Shown in pieces: positions 1 to 64,000 of a stretch of DNA of 64,000 bases. Source of the stretch: Nemertoderma westbladi. Lineage: Eukaryota; Animalia; Xenacoelomorpha. The notes beneath the pieces were generated by a model. It made no database searches. It saw only the letters and a program-made list of their open reading frames with translations, and was not told where the DNA came from. A program made the position numbers and the translations under genes. The stretch spans positions 202,330-266,329 of the forward strand of contig JAUCBJ010008896.1 in NCBI GenBank assembly GCA_032718475.1. Direction: 5' to 3'. Positions within the stretch are counted from its first letter, which is position 1. The number at the start of each line of letters is the position of its first letter.

Positions 1-77
1 TACCTGCATACAGCAGTTAGGGTATAACTTTTCGCCGTATCCGTATCCGTATGCATTTAAAAAAAGTGTCTCCGTTC

Positions 78-258
78 AGCTGCAGGCCATTTATTCTATT
101 AAATAAATACACAATGTTCTAGAACATTTTGTTTATCTCATAAGTAGCTTGGCAACAATGCAATGCCTACATGATAATACTATTTTATAGATATTCCCAC
201 ATAATCAAAATGTTCTAGAACATTGTGTATTTATTTAATAGAATAAATGGCCTGCAGC
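78..258. repeat. Inverted repeat / small foldback element
   Basis: gctgcaggccatttattctattaaataaatacacaatgttctagaacattttg (~79-131) is the reverse complement of ~206-258. Confidence 0.75.
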
Positions 259-330
259 GGAAGAAAATACATGCAAAATTCGAATGTCCATATCTCCGCT
301 ATTTCACAACCAAATTCAAATATTTTTACA

Positions 331-2402
331 GTCTTATCCGAAGGCTAGCCAATGGTAGTGTTGAATGGGTGAGTATACGAGCTCTCATGGCTAGTAGACT
401 GATTGCATTAAACAAGTGTCCTGGGGTACGTCCAATAGGGATCGGGGAATCACTAAGACGGGTTATGGGGAAGTGTATGGCTGATGCAACAGGTGGTGAC
501 GTGCAAGAACTCTGTGGTGTCGACCAACTGTGTAGTGGGTTGTCTGCTGGAATAGAGTCGGCAATACATGTTATTAGAGACCTCTGGGATGAACACACTG
601 GTCAGGGATGGGGAGTGTTATTAGTCGATGCGAAGAATGCTTTCAATTCCATCAATAGAATCACAGCTCTGTGGAATATTCGAATTTTCTGGCCTCGATG
701 TGCTCGATTCATTTTTAATACCTACCGAGGTTACTCAATCCTGGTTCTCCATGGGCCTTCCGGAACTCTCCATTTACTCAGCAGAGAAGGGTTCACACAG
801 GGAGACCCACTGTCAATGCTGGGATATGCTGTCGCTGTCTACCCCCTTATCCTCGAACTGAAATCTGACGAATATAATCAGGTATGGTTTGCAGATGATT
901 CAGAGAACGTGGGCGAATTGATAAAGCTTCAAGAGTGGTTCATTCGCCTCATAAAGCGTGGACCATCCTATGGGTATTTCCCAGAGCCTGATAAATGCAC
1001 CCTTGTGGTTGATAGTGGTGATGAGACAACTGCACGCCATTTATTCAGTGGACTCGGCATCAATGTGGACGGGAGTGGTGTGGTAAATGGTACCAGGACC
1101 CTGGGTGGATTCGTCGGTGATAACAGTCTCCTAAATCAGTATATATCTTTAAAGGTTTACAAGTGGGAGACTGACATAGAACGCCTTGCAGAGATTGCCG
1201 TCAACCAACCACAAGCCGCCTACTCAGCCATAACACGCTCACTGCAATTTCAATGGGGATTTCTCCAGCGAGTGATGCCATCTAGCACAAAGGAACTGTA
1301 TACACCAATAGAGAAGGCCTTGCGTGACAAGTTACTTCCAGCGATTATGGGTGGTTCAGTTTCCAATGTGGAACGGAAGCTGCTTTCCTTACCAGTAGGC
1401 AAAGGTGGCTTGGGAATCCCTGATCCGACTCAGACAGCAACTACCTCACTAGAGACTTCTCGATCCGCAACGCAAGTGGCATGTGAAGCAATCAAAAGTC
1501 GTTCAGAAATTAACTTTTATGAACATGGACGCTCCGTGAGGGAGGCACGGCAATCCCACTCCAAGCAGGCATGTGAACATGCCGACAACATCCTTGATTC
1601 GGTGCAGAATGAATTACCCCCATCTCGTCGACGAGCAGTTGGAAGGGCCTCATCATCGACTTCGAGTTGGCTGACAGCACTTCCGCTCAAGTTACAAAAC
1701 TTCGATCTGGCAGCCAATGAGTTTAGGGATGGACTCAGTCTTCGCTATGGACGTCCTCTAGTGGGTGCACCCACCAACTGTGATGGCTGCGGTTCAGCAT
1801 TCACTCTCTCGCACGCCTTGGATTGCAAGAAGGGCGGTTTAGTAACATTGCGTCACAACGAGGTGCGAGATGCCCAGGGTGAGCTCTTTAGCCTGGTATT
1901 CTCGGAGGCATCAGTAGAGAGAGAGCCCATCATCCGCGAGGCAGATGAGCAACACAACATGGAAGGACTGCGAGGTGACTTATCTGTACGGGGATTCTGG
2001 CAGCAGCAGAGGAGGGCGTTGTTTGATATTCGAGTTGTTGACTCTGACGCCCCCTCTTATGCTACCAGATCAGTACAGTCGCTATTGAGCAGTGCGGAAA
2101 GAGAGAAGAAAAACAAATATCTGGATGCTTGCGCCCAACGTCAGGCTGACTTCTCCCCTTTGGTTACCACAGTAGATGGCGTTCTGGGTACAGAGTACTC
2201 CATGGTCCTCCGCCGCCTGGCTGAGTTCCTCAGTACCAAGTGGGATAAACCCTACTCCCAGGTAATGTGCTGGGTCCGCACCAGACTGTCGTTTGCGACA
2301 CTGAGGGCCACCTGTGCCTGTTTTAGATCATCCAGGTCACGTTGGCGGTGCTCAGGTGTAACGGATGGAGCTGCACTACCTCGATTTACACTCGAGAACT
2401 AG
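331..2402 (+). CDS. Reverse transcriptase with CCHC finger and RLE endonuclease (N-truncated)
   Basis: Motifs VRPIGIGE, LLVDAKNAFNSI, EGFTQGDPLS, FADD, GGLGI, CDGCG..HALDC, RHNEVRD, RGDL..FDIRV..AEREKKNKY. The predicted start at 225 runs through unrelated flank. Confidence 0.85.
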
Positions 2403-2621
2403 ACACTTCCTGCTGCTGGTATTGAATAGTTTGCATTTTCAGGTTGTACAGTTTGCTGGGTTATCAACACTATTTTACAATAGCTATATATGTTTGTCTT
2501 CTGTCTTTCCTCCACTTTTTGGCCATATTTCATTAATATTCTGTGCAGGTTATTGTTATTGTTATTTACAATGAATTGTTATTGATAAATATATAGAACC
2601 AATAAAATCTGAAAAAAAAAA
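331..2621 (+). mobile_element. 5'-truncated CRE-clade non-LTR retrotransposon (RT + restriction-like endonuclease)
   Basis: RT-RLE ORF ending at 2402, then an AT-rich 3' UTR, AATAAA at ~2601 and a poly(A) tail at 2612-2621. Confidence 0.85.
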
Positions 2622-3995
2622 TATTTTTACATATTTGGAATCCTTGCACGGTCAGCTTTCTACTAGTAAGTACCAACAAATCACTAAATGTTTGAAGAAT
2701 AACTGCGGTGTAACTGGTGCAATATCGACGGAGACACTTTTTTTAAACGCTTGTAGCTTAAGAATGAAAGCAAAAAAAAAAATTCTGGCTCACCCACGGA
2801 GGAGGAGGGAGGTGAAACTATCTCTGTTTCAAATTTCCTGCAATATTATTAAGATTTGTAGAAAAATTTGGGGGAAGCCATGTACCTGAATAACGACACT
2901 ATATTCCAGGACATGGTGTATGTACTGTATATGATCTTCCAAATACAAACAGTGCTAGACAAAAAGTTTTTAAACAGATGATAACTGATGGATGACCTTG
3001 GGGGTGGTGGCCGGGTGGGGGGGTTCTGGATCACTAACGAGCTTATGTGACTAGGGGGTGGGGGGGTGCCAAAACGGTGATAAAAAAAACAGACAAAAAC
3101 GGTAATATTGTGATGGCGGTGATATTTGAATGACTCCTAAATGATAAAATTGGTTTTTGATCAAATTCTAGGAGGCCTAACACTGTAGGCCTAACTATAA
3201 ACACCTAATCTTATCAACATTTTTCATTTTCATATATCATCAGAAATGAGAAGGGAAAGTTATTTTCTTTTAGGACAGCTACATATTTTTCCCTTTCATA
3301 CAGTATGGTATAGCTTTAATGGTTTGGTGTTTGGAAAAGCGGAAAGACCAATGTGGCACGATGGAATCACTGATTTTGACATTCTGCAGCTGTGAAGTTT
3401 TCATAACAATTGACGTCAAATTGGTGGGCGCGTTATTAGGTTATCCGGCGTAATTTTTGGATGGATTCCATATTGGCTTAGAGGCCGTCCAGAATTCCCA
3501 CTGTTAAAGTTTCCAACAGAGTGCGGTTGGAATGTTTATTTATCCGCATTTGTTTACGCCTAACAAATCGCCGTTAAACTGAACTAATGAATTCGAATTC
3601 CCACTTGAACACTCATTCTTCAACTTATCGGATTATGCAACAAAACTTCAGATTTTATTTTACACTTATCGGGGTCCCTTCCTCAAAGAAAGTACAATCA
3701 GTGCAAACTGAAAAACAACTGTGTTAGAGATAGTTGGACTAATTCTGTAATTGCTAATAGCATCTGTACTGCCTGACTGCCAGTGAGAGCCCAATATTTA
3801 GAATGCTGGGATGAAATTGGCTGTGAGTGGCTGGTTTGTACATCAACCATCTACACCGATAGACAAGAAATTAAGGGAGTCCAAGAATTCAAGATACTTT
3901 ATTGAGGTGAAGCGAATGAGCTAAAATCGCATTCTGCTCTATATCAATATCTAATCGTATGTATTTTTACTCCAATGGGGGAGAGTGCGAGACCT

Positions 3996-4335
3996 CTATC
4001 TTCTCCCCTTAGCGCTTAGCATAGCATCCATAGAAGATAACACTGATCTGCTCAGATGCTCAGATCTGCCACTGAATCTAAATCTGTGTTCATGGAGGGT
4101 GGTTGATACAGGTGGTATAGTACCATAGAGCACGGCATTTGTCATGTGTTGTCTCCAGCTGATGTTTAGGGCTGCCCTTAGTAGTCTTGTGTAGCAACCA
4201 TAAATTCGATGTTCAAGTGATTTAGTCAGTGTCCAGGTCTCACCCCCGTATAAAAATACACTTTCCACTGTGGCTCGAAAGAACTTAGTCTTCAGGTTTC
4301 CTGGAGAGATCTGATTTCCAGATGATTCCTTCGAA
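3996..4335 (-). pseudogene. RTE-like LINE RT C-terminal fragment
   Basis: ESVFLYGGETWTLTK..GCYTRLLRAALNISW is a typical RTE thumb-region motif. Confidence 0.75.
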
Positions 4336-4865
4336 TACGTAAGGGAAAGGCATGGGCAGCCTTGAATAGGCTTTCCAGGATTTGGAAGTCACCGAGAATT
4401 AATCGGAAACTTAAGGTCCGATTATTTAGAGCAGCAGTAGTTCCAGTACTCCTCTATGGGAGTCCATGCTGGGCTCTAACTGCTGAGGACACCAAATCTC
4501 TGGATGGCACATTCACAAGAATGCTACGCCGGGTTGATTGTACACTGTACACTGTACACATTGTACAATGCACACATCTCCAACCAGACACTATATAACA
4601 TTGGAGGTGTCTCATTGGTTCCACCGAGCTTGGCACTACAACAAAGTCGCCCCCGCTTTGCAGGACATTGCTATCGCCATGAGGACCAGCCAGTGCATAA
4701 TCTTGTGCTTTGGCAGCTTCATGGAGTGATAAGCATGGTGCACAGCCCATGACTTTCTTGAGATGCATCTTAAAGGACACTGGCCTTGAAGATGCGGATG
4801 ATCTAGCAAATGTCATGGGTGATAGGGAGTTGTGGCGGCGCAATTTTGTCGACAAGCCGGCACAG
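4336..4865 (+). pseudogene. Second RTE-like LINE fragment in the opposite orientation
   Basis: KLKVRLFRAAVVPVLLYGSPCW..LDGTFTRMLRR, RFAGHCYR; frameshifted. Confidence 0.7.
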
Positions 4866-4867
4866 CA

Positions 4868-5200
4868 TCATTTAAAACTGCAGCTTCTATGCAGCATGCC
4901 GATCCTAGTAGTAGTGGGATTCCCATCAAATGTTGCAATCATGACCCTGGAATTTATAGATTCGATGTTGTTTAGGGTCTGAAGTGCAAATTGGCTTAGC
5001 AGAATTCCTACTCCACCAATTGATGCATTGGTCGAATTTGTTTCTGATGCCCTTGTTACTGACGTCCATCCCTTTCCAATGTCATTGTACTTCATGGCAG
5101 TGTCTTCATGACAAATTCGATGTTCTTGGATACAGATGATGTCGATGTTATATTCCATTGCCAGAGCAACCATGTCACCCTGTTTGCTATGTGCTTTCCG
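4868..5200 (-). pseudogene. LINE AP-endonuclease fragment
   Basis: IDIICIQEHR..GGVGILLS..RVMIATFDGNP. Confidence 0.75.
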
Positions 5201-6724
5201 TACGTATGTGTGAGTTCATTGTGGCAAACTTTAGTATCTTTTTACATTTCAACAGGTTGGTTCTTCTTTCTTCTCTGTCTTCTGTTCCAGTAGCCGATTT
5301 TTCGACCCCAGCCTGGTACCGAGCCAGTATTTCTCCTGGAGGGTTCTCATACTCCTCTATCTTTCAATTGCGGGAGTACTTCAATTGCGGGATTACTGCA
5401 CATAATAACCATCATATTTCATTGGTTTCGACATTGGTTTTCTGTGGTTACTTCAGCCCCTCTATGATCTGCATGATTACAACATATCCATATATGAATG
5501 ACAAAATAGCATCCCATTGTCTGCCGGTTCAAACTTCATAATATTAATTGGTAGGTCAAAATTTAGTTACCGACTGATACACCATCTGGATCTGGCCGCC
5601 ATCAGTAATTATTTAGTAAGTTTTTTGTCAGGTTTTCAATAAACTTATGTTTAAGCATCTTCATCACCGTACCGTGTATCATAATTTATTGCTGATTGAT
5701 ACTGTACTGCAATCATCAGCTATTGGGGGAGAACGGATTATTGTTCACTTGTCCTTCCTTTCCCCATATCATAATCTATGTGCTGACTCGTTGCCAAACT
5801 ACAATCAGCAGCTGGTGAAGTGAAGAAGAACCTATTGTTTTCAGTCGTCATCATTGAAATAACATGTTGAAATAGCTCGCTCTACACTCTAATGCTCTAT
5901 CCATATTATTATAAACATAATGTTTGCATTATCATTAATATTTTATAACAAAACAATACCATTTTTACTGTTTTGTTTGTTTAACAAACACAGTTTCACG
6001 TTGAACCAACAGATCACCATACTGCACTGCCAAATAATAGGCCTATTTGCTTATTATACAGTACAGTACTGTACAGCTGTGTTTGACAGCTTTATTACTA
6101 TACACAGCATTGCAGTCCATGACTACAGTATTCAATTTACTTCATTATTAAAAATGACTTTAATATTTATTTTAAATTTTAACCAATTTTATCAAAGAAT
6201 GCAGTTTGTAATATCAATTTAATGTTAAGTTTACTTTAAAAATCCTCTTTAAATTAAATTCATTTTTCAAGTAATAATTCTTGTGTTTTGCAATGAGTAC
6301 AGTAGCATTTCATATGACATTCATATGACAGGTATGAAGGAAGCTAATAGTGTGACTTGTTTTTGTAGGTCCCTACTGTACTCCGAAGGCCTACCCATAT
6401 GGGCGGCACGTATTCATTTTTATCAAATATCCAGATATCCATAAGTCATCCAAATGGCAGGTGACTTTTGACTTAGGACACCAGCTGACCACCAGTTTTT
6501 GTTTAAAAATTTGCCACACCCCCTTTATGACAGTATGACTTATGTCTATAAGGGGTTGGGAATTTTACAAATGATAAATCTAAAGATAGGCTTATTGTGT
6601 TTGTGTTGTTACTAATTAATCAGCTTTATTTATAAAATTGGAGCTGCAATGACATCCTGGTTATCTAATTAAATATATATATATATATCTTATGGTTATA
6701 ATTATTACAACCACTAATTATATA

Positions 6725-8813
6725 CAGTCGGGGTCTCAAAGTGCATCTGTTCTTTGAGATTTTCTCAAAGAACTAAAAGTGTCTCAAATTTCTAAAAGTG
6801 GTCCAAGAAAATGACAAAGTGTCCTCAAAGATTTCAAAGTAGTACTGTCAGTCATTTCATACAGTCCTGCCTGAAGCTGGCTATGGTAATGGGGTATATT
6901 GACTTTGACTATAGGGTAAAATATAAGTAATAAAAACCGCTATGAAACAATAAAGATGCCTCCAAAAAATACTGCAGTAATAAATATTTGTTACTGAAAG
7001 TAAGAATTAAACTTACTGCAGTAATAAAAAATTGTCTTTTTCTGCAGTAACAAATAATTTGTTACTGCAGTAGAAATTGTTATTCAATTATTTATTAATA
7101 TTGATTACTGCAGTATAAATTTTTATTCAATTATTTATTAATTTATTAATATTGATTATTGCAGTATAATAAATATTTGTTACTGCAGTAATAAATATTT
7201 GTTACTGCAGTAATAAATATTTGTTACTGCAGTAATAAATATTTGTTACTGCAGTAATAAATATTTGTTACTGCAGTAATAAATATTTGTTACCGCAGTA
7301 ATTGTTATTTATATGTTTACTGCAGTAACTAATATTTAATACAGCAGTATTTTTTGTAGGTATTTTTATTGTTTCATAGAGGATTTTATTAATTTATATT
7401 TGGACTCTTTAGAGACGCCATAATTGCGGGCTATCGGAATGTGTTGGTATTTGTGTCATAGACAGTTTGTCTGTTGCCCTATCTATATTAATGTATATGC
7501 TAAAACTGTACTGTTTTAATTTGTTTAGCCCACGTGAACGCCGAATACCTTTACCAATGCATTTCAATGGTCAACCAGCCATACTTTTGCCGCACTGTAA
7601 ATTGTGTTTAACAAAGTAAAGAATAACGATAGAGGCAGGAATAAAGATAAATGATTCAAGCGCACTAATTGGCTGTTCCCATAGATGTTTTAGGCATTGT
7701 TGGTGCGCAATGCATATGGTCAGAGCGACCGCCCAGTCTGCCAAAATCTATTATGTAATCAAATGGTACCACAAGCCAAGCAAAGCATGTGACAGTTCTT
7801 TCCGACTCTGCACCTGTTTGTTTGAAGGTCGCCGTCCGTGGGTCGCTGCTCACTAGCTGTGATTGATAGTTTAAACTGGGTGCGGCTTTGCCAGAAGGCG
7901 GTACACATCAATTGAATATGAGGCAAACATTTAAAATATGCTCAAATATAAACGCCAGCGGCAGGGGATATTTTAATATCTCTATTAAGCTAAAACAACA
8001 CAAGATTGTAGCCGTTCTATCGTACTTGAAAGTCGAAAGCCTTTCTTAGTTTTTAAGAAGGAATTCTCGCGCTCTCGTCAACATAGTTATCATATTAATT
8101 AAACAGTTAAGGTAGTACGGTTTGACCTGAGGTGACTAATGAAATGAATAACAAAAGTTATTACAAGCTTTCTCCCAACAGGGCTTCTTTAAGTCATTAT
8201 AATGAAACTGCGTATACACAGAGATACTACAGTGCAGTTTCTCTTATATTAATTGTTAATCTGATATTGTATTATGTTATTAAAATAATCAATCTTGTCA
8301 AGCATTAATCTTGTTTCACTAATTATGTTTCATGTATTATTTGAATGAATGTTTTTTAGAAAGACTTTAGGGTGTCGTAAATTCAATTTGTACTTGCGAC
8401 CGAAAACCCATCCCTTAATCACCTCAGGAACCTCAATTTGATAAATTAATGGGAATATAGCTTCTATGCAACAACTGGCCAGCACACAAGTATCACTTTG
8501 TTGCCCGCATAATATTGTTCCCCGAGAATGCCTCTGCCTCTCAGTTAACTTACTACGAGCTGTCAATCAGGAACTCCTCGGAGTTTATTTTCTCAAAGAA
8601 TTAAAAGTGCCGCAAACTACCTCAAAGTGACATTTCTCAAAGAATTCAAAGAATACAAAGTGCCTAAAAGCAGGAAATCACTTTGAGATTCCCAACTAAA
8701 AGTGTCTACAAGAATTCAAAGCGGCCGTTGGGAATAATGTAATGACTTTTAGACACTTTTAGAAAAACTTTGAGAAAAACTCAAAGAACAGATGCACTTT
8801 GAGACCCCGACTG
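6725..8813. mobile_element. Non-autonomous DNA transposon, Tc1/mariner-like ends
   Basis: TIR cagtcggggtctcaaagtgcatctgttctttgag at 6725 and its reverse complement ending at 8813. TA flanks both ends. No transposase ORF. Confidence 0.85.
6888..7421. repeat. Nested foldback element containing a 22-bp tandem palindromic repeat
   Basis: Degenerate inverted ends (ctatgaaacaataaa..aaaaaatactgc versus gcagtattttt..tttattgtttcatag) enclose repeats of ttactgcagtaataaatatttg. Confidence 0.7.
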
Positions 8814-9399
8814 TAGTTGTCTTTTTGATGATTTTAAAAATATCATTCAACTATCGGAGCATCTCAAAATGATAAAAAGTGATAAAAAAATCATCATCAC
8901 CAACATAGATAATCCTACAGAAGGAGGAAATTATATTGTGTTGCATTACCTGAATGATAAAGCTTGTATTAACTTTCTCAAAGAAGCGATGGATGGTGTT
9001 TCTCTTACTGAGGGTATTGTGGATGGTTTTGTCATCTTGGATAAAACTAAAGCATTCATTGAGATTCCATCACCGAAATGTTGAAGAGATATCTCAACCG
9101 CAACTCTTTCCAGAAATATTACCGCAAAAGTCGAGATTGTCAAATACATTAACCAGCGCATCAGCTGCAAAGAAACAGAAAGTTGGTAATATTGTTACCT
9201 CAATTCCAGTAGATGAGGCTAATAATTTTACCTCGAAACCTGAGCTCATGTCAAGCAAAACCTTATTGGTGATTGGTTTCAAATTATTTAACCTGGTAGC
9301 ATATAAATGCTAAGATACAGTCAATAACATTTCATTTTATTTTAATCTTTGGAGATATTTTATTATTATTATTATTATATAATCTAAACAAACTTCGAT

Positions 9400-12300
9400 A
9401 TGGATAAAATAGTATTGTGTTGCCCATTCTGTCAAATGAATGTAACTAGACATAATTATTTACAACACCTAAAGACACATTTTGAAGTTTATTCTTGTTT
9501 TAAATGTCATGTTATGACTTCATGCAAAGAAATTTGTAAACGACATGAATCTACGGGTTGTAAAGAAATGAAGTTTTGCATGTATCAATTGATTTGTTCT
9601 ACTTGTAATAAAGAGTATTCATTTGAGAATTATTTACGTCACGACTGTCACTTGAAATGTTATTATACAAGAAAGCGTAAATCACCGCAACATAAAAATA
9701 TAATATCTAGAAAAAACTTAAGACTGGCTCTTGGTACATGTGCAACAATTTTTACTCGGAAACTAGCCACTCACGATAATTGTCTTGAAATTTATGTTCT
9801 CGATCTCCCGACTTCTAGAGATTATCCTGATGTAGAAACACCATTAGCACAAATTCGTAGTAATATTCTTCAGTTAATATTAGACAGACTGAAAGAAATG
9901 AATGTTCTTAGACTACGGTTAGGTCTAAATATATTAATGTACAGAAGGTGAGCAATTAGATACGTTTTATTTTAATTCTTCTGGCGCACCTATTAATACT
10001 GTAGATACGTCAGGAAGTTGTGATATTTGGTTTGAGTATGTTTTAGAAAATATATTGCAGAAAATAGCTACGTTTATCATACGCGGTTCTGGGTAGCACA
10101 TTAAATCTTTATTAAGAGTTGAAATTAAATTAGCTGAATCTAAGTGTAGGTCGCTACTATTATAAGGGACATGGATATATGGAATTGCCAAAAGCGTTAA
10201 AAGATAAACATTGTGTTTTAAATATGCAAACAGCTGATAATGGCTGTTTCAAATGGGCTATTATAACCTCAAAGTTTTGTAGCAAAGTGAAAGATCACAG
10301 ATACCATAGCTGTAGTTCACAGTATAAAGATTACATGAATCATTTTATTTTTGATAAGGGTAAAAAAGATTATCCAACAGAATGGCAGCTAGCGATTAAA
10401 CTTTTTGAAAAACAAAATTCGAAATATATAATTAATTTATTTTGCTGGAAAAACAACAACAACAAACAAGCTCCAGTATCTATATTAAGACAACCTCCGT
10501 TTAGTAAAATTACACCAGATAAAGAGTAATTAAATATATTACTTGTAAAAAATAACAATGCATCTAAACAAAATCATTATGTATGCATAACTAACTTGAA
10601 TCGATTGCTGAATACGTAAGCTTAACATATCCACAATAGACAATAAGGTGAAAGGTGTCGCATTTCTTTGATAAAGATCTTCTCCAAAGGAAGAAGTCAA
10701 CGCAAGAATTTACCTAATGAAAAAAGAACACACATTAGTTTTACAAATTTAGATAGAACCTTATCTCCATTGTTTGTCACCTATTTCGATATAGAATGTA
10801 TCTTACAACCAACAGTTAATATGAGCATATACCATATGCTGTGAGTTATTTAATTGTTCCAAATAGTGAATTAATTGATCCACCAAAATGTCCTTTGAAA
10901 ACATTCGTAAAGTCAAATAATAATAATAATTGTATTCAAGATTTCTTAGATTCATTATATACTGATTTAACTGAATTATGTCGTTGGTCAGAAATATATA
11001 CACATAAAAGTATGTTATTTAATAATATTGATTTTTTAAATTTTGAAAAGGCAAAAATTAGTTCATATTGTAATGTTAGTTTAAATAATGAAACAGGGAA
11101 AAACAGACATCACTGTCATATTACAGGTAAATATATTCCCACAGTCTGAAATAGGTGTAACCGAAGTTTATCAATGAAACGATACATGTATGTACTCTGT
11201 GGACACAAATCAATACGATATTCATTGTATATTACAAACCAGTTTTAGAGATAAGAAATACTCAGATTGGGATATAAAAGTCATGCAGAGAAATACAGAA
11301 TGATATATTTCACTGAATGCATTTATACCAATTAAAAACTCTTCTAGAAAAATTGAGCTACGAGTTTTAGATACATATCAATTTTTAAGCTTTTCTTTAA
11401 GTAATTTAGTTGATTGTTCAACAAACGATATAGCGAGTGATGATATAAGCTCAGATTTACCCATTACTGTGAAATGAAATATTTTCATCCAAACTTGAAT
11501 AACTCAACAATTAATCGGAAAGGTGTATTTCTATACAAATGTTTAATGACACAAATTTGCCACCTATAAATAATTTTTTTAGTAATTTAAGTAAAAAAAC
11601 ATGTACAATTGAAGATTATAGCTTTGCTGAATCATCATGGGTAGAATTTGACTGTTTGAATCTCAAAGATCTTCTCAAATCTCTTCTCGAATCTCTTTTA
11701 GCCTACTTAAAGCTTAATGTTTGCTTGCTTGCTGATATATTCTAGTATTTTAGGAATGTTTGTAAACAAAATTACGATTTAGAAGTGATTTTTTATTGTG
11801 CATTTATATTTTTATTGCATTTATATTTTTATCTAAAATATAATAAGTGTAAAATAGAATTCTAGAAAGGCGGGGTAGCTCAGTTGGTTGAGCACCGGGT
11901 CTGCAATCTATTGGTTGTAGGTTCCGCCCCGCCAGGGTCCACTCAGCCTTTCATCCACTGGGGTCGATAAAATGAGTACCAATTAAATAACTGGGAGCAA
12001 ATCTTGGGATAGGAGTAGCGACCACTCCTACCCTTGGGTAGCAGCTATCGAAAGAGGAGCCTTCGGGTCGCCTCCGGCTTCGGCCAACTGTTTGCTTGCT
12101 TAAAATAGAATTAATAAAAGATTACCAAACATACAGAGATTTTGAAAAATCAATTAGGGGTGTTGTTTCATTTTGTCGTAAGTATTATATAGAATCGAAT
12201 ATACCCGAAACAAGTACATATGATTCCACTAAGGAAGAATGTCGATAATAATATTGATTTATTGAATATATATATATATTCATATGAATACACATTTGAT

Positions 12301-12445
12301 ATACACACATATATACATATGAATATATGTATATTTATCGAATATTGGTTTAATATTGATTTTAATTCATTATATTCCGGAAATTTAAGTAAAAAACTAC
12401 CTGCCTCACAATTCAAAGAAGTAAGTATTAAACGTATTAACTGTA
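9400..12445 (+). pseudogene. polB: Protein-primed family B DNA polymerase, 5' part (with upstream Cys/His-rich segment)
   Basis: LPKALK..NMQTADNGCFKWAI, RHHCHITGKY, DTYQFL, RKGVF, YLKLNVCLLADIF, DFNSLYS (motif A). Many stops and frameshifts. Confidence 0.85.
11862..12100 (+). mobile_element. tRNA-derived SINE
   Basis: A-box-like ggtagctcagttggttgagc, degenerate B box, central ccactcagcctttcatcc..ggtcgataaaatgagtacc, short (gctt)n tail. 12-bp TSD taaaatagaatt at 11850-11861 and 12101-12112; polB reading resumes after it. Confidence 0.85.
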
Positions 12446-12634
12446 ATGTACATGGCTACTTAAATGATAAATTATAGGGACATTGCTATCACATCAATTA
12501 GTAGTAAAATTCTAGAATTAGTATATCATGACCAATTTGGCGCAAAACTAAGTACTTCCAATTCACAATTTGGCTTAAAAAATAAGTTAGGCACAGAATT
12601 ATGCGTATACACTTTAAAAGAAATCATACAGTAC
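12440..12634 (+). pseudogene. CR1/L2-group LINE RT, left piece
   Basis: NYRDIAITSISSKILE..QFGLK..GTELCVYTLKEIIQY joins YLDNDSPIYICFIDSSKAFD at ~34164. Confidence 0.85.
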
Positions 12635-12707
12635 ACTAGTAATGGTTACCCCTTTTCTGTGACAGTTGGACCAACTTCACACCTTAGGTGTTAAGTAGGT
12701 CATTAAT

Positions 12708-13342
12708 TGTGACGGGATCAAAGGACCCCGACCGGGTAGATTGTTTCGTACGCGTCACCGCAGGCTGGGATGTCACTGATTGTTTGGCCGAGGCCGTTAG
12801 AGAAAACTGAATTGAGTTAATGTTGTTGTTCGACGGACTGATATGATATTGATGGCACAGTTGAAATGATATATTTAGTTAATTGGATGCAGAATAAGTG
12901 ATACCGGTAATAGTAACTAAACAGCCAATGTTGTTGATAGTGACGGTGAAGGTGAAACAACATCACCCATCTGCACTGAAACTGATAACTGAGTAAACTG
13001 AATGATAAACCAGTAGCAAGGAGATAATATACGACACACCAATATTACTTCACTGCTACTTTACTTTGGCCTCCTTCGCCCTTATTGGCTAATAACCTAC
13101 TTCACACCTTTCCACTCTCTGGGAGTGTTTCCCCCCTGTTGCTAGCCCCTGCTAGCTGTCTCCCCTTCCGAGGTGGTTTGACCTCTAACCTCCCTTTGTG
13201 TGTGGCTTTGGGGTTTGTACTGTCCCCAATGTTGGTTGTGATACGAGATTAGTTACTGCTAATCTCGTATCTCCAACATATTGCTGAAAATGCCACTATC
13301 CTATTTTATGAGGGTAATGCGGCGGAATTGAATCCGCTTACA
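12708..13342 (-). repeat. 3' LTR of the BEL element (635 bp)
   Basis: Reads TGTAAG...GTCACA on the minus strand, preceded by PPT gggggggag. Ends in gatcccgtcaca like the LTRs at 45356 and 51891. Confidence 0.85.
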
Positions 13343-14086
13343 CTCCCCCCCATGCTATCTTCCTGGTGAGAAGATAGCATCATCTACAAGTGCGCTTCAA
13401 TTCCGCTGGAACCAGATCTACTATCGGGTATGGGGTGGAGTTCTTTTCTCGGAGTAGGCTTTCCAGGCCGCTCCCTCTGGGTATGATATAACTACCCCTT
13501 CTTGGTGCAACCGAAACCTATGTTGCACCAAGACATCTGACGTCTCTGTTCGAGACAATTGTGGACTCCTCTCACACAATTTTTATATCTCCTCACTCTA
13601 AACTGACTCTAACTTTAGCTCCACTCTAACTCCACTCTACTCTATCTTACTCTCGGACCTCTCTGTCCCTTACTCTCCCTCTTACTGCTCGTTCCCCACA
13701 TTTTAAATTGCACCCGTATACTTTCCACACGCGTCAACACCTCCTCTCACTATCTTCCCTGTGCTCCTGTACGCAACCCTTACTTGTTTCGCTCTACTCC
13801 TTCCTGACGAGCTTCATCCTCCCTTTCCGTGCCGTCGCACTCAAGAAGTGTGATTCGTCTAGTGTCTCGTCCTCCTGTCATAGTCAATTGGTCCCCAGTC
13901 CCAGTAGCTAGTTGGAAAAGGTTACATGACTATAGTACTTACTTTGATTATATTGATTCTAATTATACTCTATTGATTATTACATACGTACATACTAATT
14001 GCACTTTTATTAAATTTGCACTTAGGAGTTCGTATTGCTTCGCATGTGGTGCCTTCCAGGCATCCCCACATCTCCCCCTCCAAGTC

Positions 14087-15031
14087 CTAGTTCGCTCCTC
14101 CCGTCTTTGGGAACCATCTCAGTTCCTTCCCTCTGTTGTCGTCCTGTCTCGGTCGCTTCCTTGTTGTCGTCGCTTCCTTGTTCTTATCCTCCTTAAGGCT
14201 CCTCATTCTCGCCGTTACCTCCTTGCTGATCCCCGTGGTCGATTCCTTGGGCGCTGGTGTTATTAGCTCCCGGTATCGCTTCGCAGGTGGCCCTTCTGAA
14301 TGCCCCTCCTGCTTCCCCCTAGTAGCGTCCCACAAGATCATCTTCATGGTCCGTGGCACATGCTCCGCCAGGAAATCTCTGAACTCTCCCCTGTTCTCTG
14401 GCGCCCATCTATCTAAATACCTCTGCGTATTGATGACTCCACCATACGATGCCGCCGTCGCTACTTCTTGATAAGTAAATGGAAGTCTCCTCTTAATGAT
14501 TTCCAGATGGGCCTCCTGGTTAATATTGAATAAACCCCAACGGAACTCCTGGGCCTTCATTCTCTGCCGCGTCATGACGCTGACGTTGGCCCACTCCTCA
14601 AAGATCTTAAACTTCTCCTCATCGTCCATCCAGTCGCACTGGTGCCCATAGTGCCCCCGGAAGTTACACTTAGAACACCGGTTGTGTAACCACGGACACG
14701 CCCCCATCCTGTGACTCGACTCGCGGCAGTAGAGGCAACTCGTCCCCTTCTGGAATCGATACAAACAGCTCTTTTCCTGGTGAGTAAGCCTCCCGCAGTA
14801 ATCGCAGCCGTGTATCAACACATCCCGCCCCAAGTTGTCTTTTGCCCCAAGCGGTCTCCTAGGTCTATGGAGCCGTTGGTAAGCAAACTTCTGGACGTTA
14901 ACGTCTCTGTCCATATCTACGTCCTCGTCTCGCCTTGGCATCGTCTCTCCAAACACTACACTGTGGTGCCGTTCCTGGTTGCTCGCCCAACCTGATGGTG
15001 CTCCCCGCGAAATCCATCGTCGGCTCTTCAT
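14087..15031 (-). CDS. Protein with three CCHC zinc knuckles (extra ORF of the BEL element; possibly fused to the upstream exonuclease)
   Basis: CDYCGRLTHQEKSC, CLYCRESSHRMGAC and CSKCNFRGHYGHQC, each C-x2-C-x4-H-x4-C. Confidence 0.75.
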   Translation of the reverse strand: MKSRRWISRGAPSGWASNQERHHSVVFGETMPRRDEDVDMDRDVNVQKFAYQRLHRPRRPLGAKDNLGRDVLIHGCDYCGRLTHQEKSCLYRFQKGTSCLYCRESSHRMGACPWLHNRCSKCNFRGHYGHQCDWMDDEEKFKIFEEWANVSVMTRQRMKAQEFRWGLFNINQEAHLEIIKRRLPFTYQEVATAASYGGVINTQRYLDRWAPENRGEFRDFLAEHVPRTMKMILWDATRGKQEGHSEGPPAKRYRELITPAPKESTTGISKEVTARMRSLKEDKNKEATTTRKRPRQDDNRGKELRWFPKTGGAN

Positions 15032-16665
15032 GCACCCAGGCCCGCTTGCCGGGTTTATCCCAGAAGGCCCTCGCCCCGCTGGCCGTCACCACTCCCCCGC
15101 CAACCCAGTCCGTGTCTGAGTGGCCGATCCTCTCGATGGGCGGCATCTCCACGAACTCGTCGTCATCCTCATCCCCCGCTGGGAGTGGATCCAAACCCGG
15201 TATCCCGGCAGACCCACTGTGTCCCTTCCCACCTTGGCTCTTGCCCGTAACTTTCCATCCTTCCAGTTCTCTCGGTCTCTTTCTCGCGAAATCGCCCTCA
15301 GAGCCCGCTGGCATGGGCATCGCTTGCAATCCTGATGTTATCTGTTTCGGCGATTCTTCCGTCCATTCTAGCTCCTGCCCCAGAGACTCACCCGAGCTCC
15401 CTGATCCCCACCGTAACTTGTCCAAGTTCTGGGCCTCGAACCCGTAGTCCTCTTCTCTAGCTTCCGCCTCTCTTTCGTCTGCCTCCCTCCTTTCTCGCCT
15501 GGCGATTTCTTCCAATCGCTTCTCCTCTAGTCTATCCACCTCTAGATTCTCCCACCTCTGATATGGCGTATCCACCTCCCTGTCTACTAGATATCGGCAG
15601 TTATAGTATACCGACTCGCCCTTCAGCCCCGGGTGGTCTGCCAGACCCTCAAAGGCCACCTTGAAGGCTCTTCTGTAGTTCAGGGGTGATCCCGACAGCA
15701 GAAATGCCGTTGGCTCTCTTCCGATAACCAAGGCCATGAATAGGTTTAGTAAACCTATCATTATCCAATCCTCCTGCAGGATATATTGCTTCTGATATAT
15801 CTTTATCACTCCTCTCCAGAATTGATACACCTCCTGTTTCCCTGGCCTCGCTCCCCACTTCAGCGAGTTCGCCAACTCCGCTCTGTACTCCTCCCTGAAT
15901 TTACCCCAGTCCATCGGCTTGTGGCAGACGAGCCCCATGAGCTGGCCCATCGCCACTGCTCCGCAATGTCCTGTATTCTCTACCAATCCCAACCCGGCTG
16001 GCCCTGTCATGGCCATGTAGACCGTTTGCATGTCCAGGAGGTTGGGGGTCTCCGGTCCGACGATCCTCTCCGCATCGTCGCGGATCGCCGATCCCACCTT
16101 CATCGTCGACTTGTCCCTCACTAGGTTCTGCACCGCCCTTGGCAACTGGTTCAACTTCGGCCCACTCTTCTTCCCATACGTTCCCAGATCAAACAGGAAT
16201 ATGTCCCCATTTGGCGCAGCCAAATGCAGAAGTATGGTCCTGGCCGAACCCGCCGACCCTCTTCTCAAACCCTCATCGTCTTCCATCGGTCCCTTCGTCG
16301 TCTAGGACCATGTATCCTCCCCTGCTGACAGACTCTACGAACCTCTTCCAGTCCTTTCTTGGTGATTCCCTCGGATACTTCGGTATCCCGAACTTCGCCT
16401 CGTCTCCCTTCACTACGTAATGGAAATGCTCGAGGATCGCGTTGTCTAGCGACGGCGTCCCGTAGGTCCCGACCAGCCTCCTCTCGTGCACCTCCCTGAA
16501 ATGGTCCTGCAGCGCTCGCGCCTTGTGACCCTTCTCTAACCGCTCGTAGTATCCCCTCGTCTTCTCCTCCGGATGCCTCTGGGTGAAATCTACTAGTATC
16601 TCCTTTCCACCTCTTTCCGCCTTTCTCTTCCTGACAAGTCTCTCCGCCATTACGAACTCTCCCAA
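14898..16665 (-). CDS. DEDDy (WRN/EXD/Mut-7-like) 3'-5' exonuclease-domain protein, one frameshift near 16285
   Basis: ExoI YMVLDDEG (end of the 16273-16665 ORF), then LLHLAAP..IFLFDL..LP..V..LV.D....KVGSAIRDD (ExoII), LLDMQ, W...IYQKQYILQED (ExoIII-like). Confidence 0.7.
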
Positions 16666-17099
16666 TCACTCACCCACAAGGTGGTGCCTTACCAAGGCTC
16701 AAAGTAGATGAGTGATGTAGTTAAGATGGTCTGTGCGGTCCGATAATGGCCTATCTCTCTCAGAACACTAGGTTTTATGTTATATTTCACCTATGTACCC
16801 ACCAAAGTACTAAATTTTCCTAAATTCCCTAAATCTGTCAGTTGCTTTTATTATGTTCTAGAATTTTCTGCCTACTGTTACCATAATTTGTTGAATTTTA
16901 TTTTAATACTAATTTTTAATCCTACTACTGTGCTATTGATACTCATAATGGATTATTTTTGTCTAAATAACCCCTATGGTTTGCATACAGGGTAGACTAG
17001 CTATTCCCTACTGTGCTAGTCCGCACCAGGTAACCTCCTGGCCCTGTATCAAACATTCTGACCTATTCTATGGGCTGCGCAGTACAGTAGTCTGTCTCG

Positions 17100-17510
17100 T
17101 ACTACCAGTACTCTACTAACGGTACTACGTACCCTCTTACACTCTAACTCTACTAACGGTACTACGTACCCTCCTACTCTCTAACTCTTACTAATGGTAC
17201 TACCTACCCTCTTACACTCTAACTCTTACTAACGGTACTACGTACCCTCTTACTCTCTAACTCTTACTAACGGTACTACGTACCCTCTTACTCTCTAACT
17301 CTTACTAACGGTACTATGTACCCTCTTACTCTCTAACTCTTAGTAACGGTACTACGTACCCTCTTACTCTATAATTCTTACTAACGGAACTACGTACCCT
17401 CTCATTCTCTAACTCTTACTAACGGTACTACGTACCCTCTTACACTCTAACTCTTACTAACTCTTACTAATGGTACTGCATACCCTCTTAATCTCTAACT
17501 CTTACTAACT
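17100..17510 (-). repeat. ~38-bp tandem array with ~10 GGTAC-x3-GTACC hairpin units
   Basis: Repeated ctcttactaacggtactacgtaccctcttactctctaa; homologous to 49870-50275. Confidence 0.9.
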
Positions 17511-17678
17511 TCTATCTGCCTACTTACTTACTACTACGTACTGTCTACTATTACTTTCTCTTTCTAACTTTCTACTATTTTATTATTTTTTTTTTATTTT
17601 TTTTTTTATATTTTGTGTGGGAAGGGCGTCTCGCCCTCAATCCCACCCCCCTCAGTCCAACACTTGGACGACTAAACT

Positions 17679-19018
17679 TTATGGTGCCCCTTCTAGTAGG
17701 CAGCACTTTCCCACAGCCCTCCTGTAGGTCTTCCTATCCTTTGCTCCTATCTTACCCCCTATCCGCACTTCCACCGATCGGACTCTTCTGTCCTCGTTGG
17801 GGTAAGTGTCTACTACTCTTGCTAGCCTCCACTGATTGTTGATGATTGCGTCGTCAGTGACGATCACTAAATCACCTTTCTTTAACTCTCTAGTGATGTT
17901 TCTCCACTTACTCCTCCTGTGTAATGTGGGTAGGTATTCCTCGACCCACCTCCTCCAGTACTCTGCGCTTATCGCCTTGGCGACTTTCCAACTCTGGCGG
18001 GAGTGTATGTCATCTGGGTCTACACCCTTCATGTCGATGGTCGCCGGCCTTTCCATCAGAAAGTGGCTCGGTGTTAGCACGTCTAGTGATTCCGGGTCGT
18101 CATTCTCTGGATATAGCGGTCTGCTATTAATGATTCCCTCACACCTAGCTAGCACCATTCTTAGAATGTCCTCTGTCACCATGTGGGTGTTCATCAACTT
18201 CGTCATCAGACGCTTGGAACTACCCACAAGTCTCTCGACGCATCCTAATGTATGTGACGCATACAGCGTCCTCCTTTCCCACTTCACCTGTCGTCTCCTC
18301 ATGGCTGCCCTGACCTCTTCTCCTTCTAGGATGTCCAAGGCCTCCGCCAACTCGTTCTCCACCCCCACAAAGTTGGTTCCATTGTCGGAATAGATCACTG
18401 CGATCGTCCCACCTTTGCGGTCTCTAAATCTCTCTAAGGCATTGATGAATCCCGATGCCGTAGCGTCCTGGGCGAGTTCTATTCCTACCGCCCTCGTGTT
18501 GTTACATACGAAGATGATGCCGTATCGTTTCTCCATGTGTCGCATCACCTTGATCTTAATCGGCCCAAACATGTCTACTCCGCAGTGCGTGAATGGCGGG
18601 TCATGCTGTCTCACCCTACTGGCCGGTAATGCATCTCCTGTACGGCCCTCTCCTTTCTCTTCCGTCGGCAGGTCTGGCATTGCCCCACTACCGCCTTCAC
18701 CTTCTTTCTTAGCTTCGCGAGCCAGAAGGTCCTCCGTATCTCTGTGTGGGTCTGGTTGGTGCCTCCGTGCAATATCGACTTGTGGGAGTCCCAAATGATC
18801 TGGTGGACTATCAGCGATCTGTTGGGGATGATAATGGGTTTTGGTGGGTTGATAAGGCTGTTGTTATTCAGCACTCTGGAGTTCATCACCAGAATCCCGT
18901 CATCATTGAGTTGTGGTGACAGCGTGATGAGCTCGCTGTCCCGACGAAGATGTTGCTGCTTGCTAACTCGATCCACTTCGTCGCAGCAGTTCTTTCTCTG
19001 TTCGTACCGTATCACGGC
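17679..19018 (-). pseudogene. BEL/Pao integrase (frameshift ~18610)
   Basis: H..HGG..CQTC (HHCC), PFTHCGVDMFGP, SDNGTNFVG, GCVERLVG, INSRPL, LTPSHFL, YWRRW..EYL, WRLARV. Confidence 0.92.
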
Positions 19019-19020
19019 CT

Positions 19021-19562
19021 AAACCACAGCCACAGCCACAGCCACAACCACAGCCACAACCACAACCACAGCCACAGCCACAACCACAGCCACAGCCACA
19101 ACCACAACCACAACCACAACCACAACCACAGCCACAGCCACAACCACAGCCACAGCCACAACCACAGCCACAACCACAGCCACAGCCACAACCACAGCCA
19201 CAGCCACAACCACAACCACAACCACAGCCACAGCCACAACCACAGCCACAGCCACAACCACAGCCACAACCACAGCCACAGCCACAACCACAGCCACAAC
19301 CACAACCACAGCCACAGCCACAACCATAGCCACAACCATAGCCACAACCACAGCCACAGCCACAACCACAACCACAACCACAGCCACAGCCACGGCCACA
19401 GCCACAGCCACAGCCACAGCCACAACCACAACCACAGCCACAGCCACAACCACAGCCACAACCACAACCACAGCCACAGCCCCACAACCACAGCCACAAC
19501 CACAGCCACAACCACAGCCACAACCACAACCACAGCCACAGCCATAGCCCCAACCACAACCA
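19021..19562 (+). repeat. (CCACAG/CCACAA)n hexamer microsatellite
   Basis: Direct inspection. Confidence 0.95.
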
Positions 19563-19960
19563 CTTCCTAGCTCTAGACTGAATCTAGTGTACACTAGCTT
19601 TGACTCTCCCAGCTATAGTGATAGTATGCAACCTTGGGAGTTAATGTGCGGTCTTATGAGTAAAGGGCAAGAGATTAGACTTCATGTTGCCTCCATTGAT
19701 TCACTCTTCTTAACTTTATAAAATAACTCCACCCTTATTTAAAGTTTTAAAAGTTATGACTTAGTCGACTAATTTTCCAAAATATATTATAAAAAACATA
19801 TAATTTCTTGAATAAATAGACCTAATAGCAATAAATATTGTTGGCAAATACATTTATAATACTAATATAATAATTAAGGATAAATACTCCTAATACCAAT
19901 ATAATTGTTATGGATAAATAGTTCTAATACTATTATGAAAGGAACTCAAACAAACAAATG

Positions 19961-21025
19961 TCAATAGTGTCCTCCTGCGCGGGCATATACTGTACGAGAG
20001 TTTTTCATCATAGGTCTTCGAAAATAAGTAAAAGCTGGTTGATTTTCTTTACTTTCATCTTCCTCATTAACCAACTGTTTCTTAATTTTATTCAATTGTT
20101 CATTAATTTTCAGTAATTTACTTTTATTTCCCAGAACCTGTCTTAATATCTCTTCTCTATTTTCCTCATTTTCTTCCATTTGTTTAATAAATTTCCGCAT
20201 TTGATTTTTGTTTCCTAATATTTGTCTCAATATCTCTTCTTTATTTTCATCATTCTCTTCTAAATGTTTAATAAATTTCTGTAATTTAATTTTACTTCCT
20301 AGAACTTGGGTCAATGTCACCTCTTTATTTTCTTCATTTTCCTTCAAATGTTTAATAATTTTCCGCAATTTATTCTTATTTCCAAGTAATTGTCTCAATA
20401 TTTCCTTATTATTATCATTTTCATCATCTTCTTCACTTTCCTGACCTTCACTTTCTTCGTCCTCTTCCTGACCTTCACTTTCTTCGTCCTCTTCCTGACC
20501 TTCACTTTCTTCATCCTCTTTCTGACCTTCACTTTCGTCATCCTCTTCCTGTTCTTCACTTTCTTCATCCTCTTCCTGTTCTTCATTTTCTTCATTCTCT
20601 TCCTGACCTTCGCTTTCTTCACCCTCTTCCTGACCTTCACTTTCTTCGTCATCTTCTGACCTTCATTCTCAACCTCACTCTCTTCAACTTCATCCTGACC
20701 CTCACTATTTTCATTCTCCATCTCATCGTCCTCTTCTTCTTCATCTTCCTCACTCAAATTTTCATCATTTTCTAGGGGTAACTGTTTTTGTATCCCTTTC
20801 AAAATATTCATAACTTTATGAAATTTATTTTCCATTGTCTGTTTTATCTTTAATATATCACGCTCAACTCTCTTTTTCTTTTCTCTTCATAAAAATATCT
20901 CGGATTTTTTAATTTCTTTGGTAATGGTCCATTACACCTTCCTTTCTATGTATACTCATATGGCGGGATATACTGTCTCGTCTCATTTCTTTATTACAAA
21001 CCAAACATCTTTCATAACTAGGCAT
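19961..21025 (-). pseudogene. Zn-finger + acidic/coiled-coil protein, paralog of 24602-25246
   Basis: Starts atgcctagttatgaaagatgtttggtttgt (MPSYERCLVC); near-identical to the 24602 start; frameshifted; repeated ILRQ.LGNK.KL.K units. Confidence 0.75.
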
Positions 21026-21271
21026 TATATAGCAATGTCAATTGATATTATGAATTTTCGCTGAATGATTTTACAAAATTTTAAATAAATAAAACTTTTA
21101 TGAAAATAAATAAAACTTTTAAAAATAAAAATTAGAGAATGAATGGGAATGCGGTGAATGGGGGCTATTATAGAGGGAGGCTAGAATGGAGTTGTGAAAA
21201 AAGAATAATCTATTGTAAACCAGATGTTTCTTGAATTTTTCTCAGGCGTATTTGTCAATAAAGTGGGTGAA

Positions 21272-21480
21272 GGTTGTGGTTGTGGCTGTGGCTGTGGCTG
21301 TGGCTGTGGCTGTGGCTGTGGCTGTGGCTGTGGCTGTGGCTGTGGCTGTGGCTGTGGTTGTGGCTGTGGTTCTGGCTGTGGTTCTGGCTGTGGCTGTGGC
21401 TGTGGTTGTAGTTGTGGCTGTGGCTGTGGTTGTGGCTGTGGTTGTTGCTGTGGTTGTGGCTGTGGCTGTGGCTGTGGTTT
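21272..21480 (+). repeat. (TGTGGC)n microsatellite, inverted relative to 19021-19562
   Basis: Direct inspection. Confidence 0.95.
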
Positions 21481-21979
21481 AGTTAGGATGGGAAATGGGG
21501 TGATTTGAGAAGCAGGGAGTGCGCTGGAGAAAAGTGCGTGTAATGAATGGGCTGCTGCGTCAAAATGGGTATGTTAATTAATGTTATACTACAGTATCTG
21601 AACAAATATTTTAGGTATGGTATAGCAAGCATGAGGGGTTATGCATTACTTCAAACATAAAACTACAGTAACTAGTATAGAGATGGTTGGGGATTAATTT
21701 GACATATGGTATTTGGGTACTGGCTTTGTCGTTGAGCTAATACTTGGAGTGTGCGGTTGGGCGCGCAGGCTGCTTCGCAACACAATGTGAAAGAATGCAA
21801 TCTATTGCAAGACCAGATGTTTATTATAATTTTCTTAGGCGAATTGACAATGGTCTGACATGATAACGAAGCTGGAGGTTTAAATAATTTAAAATGTGTG
21901 CAACCCCATGTTGGCATGCAGTATAACTCAACATGGGATTCAGTGGGATGCTTAATCCTTCACGCATGCCATACCAAAA

Positions 21980-22070
21980 ACTATGTCCTGTTTGAAATGT
22001 TAAGGTGGACCTTTCTATATAAATAAAACCATGTAAAGTTAGATCATTATCTCTAAAAAACATTAAGTGA
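21980..22070 (+). promoter_or_regulatory. Conserved TATA-containing upstream block of the GTSF1-like genes
   Basis: tgtttg..aatgttaaggtgga..tttctatataaataaaa..ca.gtaaagtta.atc lies ~100-130 bp upstream of all three ATGs (also reverse complement at ~32545-32620 and ~33305-33390). Confidence 0.65.
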
Positions 22071-22125
22071 AGTTTTTCAAAGTTTTTTTTAAAGTAAATC
22101 TTACTAAATTTGTCTTTTTGTTACT

Positions 22126-22413
22126 ATGGAGTACTTTATTTGCCCCTATGATGCCACGCACCGGATTCATTCGGAGAAATACGTCAAACATCTAAGAAAA
22201 TGCCGCAAGAACTTTCCTGGCCAAAAAATGGTACAGTGTCCCTTTGAAGTTGCGCATAGCTTTAGAGAAGCCGAAAGGGAACATCATCTACAATTTTGTG
22301 AATACAGAAATAGGAGCTCCATTTTTGAGAAATTAAAAGAAGAGAAAAAAGTGGAGAAGAAAGGAGAAGAAATTGAATGTCCGGCGGCATGGGGAGAAGA
22401 GGTGTGGGATTGA
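22126..22413 (+). CDS. Gtsf1: GTSF1/Asterix-like double CHHC zinc-finger protein, 95 aa
   Basis: CPYDATH-x9-H-LRK-CRKNFP and CPFEVAH-x9-H-LQF-C; C-terminus AAWGEEVWD; intronless and intact. Confidence 0.88.
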   Translation: MEYFICPYDATHRIHSEKYVKHLRKCRKNFPGQKMVQCPFEVAHSFREAEREHHLQFCEYRNRSSIFEKLKEEKKVEKKGEEIECPAAWGEEVWD

Positions 22414-22775
22414 TGTGATGATGCGATTCTCCGCACCCTAGTATAAATTGTTATGTAATTATTATTGGTGTATAAATTGTATGTACTTGGCGATTAATAA
22501 TTGGTGCAGCCATGTATATTGTATTATTGTTCCTATTGTATTGCATATTTCATCTGCTGTAGTACAATCTATTCAACTCGCGTCCCTATCTGATTGATTT
22601 ATGTCAAATTAAATTGCCTTTGGCAACATTATTTGATACAAATCGATTGATTAAACAATTAATTAATTGTTTAATCGACCAATTAATTAATTGTTTAATT
22701 AATTAATGACCTACTTAACACCCAAGGTGTGAAGTTGGACCAAACTGTCGCCGAGGATGGCAAACCATTACTACT

Positions 22776-23333
22776 TATAGGGTATCTCGTCTTCTCATTG
22801 TGCAGCCACCCAAGCACTACCATGGCAGTAGTGTGTCTCCACTATGTTGGGTATAGTTTCCATCAAGTAGGCTGTGGCTCTTACTCCTAATCTTGCAGCT
22901 TATATGCTTTCTTAAGTATCTGTTTCCCCTTGACTAACAGTGGGGATGCTAGGCCTAAGGGATCGTATATCATGCTATGTACAATACATAGCCCCTCTTT
23001 GTGTGGATCTCCGTGCCCTCCTGGCTCAGTTGGTACTGGAACTCGTCTGTCTCCCGGTTCCACACGATCCCCAGCGCCTTCTGCTGAGACTCCACTCTCT
23101 TGTCCACCATGTCCTGTCCCTTGGCTGTCATGGGGTTGTCCATGGTCGACTCTGGCTGCCTGTCCTCTATGGCTTTCATAAACTCCTCTGAGCTGGACTG
23201 AAACTTGGTCAGGTTAAATCCGGATCCTTTCAGGATGTCGCGAACCTCGCGCCCTGTAATAATTTCTTTAACCGTATTTCCAGATTCCATCCCGTCGTCT
23301 ACATAGAAGCCGCGTCGAATAATATCGATCGCT
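22776..23333 (-). pseudogene. BEL/Pao RT to RNase H fragment
   Basis: GFYVDDGMESG, GFNLTKFQSS, KALGIVWN..D, YDPLG, VVLGWL. Confidence 0.85.
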
Positions 23334-23936
23334 TTGAGCAGGGGGGCCCATATCGAGCGGGGCCCAAAACATAAATTACCCTTTCAGGAAAATACGTGGG
23401 CCAGTTTGGCCCTTTCTCAGTCCCCGAATAATCTGAGGAGCAAGACTAATCCCTTTGAATCTTGTATGTCAACGGTAGGTGGGGATTGCGCGAATTGTAA
23501 ATTATTTAAACCTCCAGCTTCGTTATTATGTAAGATTGGAAACCTTAGGTTTACATCTTACGCGCCAGCATTAACCCCAAATCACACATAGGCCAACTAC
23601 AACCTTGGGCCATATGAGGTTAGCTGAATGTGTGACACACTATTACCACTACTGTATCACTACTATAAACCCTATTACAGTACCAGAGCTACTGTAGTAG
23701 AGCTTGAAACTTTTTGAAGTAGGTTAGATCATGGAAGTTATGAATATGTTATGATTGATTAAGTTACGAGGTGGAGTGGGAAGGACTCTTATTGGTTAAT
23801 AAAAGTCTTTAAGTTCATTACAATTTTCCTCACCCATTATTATATTTAATTAAGATGTTTATAACTTTTTATTCTTTTTGATAGTAATTCTTATCCTGCT
23901 TATTATTTTTATAAATATTTTCTGATTCACTTGAAA

Positions 23937-24258
23937 ATGGACGGGTTTATTGTTGATTTTCAATACCATGTACTCAACGACTCATTTTATTCCGTAATAT
24001 TTAAAGAATTTATGGTTTATGATTGAAGATTGATTGAAGAATGAACTTAGAATAACTGCGCAACTACTGGAAATATTTGGAATAAATAAGAAATTCATTA
24101 ACCCTAAAGCAGATTGTCATTTCCACATTAATGCTAACTGTCCTTTTCACATTGACACTAGGGATGGTTGTATGAATTATTGTTCTGTCAAGCTAACTGT
24201 AGGGTTTGCAAATTATATTCTTAGATGGAAGGTGGATTCTTTTCTACAAAGAGTATAG
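23937..24258 (+). pseudogene. Polinton accessory DEDD-fold/Maelstrom-like remnant
   Basis: MDGFIVDFQY..IFKEF* then, in another frame, CPFHIDTRDGCMNYCS. The N-terminus is paralogous to 44931(-). Confidence 0.5.
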
Positions 24259-24601
24259 GATAAAGCTCTATTATTGTGAGGGCATCAAGGCATCAACTTA
24301 GTACCGCACCTCACTCCCTAATAAGGGAGTGAGGCAAGTCTCTTGTCATGTTTGCCTAACTTTGTGCCTCACTATACCATGCACAAACCTCACTTAATAA
24401 GCGATAACCTCCCATATATAAATTTCAATTATTAACATTAATCTTTAAACATTAAATTTGAACTATTAATAATGTTCCATCTTCTGATATATATTTACTG
24501 AGATTTATATTTGTAAGTGAATCCCTAGCTAAACAAACTGAAAATTTTGAAAAAATATAGCTGTAGACATTTAAAAACATAATACAGTTTTCTTTCATAA
24601 A

Positions 24602-25246
24602 ATGCCTAGCTATGAAAAATGCATGGTTTGTGATAAAGAATTGAGACGAGACAATATATCCCGCCATATGAGTATACATAGAAAGGAAGGTGTAATGGAA
24701 CCTTCTCCAAAGAAATTAAAAAATAATGATGATATTTTTAGTGAAGATGAGAACAAAAAGAGAGTTGAGAGTGACTTTCTAGAGATTAAATAAATGATGA
24801 AATATAAATTTGAGAAAATCATGAATATTTTGAAAAATATACAGAAACAGCCACCTAGTGAAAAGGATGATGAGAGTGAGGAAGATGATAAATCAGAGGA
24901 AAGTGAAAAGGTTGAGAATGATGAAACAGAGAGTGAGATAGAGGAAGAAGAAAATGAGAGTGGTGATGAACAAAATGAGAGCGAGAAAGAAGTCGAGGAA
25001 CATGAAAGTGGGGAGGAGAATGATGAGGAGATATTAAGACATGTATTAGGAATTAAAAATAAATTGCAGAAAATAATTAGACAATTGAATGAAATGCAGA
25101 AACATTCGCATAAGGAGAGTGATAATGATGGAAATGAGAGTGATGAGGATGAATTGGAGGAGAGTAATGCTGGTAGTGTAGAAGAAGCTGAGGAGAGTAG
25201 CGACGGCAGTGAGGAAGAATCAGAGGAGAATGACAATGAAAATTGA
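24602..25246 (+). pseudogene. C2H2-like finger + highly acidic protein (in-frame stop at ~24791)
   Basis: CMVC..RH..IH, KKLK NLS-like motif, D/E-rich tracts. Confidence 0.7.
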
Positions 25247-25536
25247 CAGAAAATCAGAGTAGGGAATGGAAAAGTTATATCTCCAGTAACTGTTGTATAC
25301 CGGCCTAGGAGTATGAACAGTCATACAGTTAATGCGAGACATTAATTATAACTGATTGTTTGAAATATTTATTATATTTAGTCGTATTAATTATGTAATT
25401 TCATAATAATATGTTTAATTAGACAAATAAAGTCAACTTGATCCTATTTTAAATGCATAATGAATGGGTAACCAAAACATCAAATTAGTTAACAAGACAG
25501 ATTTTGACAACAGATAAACAAATATTCTCCTGTGGG

Positions 25537-27645
25537 GATTGATTGATTGATTGTTTATTGTCAGCACAGTAATACATTTATATACATTATTACACCAATA
25601 AAAACATAATACAAGATAAGATCAATGTAGTGCAGACCGTGGGTAAAATAAATAATTATACATTCGAATATAGGCCGTGTGAGACTGATAAGTACGTACA
25701 TAGTAGATTATGTCATTAAAATAGCACAATAAGTTAATAAGGGAGGATATATAAATAAATAATTAATCCACAAATAACTAGCGCCTCGTGAGTGTCCTTC
25801 AAAAATTACAATAGATCAATAAATTATCGAAGCGTAAAATTCAATAATCATTCCCCATTTGGTAAATCATTTTTGCTACATTTATTTGGTCGTCCATGTC
25901 AAATAGGGTGGTCAGATCGTTCCAGTTACCTTTAACCGATAATCTAGATTCCGCCGTTTTTGGGCACACGGTGATGATGTGTTCCTCCGTCTGAACTGCT
26001 CCACATCCACACATTCGATTATCCGGTTTTACTCTCGCCCATCTCATTTTTTCGACTGGAAAGTTATGGCTCCCCAGACGAAACCGGGACCACGCGATTC
26101 GGTGACGTTCTGGAACGTTACAGTTGTTGTAAAGAGGTGGCGGTGACAATGTCGGATTCATCAACTTGTAGAGATGCCGTTTCGTGGTCTTAGATTTAGA
26201 GACACGGTCTTTAAGTAATTCGTTTTGTTTTCTAATGTAGTTCAATGGAATTGATTTAGAGCGTTCCATTTCAGAATACATCGGAGTGTTATTTTCTCTA
26301 GCGATTTCCAGAGCAGTTTGTAAGGGAGAATCATCGACTGGTTTAAATTTTATGAGATACTTCCTCTGTTTATCGCGAATTAGGGACTCAAATTCTGGGA
26401 GGTCGAGTTCGATTAGGCATAATTCCCCGCATGTGGTTGGTCGTACACCTAATAATAAACGAACCAAGGACATATATATTTTAGATATAGGTGCTAGGGA
26501 TCCGCCGAACCATGTTTCACAGCCATATGTGATTGAGGATAAAACAGCTGCTTCGAATACTTTCCGTTTTATAACAAATGGGAGATCGGGGTTTTTACTG
26601 ATAAAAGTAGAGAACTTGAGAAGATGGCACTGTTTCTCGGAGGCGTGTAGTGCGATCGCTGTTGAGATTGCACCATCAGCCGAAATTGGCGAGCCCAGGT
26701 AAGTGTAGGAATCCGTGTGTTCGATTTGTTTGTCTCCGATGGAAAATGCACGCTTGTCACAGTCGTTTCCATTTATAACTATAAATTTAGTTTTTTTGAT
26801 ATTTATAATCATCCCAGACTGGGAGCAAAAGACTTTCAGAACGTTTAATTTCTCAATTATTTTATCTCTGGTTGTACCGAGTATGGCTGTGTCATCCATC
26901 AGTAAAATGCTATGAAGCTTTTTCAACCAATCGTCCCATGGTAAATTTCGTAGTGCTCGTACAAAAAAATCTATTACAATTACAAATAGGAAACCGCTTC
27001 CTGGGGAACCCTGACGGACTCCTTTGTTACAAATTACACGAAGATTGTTAATATTGGCAATAGTTAACTTGTACATCGCTTGGAGGCAGCTGAGCATCTT
27101 ATTACCACATCCTAAACTTTTTAATGTTTGGAACATGAAGGTCCTCTTGACGTTGTCGTATGCTTTCTCGTAGTCCACGAATGTAATATAGAGGATTTTC
27201 TTATACACTTTGGCATAATCACACAGGATACGAATAGCTAGGATCTGTTCAATGCAACCACGCCCTTTACTTGCCCCAGCCTGTTCTGGGAGCGGTTTAT
27301 ACCATGAATGGAGTCTAACAGTGAGCACCGTGTCAAAAAGCTTTGGTAAGCAGTTCATTATACTGATGCCTCTGTAATTAGTTGGTAAGAAACGGCAGCC
27401 CTTTTTGAAAATAGATATCAGTGTAGCGTGGGCCCACATTACTGGGTAGATTCCTGAATTAAAAACTAAATTAAATAGCAGAGATATAGAAATTAACCAA
27501 TTAAGTGGGAGCGCTTTGATGTAATCTGCAGAGAAGACCATCTGGCCCTGAAGCCTTACGTGAACTCAATTTTGAAGCAGCAGCTGCAACTTCGTTAATT
27601 GATATCTCTTCATCTAATAGTGGTATTGACAAATTTGTTGTAATG
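25537..27645 (-). mobile_element. 5'-truncated RTEX-like LINE with (CAAT)n tail
   Basis: ORF 25841-27541: NYRGISI, FVDYEKAYD, GVRQG, LMDD, YLG, RFRLGSH..CGC..EEH..C. AATAAA and (caat)n at 25537-25560 on the minus strand. Confidence 0.88.
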
Positions 27646-27663
27646 TTGTGAGGGAGAAGTGGC

Positions 27664-29597
27664 CTCACTCACTCACTCTCTCACTCTCTCAATCTCTCAC
27701 TCTCTCACTCTCTCACTCTCTCACTCTCTCAATCTCTCACTCTCTCACTCTCTCACTCTCTCACTCTCTCACTCCCTCACTCCCTCACTCCCTCACTCCC
27801 TCACTCCCTCACTCCCTCACTCCCTCACTCCCTCACTCCCTCACTCCATCACTCCCTCACTCACTCACTCACTCACTCACTCACTCACTCACTCCCTCAC
27901 TCCCTCACTCACTCACTCACTCACTCACTCACTCACTCACTCACTCACTCACTCCCTCACTCACTCACTCACTCACTCCCTCACTCCCTCACTCCCTCAC
28001 TCCCTCACTCCCTCACTCCCTCACTCCCTCACTCACTCACTCACTCACTCCCTCACTCCCTCACTCCCTCACTCCCTCACTCACTCACTCACTCACTCAC
28101 TCACTCACTCACTCACTCACTCACTCACTCACTCACTCACTCACTCACTCTCTCACTCTCTCACTCTCTCACTCCCTCACTCCCTCACTCCCTCACTCCC
28201 TCACTCCCTCACTCCCTCACACCCTCACTCCCTCACTCCCTCACTCCCTCACTCCCTCACTCCCTCACTCACTCACTCACTCACTCACTCACTCACTCAC
28301 TCACTCACTCACTCACTCACTCACTCACTCCCTCACTCCCTCACTCCCTCACTCACTCACTCACTCACTCACTCACTCACTCACTCACTCACTCACTCAC
28401 TCACTCACTCACTCACTCACTCACTCACTCACTCACTCACTCACTCACTCACTCACTCACTCACTCACTCACTCACTCACTCACTCACTCCCTCACTCCC
28501 TCACTCCCTCACTCCCTCACTCCCTCACTCCCTCACTCCCTCACTCCCTCACTCCCTCACTCCCTCACTCCCTCACTCCCTCACTCCCTCACTCCCTCAC
28601 TCCCTCACTCCCTCACTCCCTCACTCCCTCACTCCCTCACTCCCTCACTCCCTCACTCCCTCACTCCCTCACTCCCTCACTCCCTCACTCCCTCACTCCC
28701 TCACTCCCTCACTCCCTCACTCCCTCACTCCCTCAATCCCTCACTCCCTCACTCCCTCACTCACTCACTCACTCTCTCACTCACTCACTCACTCACTCAC
28801 TCACTCACTCACTCCCTCCCTCACTCCCTCACTCCCTCACTCCCTCACTCCCTCACTCCCTCACTCCCTCACTCCCTCACTCCCTCACTCCCTCACTCCC
28901 TCACTCCCTCACTCCCTCACTCCCTCACTCACTCACTCACTCACTCCCTCACTCCCTCACTCCCTCACTCCCTCACTCACTCACTCACTCACTCACTCAC
29001 TCACTCACTCACTCACTCACTCACTCACTCACTCACTCACTCACTCACTCACTCACTCACTCACTCACTCACTCACTCACTCACTCACTCACTCACTCAC
29101 TCACTCCCACCCTCACTCCCTCACTCCCTCATTCCCTCACTCACTCCCTCACTCCCTCACTCCCTCACTCCCTCACTCACTCACTCACTCACTCACTCAC
29201 TCACTCACTCACTCACTCACTCACTCACTCACTCACTCACTCACTCACTCACTCACTCACTCACTCACTCACTCACACACTCACTCACTCACTCACTCAC
29301 TCACTCCATCACTCACTCACTCCATCACTCACTCACTCCCTCCTTCACTCCCTCACTCCCTCACTCCCTCACTCCCTCACTCCCTCACTCCCTCAATCCC
29401 TCACTCCCTCACTCCCTCACTCCCCCACTCCCTCTCTCCCTCAATCCCTCACCCCCTCACTCCCTCATTCCCTCACTTACTCACTCCCTCACTCCCACCC
29501 TCACTCCCTCACTCCCTCACTCACTCCCTCACTCCCTCACTCCCTCACTCCCTCAATCCTTCAATCCCGCACCCCATCACTCCCTCACTCACTCCCT

Positions 29598-29670
<73 letters not shown>

Positions 29671-29720
29671 CCCTCACTCCCTCCCTCCCTCCCTCCCTCC
29701 CTCCCCCACTCCTGCCTCAC
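27664..29720 (+). repeat. (CTCA)n/(CTCACTCC)n/(CT)n microsatellite
   Basis: Direct inspection. Confidence 0.97.
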
Positions 29721-31122
<1,402 letters not shown>

Positions 31123-32196
31123 ATTAAAACACTTCTTATTAGTGAATGTTTTCGCCCTAACCGGGCTACTTCAGACTATAATGCAGTATTAGGAATGTAT
31201 ATAGTTAAAATTATTGCATCCCACCACCAAATCAATATTCCCTCTCTTTTATAATATTGGGTTCTGTCATAAACTAATAAGGGTACGTAAATAGCATAAA
31301 TGGAGAGAAATAGAAATATATATACAGTAGTTTAACTAGAACTATCATTATTAAATAAGGAACAGAAACATCATTAAATGAAAATAAAGTAAATACCAGA
31401 TATAGACTAGTTAGTTAGGTTATACAGTAGGCTTTAGAGATAGCATGGTTACTTCCAACGTATTGTGCACAAATACAAAACAGAAACCTCCGGATGGTGA
31501 AAAACGCAGAGTACAACGGCATTAATAGTAATAGATCTATGCGCAAATAGACAAAAACACAATAAAAATATACTTATAATGTGTACAGTAGGGTGAGAAA
31601 ACGGTTTATGGTAAGGTTATTAAATGTCAAAAAATTGAAAAATTAATTCAATGATACAGTATATATTGTCCAATTGGATTGACAACCAAAAATATAGAAT
31701 ACAATAAACAAATTATAAGACAGCATGATACACTACCTACTAATTGTTGGTGCTGGCGTACATAGCAGACTCAATATTCACAAAGAGAACTATAATCAGT
31801 ACAGTGATTTACTGAGGTACCATTGACAGTTAAAATTTCGCGGTCTGAGGAACGCCATGTAAAACAAAAAAATTAATATTTTTTACATTAATGCACATCC
31901 CTGAACTATCACAAAAATACAAAGACAATAATAATAGTGCGGTTTATACGTTGTGGTAAAAGGCAAATATCGAAATCGAGAAATGTTACCCTTACAACAA
32001 AAAGCAAGTATCGAAATATAATGTGTATCGAAATCCCATTATACTGTTAGTGTGTTGTACAAACAATCCTTATGGCGAAAGGTTAATATTGAAGACGAAA
32101 TATATAATGTGTTTAAGGGTATATGCGCTATACAGTACACGGTATTAAATAGGGTTTAGAATAATAGGGTCTAATCAATCCATTCCAAACTAATGA

Positions 32197-32460
32197 TCAG
32201 CCCCACACCTCTTCTCCCCATGCCGCTGGCCGTTTAATCTCTTCTTCTTTCGAATTTTCGAAAAGGGAACTCCTATTCCTATACTCGCAATATTTTATGT
32301 GGTGTTCCCTTTCGGCTTCTCTGAAGCTGTGTGCATTTTCAAATGGGCATTGTACCATTTTTTTGCTAGGAAAGTTCTTCCGACACTTTCTTATATGTTT
32401 CACATATTTCTCTGAAAGAATCCTATGTGTGGCATCGTATGGGCATATAAGATAATCCAT
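32197..32460 (-). CDS. Gtsf1: GTSF1-like double CHHC protein, 87 aa
   Basis: CPYDATH..KHIRKCRKNFP, CPFENAH..HHIKYC, AAWGEEVWG; close paralog of 22126. Confidence 0.88.
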   Translation of the reverse strand: MDYLICPYDATHRILSEKYVKHIRKCRKNFPSKKMVQCPFENAHSFREAEREHHIKYCEYRNRSSLFENSKEEEIKRPAAWGEEVWG

Positions 32461-32873
32461 AGTGCCAAAAAGAGAAATTTAATAGGATTTAATTTAAAAG
32501 AAAACTTTGTTTTGGAAAACTTAACTTTAACGTTTTTTAGAGATAATGATTTAACTTGATATGATTTTTATTTATATAGAAAGGTCCACCTTAACATTTC
32601 AAACAAGGCCGTAGTTTTTGGCATGGCATGCGTGAGGGATTAAGCAGTACATAAAACTGCGGTAGTAGAGGCGGTTGAGGATTAATTTAATGGAGACAAC
32701 ATATCAAATATGTCTGTCCTTCCCATTGTCCCTATAGCTCGCATTAGCTCTATTGCTCCCAAAACTACAATAAATTGCATTAATTAATAAAGATTTTAAT
32801 AATAATATTTTTACAGTACTAAACCAAACCAAAACAAAACAAACTAAACTAAACCAAACCTAGTCCATCAGTC

Positions 32874-33206
32874 TCAATCCCAAGCTTCTTCTCTCCATTC
32901 CGTCGGCCATTCGCATTGTTCTTGTTCTTGTTGTACTTTTCCCTCATTCTCTCCATATTGATTCTTTAACTCTTTCTCAATTCTGAACTCATGAGCTTGC
33001 CAACATAGTGGTAACCCATTCCTATAATGACAATTCTTTATGTGAAACTCCTTTTCTTCTTTTGGAAAACTGTGCACTGGATCGTTGGGGCACTCTTTGA
33101 CAAACTCAACCCCCGGCTTTCTACATATTATTAGATGCCTAAGCACTCGAGCATCGGCGACTCTGTGGGAAGGGTTGTAAGGACATATTTGATATGTCAC
33201 CTCCAT
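32874..33206 (-). CDS. Gtsf1: GTSF1-like double CHHC protein, 110 aa (divergent paralog)
   Basis: CPYNPSH..RHLIICRK, CPNDPVH..FHIKNC, tail EWPTEWREEAWD. Confidence 0.85.
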   Translation of the reverse strand: MEVTYQICPYNPSHRVADARVLRHLIICRKPGVEFVKECPNDPVHSFPKEEKEFHIKNCHYRNGLPLCWQAHEFRIEKELKNQYGENEGKVQQEQEQCEWPTEWREEAWD

Positions 33207-34157
33207 TGTTAGTTTCTATATTTAAGAATAACGTGTTGTAGAATAAGAATAAGAATAAGATTTTACTAGGAATATTAAGAAGTTTTACTAAGGCAGTAAA
33301 AACAATTAAGATTTAACTTTACGTGATTTTTATTTATATAGAAAAATCCACCTTAACATTTAGCACACCACAAACAAGGCCGTAGTTTTAGGTATGGTAT
33401 GGCAAGCACTAGGGATTATGCATTACTTCAAACATAAAACTACAGTATCTAGTATAGAGATGGTTGGGGATTATTTTAACATATGGTTTTTTGGGTAGGG
33501 CTAATACTTGGAGCGTGCGATCATGCGTGCAGGATGCTTCATAAAGTACAATGTGAAAGAATTCAATCTATTGCAAACCAGATGTTTATTGTAATTTTCT
33601 CAGACGATTTGACAATGGTCTACATGATAACGAAGCTGGAGGTTTGAATAATTTAAAATTCGTGGCAGCCCCATGTTGGCATACAGTATAACTCAACATA
33701 GGATTCAATGGGATTAGTCATGCTACGTCTAATAAGAGCCCAAACAGTCTCAGATTATTGGGGGACTGAGCCAAGGCCAAACTGGCCCACATATTTTCCT
33801 GAAACGGTAATTTATGTTTTTGGCCCCGCTCGCATCTTTATATTTCATTCTATCATTCTATTGTACGAAAAAAATAATACAAATGTACTGTATATTGTAT
33901 TGTATGGTACCTATTGTATTGTATATTTTATCTACTGTACCTACTGTAGTACTACTATCTATTCATTGCGCGTCCCATGTCTGATTGATTTGTGTCAAAT
34001 TAAATTGCCTTTGACAACATTATTTGATTCAAATCGATCGATTAAACAATTAATTAATTGTTTAATCGACCAATTAATTAATTAATTAATGACCTACTTA
34101 ACACCTAAGGTGTGAAGTTGGTCCAACTGTCGCAGAAAAGGGGTAACCATTACTACT

Positions 34158-35538
34158 CAGTACTATTTGGATAATGACAGCCCAATTTATATTTGTTTTA
34201 TAGACTCTTCTAAAGCCTTCGACTTAGTTAATCACTATGAATTATTCTCTAAATTAGTTGATCGCAATATTTCTACTTTTCATATTAGGATTATCAGGTA
34301 TTGGTATCGTTTTCAAACTCTTACTTTACTTTGGGGCAGGTGCACTTCTAGTAGTTTTACGGTAACAAACGGGACAAAACAAGGGGGGATTCTATCTGGT
34401 TATCTGTATGCTGTTTACGTAGACGACCTTAGTAGGGAACTTAACAATACTAATGTAGGTTGTCAACTTAATAACCGTAGGTGTAAGTAATCACTTAATG
34501 TACACTGATGACCTGTCTTTAGTTTCTAATTCCATAGCTGGTCTTAGAAAACTTATTGATACTTACATAGACTTTGCAGATAGGCACTCCATCATTATAA
34601 ATATTAAGAAATCTAAGTTCATGACCTATACACCAAAATTATACAATTTATATATATATATATAGCCTTGTAGATGGTATCAGTATTTAATGGTAAATCA
34701 ATAGAAACTGTAAGTAAATACAAGTACTTAGGCCATACTTTCCACAACACAACTGATGACAATTATAATATCCTTAACCAACTGTCAAGTCTTTATAGAA
34801 GAGGAAACTTTTTAATACGTAAATTTAGCTATTGCTCAAAAATTGTCAACATAAAACTTTTCAGGTCACTTTGCACTCAGATCTACTGTAACTCCCTATG
34901 GGCGAGAAGTAATTTTTCACTCTCCATATATAGTAAATTCCGCATTGCATATAATAATATTATTAGAAAACTTTTTGGTTTTAGTTACGATTCCAGCGTA
35001 TCTTACATGTGTGGTATACTGAATGTACCCAAATTAGTACATATCTGTCACAATGCGCAGAAATCATTATTGAGATGCATGAGATCATCAGAGAATAGCC
35101 TTGTACAGTCAGTTGCCTTAGAAACGCTTCAAACGAGTCACATATTTGGTATAAGTCTGTGCAGGGAATAATTTGCTTACAGTTCTTATATTGTTATGTG
35201 TTATGTTATAGTTATTTTATTGTCCTTTGTTCTAATATTATATATTTTCCATAATTATACCTATTATACCCTCTATATTTATTATATTATATACTTACAC
35301 CCTTTTAGTATAAATTTCTAGTATAAATAATACTTAACATTTGCATTTATTTTTATTTTTTTTTTTTGTCCTTGCTCGGATATTTTCTTGTTTCCCTTCC
35401 GTTGTAATTATTACCTATTATATTATATTATAATTATTATGTTATAATTATACTACAAATATTATTATCTAGCCACTGGGATTTTACTGTACTATATGGG
35501 CTATGTATGCCTGGATTAAAGATTAATAATAATAATAA
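34158..35538 (+). mobile_element. CR1/L2-group LINE, right piece with 3' UTR and (AAT)n tail
   Basis: FIDSSKAFDLV, NGTKQGGILS, YTDDL, KYLGH, RIAYNN; ends gattaataataataataa, where polB resumes. Confidence 0.85.
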
Positions 35539-36846
35539 ACATTTAGAGAATGCAATTCCAGAAGAACTAATCAAGTACTTGGTAGATTTAGACATTGACG
35601 GATCTACTGGATATTTCTTAATATGTGATTTAAGATACCCCAAAGCTATTCACAATCAAACATTAGAATTACTGTTAGCACCTGAGCATTTAAGTATAAA
35701 CGAGTCAATGCTTTCACCATATATGAGAGAACAATTTAATAACTTATCTAAACAAAGAGGTACTAATAACAAATATAAGATATGTACACCAAAACTCATG
35801 CTGACACAATTTGATAAAGAATTTTATCATTTACATTTGAAACTCTTAAATTCGATATAAAACAAGGATTAATTGTTACTAAGCTATATAAATTACATTC
35901 TTTCCATCAAGAATTTGTATTTAAAGCTTACATAGATTTTAATATTAATCAAAGACATTTTTAGCAAAAACTTACATTGAAACAGCTGTTGCAAAGCTGC
36001 TGAATAACAGTCTCTTTGGAAAAACAATAGAAAAAATAATGGATCGATATAATTTCTGTATTGCCAATAGCAATGATAAATGCGATCAATTGATCAAACG
36101 TATTAATCATGAAAAATGTATAATATATAATAATACATTATCAGGTCATTTATTAGGAAAAGATAGTGTGACACTTGATAAGCCTATTTTTATTGGTAGC
36201 ATGGTGTTGGATTTAGTCAACATAGTCAGTTTGGATATAGGATGAGCTTTACTACGATAGATTACTTCCAATAGAGAAAGAATTAAACTGTTGAATAAAG
36301 CTTGTTGCATCAGATAGACTCTTTAATAGGTTGTTATTATAATACATCGCAGAGAAATTTTTTAAAAGCATTAATTAAAAATAATATTTTAGATACCTCC
36401 AATTACCCTATAGATCACCTGATAAAAATAAATCAAAACTTTATTACTGTAAAGATGAACTAGCCTCACGCGAAATTAAACAAACAGTATTTTTAAGCCA
36501 AAGTTATATTCAATTTTGGAATGGAATAATATAAATATTCGCCGAGCAAAAGGTATAACAAGAGCTGTTGTGGAAACGAATATTACTCATAAAGAATATT
36601 TAAACGCATATAACACAAATGAAGAAATAAAAAAAAATACACAGATTTCAATCTAAATTACATCATATTTATACTTTAAAGCAAAATAAATTTGAACTCA
36701 GTAGCTTTGATGATAAACTTTATTGGCTTAATAAAAATCAATCACTTCCTTGGGGGCACTATAAAACAAAGCTTAAAAAACCTATAAAAAAATCAAATAT
36801 ACCAATTTATGAAGAACCAGAGGATGAATTATCAAATAATGAATAA
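35539..36846 (+). pseudogene. polB: pPolB, 3' part
   Basis: GYFLICDLRYPK, LAPEH, KLLNNSLFGKT (motif B), KPIFIG..VLDL, AKGI, LSSFDDK. Confidence 0.88.
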
Positions 36847-37164
36847 AAATATAAGTTGTAAGCAGATCATTTATGGACTTAATTTAAAAGAATTAAAAAA
36901 TCAATTGCCAGGTAAAATTATACTCAAACCGAATCAGTTTATATATAAGGTATTTGGACCGTAATCTATAGGTTACTTATAAACAATATCGGGTTTTATG
37001 TTATATTTGATAATGTCAAACTAGAAATTTCATACGAGCCAGAAATATTCAATAACTGTAAAGTCAGAATAAATAATACTGTTGTTGTTTGCTGTTTTTA
37101 TACCGGTAAATGTACATTAATGTGTTCACCTTCTAATTTTCATATATATTATATATTATACTAG
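36839..37164 (+). pseudogene. Degenerate TBP-fold-like ORF
   Basis: LINNIGFYVIFDNVKLEISYEPEIF..VCCFYTGKCTL resembles the TBP repeat (IQN.V..LE..SYEPELF..IF.SGK..L). Confidence 0.5.
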
Positions 37165-37484
37165 ATTATACTAACTATATTATACTAATATACGTGTAGC
37201 GTATATTAGACTGATTTGAATATATAGGCCGGCTACCGGTTTTACGGCAGTCTGGTTAGATTGGACTGGCAGAACCGTTCCATCATTACATATGGCGCAG
37301 TTTCAGTACTTACCTACTTGCCCATGCAGTACTGCACTTTGTACACGGCCTAACTCACAACTCTGCAATTGCTACCGCACTTTATTCATATTACCTTAAT
37401 AAATAATATCGGCAATTAATTTCGTAATAAACTATTTCTGTATTTGCTGATACCGTGATACGGATATTTGATATTGGATAGGCT

Positions 37485-40400
37485 ATGGCAAGAGCAAACG
37501 ACAACCGCGACCCATTCTCCTTCATTCTACGAAACTCGCCACCCCCATTCGACCTGGAATCGGAATGCTCCACCTGGGAGCTGTGGCAAGACGAGTGGGA
37601 CACTTTCCTTGTCACCTCTGGACTTGGAAACTTACACGTCACTGACTCAGCCGATCCACCTGACCCAACCGTATCGGCAGCTCTTCTAGCGGCAACAAAC
37701 CGCATACGGCGGGCAACTCTGACCACCGCCTTCTCCCGCGCAACGAACGCAGTCGTCAAGGGTTTGGGCCTGTCCGCCATCGACAACGCAGACACCGATG
37801 TTATCATCCAACATCTCGGCGTCCATATCGACGGCGGGACCAATAAACGCATCCACCGGCAGGAACTGTCGCGCCGATCCCGCCTACTTGAGGAAACTCC
37901 TGAGACATTCCTAGTTAACCTCCGGGATATCGCTTCGAAATGCGGATTCGAGGCACTCCCGACTCCGGATGCCCATCGCAACGACAGACTGCTCGACCAA
38001 TTTATCGCCGGCTTCGGCGATAAAGAGGTTACTGAGCACCTACTCTGGCTCCCCGCAGGAAGTTCGATCACCGATGCCCTCAACCTCGCCCAAACCGTGT
38101 GGACCGCGCGGAAGGATGCAGCCTCACTCTCCTTCTCCTCCACACCGGCACCTACGGCAGCTAAGGCGGAGGCAAAGTCGGATAAACGACGGAAAGGGAA
38201 CCGGAGCCCTCGCTCCAACGCTATCCCAACAGGCCTGACCTGCACCAAATGCGGCTATCCCCCACACGGACCGGGCCAATGTTGCCCCGGTACGGACGCG
38301 CGGTGCCGCCACTGTAAACTGGTCGGACACTACGACAGGATGTGTCCCAGACCCTTCCCCCCACAGGCCCACGCAGCGGCCGCACCCCCGGCACCATGCT
38401 ACATGGAGGACCACACCGCAACCAACAATGCCAAAGTCTGGTCGGTCCTGGTTGGAACCGAACTCGAGAACGCCCCGGTTGTTTCATCAACCGAACAACT
38501 CGAATCACTAGAGACCGTCACCCTGGGCTTCCAAGTCTACAAGAACCCGGCATTTGGAATTCCGGAACTCCAGTTTCTTTCGGACTCTGGGGCCAACATC
38601 TCGGCTATTCCGTTCTGGTTATTCACCGCGTTTGGTGGACAGATCGGAAACCTCCGCAAACCCTTCCCCAATCCACAAGCCCCGAAACTCGCCAACGGCA
38701 GCCGGACTGGATGGGAATTCAAGGGACTGTTCACCGCTACGATCCAGTGCCACGACCTCCACACCGCCTGTACAACCGACATCTGGGTGCTGGAGGGACT
38801 CCAGCAGCCACTCCTGTCCCGCAAGTCCTGCTTTACCCTAAGGATTCTCAGCAGCCCAATCCTTAGAGGCGGGTCGCCTGCACCCCCTGTCGTGGCGTCC
38901 TCCACAGGCCCCACCACACCGCCACCGACAGAGCTTACTACCCCATCCAAAGCTACAATTACCACACCCACCGTAGACCGTGATATAGCTTGGCGGGCCC
39001 TGGAAACCCGCTTCCCGCGCCCCCTATCGGGTGTCTGCAGGGTGATGAAGGGTGGGGACATTACTATCAAACTCACTCTGGGCGCGAAACCTAAAAACTC
39101 ATACGCCAATAGGGCCATCCCAGCGAACCTAGAGGAGGCCTTCAACAGGGAACTGGATGAACAGGTGGCCATGGGGATTCTAGAACCAGCCAACGACGAA
39201 AACTGCCCCAGCGACTGGCTGAGCCCCATGGTTATTACCCGTAAAAAAGATGGTGAATCGGTCCGAATTACCGTCGACCTCCGGGAACTCAACCTGAACA
39301 CCGTCCGCCCAACCTACTTCTCCCCATCCCCGTTCCATGTCGTTTCGCGGATCCCGCCCACCGCCGGTGTATTCACCGTTATAGACGGATTAAAGGGGTT
39401 CCACCAGGTCAACTTGGACCCCCGGAGTCGGGGTCTTACAACATTCATCACACCGCGAGGCCGCTACCGCTACTGCCGCATGCCCATGGGCTGGCACGGC
39501 AGCTCGGATTTTTTTAATGCCCGCATGGCCCATGCACTCCGGGGGATCCCCAACATCGGCCGCATCGTGGAGGACATTATAATTTACACGGAAATAGCGG
39601 AGGAACACAACAACGCAGTAGCCAAAGTCCTGACTGCCTGCGACGAGGCCGATATATCCATAAACCCGAAGAAGGTGCAGTTCTGCCTTCCAGAGGTTAA
39701 ATTCGGTGGATATATCGTCTCCAAAGGGCAATACCACATCGACCCAGACCTCACCGAGGACCTCCGCCAATTCCCGGTCCCCACGAACCGACACCAACTT
39801 CGGTCGTTCTTCGGCCTAGCCCAACAGTTGGGCAACTCCACGGCCGAGATCACCCGCCTCGTGGAACCACTACGTGGGTTGAACTCAAGCCGCACAGCTT
39901 GGTTGTGGCTCCCCGAACACCAGGCGGCGTTCGAGGCCACCCGGTCCGCGCTGTCTGCCCCCCACTACTTGTCCGGTTTCCAGCTGGACCGCAGAACCGA
40001 GCTGCTCACCAACGCCTCCTATCTCAACGGACTTGGTTTCCTCCTCCGGCAGTGGGATTCGGCCATGAACCGCTGGCTAACGGTCCAGTGCGGCTCCCGG
40101 ACCCTCGCCAAACACGAGGCCAACTGGTCCGGGATGGCCGAGCTGGAGGCCCTCGGGGCGGCCTGGGCGGCCCACAAGTGCCGCTACTTTCTCGACGGCC
40201 TCTGTCATTTCGATCTCGTAACCGACTGCAGCCCCCTGATACCGATTCTAAACGAGCGACGGTTGGATCAAGTCACGAATGACTGGTTATTAAAACTCAA
40301 AACGGCTTTATCACGGTTTTCCTTCACCGCCCGACACCAGAAGGGGGCTAAACACGTGGTTGCTGATGCCTTCTCCCGGGCCGCAATCCACCCCCCGGTC

Positions 40401-40520
40401 CCCACCGACTTAATCCTGACCCAGGAAGACGAGACGGACCGCGAATACATAATAAATGCGGCCATCGGCGCGATCCCAACCCTCGACTCCCGGGACGCCT
40501 GTCTCCAGGTAATTCGTGAG
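37485..40520 (+). CDS. Gag-Pol (Gag with CCHC, protease, RT, RNase H)
   Basis: CRHCKLVGHYDRMC, LSDSGANIS, VRITVDLRELN, RMPMG, IVEDIII, LRSFFGL, TNAS, ELEAL, ADAFSR. Confidence 0.9.
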
Positions 40521-41870
40521 GCGGGACAACGCATACCGCGCCCTCCTCGCCACCATCACCGAGGGCTGGCCCACGTCAAAACACGATGTCACCAACGACT
40601 GGGTCCGCCCCTATTACCAGTTCAGGTGTGACCTGATGGCCCAAGACGGGCTCATACTACGTGGTCCCCAACTATACATACCAACTGAGATGCGGGCCAA
40701 TACACTCAGCCAACTCCATGCCTCGCACCAGGGCCTTAACAAAACTCGGGAACGGGCCAACCGGGCAGTCTGGTGGCCCACCATCGCGAATGATGTGAAA
40801 CAGGCTGTTGAACGCTGCCAGTCGTGTCAGACAGTCCTCCCATCCCACGCCCCCGAGCCACTGCAACACAACCCAGATGCCACCCGACCGTTCCAGCGCG
40901 TCCACGTGGACCTCTGCGTAGTGACCGCCATGAACTACCTCGTCTGCACGGACGAGTACACGGGCTGGCCCACACTATTTCGCCTCGGCACGGACACCAC
41001 ATCGGGGGCGATTATTCCCTGCCTCCGACGTCTCTTCCTCGCCACCGCCGTTCCAACCATCCTACACCCAGATGGCGGCCCGCAACTCGTGTCGGACGCG
41101 GTGCGCCAGTTCCTCCAGCGCTGGGGAGTACGTCTGGAGCCATCCAGCCCCCACCTACCTCGTACAAACGGACGAGCGGAGGCGGCCGTGAAGGCCATGA
41201 AGAAAATTATCAGTGGAGCTAACCACGACTCTGACGGCATCACACAGGGCATCCTCGCATTCCGGAATACACCACATTACGGCGGCCGGTCCCCAGCGGA
41301 ACTCCTGTACGGGAGGAACATCCGCGAGGCCCTCCCCGCCCACTTCTCATCGTTCGACCCAAAATGGCGCGGCACTTTTCGGGAGCTCGACGAAATCGCC
41401 GCCGAAAACTCAGCCGAGCTGCGCGCTCTACGACTGCCACACACGCCCCCTACGCGCGCTCTCCATTGGCCAACCAGCCCTCATTCAGTGGCACCGTGGT
41501 GGAGGTCCTCCCCAACCACGATTATCTCGTGCGCCAAGAAAGCGGTCGTACCGTCCGGCGCAACCGCGTCCTCCTCCGGGTCCGGAATTTTGCAGCGCCC
41601 CCCAGCGGCCAACCACCGCAACAACCCACTCCGACGCCACAGCCACCGTTACCCGTACGCACGACCCTGACCTCACCAGCCCTGCCGCGACCAACTTGGG
41701 CACACATTGCGGGGCACACAACCACCACCCCGCCAGTCGCAGACCACAGCCAACCAACACCAGACGGCTCGGTCTCGATGCCAGAAGCACCCTACACCTC
41801 CAGGTCTGGGAGGGCAGTCAGGCCCCCATCGCGCTATGCGAATAGTGACTATAGTAAACAATCCAATTAG
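40516..41870 (+). pseudogene. Gypsy integrase (frameshifts ~40520 and ~41420)
   Basis: LHASHQG..CQSCQ, PFQRVHVD, DGGPQL, NGRAEAAVK, SPAELLYGR, RRNR, TSRSGR. Confidence 0.88.
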
Positions 41871-42787
41871 CCCTACACAATGGGACATTTACTATTAACA
41901 TTTAACTAGTAACATGTTATAAATAGTAATATAATGTACACTCACACAATCAACCCCCCACTATTACGGGGTATGTGTGATATACGCGTAGCGTATATTA
42001 GACTGATTTGAATATATAGGCCGGCTACCGGTTTGACGGCAGTCTGGTTAGATTGGACTGGCAGAACCGTTCCATCATTACATATTATCCTATATTTAAC
42101 AAACTGGTTAATAATTTATTAATGTTTGGTGATGGGATTTTAGCCATAAAATATAATTAGAGAGAGAGAAATTCATTCTTGTTCAGTGTCAGCATTTTGG
42201 CTATAAAATATAATCAGAGGGAGAAGAAATTCAACAATATTTTTTAAATCAACAACTAGTTAGGGAAACTAACTTCAGCGCGAACGCTTGTAACAGCCTG
42301 TATGTATGCTTAGTATACACAGAGTCAGTAGCTTGCTAGGTACCTTGTTGCTCACGAGCCGAGGTTGCGCTTTTGTTACTTATGAGTGTGTGTGTGTGTG
42401 TGCAGCGCATTGCTATCGCTAGCTAAATTACACATCGCTAAGGCTGGTGAGAAAAGTTTAGGCCTATTTGTTATATTTGTACTATCTGTTACTTGCATGT
42501 ATACATATAATTAAAACACAGGCTATGCATTTCACTACATTCAGAATAGAATAATGAACATATATCGCTAATCCGCATGGGAAAAGTTTATATTGAACAT
42601 TTTGTTAACTATGTGAATTTTGAAATGTGAACATCTGCGACTGTCTACAAAATTAAATATAAACTCAATTTTTGTAACAGTGAATTATAATTTTGTTAAA
42701 CAAAAATAAATAAAAAATACCAGTATACCGTATCCATACTGTTACCCTTAGACTATATATAAACTATCCTGTGAAGTTATTACGAAG

Positions 42788-43153
42788 ATGACTTTTGCTT
42801 TTATTAATAACCGCTCGATGAAAACCAACATAAAGTTCGATTTCGAGAGCGAAGATACTTTCCTCTCATCAGTAAACGTGACGGATTTGGAAATCAGATA
42901 TAATAATATAAAATTTGAAATTGGTTTCACAAACATTATAAACCATGAACAAGGTATAACCAAGTTAGAAACGACAAAAAACTTTTCATTAAATATAAGA
43001 ATACAACAAGGATCTGAAGAAGTTTATCAAAAAGAATTAATACCAGCAACTCAAGAAGAGAATTGGGAAACAGATACACCAACTGTACCAGCAGAGGCTA
43101 CTTGGAAAGAAATTCAACATGTTATACCTACCGGTAATAATCATTTTTCATAG
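42788..43153 (+). CDS. Unknown 121-aa Polinton accessory protein with EENWE..W tail
   Basis: Intact ORF, paralog of 43954-44338 (KFD.E, TTKNFSL, EENWE). Confidence 0.6.
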   Translation: MTFAFINNRSMKTNIKFDFESEDTFLSSVNVTDLEIRYNNIKFEIGFTNIINHEQGITKLETTKNFSLNIRIQQGSEEVYQKELIPATQEENWETDTPTVPAEATWKEIQHVIPTGNNHFS

Positions 43154-43953
43154 AAGCATACTGCCTAACCAGTACACTCATTTATAAAAGTAAATGTTAC
43201 CGGTATTAACAGTCGGAGAGAAGTTCAAATTTCAACTGAGTTGAAATTTAAAACTTTTAAGTGATTACATTTGTAAATTAGCTGAAATACTACGGGAATT
43301 TATAAGATATATTTTAGTATCTCCAAAGCTACCCCAAAAGTTGAATTTTAAACTCTACACCAAAAGTTGAAAATAGAACTTCCCCACCCCGAGTGATTAA
43401 TGTTAATACAACACTATTGTAAACTTATTTTATATTTTAAAAAAATCGAGTAAATAAACTATTTATGGTGTTTCATATGATTATAGTTTGTCAGTTCTTT
43501 GAGAGGGGCCCTTATATGGTTGAAACCACACCTAATGCTGTAATGCACAACATTCAAAAATTCATTAGAGGGAGAAAAATTCAACAATATTTTTTAAATT
43601 AAATTAAATCTACAACTAGTTAGGGAAACTAACTTCAGCATGATTCCATGTAACATACTGTATGCTTAGTATACACAGAGTCAGTAGCTTGCTGGCTTGC
43701 TTGCACGGGCTATGCATTTCACTATATTCAGAATATAATAATGAACATATATCGCTAATCTGCATGGGAAAAGTTTGGTTATGTGTGTGTGTGAATTTTG
43801 TAATGCGAACATCTGCAACTGTCTACAAAATTATATTTAAACTCAATTTTTTTTTATCTTAAGTATAATTTTATTAAACAAAAAATAAAATAAAATATTC
43901 CGGTAGATGTCCTCTAGCCTACACTATTCTATTAACTAACCTATAACTGTAAA

Positions 43954-44338
43954 ATGGCGGCAAGTGCAAGTTGTTCAATGAAATTCGATCTTGAAGCCGG
44001 AGATCTGTACTTTCAATCGGGGAATGTAGTTGACATTGCCATAAAATTTGAAGATGGGAAATTCCGGATGGTAATTAAAAATATAGCAAATAACAACGGA
44101 AACGGAATAACGGTAACGGATTTCAAAACAACAAAAAATTTCTCGTTATTATATGAGAGTTCAACCCAGCGAAATTCATGCAAGTGATATAATTTCGGAA
44201 GAAAATTGGGAAGAAGGCATAATAAATCCATCCGAAGCATTAATGTTACCCCCAAACAACCCGTGGGAAGATGATGATGTTGTTGTATCACAACCACAAC
44301 CACAACCACAATCATATACCACAATTATATTATGGTAA
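43954..44338 (+). pseudogene. Paralog of the 42788 ORF (frameshift ~44150)
   Basis: KFDLEAG..TTKNFSLL / ..EENWEEG..PWEDDD. Upstream 43565-43895 duplicates 42215-42720. Confidence 0.6.
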
Positions 44339-44479
44339 TGAAAGACTTACAGATACTTTCTGACCTACTAACTACCTGTATATTAAATGTTGCTGTCTTA
44401 ATTAGCCCCTACCAGTACTAAAGAAATATTAAATGTTTTTTTCTAGTGAATAAATAATCCAACTTAATTTATAAAATTA

Positions 44480-44931
44480 AATGTTACTAGATTAATATTA
44501 ATGAGGTTGTTGAGCTTCAGTTGTGGTACCTTTATATAACTGAAGCGAGAGTTCTAATTATTTACCGAAATTATGTTGAGGTTATTTTGCCTAATATAAC
44601 TCAAGTTCGGTAATTAATATTGCGGCTTTCATCAACCCGAATACATATATATTATTTTTATATTTTAAATGTCTCTTCATATACTTATGAAATCATCTTG
44701 CGAAATATCACTGAGATTCCATGGTAAATGAGATGTCATATCACGTAAATTGTTTATATGGGCTTCATCTAATGCCTATAAGTTAATATCTGGGGGTCCT
44801 TTAATTAAAAACGTCTTTGCATTAGTTTTAGTGTATTTAGAATCAAATATAGCAAATTCTTTAAATACTATCGGATATTCCTTATTGTCTATCTTATAAT
44901 ATTGAAAATCAACAAAAATAACATTATCCAT
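44480..44931 (-). pseudogene. Polinton accessory DEDD-fold-like remnant
   Basis: MDNVIFVDFQYY..IVFKEFAIFD..FLIKGPP..HLPW..IYVFG.MK; contains stops. Confidence 0.55.
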
Positions 44932-45149
44932 TTTATCAAATAATAATGTTTTTAAATAAACAAAAGTTAAATGTTTAATTACAACACTTGTTGGTTTATT
45001 TTATAATAATTAACAAGCCATTTATATAATATTATTTCATTTATTTCCACATTATTTGTAAACACTCTCATTGGATACTTTGTATGAATTCGATTTACCA
45101 AATAATAATGACAGTATAGCCCGCAGGACGTCCTTCTATCCTTCAGATC

Positions 45150-45355
45150 CGTCCTTCAGATCTATCATATATATATCTTTTAGCCCTCCCGTAAATATTT
45201 TAGATGTTGGATAATGATGTCTATGTGGTGCATGAAGGGTATATGTCTTTTGTCTACTTAACCATTTCTGGGCTTGAGATAGTTTGATGTTTACTGCTTT
45301 TGCCAATTTTGCGATACTTGAAAAGCCTGCAGGTGATAAAGGATCTGAATAAATT
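45150..45355 (-). pseudogene. Polinton retroviral-like integrase N-terminus (interrupted by an LTR element, truncated)
   Basis: LYSDPLSPAGFSSIAKL..AQKWLSRQKTYTLHAP..KIFTGG..MIDL. Confidence 0.75.
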
Positions 45356-46073
45356 TGTTAGCTTATCCAATTCCGCTAACATGAACCCACAAAGTAAGCC
45401 GTTGAGCAATATTGGGAGCACGAGGTTGATTACCAATCAACCTCGTGTCAGCCCAGTAAACGGGGACAATATGCCCCAAAGGAGACACACACAATAAGGG
45501 TCAGGGGCCAAACCCCCAACAGAGAGAGAACAACAGGGGCAACGGGAAACACACCAGGGAAGGTGAAAGGGCGAGAAGTGGGATATTAGCCAATGGGGGG
45601 ACAGCATCGACTAGGTACAGTAATATGGCCAACTGTGCAGTACATATATTACCTGTTGGTGCTTCCCTATTCAGTTTAGTTTACTCAGTCAGATCAGTAG
45701 GGTGGAACGGGGACTTCTGTCACCGTCCGCTACCGCCATCATACTTATCTACCGGTAACCGTGTCATACTATACTGTGCTATATCAGACTATTATACCTT
45801 TATACATATTACCGAACATCAGAACTCTTTTACCTTTCACACACGGCGGGGACGCGTGGATAGAAAACCCAACGGATAAACCGGGATCCGTAGATCCCGT
45901 CACAGTGACAGAATCAGATCCACCCAGCTGCCCTGACAGTGACAGAATCAGATCCGCCCAGCTGCCCTGACAGTGATAGAATCCTAGCAGCTGCCCTAAC
46001 AGTCTGACAGTGACAGAACTAGATCCAACCAACTGGCCTGACAGACTGTGGCTGCCAGCCACCAAAGACGAAG

Positions 46074-49000
46074 ATGAGTCGAGAGAAAGGAACGACACCG
46101 CCGCGGACCCCGGACGACGATCTAACGATCCGCGAGGCCACGGCGAGACGATACGAACCCACGACGCCGGTCGATGCTACGCCGACCACGTCGACGCACG
46201 TTGACGCCACGTCGATAACGAGCGACCCGGCGAACCAAGATGTGGGGGGTCGTCTACAAAGAGAAATCGAGTCGGGAGGAGAAGAGGAAGACGAGTCGAC
46301 GCGGAGCGAGGGTCGACGTACCGATGTCACCGGTCAGCCACAGGCCGAGGACGACGGACGGTCCACCGGAACGGCGACGGTGGGGCCGTCGGTACGACGT
46401 CGGACCCGGAGAGATGGAGGAGAGGTCGGCGACGAGGACGTCGGGGTTTCTGATCGACTTCGACGGGCCTACCTCGCGACCCGGGAGCAACTGAGAGAGG
46501 CCAAAGGAGGGGCGAAGATAGACGAGGTGAGATTGATGAAACGACTAGGTGAGTCGGACAGACATTTTAGTTACCTAATGCGTTTTGGGCAGAGAGAACT
46601 AGCCGAGGAGAGGGCGAGGGGAGTTTGCCAACGAACTGATTGAACTATGGGAATGTGGGGGTATGGAACCTAGTGTAGTGTACATAGGGCCATACTTAGT
46701 CGATGCCCGGGGAGTAAAATTAGTGGGTTGGAAGAGACCTGAGGAGGGCGAATCCGAGGTTAACTCCGAGGATTCGGTCTCGTCGGTTGGAGGAAGTTCC
46801 GGGAGGCGGGGGAAAGTTAGTAGGACGGAGGGGCGGCGGGAGTCCGTCGCAACCGATAAGTCTGCTACATCCTCCGTAAAAGAAAGAAGGGTGCGGGAGA
46901 TAAATCTAGAGTATAAATTAGAAATGGTGGCGAATAAGCAGGAATGGGTTAGAGTGGCAGCTGAGAGAGAAAACCGCATACTTAGAGAAGTTAGGAGAGT
47001 TGGCGAGGGAGTATAGAAAGAGAGTCGAGGAGTGTATAGAGCGGGAGATGAGAGTAGGGGACGAGCCGGCGACGTGGCTTGAGATAATTGCGAGAGTTGA
47101 GTTGTTCGAGCAGGGTAACCGAGAGAGAGAGATAGAGGTAGAGCGTGAGCGGGAAGATTTGCGTGCTCAGCTAGGGAGGCTTGCGCAATATCAAGCCAAA
47201 CTAGACCAGCGCCGACTAGAACTGGCGCGGTTGGAAATGTCAGAGAGTGAGACCCCACTTACAGGCACCGGGCGAGAGAACCAGAACTGGTGTAGCCGTA
47301 CGGGCGGGGGGGGGGGGTAGTAATAGTACGTTAGAAGTAGTTAATATTAATAGTACCGTAGTAAATAACCCTAATCCCTTTATTACAGGATAATATTTTA
47401 CCCGGTAGTATATTTAAATTTAAATTCAAATAATAATATTAATTCAAATATTCAGAATAATTCAAATAATTCTAATTTAAATAATTTAAATCCCGTTTCA
47501 AATTCTAATAATTTAATTGATTTAACAAATAATATTGGGAATGGTGCTATTAATATGAGCGTGTCGGACGTGCATAACCCCGATGGGGGCCTGGCAGGCC
47601 ACGCAGTTAGTGCGCAGAGAGTGGCAGGGGCGAGAAACCCCGACGGGAGCCTGGTGGGCCACGCAGTAGTAGAGAGAGAGGCGGGGGTGAATAGACCCAG
47701 CCGTAGTAAAAACAGTGCGTCGACTAGAGAGGGGTGTAGAGACGAAGTAAGAGATAGTGAAGTTAGATGTGGCGAGTGGGGGGGGGGGGGGCTACCGGCG
47801 CCCCACCACATAAGACTAGTGGCGAGAGAGGGGGGGCAGAGAATGCCCCACAAGGGGGGTGTAGAGGTGTAGTAGGAGGTAGTGAAGTTAGAAGTAGCGG
47901 GTGGGGGGGGGGCTACAGGAGCCCCACCACGAAAGATTAGTGGCGAGAGAAGGGGGGTAGAGAATGTCCGACAAGAGGGACGCAGAAGTGTAGTAAGAGA
48001 TAGTGAAGTTAGAAGTGGCGGGTGGGGGGGGGGCTACGGGCACCCCACCGCGAGAAGTTAGTAGAGAGAGAGGGGGGGCAGAGAGTGTCCCACAGCCGTC
48101 AGCGGATAATGCGCGGGCCGAATCAGGTAAACCGCAACACCCGGCGACGGAGAGTAATAGGGGGATTGCGAGTATCCCCAGCGGCGTGCGATCGAGCAGA
48201 GAGAGGCAGGTTGACGTCGCGAGAGGGCAGACGAAGCGTCGAGCCCGATCAGAAGAGAGAAGAAGAACAGTGGAGTTTAACCGGGAGGTCGACGAGAGAT
48301 CTCACGAGCGGGAATACTGCACGAAAAGGGGAAGAAGAGAAGATAGTAGAAGAAGTGTCGCCACGAACGATAGCAGTGTGAGGACAGATAGCGGACCGTC
48401 GATAGTAGAGATGGAGTTAGGGAGTCAGTGGGGTCGAACTTCGGGAGATTGCCGTCGCCCCGGAGAAACGCACCGCACGCCAAGAGAGGGGTACAGGAGG
48501 TACCAATACAAAGTCGAGAACAGGAGAGGGGATCGAAGAGAAGCTTCCCGACGGGATATAGCTGCCGATCGAGAGTACGGTAGTCGCGGGGAGATTCGAG
48601 ATTCGCGAAGAATAAACTTCGGTTCGGAAGGGCACATGCAGACTGCAGGACATACTGTAGGCCTTACTGCACATACTATTATAGGCCATGCTGGGAGAGA
48701 TAGAGTAGGCGATGGGGTAGCGCGAACGACGGGATTAAACCCGGAAGTCGCGGAGTACATACCGGTAGGTAGGCGAGAGGTAGGTAGGCCTATATCGGTA
48801 CAGCAGCATGACTATAATACACAGGGACATAACATATATCCAGGGGAGGGGGGAGTTATTGGAGATAGACGTATGGGCCCCAATGTATTAACATCAACCC
48901 CAGTACCAAACATACCGGCCGGGGGGGGACAGGGTGACATTCCCCCATCACAATATCGACAATATACCCCGATAGGAGCAAGAACATCGAACTCCCTGGA

Positions 49001-49643
49001 CGAGAACAGGTCGTGCGGACAGTCACTACCACACGCGGCCATACAGGGGACTGCTAGTCCACAGTTAGCTGGTAGCAGGGCCACACCGTGGCGGGGACAG
49101 GAAGAAAATAACACCAAAAATAAACACAATCCCAATATACCCAGTAGGCCGAGTCTAGACAATCGAAACATTAAATCGGTACATATAAACCTAAGCGCGA
49201 TACGTGAAGGACTATACAGGAAACGCTATAATCCAGGATTCCAATGTCAATTACATCGGGACGGAACCCATAAGACCAGGAGTTGCAAGTACTGGCAAGC
49301 GTTGCCCAAACGAGATCGTGTAGCCTACACAGACGCAAACGGACTATGTCATCGATGTGTGGTAAAAGGACACAGATCCGGAGAGTGTTGGAAAGGGAGA
49401 GGATGTGAAAGGACTAAACCAGGGGCAGAGAAGCCCATGAGCAAACATAAGGGAGTCGGGAAAGTAGAAGGAGGCGTGTTGCATACACACGCAGGACTGG
49501 ACACAGTGCGAGGGGGCATTACATGGGCAGACGCCGTGTATACCGAGGGACGAGCGGGGGTCGTCGAGGCCTTTAATGCCAGCGCACATACGAAGGGGGA
49601 GGCCAGCAGAGGTAGTACCGAAGAGAGTGTGGCGAAGAGTTAG
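46074..49643 (+). pseudogene. gag: Gag-like coding region, broken into several frames
   Basis: Coiled-coil segments, then BEL-type knuckles CQLH..HKTRSC and GLCHRCVVKGHRSGEC; three ~122-bp tandem repeats at ~47720-48090. Confidence 0.7.
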
Positions 49644-49869
49644 AGGACGTATAGGAGGGCAGCGGGAGAGTGCCTACTGGAAGAAGGGGCACCTGAGAGT
49701 TTTTAGTCGTCCAAAGTTTTGGACTGAGGGGGGTGGGAATGAGGGCGAGACGCCCTTCCCACGCACAAAATATAAAATAATTATTTAATTAAAAATAAGA
49801 AAATAATTAAATAATAGAGTAGGTAGAAGTTAGGTAGTAAGAGTTAGTTAGTTAGTTAGTTAGTTAAAG

Positions 49870-50275
49870 GGTGGTACGTAGTACCGTTAGAGAGTTAGAG
49901 AGTTAGAGGGTACGTAAGTACCGCTAGTTAGTTAGAGAGTTAGAGGGTACGTAAGTACCGTTAGTTCAGTTAGAGAGTTAGAGGGTACGTAGTACCGCTA
50001 GTTAGTTAGAGAGTTAGAGGGTACGTAGTACCGCTAGTTAGTAGAGTAGAGCTAGAGTAGTAGAGAGGGTACGTAAGTACCGCTAGTAGTAGAGTAGAGC
50101 TAGAGTAGTTAAGAGGGTACGTAGTACCGCTAGTCTAGTTAGAGAGAGCTAGAGTAGTAAGAGGGTACGTAGTACCGCTAGCTAGTAGAGAGAGCTAGAG
50201 TAGTAGAGAGGGTACGTTGTACCGCTAGCTAGTAGAGAGAGCTAGAGTAGTAAGAGGGTACGTAGTACCGCTAGT
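49870..50275 (+). repeat. Array of 10 GGTAC-gta-GTACC hairpin units
   Basis: Repeated gagggtacgtagtaccg(c/t)tag with purine-rich spacers. Confidence 0.9.
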
Positions 50276-50704
50276 TAGGAGTGTTAGTAGAGCAGTAGAG
50301 GGTTGTGGGCACCATAAGCGCCACGTAGATGGAAGTAGCAGTAGAGGTTGTGGGCACCGTAAGCGCCACGTAGTTAGAGTTAGTAGGGAATGCGCTGAAC
50401 TTAGTGGGGCACGGGCGTGATGACGTGTTTGATGTAAGAGCAGGGTATGTTAATTAGGGTGGGTGCCGGGCACAAGAGGTGCCGGGCACAAAAAGAGTTA
50501 GTGAGTAGTGGAGTTAGTTGAGTAGTAGTAGAGTTAGTTGAGTTAGTAGAGGTTGTGAGTTAGTAGAGTTAGTAGAGAGTTAGTAGAGTTAGTAAGAGTT
50601 AGTAGTAGTTCACATAATTAACGTACCCACTCTGCCGGCATTCAGAGCGTCACGTGTAGGCGAGTGGATGTAAAGGAAGTAAGTTAGAGATAGAGTAGAG
50701 TAGT

Positions 50705-51190
50705 AGAGAGGGCACATAGGGTGCCAGGTAGTAGAGTAGAGTGTTAGAGGTAGCAGAGAGGGCACATAGGGTGCCAGAGTAGAAAGTAGAGACGGGCACA
50801 TAGGGTGCCAGGTAGTAGAGTTAGAGAGTTAGAGATAGAGTAGAGAGAGAGGGCACATAGGGTGCCAGGTAGTAAGTTAGAGATAGAGTAGAGAGTAGAG
50901 AGGGCACATAGGGTGCCAGGTAGTAGAGTTAGAGAGTTAGAGATAGAGTAGAGTAGTAGAGACGGGCACATAGGGTGCCAGGTAGTAGAGTTAGAGAGTT
51001 AGAGATAGAGTAGAGTAGTAGAGAGGGCACATAGGGTGCCAGGTAGTAGAGTTAGAGAGGTAGTAGTGTAGTAGAGAGGGCACATAGGGTGCCAGGTAGT
51101 AGAGTAGAGCAGAGAGGGCACATAGGGTGCCAGGTAGTAGAGCTAGAGAGGTAGTTGAGTAGTAGAAGGGCACATAGGGTGCCAGATAGT
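50705..51190 (+). repeat. Array of 10 GGCAC-atagg-GTGCC hairpin units
   Basis: Invariant gggcacatagggtgccag separated by variable (AGT/AG)-rich spacers. Confidence 0.92.
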
Positions 51191-52726
51191 AGAGTGGTTG
51201 TGGGCACCGCAAGCGCCACGTAGTTAGAAGAGTGGGTAGAGTTAGGGAGTTCTAGTTAAAGGGCTAGAGAGTTGGTAGACTTAGATGAGTCAAGTAGAGT
51301 TAGTAGAAGTAGAGAGTTAGTAGGAGTTAGCTAGACTTAGTAGTTCTAGTTAGAGTTAGTAGAAAGTTAGAGGCTTTAGTTAGAGCCAGAAGTAGTGAGA
51401 GTTAGCGGAGAGTAGAGTTAGTAGTTAGTAGAGTTAGATAGTTAGAGTTAGTAAGCAGTAGGTAGATGGTATGATAGCACAGGGGTAGCATTAGAGATTA
51501 GGGCCTTAGGGAGGGCAAGAGAGATAGCGAGAGGTGGTATGGAGATAGTGTGGAGAGAGTGTGGGCGCAATTCAAGCGTGGGGGGGGGGGAGAAGTGAGA
51601 GGAAGAGTGAGGGACAGGGAAGTCCAAGAGTTAGAGCAAGAGAGGAGAGGAAGAGTAGAGTCAGGGCGAAAGTGTTGGGGAAACAAAAGTTGTGTGAGAG
51701 AAGCGCACGATCGGCCCGACACGAAACGCCAGAGGGTAGCAATATCATACCCATAGGGAGCGGCCCGGAAAGCCGGCTCCGAAAGAAAATAACCCACCCC
51801 ACACCCGATACTAGATCGGGATCCAGCGGAATTGTAGCGCACTTTTTGGTGGATGCTATCTTCTCACCGGGAAGATAGCATGGGGGGGAGTGTTAGCTTA
51901 TCCAATTCCGCTAACATGAACCCACAAAGTAAGCCGTTGAGCAATATTGGGAGCACGAGGTTGATTACCAATCAACCTCGTGTCAGCCCAGTAAACGGGG
52001 ACAATAGGCCCCAAAGGAGACACACACAATAAGGGTCAGGGGCCAAACCCCTAACAGAGAGAGAACAACAGGGGCAACGGGAAACACACCAGGGAAGGTG
52101 AAAGGGCGAGAAGTGGGATATTAGCCAATGGGGGGACAGCATCGACTAGGTACAGTAATATGGCCAACTGTGCAGTACATATATTACCTGTTGGTGCTTC
52201 CCTATTCAGTTTAGTTTACTCAGTCAGATCAGTAGGGTGGAACGGGGACTTCTGTCACCGTCCGCTACCGCCATCATACTTATCTACCGGTAACCGTGTC
52301 ATACTATACTGTGCTATATCAGACTATTATACCTTTATACATATTACCGAACATCAGAACTCTTTTACCTTTCACACACGGCGGGGACGCGTGGATAGAA
52401 AACCCAACGGATAAACCGGGATCCGTAGATCCCGTCACAAAATTCTTTTTGTCTAAGCTCCGGTTTAAAATTGGTCTCATTTTGCGTGGCATCTTTCGAC
52501 AACCACAAGTAATATGTATATTCAAATCTCTTATAAAGGAAGGGCCTCACTGTAAAAACAGCTGAAATTTTTTTATTTTCTTTGAAGTTGATGATATTTT
52601 TTTTTTTTTTGTATTTACTTCTAGGTATATCTTGAGGTTTTAAAACAGTAGCTAACGGTTTACTCGATACTAAATATAATTTTCTAAATGTTACTTCCGT
52701 TTTAACCATTATTATTATTATTATTA

Positions 52727-53110
52727 TTACCGTCCACAGTTAATTCTTTTCGCAATAGCTGCCACAGCGGCAGCGGCACCAGCCCCCGCAGCGAGTTTCG
52801 TGCCAATGCCGAGTAGGGGTGTTAGAAATGGAAGTATACCACCAGATTGATTGGTTAACTTTTTTCTGTAACTTGATATATTTTTTGCTTTGCGATTGAG
52901 TGATTTTAATACCTTTTTATAACGACGAATATTTCTAAATAAATGAGGGGTCAATTGTACATTACCTTTTAGAACATTTAAAGCTGTATTTACAATGAGA
53001 CGTATTAATTCCTTACTCGCGCTATAATTAATAAAATAAGTTCTTTGTTGAGGGGTGGCGCTGCGTAAAAATTCCAATTCGTTACGATATTTCTGCGCAA
53101 GTCTATTCAT
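52727..53110 (-). CDS. Conserved Polinton small basic protein with QxGG motif (putative protease-processed virion protein)
   Basis: ALNVLKGNVQL..RKKL.NQSGGILPFL.PLL; lies next to the ATPase. Confidence 0.75.
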   Translation of the reverse strand: MNRLAQKYRNELEFLRSATPQQRTYFINYSASKELIRLIVNTALNVLKGNVQLTPHLFRNIRRYKKVLKSLNRKAKNISSYRKKLTNQSGGILPFLTPLLGIGTKLAAGAGAAAAVAAIAKRINCGR

Positions 53111-53152
53111 TGTTGCGACATTATTTAAAATTTTTACAAAATATGAATATTA

Positions 53153-53184
<32 letters not shown>

Positions 53185-53189
53185 CACTA

Positions 53190-53753
53190 CGTTTATAGTC
53201 AATGTAATTTTTAATGTAACAATTATGATTACGAAATATATCCGATCTAAATCTTAAATGTTCCGGTGTTTCCTGACGTAAATCAATTAAGAAATGTGAA
53301 TAGTCGCATGCCCGGGTAACATTTGCTTCGCGAAATTTAAAACCAATAAACTATCTCGCGGATTTTTCATTAATACTAAGGTATGGCTATTAATTGATCT
53401 GTACAGTTATGCTTCCCACCGTAAAACATGTTTTGCGTTATGAAACAAATAAATATATTGGAATGATGAGCAACCTTAGTAAATAATACAGTTAAGGCTG
53501 TACTGGACTCAGTTTCTTTTAATAAATCGTCTATAATTAATAAATCTCGACTATTTACTAAACTATCTATATTTTCGGGTAAACCTTTGTAAAGGTGGGT
53601 AATACCAGGAATAGTTGGGGGATTGCTCCCGTAACAATACAATACTCGCAAGGATGATTCGTTGAAGCAACCATTCTTGTGTTTGATTAAGTTGCCGACA
53701 AAGGTAGATTTACCTGAACCGGATGGACCTGAAATAATCATACTCGTTCCCAT
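53190..53753 (-). pseudogene. A32/FtsK-like genome packaging ATPase
   Basis: GPSGSGKST (Walker A), LLIIDDLL (Walker B), FTK.AHH..ITQN; frameshifted tail FLIDL..TPEHLRFRSDIF. Confidence 0.88.
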
Positions 53754-53989
53754 TTGAAAATTTAAATTATATGGTCCTGAATTAAAGTCAGCCCTTTATT
53801 ATTATTAAGATATATCAACAATATAATATAATAGAACATAAATATAAATATAAGGAACCATCACCATTACTATGTATATAACAATAATTGATGCAACTAC
53901 AGTATATTTATGGGTATATTTAATTAACATGTGTCACAACTATGTGTCACAACTAAAGGTGCTATTTCCGAATATAGGAATTATATATT

Positions 53990-54230
53990 TCATTCTATGT
54001 AATTCCAAGCATTAGCATAATTATACGCGAGATAGTGATAGGTAATAGTAACAGCCGTTAAATCACTTCCCCGGAATTTTGCGCTAATTATTTTTATATG
54101 TTCGCTGTTGAAAAAATAAGGGACATAGTAGCAGCATCTTCTTACTATATTTCGATAAAAAATAGTTTTTATGAATGAAAATATCGGTGAATACTTTGAT
54201 TCATTTGGAGTGTTCCCCCCAGCTCGTATA
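53990..54230. pseudogene. Adenain-like cysteine protease remnant (rearranged)
   Basis: GEYFDSFG on the + strand at ~54186-54210; a possible Cys segment (CCYY..F) on the - strand. Confidence 0.4.
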
Positions 54231-55053
54231 AAAGACCGGCTGTGCTGTATAAAAGACAATGAAATGGACAAGAACACCCTCTACATACGTGTTGAAGGGA
54301 TTCTGTAAAAACTGACACACCTCTACGTAAGTTTGGAAAAGACTTCAAACAAATTGAAAAGATACTCGCATGTTGGTTACGGAACAAAGCCATAATGAAT
54401 TGATATTACGAATTGTGTTACAATGTGTTATATCTTAAATGTTACTACGATATATCTTAAATGTTACTCTGTTATATGTATATATGTTATGTTATAAATA
54501 TATATTTCAATGTTGCTATATTAAAAATATGAAAATAGTCTACTGTATTTGATTTTTCTTTTTCATATAATTTTTCAATTTTTTTATAATTTTTCAAATA
54601 ATATAAGGGTTAAACAAAGAACATCAAAACAGTTAAACAGTAAAACATTTATATGACAAGTTACAATAGACAAGTAACATAAAGTTTAGTTTATAATTTG
54701 AGTAGTTTAGTTTATATCCACAGCATCTAGCTTTATCTTTTTCTGTTCTATTTGAGGACAGAGAGCTAATTTTCGTTGAATATCTTTTAGAGACATCGGG
54801 GGAAGCATTAGGGTGAAATAGATTGAGGTGGATCTGCTTGGGGAGGAAAACCACATCTTTTAGTGTGCGTTTGAGAAAGTTGATGCAACACTCAACAGCA
54901 TAGTTTGAGGGTAAGGTTAATTTGTTTGTTGTCTTCAGGTTGACAATAATTATTTCTGATGGTGTATGTTGAATGTGAAAAAGGGGGGGGGGGGGGGGGT
55001 GAGATAGTAATGGGAGGATGTGAATTGCTGAATGAGATGAAAGTTTGGAGAAA

Positions 55054-56357
55054 TCACTCGCTTTTATATTTAAACCATCGGTAAACTGAAACGTAGTTTA
55101 TTTCAATTATTTTTTGATGACAGATGGCAACATAAGCTTCACCTTTGAATGAATAAATGAAAGCTGCTACTGATTCGTATAAATCAAGACACTGGTGATT
55201 AGGTAGTTGTAGTTGCTTTGGTTCACAATCACTATTGTTAGCCAATGACTGTAGTTCAGAGAGTGCTTCTCGGGCGCGATCTATATTGTCAATACAGAAC
55301 ATGTAGTCATAGCGTCTGTCGGAAATTTCGAGGGTTTCACAGTTGAAAACAGTATACATTTTTATTCGATCTGAAATTAATTCTTCGTGGTTCACCTCAT
55401 CGTAACATTCGTATCCTTCGACTGCAGAATCAAACCATGAAATTTTAAGAAGCAACCTCAACTCCACTCACGATTGCGATGTTTCTTTTATTATTAATAT
55501 TTGTGATATAACCAAAAGTAGAACTATTGAAAGAAACATAGTTCCCTGGCTCTAAAACAATGTGCACCGCGAGATTGGATTGATGTAAGGACAAGAAATC
55601 TTTATATAATGTTGTAGTAAAGCAGCCACAGTGTCTGAGATGGTTAACCAAGCCCCATCTACTCATCTACTGTATCTTCTAGTTTTTTTTAAATCAAAAG
55701 GTTTCAGTGGGGAGGTTTTCAAATAAGGAAGAACTTTAAAATTAAAACCAAAATAAAGTGTTTGCAGTTGTTGTAGAAACAAGTTATTTCATTCAATTGT
55801 TCAATAAAAGTTAGTACATCGTACCCAAACAGTTTGAAGAAACGAGTTTCATCTTTTATGGAGTGAATAGGGGCATTCCAAATAATTAAAAGAATTGAGT
55901 TTGAAATATTATGAAAATCAAACAGACAAAAAAGGAAGCTTTGAGAGTTGACATACCAAGGAGTTTGTTTGAAGATTCTTGTGTTACATTGTCGTGGATA
56001 TTCAACAATCGGTTGGGGTATTACAAATGATTCTAATGAGGTTGTCAGATTGAACATTATATTCGATTCTGATTTGTGCAGTTTGAAACCATGGTTTGCG
56101 GAATGAAATTTATCATTATTTAGAGTTTGATATTGACCATCCTTCAATTCAAAGCAGGAGTATATAATGAAATGCGCATAATTTGTTTGAATGAGATGGA
56201 GTTGGTTAGATGAAGTGGTAACCGTCATTGGAAACAGTTTATTTGTAGGATCAAAATATAAACCAAATGAGATGTCTGAAAGAGATATTTGATTTTCGTT
56301 GGAAACAATTTTGACTTGAGGGAAGTTGAACTTTTGATGGTGTTGAGCTTGATCCAT
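55054..56357 (-). pseudogene. Unidentified accessory ORFs or remnants
   Basis: Three co-oriented ORFs (55054-55467, 55445-55666, 55719-56357 from MDQAQ) with no recognisable motif. Confidence 0.35.
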
Positions 56358-57084
56358 CTTGAAGAAAATAGAATATGATAAATATAACAATAAATGTATT
56401 ATAACTTTGAATAAAAAGTAAGATAGCCGATAATATTTTTTGTAAGTGAAGTTCAATGCGATGGAAGGGGGTTTATAAGGGAAAGGGAAACCAATGAAAA
56501 TAAAAGTGAAGGGTTGGGGGAACCAATATAAATAAAAATATTTTGTGAGAGACGTGCGTGCAATTGGATTGAGGGAATAAACACATTTCGCGAAACACAT
56601 GTCATTGGGGTAATTAAATGTAATACATTACAGTAGTTACGATGGGAAATGGGGAAAGTTGATTTGAGATGTTTGTGGGGGGTGTGCTGGAGAAGTGCAT
56701 GTAGTGGGTTGGGAGCCAGTTAAACTATGGGCTATTTACTGCGTTAGTTTGGGTATCACAATGTTAAACTATCTGAAGATATATTTTAGGCTTGGCGTGG
56801 CATGGGATTATGCATTAATTCTTACATAACACTACAGTAGTAGAGACGGTTAGGGATTAACTATGTGGTTTTTGGGTAGCTTCGAATATGTGGATCGTGT
56901 GTGTGGTTAAACAACCCTTTGTCAAATTACACGCGCTTAATGAATTATAATAAAATTAGTAATTAATGTTTAATTAAATTCATATTTAGATTCAGTTGCA
57001 ATTAAAAAAACATGACAAGGTATTATTGATATTAAACTTAAAATATATCAATGGGATAATCATTATAGGCTCGTTAAGCCAAGG

Positions 57085-57270
57085 AATCTGTTCACCACCA
57101 TGGGTGATCTTCCACAGTAAACCCCTCCACCCTGTTTCCTAAATGAATGCCTGTTCACCACATTGGGTGATCTTCCACAGTAAACCCCTCCACCCTGTTT
57201 CCTAAAGGAATGCCTGTTCACCACCATGGGTGATCTTCCACAGTAAACCCTTCCACTCTGTTTCCCAAGT
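57085..57270. repeat. 63-bp tandem repeat, ~3 copies
   Basis: ctgttcaccaccatgggtgatcttccacagtaaacccctccaccctgtttcctaa. Confidence 0.9.
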
Positions 57271-60200
57271 TGCCTTGGTTCCCATTTATCAACCACTGAA
57301 GGATGAAAGCCAGGGTTGGGCTATGTATATATACTGTATTTATGAAAATATGTATTCTGAAAACTGTTGTAAATTCTTTGCGTATTTATTTATTTGTTTT
57401 GCTACTATGTAGTTGAATTACAAAGAACATATTCTATTGTGAAGGACATACAAATGTTCATATGTAGTATTGGATTGGAACATGTGGGATGGTGATGATG
57501 GTGAGGAAAGCACAAATATAGTAGAAGAAGAGAACCAGAAGGAACCGATGGAACTCGTGGAGGGGAAGTGAGAAGGAAGGAAATGCTTCAGATACGTAAT
57601 GAGGACAAACACAAGGGAATCTAACACAGCGGAGGTAGTGGTGCTTACTACCTACTGTATCTTACTCACAGTGTTGCAAGGTTTGGATCTGTAGGCCTAC
57701 TGTACAATATTAACCACCATATACTTTCACCGCATTACTCTCGCTCTCAGCTAATAAGATGGGCATGAACCATCTGCTGCTGCCTTTATGTCAACCTTTT
57801 TGTTGAACGCACGTGAGGAAATAAAGTGGTAGATATCGCCGCGACTTGGAAAGAGGAACAATATTGAATACGTCTGGTCCCCCTGACACCATCAACCTCA
57901 ATAGATTTCAACAGCTCCAAACATAATATTACTTTCTGATCGTTAAACTGCTGTACATAAGCTTCCAACAACTGCTATAGGCCCAAACAAATTGAAGAAA
58001 ATATGGCAGAGCAATGCTAGAAAGACAATAACCACTTACTACAGTATAGACCAAACTAAACTGGCCTGGCTGGCTGGAAATAGCCAGTATCTGTTAATGT
58101 TGACGATCTCGGGCGTTATTTTAGATGATAACTCTCCGATCTCGAATAGGATATTTCAAAAAGATATTGCCGAAAGTTGTGAAAAATACAGTAGTTGGGT
58201 ACCCCCGTTGGCAATATCCTTATGGCCCGTATCATTAAAGATTAGGGTGGAGTGAAAAAAAAAAATTCTTTACTTTTAAGAGAAGCACTATTTTTCTGAT
58301 GCCAAATCGGTCTAAACTAACATTGCAAAAAAAAATTTTGATTTTGAAAAATGCTAAACGGGCCTCACGACACTTGAAAATTTCAAATTTTTGGGAAGGC
58401 AATGCCAGTTTTGAAATTCTTAGATATTTTGTATTTTTGATAAAAGTTAAGGAAGATGCAAATATATAATGTCAAATAGGTTGGAAATAAACACAAAATG
58501 TGAAATTGTGATTTTCATACAAATCTACCCCAGCCTCATGGCCTTTAAAATTTTGCAAAATTTGCCAAATTTCACACTTAAGGGGGGGGGGGGGGGGGGG
58601 GGGTAGCGAATTTTCTGACCAAAAAGACGAATTTTTGAAACATATTCTATCTGATGCAGAATTTCATGCTGAATCCAAATATGGAAACCGTTTTCCCATA
58701 TCTTGCTTAGTTTTCGAGATATCATGGATAGAAGATACTGGCTCTGATATATCGCGATATCGGTAAAGGCGATGGAGTTTGGGTTTGCATTCAATTTCTG
58801 CAAATTTCTGAGCTCATTGGCGCCAATTGGATGTCTCCACGAGAAAGAGCACAAAATTTTAGTTCAGATGGTATTTTTTTATGATTATTGGATCAACGTT
58901 TCAGTTTATAAGACAACTTCAAGTCTCCGGAACGAAGATGGGACTCGAATAAGCGACTCGCGGTCTTTGCGGGATTATACGGAATAGACTTATCGGTCAT
59001 CAGAGATCTTTAAAATGTATAATCTGTAAAAGCCTTTGCTGAATTGCCCCGTTATTTTTATTATCTTTTACATTAAAATACTCTGTAGTTGATTTAATAA
59101 GTGTAAGAGACCGTATTATTGCTGTATCGGTGTTTTTAGAGGATCTAAGATCTATTTCCTCCGTATGTGTACTGTGAAAGGCATATTTTATGATTCTATG
59201 GCAATTCGTGACGCAAAGGGGTGATAGCTACTCTTGAACAGTAGTTACTATGACTACGGTTAACAGCTGACATTCATACGTGTTGATTTCCTTTGTTCTA
59301 CGGCGTCTCTCAGTTCAGTCAGCCAATTAGAGCGTTTTTGTGGCTCCTTGTACAGAAAATTTCCGAGAAATGACGCAATGCCTATGTGCAGTGTTTACAT
59401 TCAGTCCTGAGCCAAAGAAAGAACGGCTTGGAAGTATTTTGTGCTTTACTGTTTTTTAGTCTTACACTAGTAGGTTTAATTATAAAGGGCATATATCCTT
59501 TAACCTAACGACTACTGCTGACTGATCATACATACTGAATGCTGAAACATTGCAAACTCATAACAATCAGTGTTTTCATTGTTGTTTTATACTGCTATTT
59601 ACTGTCAGTTCTTCATAACATGGTTGATGAATGATTATATTTGGAATAACGATAAATAACCCCGAAACCCAATATTCTTGATATACCGAAGGTAAGAGAG
59701 AAGGGTTACAGATAAACGATTGTGACTTATGTTAAAGTGGTTTGAAGTGAATCTAATGTTATTTGATAGACCCTACATGAGTCAGTCTGTGTTCCTTTTA
59801 TATGTGACTAAAATCAGTGAAGATTGGCAGATTAGTGTGCAGTATTGTGCAGCATTGTGTATGAGTGAGACTGTTAAAGAAGCAATTCCTAAAGAATGCG
59901 CCATATATGTGAATTATAATTAAGCCATATCGTTGTGAGTAGTTTAAGTCATAACTCTGTTTATATAGATAAAGCGCCACGTCCTAAAGGAACTGTTAAT
60001 ATTCCCGAAGGTGAATAATATTGTCAGAGATTATATAATACTGTCAGTCGAATAATACATTAGGCTTACATAGCAATAAAATTAAACCGTCGAACCCAAT
60101 CTCCCGGGAATATCCAGCGGGTGAATGGTCGCGCACGGATTGGTTTCGACTAGTGTAGTGAATCAAATACTTGTCATAGACTAAAAACCGATTTAATATC

Positions 60201-60554
60201 TAGAAGACATCTTAATTTGGTGGGTTAAACTGCCAAAGGTCTGAAAGCGCGAACATTAAAGGATATAGCTTCTTTGTTGCAGTAAGCAATAAAGTTGAAA
60301 GTACCGGTCAACCGGTAAACCTGAACCGGTACATTCTGTAGGTCAGTAGGCCTAACTGTTCTAACCGGTACTTCCGTATAAGTACATTAGTATTATTCGA
60401 TTTGATTATTATATACCAGTAGGCCTTAATAATTAATCAGGGACTGCAGCCCTGGTTTTTTATTGAGATTTTTACTTATTTCTGTCAAGTTTTATTTGTT
60501 TGTAGGCCAGTATTGAACAGAAGGCGTGTAAACCTGATCAGATTGTACAGGCAA

Positions 60555-61120
60555 TTTGTAGGCTGAGCTGTTGTCTGATTGCTGTTAAGTCTGAACGGAT
60601 TACAGTGTGTGTAGAGCACTTGTCCGATTAAGTACGGTTAGGAAGTAGGGGCAGCCAATGCGGTAAGGTAAACCCCCAACTAAAGAATAAGTCGCACTAC
60701 TGGGTTAGAGCGCATACTCCCTAATCATTTCGGAGTCTGCATGTCCTGTAGTTTATTTAGGCTTGAGAGTAGTCTGCCATCGTTTAGTCTGTACTTTGTT
60801 TGTGTAAGTCTGTACGGGTAGCGTATAATTTTATTTAAATAATTTGTAGGCTGGATAGTTGTCTGGCTGTTATTAGGTCTGAACGGATTGCCGCGTGTGT
60901 AGATCATCTGTCCGATTAAGTACGATTAGGCAGTAGGGGCAGCGAACGCTGTAAGGTAAACCCCCAACTAAAGAATAAGTCGCACTACTGGGTTAGAGCG
61001 CATACTCCCTAATCATTTCGGAGTCTGCATATACCGTGGTTTGTTTAGGTTTGATAGTAGTCTGTCAGTGTTCGGTCTGTATTTTGTTTGAGTAGTTTGT
61101 ACGCGTAGCGTAATATTTAT
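60555..61120. repeat. ~289-bp direct tandem duplication
   Basis: Shared core taaggtaaacccccaactaaagaataagtcgcactactgggttagagcgcatactccctaatcatttcggagtctgca. Confidence 0.9.
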
Positions 61121-62443
61121 TATTCAGAGTTTATGCGATTATTCGCAACATTCAAGTCCCCAAGTTTGTTCCTACAGTAATTGTGTTTGTTATACATACC
61201 GCTATAGTTAAATTAACCTCGGTACTACACGGGCTGCTTGGCGTAGGTAAAGACTGGTGATTTTGTGCATCGGTCACTCCAGCAGATGCCGTGGTTCTTT
61301 TAGCTGTTCAAGTATATTTAATTACTGATTATCTGTTGTACAAGTACTCGTACCTAATTTAGGGTTTAGTGTACAGTGCTTTCCGAGAATAATTAGTGTA
61401 GGCATTATATTTGTGTTGTAAAGTGGTTGATAGGCACATTCGATTAGCTCTATTAACTTCTAGGTAGGAACACTCCGTGATACATAACGTAGAACCTATA
61501 GCGATACGGCTATAGGTCGTCAGGCGGTGGTATTTTCCTATCTAGACAACGCAGTGTATTTACTACTACTTATTATTTCAAATACCGTAGTACCCTGTCC
61601 GTTGTAATAACCGGTTATCTAACCCTTTGTTAGGCTGGTTTGTAGACTTCTTGTAAAATTACCCTAAAAAATTCGTATTTGTGTTTTTGTAAATTTTTGT
61701 GTTTATTTAGAGATTGTAATCTCAACCCGAATTGTACGTAATTTGTAGTATTAAGTAACTTAGGTAAATTAGTATTATTTGTTTTAGTGTCCTATACGTA
61801 ACACTTCACTGAAAGCGCACCGCTTTGTGTAGTGATTACCCCAGAAATAATAACATTTATTTCAAACATAGACAAAACCCATTAAAACGGGTATATATAT
61901 ATTATAAATCAAATCTAACGATTTATAAATAGTAGGCCTACCATAAAACCATTAGGTCTCAATATCAGTTGGATTACTGCTCAAATAACGGTAATAAAGT
62001 AAGTAAAGTAACAAAGTAACCCTAAAGTAACAGAAATTCAATTATTTGAAATAATTGATATACCGGTATTTACGATAGGCCTATTATCTTTATTTCTATA
62101 AATCTAGGCTGAAATTATACCGGTACTTGTAATTAATTCTATTTCAGAATTATATATCCTACAAACTGTAAGCTGTATACCGGTATTCCGATAGGCCTAT
62201 TATATATTTATATATATTTGTGCTAAAATTATACCGGTATTCTGTGATAAACCTAGTCTGTAATAATACTTATATAGTTATATATACTATAAGTATACCG
62301 GTATTCTAATATATTATATATATATCACGCTACACTGAGTAGCAGTAACGGTAATTAATTACTAGGCTAGCAGTTCATACTGAGTTACTAGACTTGCTTA
62401 GACTGTAATATAGCAGTAGGCATTCAACTGTACATACCTAGTC

Positions 62444-64000
62444 ATGTCTGATACTAAGCAGAACCTGTCAGACAGTTTATTAGATGTAACTATCTGCGAC
62501 TCAGATAGAGACGTACAACCGTCTGGTCGTAAATCCAGTTCACCTCCCACTGTGAGGAAGGTCATCCCTCCAGTAGTAATAACAGAACCTAGGCTGGTCC
62601 AACATCGTAGGTCTATCATAGGCACTCGAGCTCAGGTCAAGCGGGACCAAAAGGCAGCGGAACAGCAACAACCCGCTAGTCAAGAACTTATTCCTCAGCG
62701 GCCCAGCAGCTCCAGTAGTGAGGATACTGTAGAGCTGACACCCGAGAGCGGAGCAGAGATGACGGATGCGGTTTATACGGATCCCCTTCTCATCCTTCCT
62801 GCAGCCGTGCTCGCTGGGTTATTGATCGCGGTGGAAGAACACCAGATCGATTGGGCGAGAAGTCAACGGTCAACTAGAGATAGCTACGCGGGATACACTA
62901 GTGAAGAACTGAAGTCTATTGTCGAGTCGCAATGGAACTTCCCCGGACCCGGACTCCCGTTTGATTTATCAGAAGCTGCCTGGGAAGACATACACCGGAT
63001 GGGAGTAGCCAAGGAAACCATCGATCCAGCTGTATGGAAGAGGTCCGCAGCCGGATACGCACAGGGATTCTTCAGCTCTATGGAGCGAGTAGAGAGACAA
63101 CTGTTTCAACAACCTCAAGGACCTCAAGAGCAGGGATCGCTGCTTTATCAAGTTAGAGAAAGAGTTCTGCGGATTAGGCTAATCTTATCCGCCTTTGAGG
63201 AGGCTTCTAAAAGAAGACAAGACACGTCGTTGCAAGTTGCCGTAAAGACTTGGTTTCAAAGAGTGAATCTCCAGGTTCGAGGAACTGCTCAGTGGAAAGC
63301 TCAGCTAGAGGAGCGATCAACCCATGGAGAATCAACAGACGCTACTTTTTCCCAAGTGGAAGGTGAAGCGACGACAGAGAAACCGCATAAGAGGGATGCC
63401 ATTGACATCTATCTGTCAGACTATCAGCGTTTCGTAGGTGATGAAGAGTTGCGGAGAAGACTAGATGGGCTTAGCCCTAATAGTGAAGGAGCCCAGCGTG
63501 TGTTGGATGCAATTGATGTGGATAGGTTAGCGGCGAACCAAGCTAAATTCGATGAACAACTCCGCATCGCTAGAGACCAAGAAGAACAAGTAAAGAAAAA
63601 ACGTATAGAAGACAGAAAGAAAGCAGCAGTAGTAGCTGCAGAAGCAGAAAGAAAGGCGGCAGCGGCCAAGGCAAAAGCGGCGGAGGCAGCGGCCAAGGCA
63701 AAAGCGGCAGAGGCAGCGGCAGAGGCAAAAGCGGCAGAGGCAGCGGCAGAGGCAAAAGCGGCAGAGGCAGCGGCAGAGGCAGCAGCAGAGACAAAAGTGG
63801 CAGAAGCAGAAAGGAAAGCGGCTGACGAAACCACCCAATTAGAATTGGAAAATATTCAGGAGAATCAAGACTGCATAAATAAACAGTTAGCAGCTAGTAA
63901 TATGCAGATGATGAATCGATCTACTCCCAAACGACAGGGATATACATCATCTGAGGAAGGCGATACCACCGACACTGAAGGCGGAAGAAATAGATCTCGT
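62444..64000 (+). CDS. Long ORF running off the window (>500 aa); probably gag/ORF1-like
   Basis: Manual translation from ATG 62444 (MSDTKQNLSDSLL..) stays open to the window end and includes an AAAEAKAAE helical repeat. It is absent from the ORF track because no stop falls inside the window. Confidence 0.7.
   Translation, partial: MSDTKQNLSDSLLDVTICDSDRDVQPSGRKSSSPPTVRKVIPPVVITEPRLVQHRRSIIGTRAQVKRDQKAAEQQQPASQELIPQRPSSSSSEDTVELTPESGAEMTDAVYTDPLLILPAAVLAGLLIAVEEHQIDWARSQRSTRDSYAGYTSEELKSIVESQWNFPGPGLPFDLSEAAWEDIHRMGVAKETIDPAVWKRSAAGYAQGFFSSMERVERQLFQQPQGPQEQGSLLYQVRERVLRIRLILSAFEEASKRRQDTSLQVAVKTWFQRVNLQVRGTAQWKAQLEERSTHGESTDATFSQVEGEATTEKPHKRDAIDIYLSDYQRFVGDEELRRRLDGLSPNSEGAQRVLDAIDVDRLAANQAKFDEQLRIARDQEEQVKKKRIEDRKKAAVVAAEAERKAAAAKAKAAEAAAKAKAAEAAAEAKAAEAAAEAKAAEAAAEAAAETKVAEAERKAADETTQLELENIQENQDCINKQLAASNMQMMNRSTPKRQGYTSSEEGDTTDTEGGRNRSR

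Follow-up and report, generated by a model that had tools for sequence, protein, structure and literature searches.

A Polinton-type element of Nemertoderma westbladi carrying shortened GTSF1-like genes, candidate modulators of the piRNA pathway

Results

A Polinton-type element at positions 12635–34157 of the window (the whole stretch of 64,000 nucleotides analysed here, from contig JAUCBJ010008896.1 of Nemertoderma westbladi) carries two open reading frames (ORFs) of the GTSF1 family, and a fragment of a sister element nested inside it carries a third. Their substitution pattern points to constraint on the encoded proteins, which we tentatively read as mimics of host GTSF1.

Boundaries and composition of the element

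The element is delimited, as originally predicted, by terminal inverted repeats (TIRs), AGTAGT-type ends and a 6-bp target-site duplication (TSD). The outer 72 bp of the left TIR (12635–12706, plus strand) match the right end at 70 of 72 positions (97%). The right end, which closes a long TIR at 33621–34157 (minus strand; very high depth in public runs), is AGTAGT, and the left end is ACTAGT, one change away. The TSD, CAGTAC, lies at 12629–12634, inside a LINE reverse transcriptase (RT) frame, and again at 34158–34163, an exact 6-mer match expected by chance at about 2e-4. It splits the RT frame between a left part ending in IIQY and a right part reading QYYLDNDSP...DSSKAFD (RVT_1 E 6e-13), and precise insertion is confirmed because the interrupted frame reads continuously across the TSD. 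An inner arm of the left TIR (23354–23532, plus strand) is 74% identical to 33832–33621, so that the TIR must formerly have been longer and was split by LTR inserts.

The inserts comprise an LTR retroelement at 12707–17680 (minus strand; right border approximate), related to 45356–52436 by blastn (74% at 13084–13497) and tblastx, and a BEL/Pao retroelement on the minus strand, with its integrase part at 17679–19018 (DUF5641, rve, Integrase_H2C2) and its RT/Peptidase_A17 part at 22776–23353 (YVDD motif; a PF05380 match at E 5e-4 that falls short of the curated cut-off). A LINE with a 3.4-kb microsatellite (TRF) lies at 25541–31116 (minus strand; RT ORF at 25841–27541, RVT_1 E 3e-29), its borders approximate because this insert has no detectable TSD. 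With the inserts removed, the element's own DNA sums to 5300 bp, a figure subject to the approximate LINE borders. Within it we found no PolB, rve integrase, ATPase or capsid gene and no long ORF; the longest frame free of stops there, of 236 codons, is antisense to the acidic ORF described below. Three segments of the element and its sister gave zero matches to 15 Polinton-like viral loci, which pieces of a decayed outer Polinton did match. The predicted 5.3 kb lacking polymerase, integrase and capsid genes thus stands, and the element appears to be a Polinton derivative, not an autonomous member. Its 5.3-kb size may postdate insertion.

The outer Polinton surrounds the element in the window. 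PolB fragments lie at 10164–12239 and beyond a LINE at 35579–36822 (plus strand; E down to 9e-14 and 2e-16 in tblastn comparison with PolB of viral contigs; Atlas PF03175 cluster, 0.96). An integrase N-terminus followed by a gene that we call 'VDFQ' lies at 44500–45357 (minus strand; matching the rve ORF of viral locus L001 at E 3e-6), and 52730–53795 (minus strand) holds an A32-type packaging ATPase (relatives carry PF04665) and an ORF that we take to be pX-like. A block at 56634–56899 (plus strand) is common to the promoter-like and subterminal blocks of the GTSF1-like genes, at 67–77% identity and E to 6e-15. No TIR matching that of the element was found for the outer Polinton within the window, and its Trp-motif ORF had no match in the Atlas.

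The sister fragment (19564–22775, plus strand) lies inside the BEL/Pao retroelement and is 86% identical to the main TIR and 85% to the subterminal block; its left end is missing and its right end, ...CCATTACTACT at 22775, is of the AGTAGT type. Both carriers were formerly mobile, since the sister is nested in a retroelement that is itself nested in the main element. The gene content proposed earlier, two GTSF1-like ORFs and a third in the sister, was recovered; it left out two broken ORFs. One encodes a C2H2 finger with an acidic, coiled region (24602–25246, plus strand; one in-frame stop; zf-C2H2 E 0.08), and its sister counterpart at 19964–21025 (minus strand) is frameshifted and 80% identical to 24597–24933. 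The other is a 'VDFQ...FKEF' ORF (23937–24258, plus strand) whose homologue lies beside the outer Polinton integrase (tblastx E 1e-4 in the window). It is possibly a Polinton 'MAEL'-type gene, a likeness that we presume; its pieces had no match in Pfam, PDB or PHROGs, the Maelstrom/DEDD fold included.

The three GTSF1-like proteins

The genes are intronless and open. Gene a (32197–32460, minus strand) encodes 87 residues, gene b (32874–33206, minus strand) 110 and the sister gene (22126–22413, plus strand) 95. All three ORFs pass the PF05253 cut-off (E 7e-13, 3e-12 and 3e-8, respectively), in agreement with the proposed identity as tandem-CHHC GTSF1 proteins, and each retains all eight CHHC ligands. 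In the PDB, mouse and silkworm GTSF1 come out as the closest matches (E 1e-13 and 1e-12; 9e-13 for the sister protein to entry 6x46), with U11-48K far weaker, and the same two proteins are the top fold matches of the predicted model of b (pLDDT 79; E 2e-3 and 9e-3).

After the fingers, all three proteins have a W-x-E-E-x-W motif, whose register to individual mouse Trp positions is insecure, and the chain ends one residue past the last Trp. Among 81 host-type matches with the Trp motif only five end within 5 residues, and the median tail is 144. Identity over the fingers is at most about 50% to any of the 142 relatives compared, a set to which N. westbladi's own GTSF1 does not belong. Some second-finger residues are rare in this set (Ser at +7 in 1%, Glu at +3 in 0%); some of them are found in P0038 too, which is a relative of full length, and may come from the donor gene. 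The positions equivalent to mouse R29, K36 and K39 are basic in 96%, 97% and 85% of the relatives and that of R26 in only 20%. Of these four, a and the sister keep basic residues at the R29, K36 and K39 equivalents, and the window's b at two positions. At the K36 position b has Ile, but in the version of b dominant in all three public runs this position is basic, so that three of the four are kept there; a reading of b as dead for RNA binding was rejected, the change being private to the window copy. As the basic patch is kept in a, in the sister and in the dominant version of b, these proteins are not marked as dead.

Common origin, copies and selection

The three proteins form one clade, with SH-aLRT support of 93 in a tree of 145 rows, where a long stem branch leads to it, and 93/92 in a tree of the fingers only (44 rows). 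This support upholds the proposed capture of a GTSF1-family gene and a single origin of the three copies. Two 106-aa relatives, P0051 and P0133, were considered as kin of the element proteins, a placement that did not hold up: in the 145-row tree they sit next to them (support 80, flagged for long branches), and they stand apart in the finger-only tree. Word-seeded protein searches gave no close relatives of b or the sister. No GTSF-like gene was found in IMG/VR by alignment patterns, by a degenerate finger motif or with P0051, none in JGI metagenomes, and BFVD gave 0 matches at E<=0.001; the element TIR had no match in IMG/VR or JGI metagenomes.

A TATA-containing, promoter-like block is common to all three genes, at 21949–22125 for the sister (plus strand; TATATAAATAAAA at 22016), at 32461–32690 for a (minus strand; TATA motif at 32566) and at 33207–33714 for b, where it runs together with the subterminal block (minus strand; TATA motif at 33328; common to 56792–56899 of the outer Polinton). 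The whole window contains exactly three occurrences of TATATAAATAAAA, each lying 110–134 nt upstream of one of these genes' start codons.

Read coverage in three public runs was examined over 31200–35400. Depth over the genes is 27–124-fold below that of the terminal 560 bp, depth not being equal to copy number, so a minority of the family ends seem to carry GTSF1-like genes. At least three further versions of gene a were present among the contigs listed, in two of the three runs. Amplification, also proposed originally, is therefore seen in so far as more than one element carries the genes (the sister, and the versions of a), and its extent is modest given the lower depth.

The sister gene and gene a differ at 50 nucleotides, distributed 11/5/34 over codon positions 1/2/3. 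These differences change 16 amino acids; none of 10,000 neutral simulations gave fewer than 24 changes, and in 83% of them a stop arose. The transition-aware estimates are Ka 0.097 and Ks 0.78; the Nei-Gojobori ratio is 0.045, its dS of 1.9 being probably too high. The Ka/Ks of 0.05–0.13 for this pair is well away from the value near 1 that would have spoken against the proposal, and indicates purifying selection on the GTSF1-like genes. These genes have remained open, while the C2H2 and 'VDFQ' ORFs are both broken, as noted above. Between sister and main element the non-coding blocks diverge by only 8–10%, and differences at the start of the C2H2 ORF fall 3/2/2 over codon positions, with no third-position excess. 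Taken together, these two observations suggest that the GTSF frames may predate their present carriers.

Discussion

The best explanation, in our view, is that these shortened, conserved GTSF1 copies, the only intact genes of a deleted Polinton-type element, are mimics that compete for PIWI or its Tudor partners and so dampen the silencing of their element family, a possibility that we hold at somewhat under even confidence. A host GTSF1 would have been captured once by a Polinton lineage, truncated just past the acidic-Trp motif and then duplicated to give types a and b. Germline expression would be driven by the element's own promoter, and transposition would rely on an autonomous Polinton in trans. 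The fingers and Trp tail of the mimic would bind target-engaged PIWI and, for want of the long host tail and with finger 2 and the linker remodelled, downstream silencing steps would fail to be recruited.

To activate slicing, GTSF1 has to bind both RNA and PIWI, and the residues that it needs for this have been mapped in the mouse protein (Arif 2022). The residues for both are largely kept in the element proteins, and small size is found also in the silkworm paralogue BmGtsf1L, which is short, has a Trp near its end and is active in piRNA amplification. The original prediction had called a dominant-negative decoy, or else a retuning of PIWI activity, probable; the decoy is so far unsupported, since the proteins keep the basic patch and the Trp tail, as this short active protein does. 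The main rival to the mimic is that the proteins are active cofactors which boost PIWI slicing or redirect it, against rival transposons or viruses or towards cytoplasmic cutting instead of nuclear silencing of the element. We regard this as somewhat unlikely. It agrees with the retention of both finger-1 basic patch and Trp tail, with BmGtsf1L as a short yet active paralogue and with the capacity of GTSF1 paralogues to activate selected PIWIs (Arif 2022), and the divergent types a and b could serve two PIWI proteins; yet a selfish element would presumably gain little by strengthening a pathway able to target it, and finger 2 and the linker are remodelled.

The low number of gene copies relative to family ends, the frequency of multiple GTSF paralogues in hosts and frames older than their flanks would also fit paralogues of benefit to the host, either transposon copies selected by it or host paralogues captured after divergence. 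This is unlikely, as the copies sit in separate, independently inserted elements within nested repeats, the genes are intronless and have a block in common with another Polinton, and at one conserved site the window's b alone is altered. Use away from PIWI, on structured RNA (tRNA or element transcripts) or another partner in the element's own cycle, seems quite unlikely: the acidic-Trp tail, which serves PIWI/Tudor binding, is the sole part outside the fingers kept in all three proteins, although the stem branch is long, finger-mediated binding is known for some GTSF paralogues and the partner of nematode GTSF-1 is an RNA-dependent RNA polymerase, not PIWI. That the genes are neutral passengers, recently captured fragments lacking function, is very improbable and is largely refuted for the gene lineage by the low Ka/Ks and by frames that stay open despite saturating synonymous divergence; individual present-day copies may be inactive.

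A wider form of the mimic reading, which we consider doubtful, is a Polinton toolkit imitating the PIWI silencing complex, in which the two GTSF1 types, a MAEL-like gene and two acidic-Trp-hook proteins of the neighbouring Polinton would jointly jam piRNA silencing. If true, an animal transposon would here encode a piRNA-pathway suppressor made from the host's own cofactor. The proven cases cited of transposon-encoded suppressors come from plants; for animal transposons, a captured, selected GTSF1 is a small, concrete candidate that can be tested directly in existing PIWI slicing assays. Should the proteins inhibit PIWI complexes, they would offer a natural tool against them; should they activate, a transposon would be seen to supply host defence. 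The 'MAEL' genes on Polinton maps deserve re-reading.

Comparison with known systems

The element shares with Polinton/Maverick elements (adintoviruses) the end motif, which is (AGT)2 or (AG)3, the 6-bp TSD and a TIR within their range of 46–1447 bp (Barreat and Katzourakis 2021). It also shares the 'VDFQ' gene and the 67–77% block with the neighbour bearing PolB, integrase and ATPase, which together with the (AGT)2 end and TSD sustains its assignment to the Polinton type. It differs in having no core gene at all, although mobile polB-less Polinton derivatives and cargo genes have already been described, and in its cargo: GTSF1/CHHC genes are absent from the accessory genes described in section 3.2 of Starrett 2021, GTSF and CHHC gave 0 matches in the part of its supplement searched, and we found no published report of a transposon-borne GTSF1. 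Genes labelled MAEL on Polinton/adintovirus maps (four map labels and one preprint, in the parts available; labels only, with no function tested there) are likewise named for a piRNA-pathway cofactor, the other subunit of the PIWI–GTSF1–MAEL complex according to the title of PDB entry 9nhc. The broken 'VDFQ' ORF is perhaps of that type; those genes are known as map labels and its link to them is putative.

With GTSF1/Asterix proteins (mouse GTSF1, silkworm Gtsf1 and Gtsf1L) the element proteins have in common tandem CHHC fingers, the finger-1 basic patch and the acidic-Trp motif, and with BmGtsf1L also size and end position; they differ in being encoded by intronless, transposon-borne genes, in stopping right after the Trp motif and in their remodelled finger 2. 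Plant transposons encode anti-silencing proteins, and VANC of Arabidopsis transposons is, like the proteins described here, a transposon-encoded protein proposed to act against host silencing. VANC acts in DNA demethylation as a sequence-specific factor whose activity has been shown, whereas the proteins of the N. westbladi element are captured components of a host pathway with a putative activity.

Organization of the insertion nest

The window consists of repeat-rich eukaryotic DNA whose content points to an animal, in which self-comparison after masking, Pfam scans and six-frame reading revealed a nest of insertions. Outermost, a LINE splits the polymerase gene of a decayed Polinton, and this LINE is split by the main element (12635–34157), which itself harbours a further LINE along with one LTR and one BEL/Pao element; a sister element fragment (19564–22775) sits within the BEL/Pao insert. 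The large outer Polinton hosts the entire nest (about 8800–57000; order Polinton, LINE, GTSF element, LTR elements, sister element) and carries PolB, an integrase start, an ATPase and a pX-like ORF. Two LTR elements, at 45356–52436 (no Pfam match to RT or integrase) and 37188–42085, are young, with LTR pairs 99.6% and 98.1% identical, and the insert at 12707 in the main element is a copy related to the former. Inverted (CCACAG)n/(TGTGGC)n microsatellites at 19024–19563 and 21275–21477 flank the C2H2 segment of the sister, which suggests an inversion between them.

The main element is real, as the original prediction held: CAGTAC is duplicated on both sides as a 6-bp TSD, and the LINE frame, reading IIQY on the left side and QYYLDNDSPIYICFIDSSKAFD on the right, fits a precise insertion with such a duplication. 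The claimed TIRs are identical at 70 of 72 outer positions, and an inner arm match (23354–23532 versus 33832–33621, 74% identity) indicates that the TIR was once several hundred bases long and that the LTR insertion cost it part of its left arm. Mavericks as Barreat and Katzourakis define them (PMC8097293) agree with the element in the (AGT)2 end, the 6-bp TSD and the TIR length. With nested inserts removed, the element's own DNA comes to the predicted ~5.3 kb in its present state, which is not necessarily its size at insertion, given deletions at the locus and an inner LINE insert at which no TSD was found. The predicted lack of polymerase, integrase and capsid genes agrees with the absence of a long ORF from this DNA and of any tblastn match to 15 Polinton-like viral loci.

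Assignment to the Polinton type draws, beyond the ends, on a gene and a block shared with the outer Polinton: a broken 'VDFQ' gene (E 1e-4 in a comparison confined to the window) together with a 70–260-bp block of 67–77% identity. Outer Polinton fragments match PolB of viral contigs (E to 2e-16, at loci picked because they carry a PolB motif), as well as an ORF for an rve integrase (E 3e-6); one was placed in a DNA_pol_B_2 cluster (0.96), a family label carried by 24% of its members, and Pox_A32 occurs in three of four relatives of the ATPase. No TIR matching that of the main element was found in the outer Polinton, which is therefore a relative and not a proven helper. Two of its ORFs without family assignment (55060–56357, −) lie behind the block common to the GTSF promoters, in the same place as gene b in the main element.

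The 'VDFQ' gene may be of the Polinton/adintovirus MAEL type, an identity that homology searches did not confirm. A 'mael-associated' group of insect polintons appears in a preprint (10.1101/2025.02.07.637071), MAEL genes are labelled on at least four adintovirus maps (Starrett et al., PMC8502044, section 3.2 and supplement), and PIWI is described as gated jointly by GTSF1 and Maelstrom (PMC13618286; title of PDB 9nhc). The outer Polinton also contains two small paralogous ORFs, 42752–43150 (+) and 43936–44335 (+), the latter split by a frame change, which are 35% identical (E 1e-9) and gave no family match. Their acidic terminal tails contain EENWE motifs, similar to the EENWD/EEDWD motif of host GTSF1; the outer segments, 34,098 codons in translation, hold no other match to [ED][ED]xW[ED]. 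They may represent hooks for PIWI or Tudor proteins.

GTSF1-like cargo genes

The two predicted GTSF1-like genes of the main element, a (32197–32460, −) and b (32874–33206, −), and the third in the sister (22126–22413, +) are all open and intronless, with two complete CHHC fingers and a C-terminal end of W-x-E-E-x-W plus one residue. The remaining cargo ORFs, 'VDFQ' and C2H2+acidic (24602–25246), are both broken. Mouse and silkworm GTSF1 are the closest solved relatives of the three, U11-48K being far weaker, and GTSF1 supplied the two top fold matches, both short of E 0.001, to the structure predicted for b (pLDDT 79). Searched with a profile, 1.84 billion representatives yielded 1069 matches at E≤0.001; among 20 examined, the 12 with a named representative were proteins of animals, either GTSF1-like or uncharacterised, with one domain-label-only exception. 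Identity over the fingers was at most about 52% for all 142 tandem-finger matches (150 less 8 without a regex match). Capture of a GTSF1-family gene, as proposed, was borne out. The three genes form a single clade in two trees of few columns, one a quick tree, which gave no placement of the donor. The same upstream block precedes each gene, and TATATAAATAAAA occurs three times within the window, once upstream of each.

Four 106-aa GTSF1-like relatives (P0051, P0133, P0165 and P0166) end 1–2 residues past an acidic Trp; the ENA contigs that carry them are 15.8 kb and about 49 kb long. They are possibly independent mobile-element or viral mini-GTSF1.

Selection and copies

Of the 261 bases aligned between the sister gene and a, 50 differ, and 34 of these differences fall on third positions, giving Ka 0.097 and Ks 0.78 (ratio 0.045 by the cruder Nei-Gojobori method). 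So few residue changes (16) were seen in none of 10,000 neutral-null runs, so that the suggested dN/dS check returned purifying selection for this pair; between b and the other two, synonymous sites are saturated. Aligned non-coding blocks of the sister and main elements differ by only 8–10%, and the start of the C2H2 ORF differs at 7 of 93 bases without third-position excess. This low divergence counts against a simple history of the genes: element lineages may have swapped GTSF frames, or strong constraint may act on the flanks.

Three public DNA runs, X1–X3 (two samples from two studies, contigs only, one possibly the source sample), cover the right part of the main element. Among the 24 records listed of about 1700, gene a has at least three versions in X1 (0, 13 and 25 differences), three in X3 and two in X2, whereas b shows one main contig per run, with 9–14 differences from the window copy; the indels listed for it compensate one another. 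Over the terminal 560 bp, summed depth was 27–124 times that over the genes, a ratio that is not a copy number, both TIR arms contributing; the ratio points to a numerous family of ends, few with GTSF1-like genes. The region 33456–34160 is very deep in these runs, and the terminal 600–700 bp are part of a high-copy family whose many inner ends diverge.

Mode of action and comparison with known systems

Faster PIWI slicing requires four basic finger-1 residues of GTSF1, and PIWI binding three Trp residues (Arif et al. 2022, PMC9385479). Relatives conserve three of these basic positions, and a and the sister have a basic residue at each; b as it stands in the window departs at one of them, unlike the version that dominates each of the three runs. 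BmGtsf1L, a partner of Ago3 and of Vreteno, a Tudor protein, is naturally short, and its essential Trp lies close to the end (PMC10711660). The element proteins thus look like binding-competent mimics rather than broken decoys.

An element-borne mimic would compete with host GTSF1 and so presumably weaken silencing of the element. That the genes were under selection in mobile lineages, and that weaker silencing would profit a selfish element, favours competition; we regard such a decoy, as originally proposed, as plausible, if somewhat short of probable. The retained basic residues would also suit an active PIWI booster, which we consider unlikely. Several GTSF paralogues are frequent in hosts (PMC9539491), and a host benefit from the copies is improbable. 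A PIWI-independent role, for which nematode GTSF-1, partnered by an RNA-dependent RNA polymerase and not PIWI (PMC13650160), offers a precedent, appears slightly more improbable still.

No published report of a transposon-borne GTSF1 was found in a search of mainly open-access literature, which included PMC6431247, nor in passages from two meeting reports and a review of 2026. Cargo capture by Mavericks is already known, as are anti-silencing genes in plant transposons, such as that for VANC (PMC5735166). Compared with host-type GTSF1, the element proteins have lost the long tail (median of relatives 144 residues, n=81 with the motif), and their second finger and linker are remodelled.

Follow-up and report, generated by a model that had tools for sequence, protein, structure and literature searches.

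A likely RNase D-like third gene with three CCHC knuckles between integrase and the 3' LTR of an abundant BEL/Pao retrotransposon

A BEL/Pao retrotransposon was found to carry a third gene, here called ORF3, between its integrase and its 3' LTR. Our preferred reading, to which we give a probability of about 0.55, is that ORF3 is a real accessory gene of ~854 codons, and that its product combines an RNase D-like domain with zinc knuckles, binds element RNA or cDNA and trims its 3' ends. In this mechanism, the protein would sit in the replication complex on single-stranded RNA or cDNA of the element and would trim the 3' ends of the bound molecule, both the catalysis and the substrate being putative. 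The basic C-terminal stretch may take the protein into the nucleus. Expression might proceed via a spliced subgenomic RNA, with a candidate acceptor near 16700, or via an internal promoter in the spacer upstream of the gene.

A DEDDy-type ORF3 has been published for the bdelloid rotifer LTR retrotransposons Juno/Vesta and for Athena/Terminon (Rodriguez, Kenefick, Arkhipova 2017, PMC5408684). According to that paper, the RNase D-like ORF of Juno/Vesta is located in the same place, between pol and the 3' LTR instead of env. Cys/His zinc motifs were given there for some of the rotifer DEDDy ORFs, together with a conservative acid change from DEDD to DEED. However, Juno/Vesta were described as Ty3/gypsy-related, low-copy elements with "strong homology" to DEDDy enzymes, whereas the element studied here is highly abundant and its integrase is of the BEL/Pao type. 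Compared with the rotifer ORF3 as presented there, our ORF3 gave no profile match and no sequence relative, and it has three canonical CCHC knuckles and a long C-terminal part. What is new here is the BEL/Pao lineage, the triple knuckle and the extreme divergence. Among CC-licensed PMC papers and bioRxiv, no report of BEL/Pao with an exonuclease was found, although the slash spelling was perhaps missed in part; an exonuclease-like ORF3 was in print only for the rotifer Gypsy-related elements and Athena. Non-envelope third genes reveal needs of LTR retroelements beyond gag and pol. A BEL/Pao case that is joined to three nucleocapsid-type knuckles and is open across a very large family would argue that 3'-end nucleases recur as a selected accessory function instead of being peculiar to rotifers. 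The abundant natural copies are a resource for working out fold, activity and substrate, and the case cautions that Pfam-based transposon annotation can miss genes of this kind when they have diverged too far. Tas, Cer7 and roo are examples of BEL/Pao elements in which an env-like ORF follows integrase, and their ORFs encode envelope-like membrane proteins. They share the backbone plus an extra ORF with our element, whereas ORF3 showed no sign of an envelope and resembled a nucleic-acid enzyme or binder.

The whole stretch of DNA that was analysed, 64 kb in length, is called the window, and the features discussed are collected in Table 1. In the integrase, DUF5641 reached 84 bits against a cut-off of 23.1, and rve was seen at 9.4e-4, under its own Pfam cut-off. 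The integrase had 911 relatives at E <= 1e-5, with identities of 31-41% among the 120 listed; PF18701 was present in 120/120 and PF05380 (Pao peptidase) in 114/120 of these listed relatives. Based on the H2C2 piece, DUF5641 and the relatives, which were BEL/Pao polyproteins, the element was assigned to the BEL/Pao type (Belpaoviridae). Its complete 3' LTR was identified by local alignment to the LTR of a related complete element in the same window (E2; LTRs of 549 nt, 99.6% alike, 5-bp target duplication AAATT), with 550/715 aligned positions identical. A G-rich polypurine tract, GGGGGGGAG, was located directly ahead of the 3' LTR at 13351-13343 on the minus strand. This tract and the 3' LTR were homologous to those of E2, and the matching E2 stretch, 51734-51911, straddled the border of the E2 internal part and the E2 3' LTR. 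Within the 64-kb window only the integrase end of the ORF3-bearing element was present, and no gag, protease, RT or 5' LTR belonging to it was found. The H2C2 piece and the integrase core occupied different frames, 19018-18611 and 18863-17679, respectively, which meant that the integrase of the window copy was frameshifted too. The window copy is dead, since the reading frame is broken twice in ORF3 and once in the integrase and the 5' half has been lost.

Table 1. Positions in the window of ORF3, its parts and its surroundings.
Feature	Position	Strand	Basis
Complete 3' LTR, 635 nt, TGT...ACA	12708..13342	-	local alignment to E2 LTR
Conserved pre-LTR block with polypurine tract	13343..13497	-	87% alike to E2 51734-51911
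AATAAA, 76 nt past the ORF3 stop, upstream of the 3' LTR	14006..14011	-	sequence
Direct repeat bracketing ORF3, downstream copy, 26 nt past the stop codon	14046..14061	-	18/16-nt match
ORF3 piece C: three CCHC knuckles, helical C-terminal region, basic stretch, stop	14087..14959	-	290 codons
CCHC knuckles	14806-14765, 14737-14696, 14677-14636	-	exact pattern
Second break, one-base length difference, in B/C overlap	14960..14962	-	contig depth
ORF3 piece B: remaining exonuclease-like domain, coiled-coil-like stretch, low-complexity linker	14963..16285	-	441 codons, no stop
RNase D-like (DEDDy) domain, likely	15700..16353	-	Atlas neighbours, Smith-Waterman against E. coli RNase D
First break, one-base length difference, in A/B overlap	16286	-	contig depth
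ORF3 piece A: start codon, N-terminal region, helix, ExoI strand	16288..16650	-	121 codons, no stop
AT-rich spacer upstream of ORF3, GC 0.39	16666..17090	-	composition, sequence
Direct repeat bracketing ORF3, upstream copy	16681..16698	-	blastn 88.9% over 18 nt, E 0.15
38-nt tandem repeats, ~9-10 units, 3' untranslated region	17110..17510	-	TRF: period 38, 9.3 copies, 92% matches
Integrase core and C-terminal DUF5641, BEL/Pao type	17682..18863	-	Pfam DUF5641 8.1e-24, weak rve
Integrase N-terminal zinc-binding (H2C2) piece	18614..19018	-	Pfam Integrase_H2C2 3.9e-11, zf-H2C2 5.5e-5

In the window copy, ORF3 was spread over three overlapping minus-strand frames, 16665-16273 (130 aa), 16301-14898 (467 aa, ORF B) and 15085-14087 (332 aa), each +1 relative to the preceding one. 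The first ATG was at 16650. From there to 14087 the frames sat between the integrase and the complete 3' LTR, all co-oriented. The preliminary description had reported ~2.6 kb of co-oriented coding sequence in this position, and the frames, the Pfam integrase and the LTR ends agreed with it. Piece B contained a charged coiled-coil-like stretch at 15542-15447. Piece C contained a basic RKRPRQDD at 14161-14138 and was without stops up to the stop codon at 14089-14087.

Other copies were sampled as contigs of four public runs of the same organism (X1-X4) at 85-100% likeness, and contig depth was not taken as copy number. At the first break, the one-base length difference at 16286 was carried by 303/312 of the depth in X1, 174/222 in X2 and 21/41 in X3, on 5, 4 and 1 contigs, respectively. 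At the second break, a length difference at 14960 made up 342/518, 84/132, 117/190 and 18/18 of the depth in the four runs, and a further 139/561, 27/175 and 58/323 of the depth differed at 14962. Since most copies differed by one base at both overlaps and the pieces had no internal stops, the gene as carried by the family is one ORF of ~854 codons, and most copies are continuous across both overlaps. The one-base differences of the other copies supported the earlier suggestion that the frames form one ~850-aa protein interrupted by two frameshifts. An intron at the A/B overlap was considered and rejected; the sole GT...AG pair spanned 29 nt, and the other copies resolved the overlap by length.

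Contigs on 13000-19100 numbered 8790 in X1, 8127 in X2, 14714 in X3 and 126 in X4. For the ORF3 core alone, the numbers were 2226, 2086, 3107 and 9. The preliminary description had left room for a one-off insertion, and this was contradicted by the thousands of diverged ORF3-covering contigs in public data of the same organism. In addition, one contig joined 18847 to 14250, so that integrase and ORF3 were linked in another copy. The linkage of ORF3 to gag-pol was read from the window and this one contig joint because no full-length copy was seen. Among the listed variant places in ORF3, 24/43 fell on third codon positions (binomial p 0.002), and 21 were synonymous and 22 were not. This showed that the differences among ORF3 copies are in excess at third positions and at synonymous sites.

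The exonuclease-like domain was compared with known proteins in two ways. In the Atlas comparison, which uses a language model, PF01612 was present in 25/30 neighbours of the domain, with a first match of 0.92 and 175 shared features. The neighbours were small eukaryotic PF01612 proteins. In the case of the N-terminal half (109 residues), PF01612 was present in 28/30 neighbours with a recognition of 3343; the two comparisons overlap in sequence and are not independent. In Smith-Waterman alignment with E. coli RNase D residues 1-205, the score was 57 compared to 33.8 +/- 5.9. This score was reached by 12/3000 shuffles and 4/669 windows of real BEL/Pao proteins, and it was the best of 44 window ORFs. 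The alignment was colinear through PMxWG, EEY, W-x-ARP and Y-x3-[D/E]-x-W. When the C-terminal half was aligned with RNase D, 0/1000 shuffles reached its score, this half having been chosen after the alignment was seen. The N-terminal half alone was not significant against RNase D (165/1000 shuffles reached its score).

ExoI was a D-x-E on a hydrophobic strand, YMVLDDEG with VLDDEG at 16308-16291, matched to the RNase D ALDTE by eye only. ExoII was RDDAE within 16100-16062, where LVRDKSTMKVGSAIRDDAE was paired with the RNase D ILRDPSITKFLHAGSEDLE in an alignment that was not significant alone. In the case of ExoIII, QYILQEDW at 15788-15765 paired with EYAAADVW, so that the Tyr was kept and the RNase D Asp stood opposite Glu; the placement is ambiguous, with three Tyr-containing candidates within 45 residues, two of them upstream. 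A DEDDy fold is likely on indirect evidence, with a predicted D-E-D-E plus Tyr set and Glu opposite the last RNase D Asp. The order ExoI D-x-E, ExoII Asp, PMxWG, W-x-ARP and ExoIII Tyr was shared with E. coli RNase D. However, RNase D consists of PF01612 and two HRDC domains, whereas no HRDC likeness was found after the ORF3 domain (130/1000 shuffles reached the score). ORF3 also differed from RNase D and from the Rrp6/WRN-exo/Mut-7 group in the lack of an HMM match, the ExoIII Glu, insertions before ExoIII and the knuckle fusion.

The state of ExoIII bears on whether the domain is catalytic. ORF3 could be an exonuclease fold that has become a non-catalytic RNA-binding adaptor, as described for EXD1, Egalitarian and Maelstrom, in which the knuckles and an inactive nuclease cleft tether or chaperone the RNA of the element. 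We considered this possible but unlikely. The last catalytic Asp of RNase D stood opposite Glu in the sole significant alignment, the other candidate ExoIII strings were without an acid, and the extreme divergence without a profile match pointed the same way. The rotifer paper also drew attention to DEDD derivatives that are inactive but still bind RNA (PMC5408684). However, the ExoI D-x-E, the ExoII Asp and the ExoIII Tyr were all present as strings, and the change from Asp to Glu is conservative. In addition, the window copy had private changes near ExoIII at 15787, 15808 and 15818, which meant that the family state may differ from that of the window.

Three exact C-x2-C-x4-H-x4-C knuckles, CDYCGRLTHQEKSC, CLYCRESSHRMGAC and CSKCNFRGHYGHQC, were read directly from piece C. 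Pfam gave zf-CCHC_3 at 0.013 and zf-CCHC_4 at 0.054, corresponding to 15.8 and 13.6 bits against a cut-off of 27. The three CCHC knuckles of the preliminary description were therefore present, each in the exact retroviral-type pattern. These canonical knuckles predict that the ORF3 protein is likely to bind nucleic acid.

The nucleic acid in question might be of the host. Cellular DEDDy relatives act on small RNAs, and by this analogy ORF3 might serve counter-defence by trimming or destroying host piRNA or siRNA aimed at the element, in line with the leading idea of the preliminary description, a nuclease acting on small RNAs; the great abundance of the element family in the organism would fit as well. 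However, nucleocapsid-type knuckles and RNase D likeness would suit the element's own RNA, primer or cDNA equally well or better, and we regarded an attack on host small RNAs as doubtful. A fuller version seemed improbable, in which an RNase D/Rrp6-like nuclease was taken up by a BEL/Pao lineage, was joined to that lineage's own nucleocapsid-type knuckles and actively shortens or removes host small guide RNAs. If host small RNAs were the target, this would help explain the family's rise to thousands of copies, and exonuclease third genes would be a weapon at which LTR retroelements in general have arrived convergently, of the Gypsy type in rotifers and of BEL/Pao here.

The profile and sequence searches were negative for the exonuclease part. 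With Pfam at E up to 10, there was no match for ORF B, its first 250 residues or the X-joined read-through, where the HMMER filters drop most matches above about 0.1. No match of ORF3 to the PF01612 profile (DNA_pol_A_exo1) above its cut-off was found. NCBIfam and PHROGs gave no match for the exonuclease part, frames joined by X included, and PDB sequences gave no match to ORF3. In a word-indexed search for relatives, 0/7997 candidates scored. The 4 phmmer matches in 1.84 billion representative proteins were rejected as spurious; they were tandem-repeat or TPR-like, with 8-17 stretches each. Scans of metagenome and viral contigs gave 28 and 3 pattern matches, respectively, none of which was confirmed. 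When RNase D was run with phmmer against 639 window ORF fragments, ORF B came first, at E 2.1. A likeness to the Pol I exonuclease was not found in ORF3 (511/1000 shuffles). The preliminary description had suggested HHpred or structure prediction of the joined ORF. The hhalign probability against an RNase D alignment was 2.9%, this alignment being shallow (8/120 enterobacterial sequences, 88-100% alike), and the single-sequence AlphaFold2 model was unusable (mean pLDDT 37.7, pTM 0.25). Of the DEDDy exonuclease identity claimed there, the ExoI/II/III-like motifs stood as short strings and the Atlas neighbours and RNase D alignment favoured it, whereas no profile library recognised the domain and neither fold check confirmed it.

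These results raised the reading that the exonuclease likeness is spurious and that ORF3 encodes, after pol, a structural protein or chaperone resembling Gag or nucleocapsid. The negative profile, PDB and large-scale sequence searches and the unusable AlphaFold2 model are consistent with it. According to the figures that the tool supplies, an Atlas score of 0.9 is attained by 4-10/100 shuffled proteins. BEL/Pao Gag proteins carry three CCHC knuckles, so the triple knuckle would be typical of such a protein. However, the Atlas result for the N-terminal half and the 175 shared features argued for a real likeness, the C-terminal half aligned to RNase D (p about 0.004) with the motifs in the right order, and Pfam did not match ORF3 to PF03564, the gag family of BEL/Pao. 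We judged a wholly spurious likeness unlikely, and an RNase D-like accessory protein was preferred.

Finally, the flanks of ORF3 were compared with E2. The 38-nt repeats directly followed the stop codon of the integrase and a run rich in A, and they were 76% alike to E2 positions 49643-50295. ORF3 is internal to the element because it is flanked by two blocks common to E2, these repeats and the pre-LTR block. The purine share of the coding strand was 0.61-0.64 in integrase, ORF3 and E2, compared to 0.47 in the neighbouring gypsy-like pol and 0.48-0.49 in host-like DNA. No counterpart of ORF3 was found in E2 or elsewhere in the 64-kb window. The absence from E2, the 18/16-nt direct repeat that brackets the cassette, the AT-rich DNA on both sides and the AATAAA between stop and LTR would be expected if the cassette were a separate passenger that one BEL/Pao lineage acquired in its 3' untranslated region and that does not serve the element, either a gene captured from the host or an element nested there, with a promoter and poly(A) signal belonging to it. 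This explanation was improbable, since the cassette had the composition of the integrase and lacked LTRs, inverted repeats and a poly(A) tail, the bracketing repeat was weak, and an ORF that stays open under codon-position constraint across many copies is not expected of a passenger in the long term. Near 16700, the spacer contained a pyrimidine tract with an AG after it, which is the candidate splice acceptor. The spacer was common to other copies, with contigs on 16628-16800 and 16840-17004. Contig cover was lower at 16876-17079 and 15244-15447.

On the minus strand, the BEL/Pao fragment ran from integrase to 3' LTR, and the preliminary description of an extra co-oriented coding block between the two (ORF3, in pieces A, B and C) was confirmed. 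The integrase is assigned by its matches to the BEL/Pao type, because it matched DUF5641 and Integrase_H2C2 and its relatives were polyproteins with PF18701 and PF05380. Of the 911 proteins related to it at E ≤ 1e-5, 120 were listed, all long polyproteins of 31-41% identity; PF18701 was present in all 120 and the Pao peptidase PF05380 in 114 (our own count), and PF01612 was found in none of these 120. The 64-kb window yielded neither a second LTR nor a reverse transcriptase, protease or gag belonging to this element. The fragment represents a dead copy, of which the window contains the 3' half. About 90 units of (CCACAG)n (19024-19563) abut the integrase N-terminus, where the 5' half is missing. 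Differences found only in the window copy (13000-19100) were mostly T or A where nearly all other copies had C or G, a pattern that fits C-to-T decay of this copy.

Positions of the BEL/Pao fragment, E2 and other retroelement ORFs in the window
Feature	Position	Strand	Remarks
Integrase piece 1	19018-18611	-	Integrase_H2C2 3.9e-11 (Pfam)
Integrase piece 2	18863-17679	-	DUF5641 8.1e-24; rve weak (Pfam)
A-rich run, then 38-nt tandem repeat	directly after integrase stop	-	9.3 units; tandem-repeat scan
AT-rich spacer	between 38-nt repeats and ORF3 frames	-	425 nt
ORF3 frame A	16665-16273	-	ORF listing; first ATG 16650, in-frame stop before ATG
ORF3 frame B	16301-14898	-	ORF listing; overlaps A, shifted +1 vs A
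ORF3 frame C	15085-14087	-	ORF listing; overlaps B, shifted +1 vs B
Trailer, then G-rich polypurine tract	between ORF3 stop and 3' LTR	-	trailer 744 nt
3' LTR	13342-12708	-	635 nt, TGT...ACA
E2	45356-52439	+	complete 7.1-kb LTR element; LTRs 549 nt, 99.6% alike; 5-bp target duplication AAATT
Gypsy-like pol	37482-41670	+	GC 0.60; RVT_1 7e-19, RT_RNaseH 1.3e-13; integrase H2C2 and rve follow in second frame
Reverse-transcriptase ORF	25844-27565	-	RVT_1 3.3e-29
Reverse-transcriptase ORF	34116-34487	+	RVT_1 5.9e-13
Reverse-transcriptase ORF	219-2399	+	RVT_1 0.0052

Other copies were taken from four public runs of one organism (X1-X4; from three studies, with no run recorded as RNA), which contained 0.44, 0.41, 0.39 and 0.06 of the words of the examined stretch. 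At 85% likeness, 8790, 8127, 14714 and 126 contigs fitted 13000-19100, with likeness to the window copy ranging from >99% to <90%. On the ORF3 core alone, 2226, 2086, 3107 and 9 fitted, and up to 66 distinct contigs lay over a single site. Since thousands of contigs of varied likeness cover it, ORF3 belongs to the family as a whole, in many copies, and is no isolated insertion. A single contig joined 18847 to 14250 and so linked integrase and ORF3 in another, internally deleted copy. At 16286, in the A/B overlap, a one-base length difference carried 303/312, 174/222 and 21/41 of the depth. In each of the four runs, such a difference at 14960 (in some contigs 14962), in the B/C overlap, accounted for the greater part of the depth. 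Both bring the adjacent frames into register, and the pieces are stop-free over 121 + 441 + 290 codons. Thus, as read from the contigs, the family gene is one ORF of ~854 codons, and the suggestion of one ~850-aa protein with two frameshifts held. Among 43 variant places in ORF3, the best-supported of 983 and 285 places in two tables, 24 were at third codon positions (p 0.002), and 21 were synonymous and 22 not. The third-position excess fits purifying selection during family spread.

E2, a second LTR element in the window, is young. It shared with the BEL/Pao fragment the last integrase-frame bases with the 38-nt repeats (76% alike), the block before the LTR, polypurine tract included (87% alike), and the LTR (550/715 aligned positions identical). 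Because of this shared homology, E2 is probably a non-autonomous relative. No reverse transcriptase or integrase match was found within E2. Its ORFs at 46023-46643 and 47997-49643 had no family match, and a single CCHC knuckle lies at the end of the second. The ORF3 frames lie between the first two shared blocks and therefore inside the 3' region of the element; no counterpart was found in E2. The purine share of the coding strand was 0.61-0.64 in integrase, ORF3, trailer and E2, compared to 0.47 in the Gypsy-like pol (37482-41667) and 0.48-0.49 in host-like DNA. No nested-element termini were found around ORF3. An 18/16-nt direct repeat brackets it, 33 nt before the ATG (GCCTTGGTAAGGCACCAC, 16698-16681, minus) and 26 nt after the stop (GCCTGGAAGGCACCAC, 14061-14046, minus). 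With an E-value of 0.15, this repeat could have arisen by chance, or it could be left over from acquisition of the gene. Its last bases, GGCACCA, resemble the 3' end of a tRNA.

The three zinc knuckles named in the preliminary description are beyond doubt as strings, with three exact C-x2-C-x4-H-x4-C motifs within 57 residues. N-terminal to them are a heptad-like run of charged residues and a linker of low complexity, and C-terminal to them ~160 residues and a basic RKRPRQDD stretch. The exonuclease reading was partly supported. Even at an E-value limit of 10, Pfam did not recognise this part, whether the first strand was left off or linked to it by X, and NCBIfam, PHROGs and PDB sequences gave no match. 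A word-indexed protein search with ORF3 found no relative, and 1.84 billion protein representatives returned spurious repeat proteins only. The hhalign probability against a shallow RNase D alignment was 2.9%, and a single-sequence structure model of ORF3 had pLDDT 37.7. In contrast, PF01612 was present in 25 of the 30 nearest ESM Atlas clusters for residues 1-250 of the middle frame (top match 0.92; its 175 shared features exceed the tool mark of 170), and in 28 of 30 for the N-terminal 109 residues alone. Smith-Waterman alignment with E. coli RNase D, the archetype chosen beforehand, scored 57 against 33.8 ± 5.9. This score was reached by 12/3000 shuffles and 4/669 windows from real BEL/Pao proteins, and ranked best among 44 window ORFs of at least 150 aa. 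With phmmer, frame B came first of 639 fragments, at an E-value of only 2.1. The alignment sits in the C-terminal half of the domain, where 0/1000 shuffles reach the score (a post hoc restriction). It is colinear over PMxWG, EEY and W-x-ARP, and pairs EYAAADVW of RNase D with QYILQEDW of ORF3. The ExoII region aligned as expected, and by eye a helix precedes the ExoI string VLDDEG, as in RNase D. These comparisons suggested that a DEDDy-like fold is likely. The putative catalytic residues are D, E, D, Glu in place of Asp, and Tyr, and close to ExoIII there are changes private to the window copy.

The best explanation as a whole, to which we give a probability of about 0.55, is an exonuclease-like third gene. 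Third genes in this position usually rely on a spliced subgenomic RNA for their expression, and ORF3 would do so as well; a pyrimidine tract and AG near 16700, upstream of ORF3, form a candidate acceptor. Alternatively, it might be expressed from an internal transcription unit framed by the AT-rich spacer and AATAAA at 14011-14006. The nucleocapsid-type knuckles would bind single-stranded nucleic acid and present the bound strand to a 3'-5' exonuclease-like cleft. Inside the replication complex, the substrate would tentatively be the 3' ends of RNA, primer or cDNA of the element itself. Alternatively, ORF3 might be a dead-nuclease RNA adaptor, which seems unlikely. The preliminary description had also considered trimming or destruction of small RNAs, and such a counter-defence role seems slightly less likely still.

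DEDDy third genes have been described for the rotifer elements Juno and Vesta and for Athena/Terminons (PMC5408684), and a later opinion paper counts the DnaQ-like exonuclease as one of the accessory domains known from LTR elements (PMC6338049). No printed case of a BEL/Pao element with an exonuclease third gene was found among CC-licensed PMC papers and bioRxiv, in searches some of which may have missed the slash spelling. Compared to the known genes, ORF3 has a BEL/Pao backbone, a triple knuckle and no HRDC signal, and its divergence hides the domain from every profile library searched.

The base composition of the Gypsy-like pol was unlike that of the BEL/Pao fragment. The three separate reverse-transcriptase ORFs had no integrase or RNase H match and are probably non-LTR elements. 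An ORF at 32877-33215 (minus) had two U11-48K-like CHHC zinc fingers (3.6e-12). A P-loop ATPase fragment at 53379-53795 (minus), with weak matches including poxvirus A32-like (3.7e-4), could be what remains of a Maverick/Polinton. At 19964-20662 (minus), 27-nt and 84-nt tandem repeats make up an acidic repeat ORF (EEDEESEGQ...), and a related stretch lies at 24627-25104. A 3.5-kb tandem array at 27663-31120, with ~431 copies of the 8-nt unit CTCACTCA, gave false long ORFs in three frames.

What the first reader, a model, noticed from the sequence alone, without database searches (positions are those of the whole stretch)
32197..33206. GTSF1-like proteins trimmed to fingers plus an acidic W-x4-W tail, in two divergent subtypes
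Seen: all three proteins end directly after WGEEVW(D/G) or WPTEWREEAWD. All Cys/His ligands and the CRK motif are kept while the linkers diverge strongly, which suggests purifying selection. The W-x4-W spacing resembles the PIWI-binding tryptophans of vertebrate GTSF1 (recalled, not aligned). One subtype has Lys and the other Arg at the first-finger basic position, which could mean different PIWI or RNA partners.
Basis: partly seen in the sequence, partly recalled or inferred. Interest (0 to 1): 0.8.

Follow-up and report, generated by a model that had tools for sequence, protein, structure and literature searches.

The report
Three minimal GTSF1-like zinc-finger genes
Three small intronless genes in a transposon-rich stretch of an animal genome encode cut-down versions of GTSF1, the zinc-finger helper of PIWI proteins, that stop right at the family's conserved tryptophan-aspartate motif; they likely act like the short silkworm paralogue Gtsf1L, so this is a new member of a known kind.

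Summary
Three intact ORFs (A 22126-22413 +, 95 aa; B 32197-32460 -, 87 aa; C 32874-33206 -, 110 aa) each carry two CHHC fingers (Pfam zf-U11-48K). Their best solved relatives are mouse GTSF1 (6x46) and the GTSF1 chain of the SIWI-piRNA-target-GTSF1-Maelstrom complex (9nhc).

All three end at W-x4-W-(D/G)-stop. A and B are 82% identical; C is about 40% identical to both.

In a 150-sequence family alignment the last Trp falls in a column that is Trp in 124 of 150 sequences and is followed by Asp or Glu. That column is mouse W107, one of the three PIWI-binding tryptophans, and silkworm GTSF1 W103. The W-x4-W pair therefore does not match mouse W107/W112, and the Trp at -5 is lineage-specific.

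A versus B gives pN 0.08 against pS 0.69. DNA contigs show many further paralogues, with 28 of 40 listed variant sites at third codon positions and none listed in the last eight codons.

Short forms ending at W-D exist elsewhere (5 of 121 hits). Silkworm Gtsf1L, whose terminal W99 binds Vreteno and helps Ago3 binding, is the closest known case.

Expression and partner are untested: no RNA run was listed and no host PIWI sequence was available. Verdict: real genes, likely PIWI cofactors, modest novelty.

The parts
22126..22413 (+). Gene A: 95-aa GTSF1-like protein (CDS with stop); fingers C6-C26 and C38-C58; tail C85-P-A-A-W89-G-E-E-V-W94-D95
32197..32460 (-). Gene B: 87-aa GTSF1-like protein (CDS with stop), same subtype as A (82% identical); tail R77-P-A-A-W81-G-E-E-V-W86-G87
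32874..33206 (-). Gene C: 110-aa GTSF1-like protein (CDS with stop), divergent subtype (about 40% identical to A and B); tail W100-P-T-E-W104-R-E-E-A-W109-D110
22378..22410 (+). Tail motif of A (codons 85-95); last Trp aligns with family W-D column (mouse W107)
32200..32232 (-). Tail motif of B (codons 77-87); variant contigs read Trp instead of Arg77 (32232 G>A)
32877..32909 (-). Tail motif of C (codons 100-110) with three Trp at -9, -5 and 0
21995..22025 (+). Conserved TATA-containing block about 100 nt upstream of the ATG of A (predicted core promoter)
   Evidence: (3 matches in window, 0 expected), I11
32569..32599 (-). Same TATA block upstream of B; 40 nt identical to A's
   Evidence: (I11)
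33331..33361 (-). Same TATA block upstream of C (2 differences)
   Evidence: (I13)
21949..22125 (+). Conserved upstream non-coding region of A (86.7% identical to B's over 181 nt, above the 81% of the CDS)
   Evidence: (I1)
21609..21949 (+). Dispersed repeat E (about 340 nt, inverted-repeat ends) abutting the promoter of A; further copies at 33386-33714 next to C, 32606-32700 (partial) next to B, and fragments near 56770-56899 with no finger gene beside them

Best explanation
These are three intact, intronless paralogous genes for minimal GTSF1-family proteins, which likely act as cofactors of PIWI proteins. Shown by the calls or the sequence: each protein has two N-terminal CHHC zinc fingers with the GTSF1 fold. 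A short, variable, acidic linker follows. The protein ends at a W-P-x-x-W-x-E-E-x-W-(D/G) tail whose last Trp-Asp is the family's conserved central Trp-Asp. The genes are under purifying selection. They belong to a larger multi-copy family in this genome, and each has the same TATA-containing upstream block. Inferred from the family: the fingers would contact RNA on a target-engaged piRNA-PIWI complex. The terminal Trp motif would dock the protein onto PIWI, or onto a Tudor scaffold that holds PIWI, and so speed piRNA-guided target cleavage as GTSF1 and silkworm Gtsf1L do. The two subtypes would serve different PIWI paralogues, as the GTSF paralogues of mouse and silkworm do.
For: Family and fold:
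- Pfam zf-U11-48K matches twice in each protein.
- phmmer to the PDB gives mouse GTSF1 6x46 at E 8.9e-13 and GTSF1 chain 9nhb_E at 6.2e-10, against 0.0048 for U11-48K.
- The AF2 model has mean pLDDT 80.2, with the finger blocks at 89-96. Its two best Foldseek hits are 6x46 (E 4.7e-04) and 9nhc_E (E 1.2e-03), the SIWI-piRNA-target-GTSF1-Maelstrom complex; 6x46 alone has E at or below 0.001.

Tail:
- MAFFT alignment of 147 library hits plus the 3 window proteins puts the last Trp of A, B and C in a column with Trp in 124 of 150. The next column is Asp in 94 and Glu in 22.
- The profile consensus '...seenwdd' aligns to mouse ...SDEDW107D and silkworm ...SDENW103DD.
- Mouse W98A/W107A/W112A weakens binding to MIWI piRISC more than 60-fold (KD 8 nM vs 500 nM; Arif preprint, passages read).
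- BmGtsf1L W99A abolishes Vreteno binding and lowers Ago3 binding (PMC10711660, passages).
- Gtsf1L activates BmAgo3 cleavage (title and abstract in the listing; passages on binding, specificity and AlphaFold-Multimer read, PMC9808576).

Selection:
- A vs B gives pN 0.082 and pS 0.69.
- Among contigs of three DNA runs laid on A, 28 of 40 listed variant sites are third codon positions. None is listed in 22390-22413.
- Variant contigs change C85 (A) and R77 (B) to Trp, which gives the -9 Trp that C and mouse W98 have.

Whole protein rather than a first exon:
- The stop follows W-(D/G) in all three copies.
- 5 of 121 hits with the Trp also end within 3 residues of it, among them a Manduca sexta protein.
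- tblastn with 108 post-Trp tails of relatives finds nothing downstream of the genes.

RNA-binding ridge: of mouse R26, R29, K36 and K39, A and B keep basic residues at 3 of 4 positions and C at 2 of 4.
Against: No expression evidence: the one run search listed no holder on record as RNA. No host PIWI, Tudor or other partner sequence was available, because no genome is held, so binding is untested. The tail is modelled at low confidence (pLDDT 55-70). The basic ridge of finger 1 is incomplete, most so in C. [quoted passage not shown] The Trp at -5 has no counterpart in characterised GTSF1 proteins. The taxon is not determined. The best identities are only 50-53% over the 57 finger-region residues, to Octopus proteins.
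Confidence: 0.62

Rival explanations
1. The proteins are real GTSF1-family members, but their terminal Trp motif mainly docks on a non-PIWI partner. Candidates are an extended Tudor scaffold, as with Vreteno for silkworm Gtsf1L, or an RNA-dependent RNA polymerase, as with RRF-3 in nematodes. Any effect on PIWI would then be indirect or absent.
For: BmGtsf1L W99 is essential for Vreteno eTD1 binding and only enhances Ago3 binding. Nematode GTSF-1 is rewired to RRF-3, and very short forms exist there, such as the 95-aa form of T. spiralis. The window proteins end at the Trp motif like Gtsf1L.
Against: The nematode proteins lack the aromatic residues that these proteins keep. The same Trp column is the PIWI-binding W107 in mouse. 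A Tudor partner and a PIWI partner do not exclude each other.
Confidence: 0.18
2. The copies are selfish or transposon-linked. In this reading a truncated GTSF1 was amplified together with repeat E, or is used by an element, and acts as a decoy that occupies PIWI without activating it.
For: The genes are multi-copy (44-71 contigs laid per run, several variants per site). They are intronless. Each abuts the end of dispersed repeat E. The neighbourhood is rich in transposons: BEL/Pao, Gypsy-type pol, LINE reverse transcriptases and a Polinton-type ATPase.
Against: E also occurs without a finger gene (56770-56899), and no E-type end lies downstream of any ORF. So the genes are not inside an E element. 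Similarity between copies is confined to the CDS and promoter while synonymous sites are near saturation. This fits old duplicates under selection rather than recent transposition. Fingers, basic residues and the Trp motif are kept as in active cofactors such as Gtsf1L.
Confidence: 0.07
3. The ORFs are not complete functional genes. They would be dead retrocopies, or first exons of longer GTSF1 genes whose remaining exons lie elsewhere.
For: There are no introns, no RNA evidence, and the proteins are much shorter than most relatives (median 159 residues after the Trp in 121 hits).
Against: pN/pS is about 0.12 between A and B and paralogue variation is biased to third positions (28 of 40). All three frames are intact. 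The stop codon follows the same motif in all three despite saturated synonymous divergence. The shared TATA block lies about 100-130 nt upstream with no intervening ATG seen in A's leader. A possible GT donor before the stop in A and B is absent in C. No tail-like coding sequence lies downstream. Short full-length relatives exist.
Confidence: 0.06

Closest known systems
Bombyx mori Gtsf1-like (BmGtsf1L), the short GTSF paralogue that partners BmAgo3 and Vreteno
   Same: Two N-terminal CHHC fingers followed by a short disordered tail (39 aa in BmGtsf1L). The conserved Trp followed by acidic residues (W99-D100-D101) lies in the C-terminal motif at the end of the protein (PMC10711660). It is one of several paralogues with distinct PIWI preference (PMC9808576). 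A 98-aa Manduca sexta protein ending ...DDEDWDN aligns in the same way.
   Different: Orthology is not shown; the window proteins are only about 30-50% identical to any library hit. The window tails carry one or two extra Trp (at -5, and -9 in C and in variant copies). They end one residue after the Trp. The genes are intronless and multi-copy. No partner data exist.
Mouse GTSF1 (PDB 6x46) and its paralogues GTSF1L and GTSF2
   Same: Same tandem CHHC fingers (E 8.9e-13; Foldseek top hit). Basic residues are kept at 3 of 4 (A, B) or 2 of 4 (C) RNA-binding positions. The last Trp aligns with W107, and copy C's Trp at -9 has the W98-W107 spacing.
   Different: The mouse protein continues beyond W107, with W112 among the residues that follow. 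The window proteins stop at the W107-D108 equivalent, so the W-x4-W of the window is not W107-x4-W112.
Bombyx GTSF1 in the SIWI-piRNA-target-GTSF1-Maelstrom cryo-EM complexes (9nhb, 9nhc, 9nhd, 9nhs)
   Same: Fingers match at E 6.2e-10, and the Foldseek alignment spans 99 columns. The ...SDENW103DD motif aligns with the window's ...EEVW-D.
   Different: That chain is 149 aa, with a conserved region after the Trp motif that the window proteins lack. I did not see the paper or the coordinates, so which residues touch SIWI is not known to me.
U11-48K and TRM13 CHHC fingers
   Same: The same Pfam zinc-finger type (PF05253).
   Different: In the solved U11-48K chains only a single finger stretch matches, within a 339-aa protein (8r7n_F). 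Matches to the window proteins are much weaker (E 0.0048 and 0.066 for A). The window proteins are small and two-fingered.

Membership tests
GTSF1/Asterix family | Two tandem N-terminal CHHC (U11-48K-type) zinc fingers in a small protein | tested here: met
   PF05253 matches in two stretches in each of A, B and C. All eight ligands are invariant. C6, H12, H22, C38 and H44 are invariant and C26, H54 and C58 nearly invariant across 65 aligned family members.
GTSF1/Asterix family | Fold of the solved GTSF1 finger domain | tested here: met
   AF2 model of A has pLDDT 89-96 over residues 1-60. The two best Foldseek PDB hits are 6x46 (E 4.7e-04) and 9nhc_E (E 1.2e-03); the third has E 0.21.
GTSF1/Asterix family | Conserved aromatic (Trp-acidic) motif in the region after the fingers, used for PIWI binding | tested here: met
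   The last Trp of A, B and C lies in a column with Trp in 124 of 150, followed by D (94) or E (22). This column equals mouse W107 and silkworm W103.
GTSF1/Asterix family | Basic RNA-binding ridge on finger 1 (mouse R26, R29, K36, K39) | tested here: inconclusive
   A and B have H/L15, K18, K25, K28 (3 of 4 basic). C has A17, R20, I27, K30 (2 of 4). From the alignments; residue list.
GTSF1/Asterix family | Binds a PIWI protein and accelerates piRNA-guided cleavage or silencing | not testable with these tools
   No genome is held, so no host PIWI sequence was available. No complex job was sent.
GTSF1/Asterix family | Germline expression | not testable with these tools
   No holder on record as RNA among the 6 runs listed.
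Short Gtsf1L-type paralogues | Protein ends at or just after the Trp-acidic motif | tested here: met
   The stop lies one residue after the Trp in all three. The same holds within 3 residues in 5 of 121 library hits. BmGtsf1L W99-D101 lies in its C-terminal motif.
Short Gtsf1L-type paralogues | Orthology with lepidopteran or mosquito Gtsf1L | not tested
   No tree was built, because about 60 alignable positions would not resolve it. Best identities are to Octopus, tunicate and tick proteins, not to insects.
U11-48K / TRM13 | Single CHHC finger inside a larger snRNP or tRNA-methyltransferase protein | tested here: not met
   The proteins have two fingers and are 87-110 aa in total. U11-48K matches are weak (E 0.0048 and 0.066 for A).

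The most novel reading that the evidence does not exclude
This genome carries a lineage-specific burst of perhaps dozens of minimal GTSF1 genes. Each is driven by the same repeat-abutting TATA promoter and ends in a multi-tryptophan WPxxWxEExWD tail, while the fingers diversify fast (C is as far from A and B as proteins of other phyla are). This would be an arms-race family. Either it is a panel of PIWI activators tuned to different PIWIs or targets, or some copies are decoys that transposons exploit to blunt piRNA silencing.
Probability: 0.12. Interest if true: 0.7.

Novelty: new member of a known kind. Interest (0 to 1): 0.32.

Why it matters
GTSF1 is the factor that lets PIWI proteins cut their targets, and its tail is thought to set which PIWI it serves. 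Natural minimal versions that stop exactly at the conserved Trp-Asp show how little of the tail selection keeps. They also give compact test proteins for asking what the Trp motif and the fingers each contribute. A multi-copy, fast-diverging family would add a case of piRNA-pathway gene expansion outside the usual model animals. The gene kind, the short architecture and paralogue specialisation are already described, so the gain is incremental.

Tried and rejected
- Word-index protein search with A found no candidate. The exhaustive HMM search replaced it: 1069 hits at E<=1e-3, 44 at <=1e-10, none at <=1e-30. No close relative of these proteins is therefore in the library.
- Whole genome of the window: none is held, so no copy census and no host PIWI.
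- Sequencing runs: no RNA holder listed among 6 runs. X5 laid no contig. Depths are not used as copy numbers.
- Metagenome scan: 2 loci (L001, L002) at 29% identity. L001 is a GC-rich ORF that looks bacterial and happens to contain ...PAEWGEEVWT..., with no fingers, so it is a chance match. L002 was not read. Viral contigs gave 71 pattern matches and no relative.
- Earlier-findings look-ups by place and by sequence were empty.
- Rfam at gathering threshold and ARAGORN over the whole window found nothing, so repeat E is not a recognisable tRNA- or RNA-derived element.
- My acidic-Trp regex found the motif in only 82 of 147 two-finger hits. The alignment-based count (121 of 147 hits) is the better figure.
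- W-x4-W as a family feature is rejected. Only 2 of the 82 regex-positive hits have W-x4-W-[DEGN], in another register.
- I considered the genes as cargo of an element bounded by E-type ends. This is rejected because no such end lies 3' of any ORF.
- Hidden downstream exon: tblastn of 108 relatives' post-Trp tails against the window gave no hit downstream of the genes. The only nearby hits lie inside the finger ORFs. Sensitivity for short disordered exons is low.
- The paper behind 9nhb-9nhs was not found in the library. What the Trp touches in that structure is therefore not known to me.
- No tree was built.

Full report
**What is there.** The window looks like animal DNA and is AT-rich and full of repeats: GC is about 0.30-0.36 in the background, with satellite blocks and transposon ORFs. 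A six-frame scan for a loose C..H..H..C pattern gave 16 matches. Tandem CP-type CHHC finger pairs occur at three loci only:
- A: 22126-22413 (+), 95 aa
- B: 32197-32460 (-), 87 aa
- C: 32874-33206 (-), 110 aa

The finding's coordinates cover B and C. Each ORF starts at an ATG a few codons after an upstream stop. Only 5-7 residues precede the first Cys.

**Family.** Each protein matches Pfam zf-U11-48K in two stretches (E 6.9e-13, 3.3e-12, 3.1e-08).
- Against PDB sequences, A hits mouse GTSF1 (6x46_A, E 8.9e-13) and a 149-aa GTSF1 chain (9nhb_E, 6.2e-10). This is far ahead of U11-48K (0.0048). C gives the same order at weaker E-values.
- An AF2 model of A, built from a 65-sequence alignment, has mean pLDDT 80.2, with 89-96 over the fingers and 55-70 over the tail.
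- Its two best Foldseek hits in the PDB are 6x46 (E 4.7e-04) and 9nhc_E (E 1.2e-03). The latter is titled 'SIWI-piRNA-target(49-nt)-GTSF1-Maelstrom complex'.
- The language-model atlas also returns only CHHC/GTSF1-like clusters.

**No close relatives in the libraries.** The exhaustive HMM search of 1.84 billion representatives gave 1069 hits at E<=1e-3, 44 at <=1e-10 and none at <=1e-30. The word-index search found nothing.
- The best profile hit is a tick protein (P0001, Ixodes scapularis).
- The best identities over the 57 finger-region residues are 50-53%, to Octopus proteins.
- Tunicate proteins also rank high.

I do not name the taxon.

**The tail.** All three proteins stop one residue after W-x4-W...CPAAWGEEVWD...RPAAWGEEVWG and ...EWPTEWREEAWD.

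I aligned the finger-to-tail part of 147 of the 150 listed hits with the three window proteins. Three hits were dropped because my regex found no adjacent finger pair.
- The last Trp of A, B and C falls in a column that is Trp in 124 of 150 sequences.
- The next column is Asp in 94 and Glu in 22.
- The same column holds the Trp of a coelacanth GTSF1 (P0002...PCEEDWD), a Drosophila tropicalis GTSF1 homologue (P0034...TTWDD) and a 98-aa Manduca sexta protein that ends ...DDEDWDN.
- HMMER alignments show that this is mouse ...SDEDW107D and silkworm GTSF1 ...SDENW103DD.

The chain numbering of 6x46 agrees with the residue numbers used in the literature: W at 98, 107 and 112, and R26, R29, K36 and K39.

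Mouse W98, W107 and W112 are the PIWI-binding residues. The triple alanine mutant binds MIWI piRISC more than 60-fold less tightly (Arif et al. preprint, passages read).

- The window's last Trp is W107, and there is no W112 equivalent.
- The Trp at -5 is specific to this lineage; only A and B have Trp in that column of 150.
- Copy C also has Trp at -9, the W98-W107 spacing.
- Variant DNA contigs turn C85 of A and R77 of B into Trp at that same -9 position (22380 T>G; 32232 G>A).

The commoner family tail in this genome is therefore probably W-P-x-x-W-x-E-E-x-W-(D/G).

**Is the short form real?** Several lines of evidence say it is.
- Among 121 hits with the Trp, the median number of residues after it is 159. 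Five end within 3 residues and seven within 10.
- Silkworm Gtsf1L is described as two CHHC fingers plus a short tail of 39 residues. W99, D100 and D101 lie in its C-terminal motif, and the authors model 'the last 5 residues'. W99A abolishes Vreteno binding and weakens Ago3 binding (PMC10711660, passages).
- Gtsf1L binds and activates BmAgo3, while Gtsf1 serves Siwi (PMC9808576; abstract, passages).
- A 95-aa GTSF-1 restricted to the fingers is reported for Trichinella spiralis (PMC13650160, passages).
- In the window, the stop follows the motif in all three copies.
- A GT that could serve as a donor before the stop in A and B is absent in C.
- tblastn with 108 post-Trp tails of relatives finds nothing downstream of the genes.

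**Selection and copy number.** A vs B gives pS 0.69 (32.5 of 47 sites) and pN 0.082 (17.5 of 214). A/B vs C is saturated at synonymous sites, with pN 0.34.

Three DNA runs from two studies hold the locus (word shares 0.43-0.52). None is on record as RNA, and one of them may be the window's own sample.
- Their contigs laid on B and C number 71, 48 and 49 for X1, X2 and X3, and 0 for X5. On A they number 44, 49 and 50.
- Many differ from the window by 1-20%, with up to 8 variant contigs at one site. So the genome holds further paralogues. I do not convert depth into copy number.
- Of the 40 variant rows listed over A, 28 are third codon positions, 6 first and 6 second.
- None of the listed rows lies in 22390-22413 (W89 to the stop). 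Eight further rows were not shown by the tool.

**Upstream region.** All three genes share a block, AAATGTTAAGGTGGAyyTTTCTATATAAATA. It occurs exactly three times in the window, against 0 expected. It lies about 100-130 nt before each ATG.
- A and B share 40 identical bases there (I11) and 86.7% identity over 181 upstream bases.
- That exceeds the 81% identity of their CDS (I1), even though synonymous sites are near saturation.

I read this as a constrained TATA promoter and leader, which is an inference.

Directly upstream lies the end of a dispersed repeat of about 340 nt (E) with inverted-repeat ends: 21609-21949, 33386-33714 and, in part, 32606-32700. E-like fragments also occur without a finger gene at 56770-56899. 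No E end lies 3' of the ORFs. So the genes sit next to E, not inside it.

**Mechanism.** The committed reading is that these are PIWI cofactors of the Gtsf1L type.
- Shown: fingers, fold, tail alignment, selection and paralogy.
- Inferred from the family: finger 1 contacts RNA (basic residues at 3 of 4 mouse positions in A and B, 2 of 4 in C). The terminal Trp-acidic motif docks on PIWI and/or a Tudor scaffold. Cleavage by target-bound piRISC is accelerated. The subtypes serve different PIWIs.
- Untested: expression, partner and activity.

The Lys18/Arg20 difference is real but conservative, and it carries no weight for partner choice.

**Novelty.** This is a new member of a known kind. Multiple GTSF paralogues with PIWI specificity, and a short paralogue ending at the Trp-acidic motif, are both in print. 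The extra tryptophans, the exact stop after W-D, the intronless multi-copy state and the shared repeat-abutting promoter are variations worth a note. They are not a new system.

My literature searches did not turn up the paper behind 9nhb-9nhs. I cannot say what the conserved Trp contacts in that structure.

Noticed in passing
window 27517-31250: About 3.7 kb of tandem satellite with an 8-base period (some 12-base steps). It reads as long SLTPSLPH-type pseudo-ORFs in several frames and has extreme GC skew (-0.9).
   Followed up: no
window 20063-21030 and 24597-25117: An inverted repeat pair (76-87% complementary) encoding acidic E/D-rich pseudo-ORFs flanks a 3.6-kb segment that contains gene A. 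It could have mediated the inversion of A relative to B and C, or it could be the arms of a foldback-type element.
   Followed up: partly
window 21609-21949, 33386-33714, 32606-32700, 56770-56899: Dispersed repeat E of about 340 nt with imperfect inverted-repeat ends (MITE-like). It has no Rfam or tRNA match. Its end abuts the promoter of each GTSF1-like gene, in opposite internal orientation in A compared with B and C.
   Followed up: partly
window 22513-22775 and 33889-34157: An 83% identical direct repeat lies downstream of gene A and, at the other locus, beyond repeat E on the far side from gene C. It runs into a LINE reverse-transcriptase fragment (34116-35171). The two loci share flanking repeats in a different order.
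   Followed up: no
window 37482-41667: Long open pol ORFs of an LTR retrotransposon in a GC-rich (0.59) island. One of 1049 aa has RT and RNase H; an overlapping one of 385 aa has the integrase zinc-binding and core domains.
   Followed up: no
window 17682-18863 (-): ORF with DUF5641 (E 8e-24) and a weak integrase core match.
   Followed up: no
window 53379-53795 (-): P-loop ORF with weak matches to AAA_29 and the poxvirus A32 packaging ATPase (E about 3e-4). This may be a Polinton/Maverick-type element together with the unassigned ORFs at 52730-56627.
   Followed up: no
window 25844-27565 (-): 574-aa ORF with a reverse transcriptase domain (RVT_1, E 3e-29).
   Followed up: no
window 18920-19612 and 21184-21573: Long (CA)n/(GT)n-type dinucleotide microsatellites that generate spurious long ORFs.
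   Followed up: no
L001 874-1017: A GC-rich metagenome ORF that looks bacterial contains ...PAEWGEEVWT... by chance. This shows that the tail pattern alone is not diagnostic without the fingers.
   Followed up: yes
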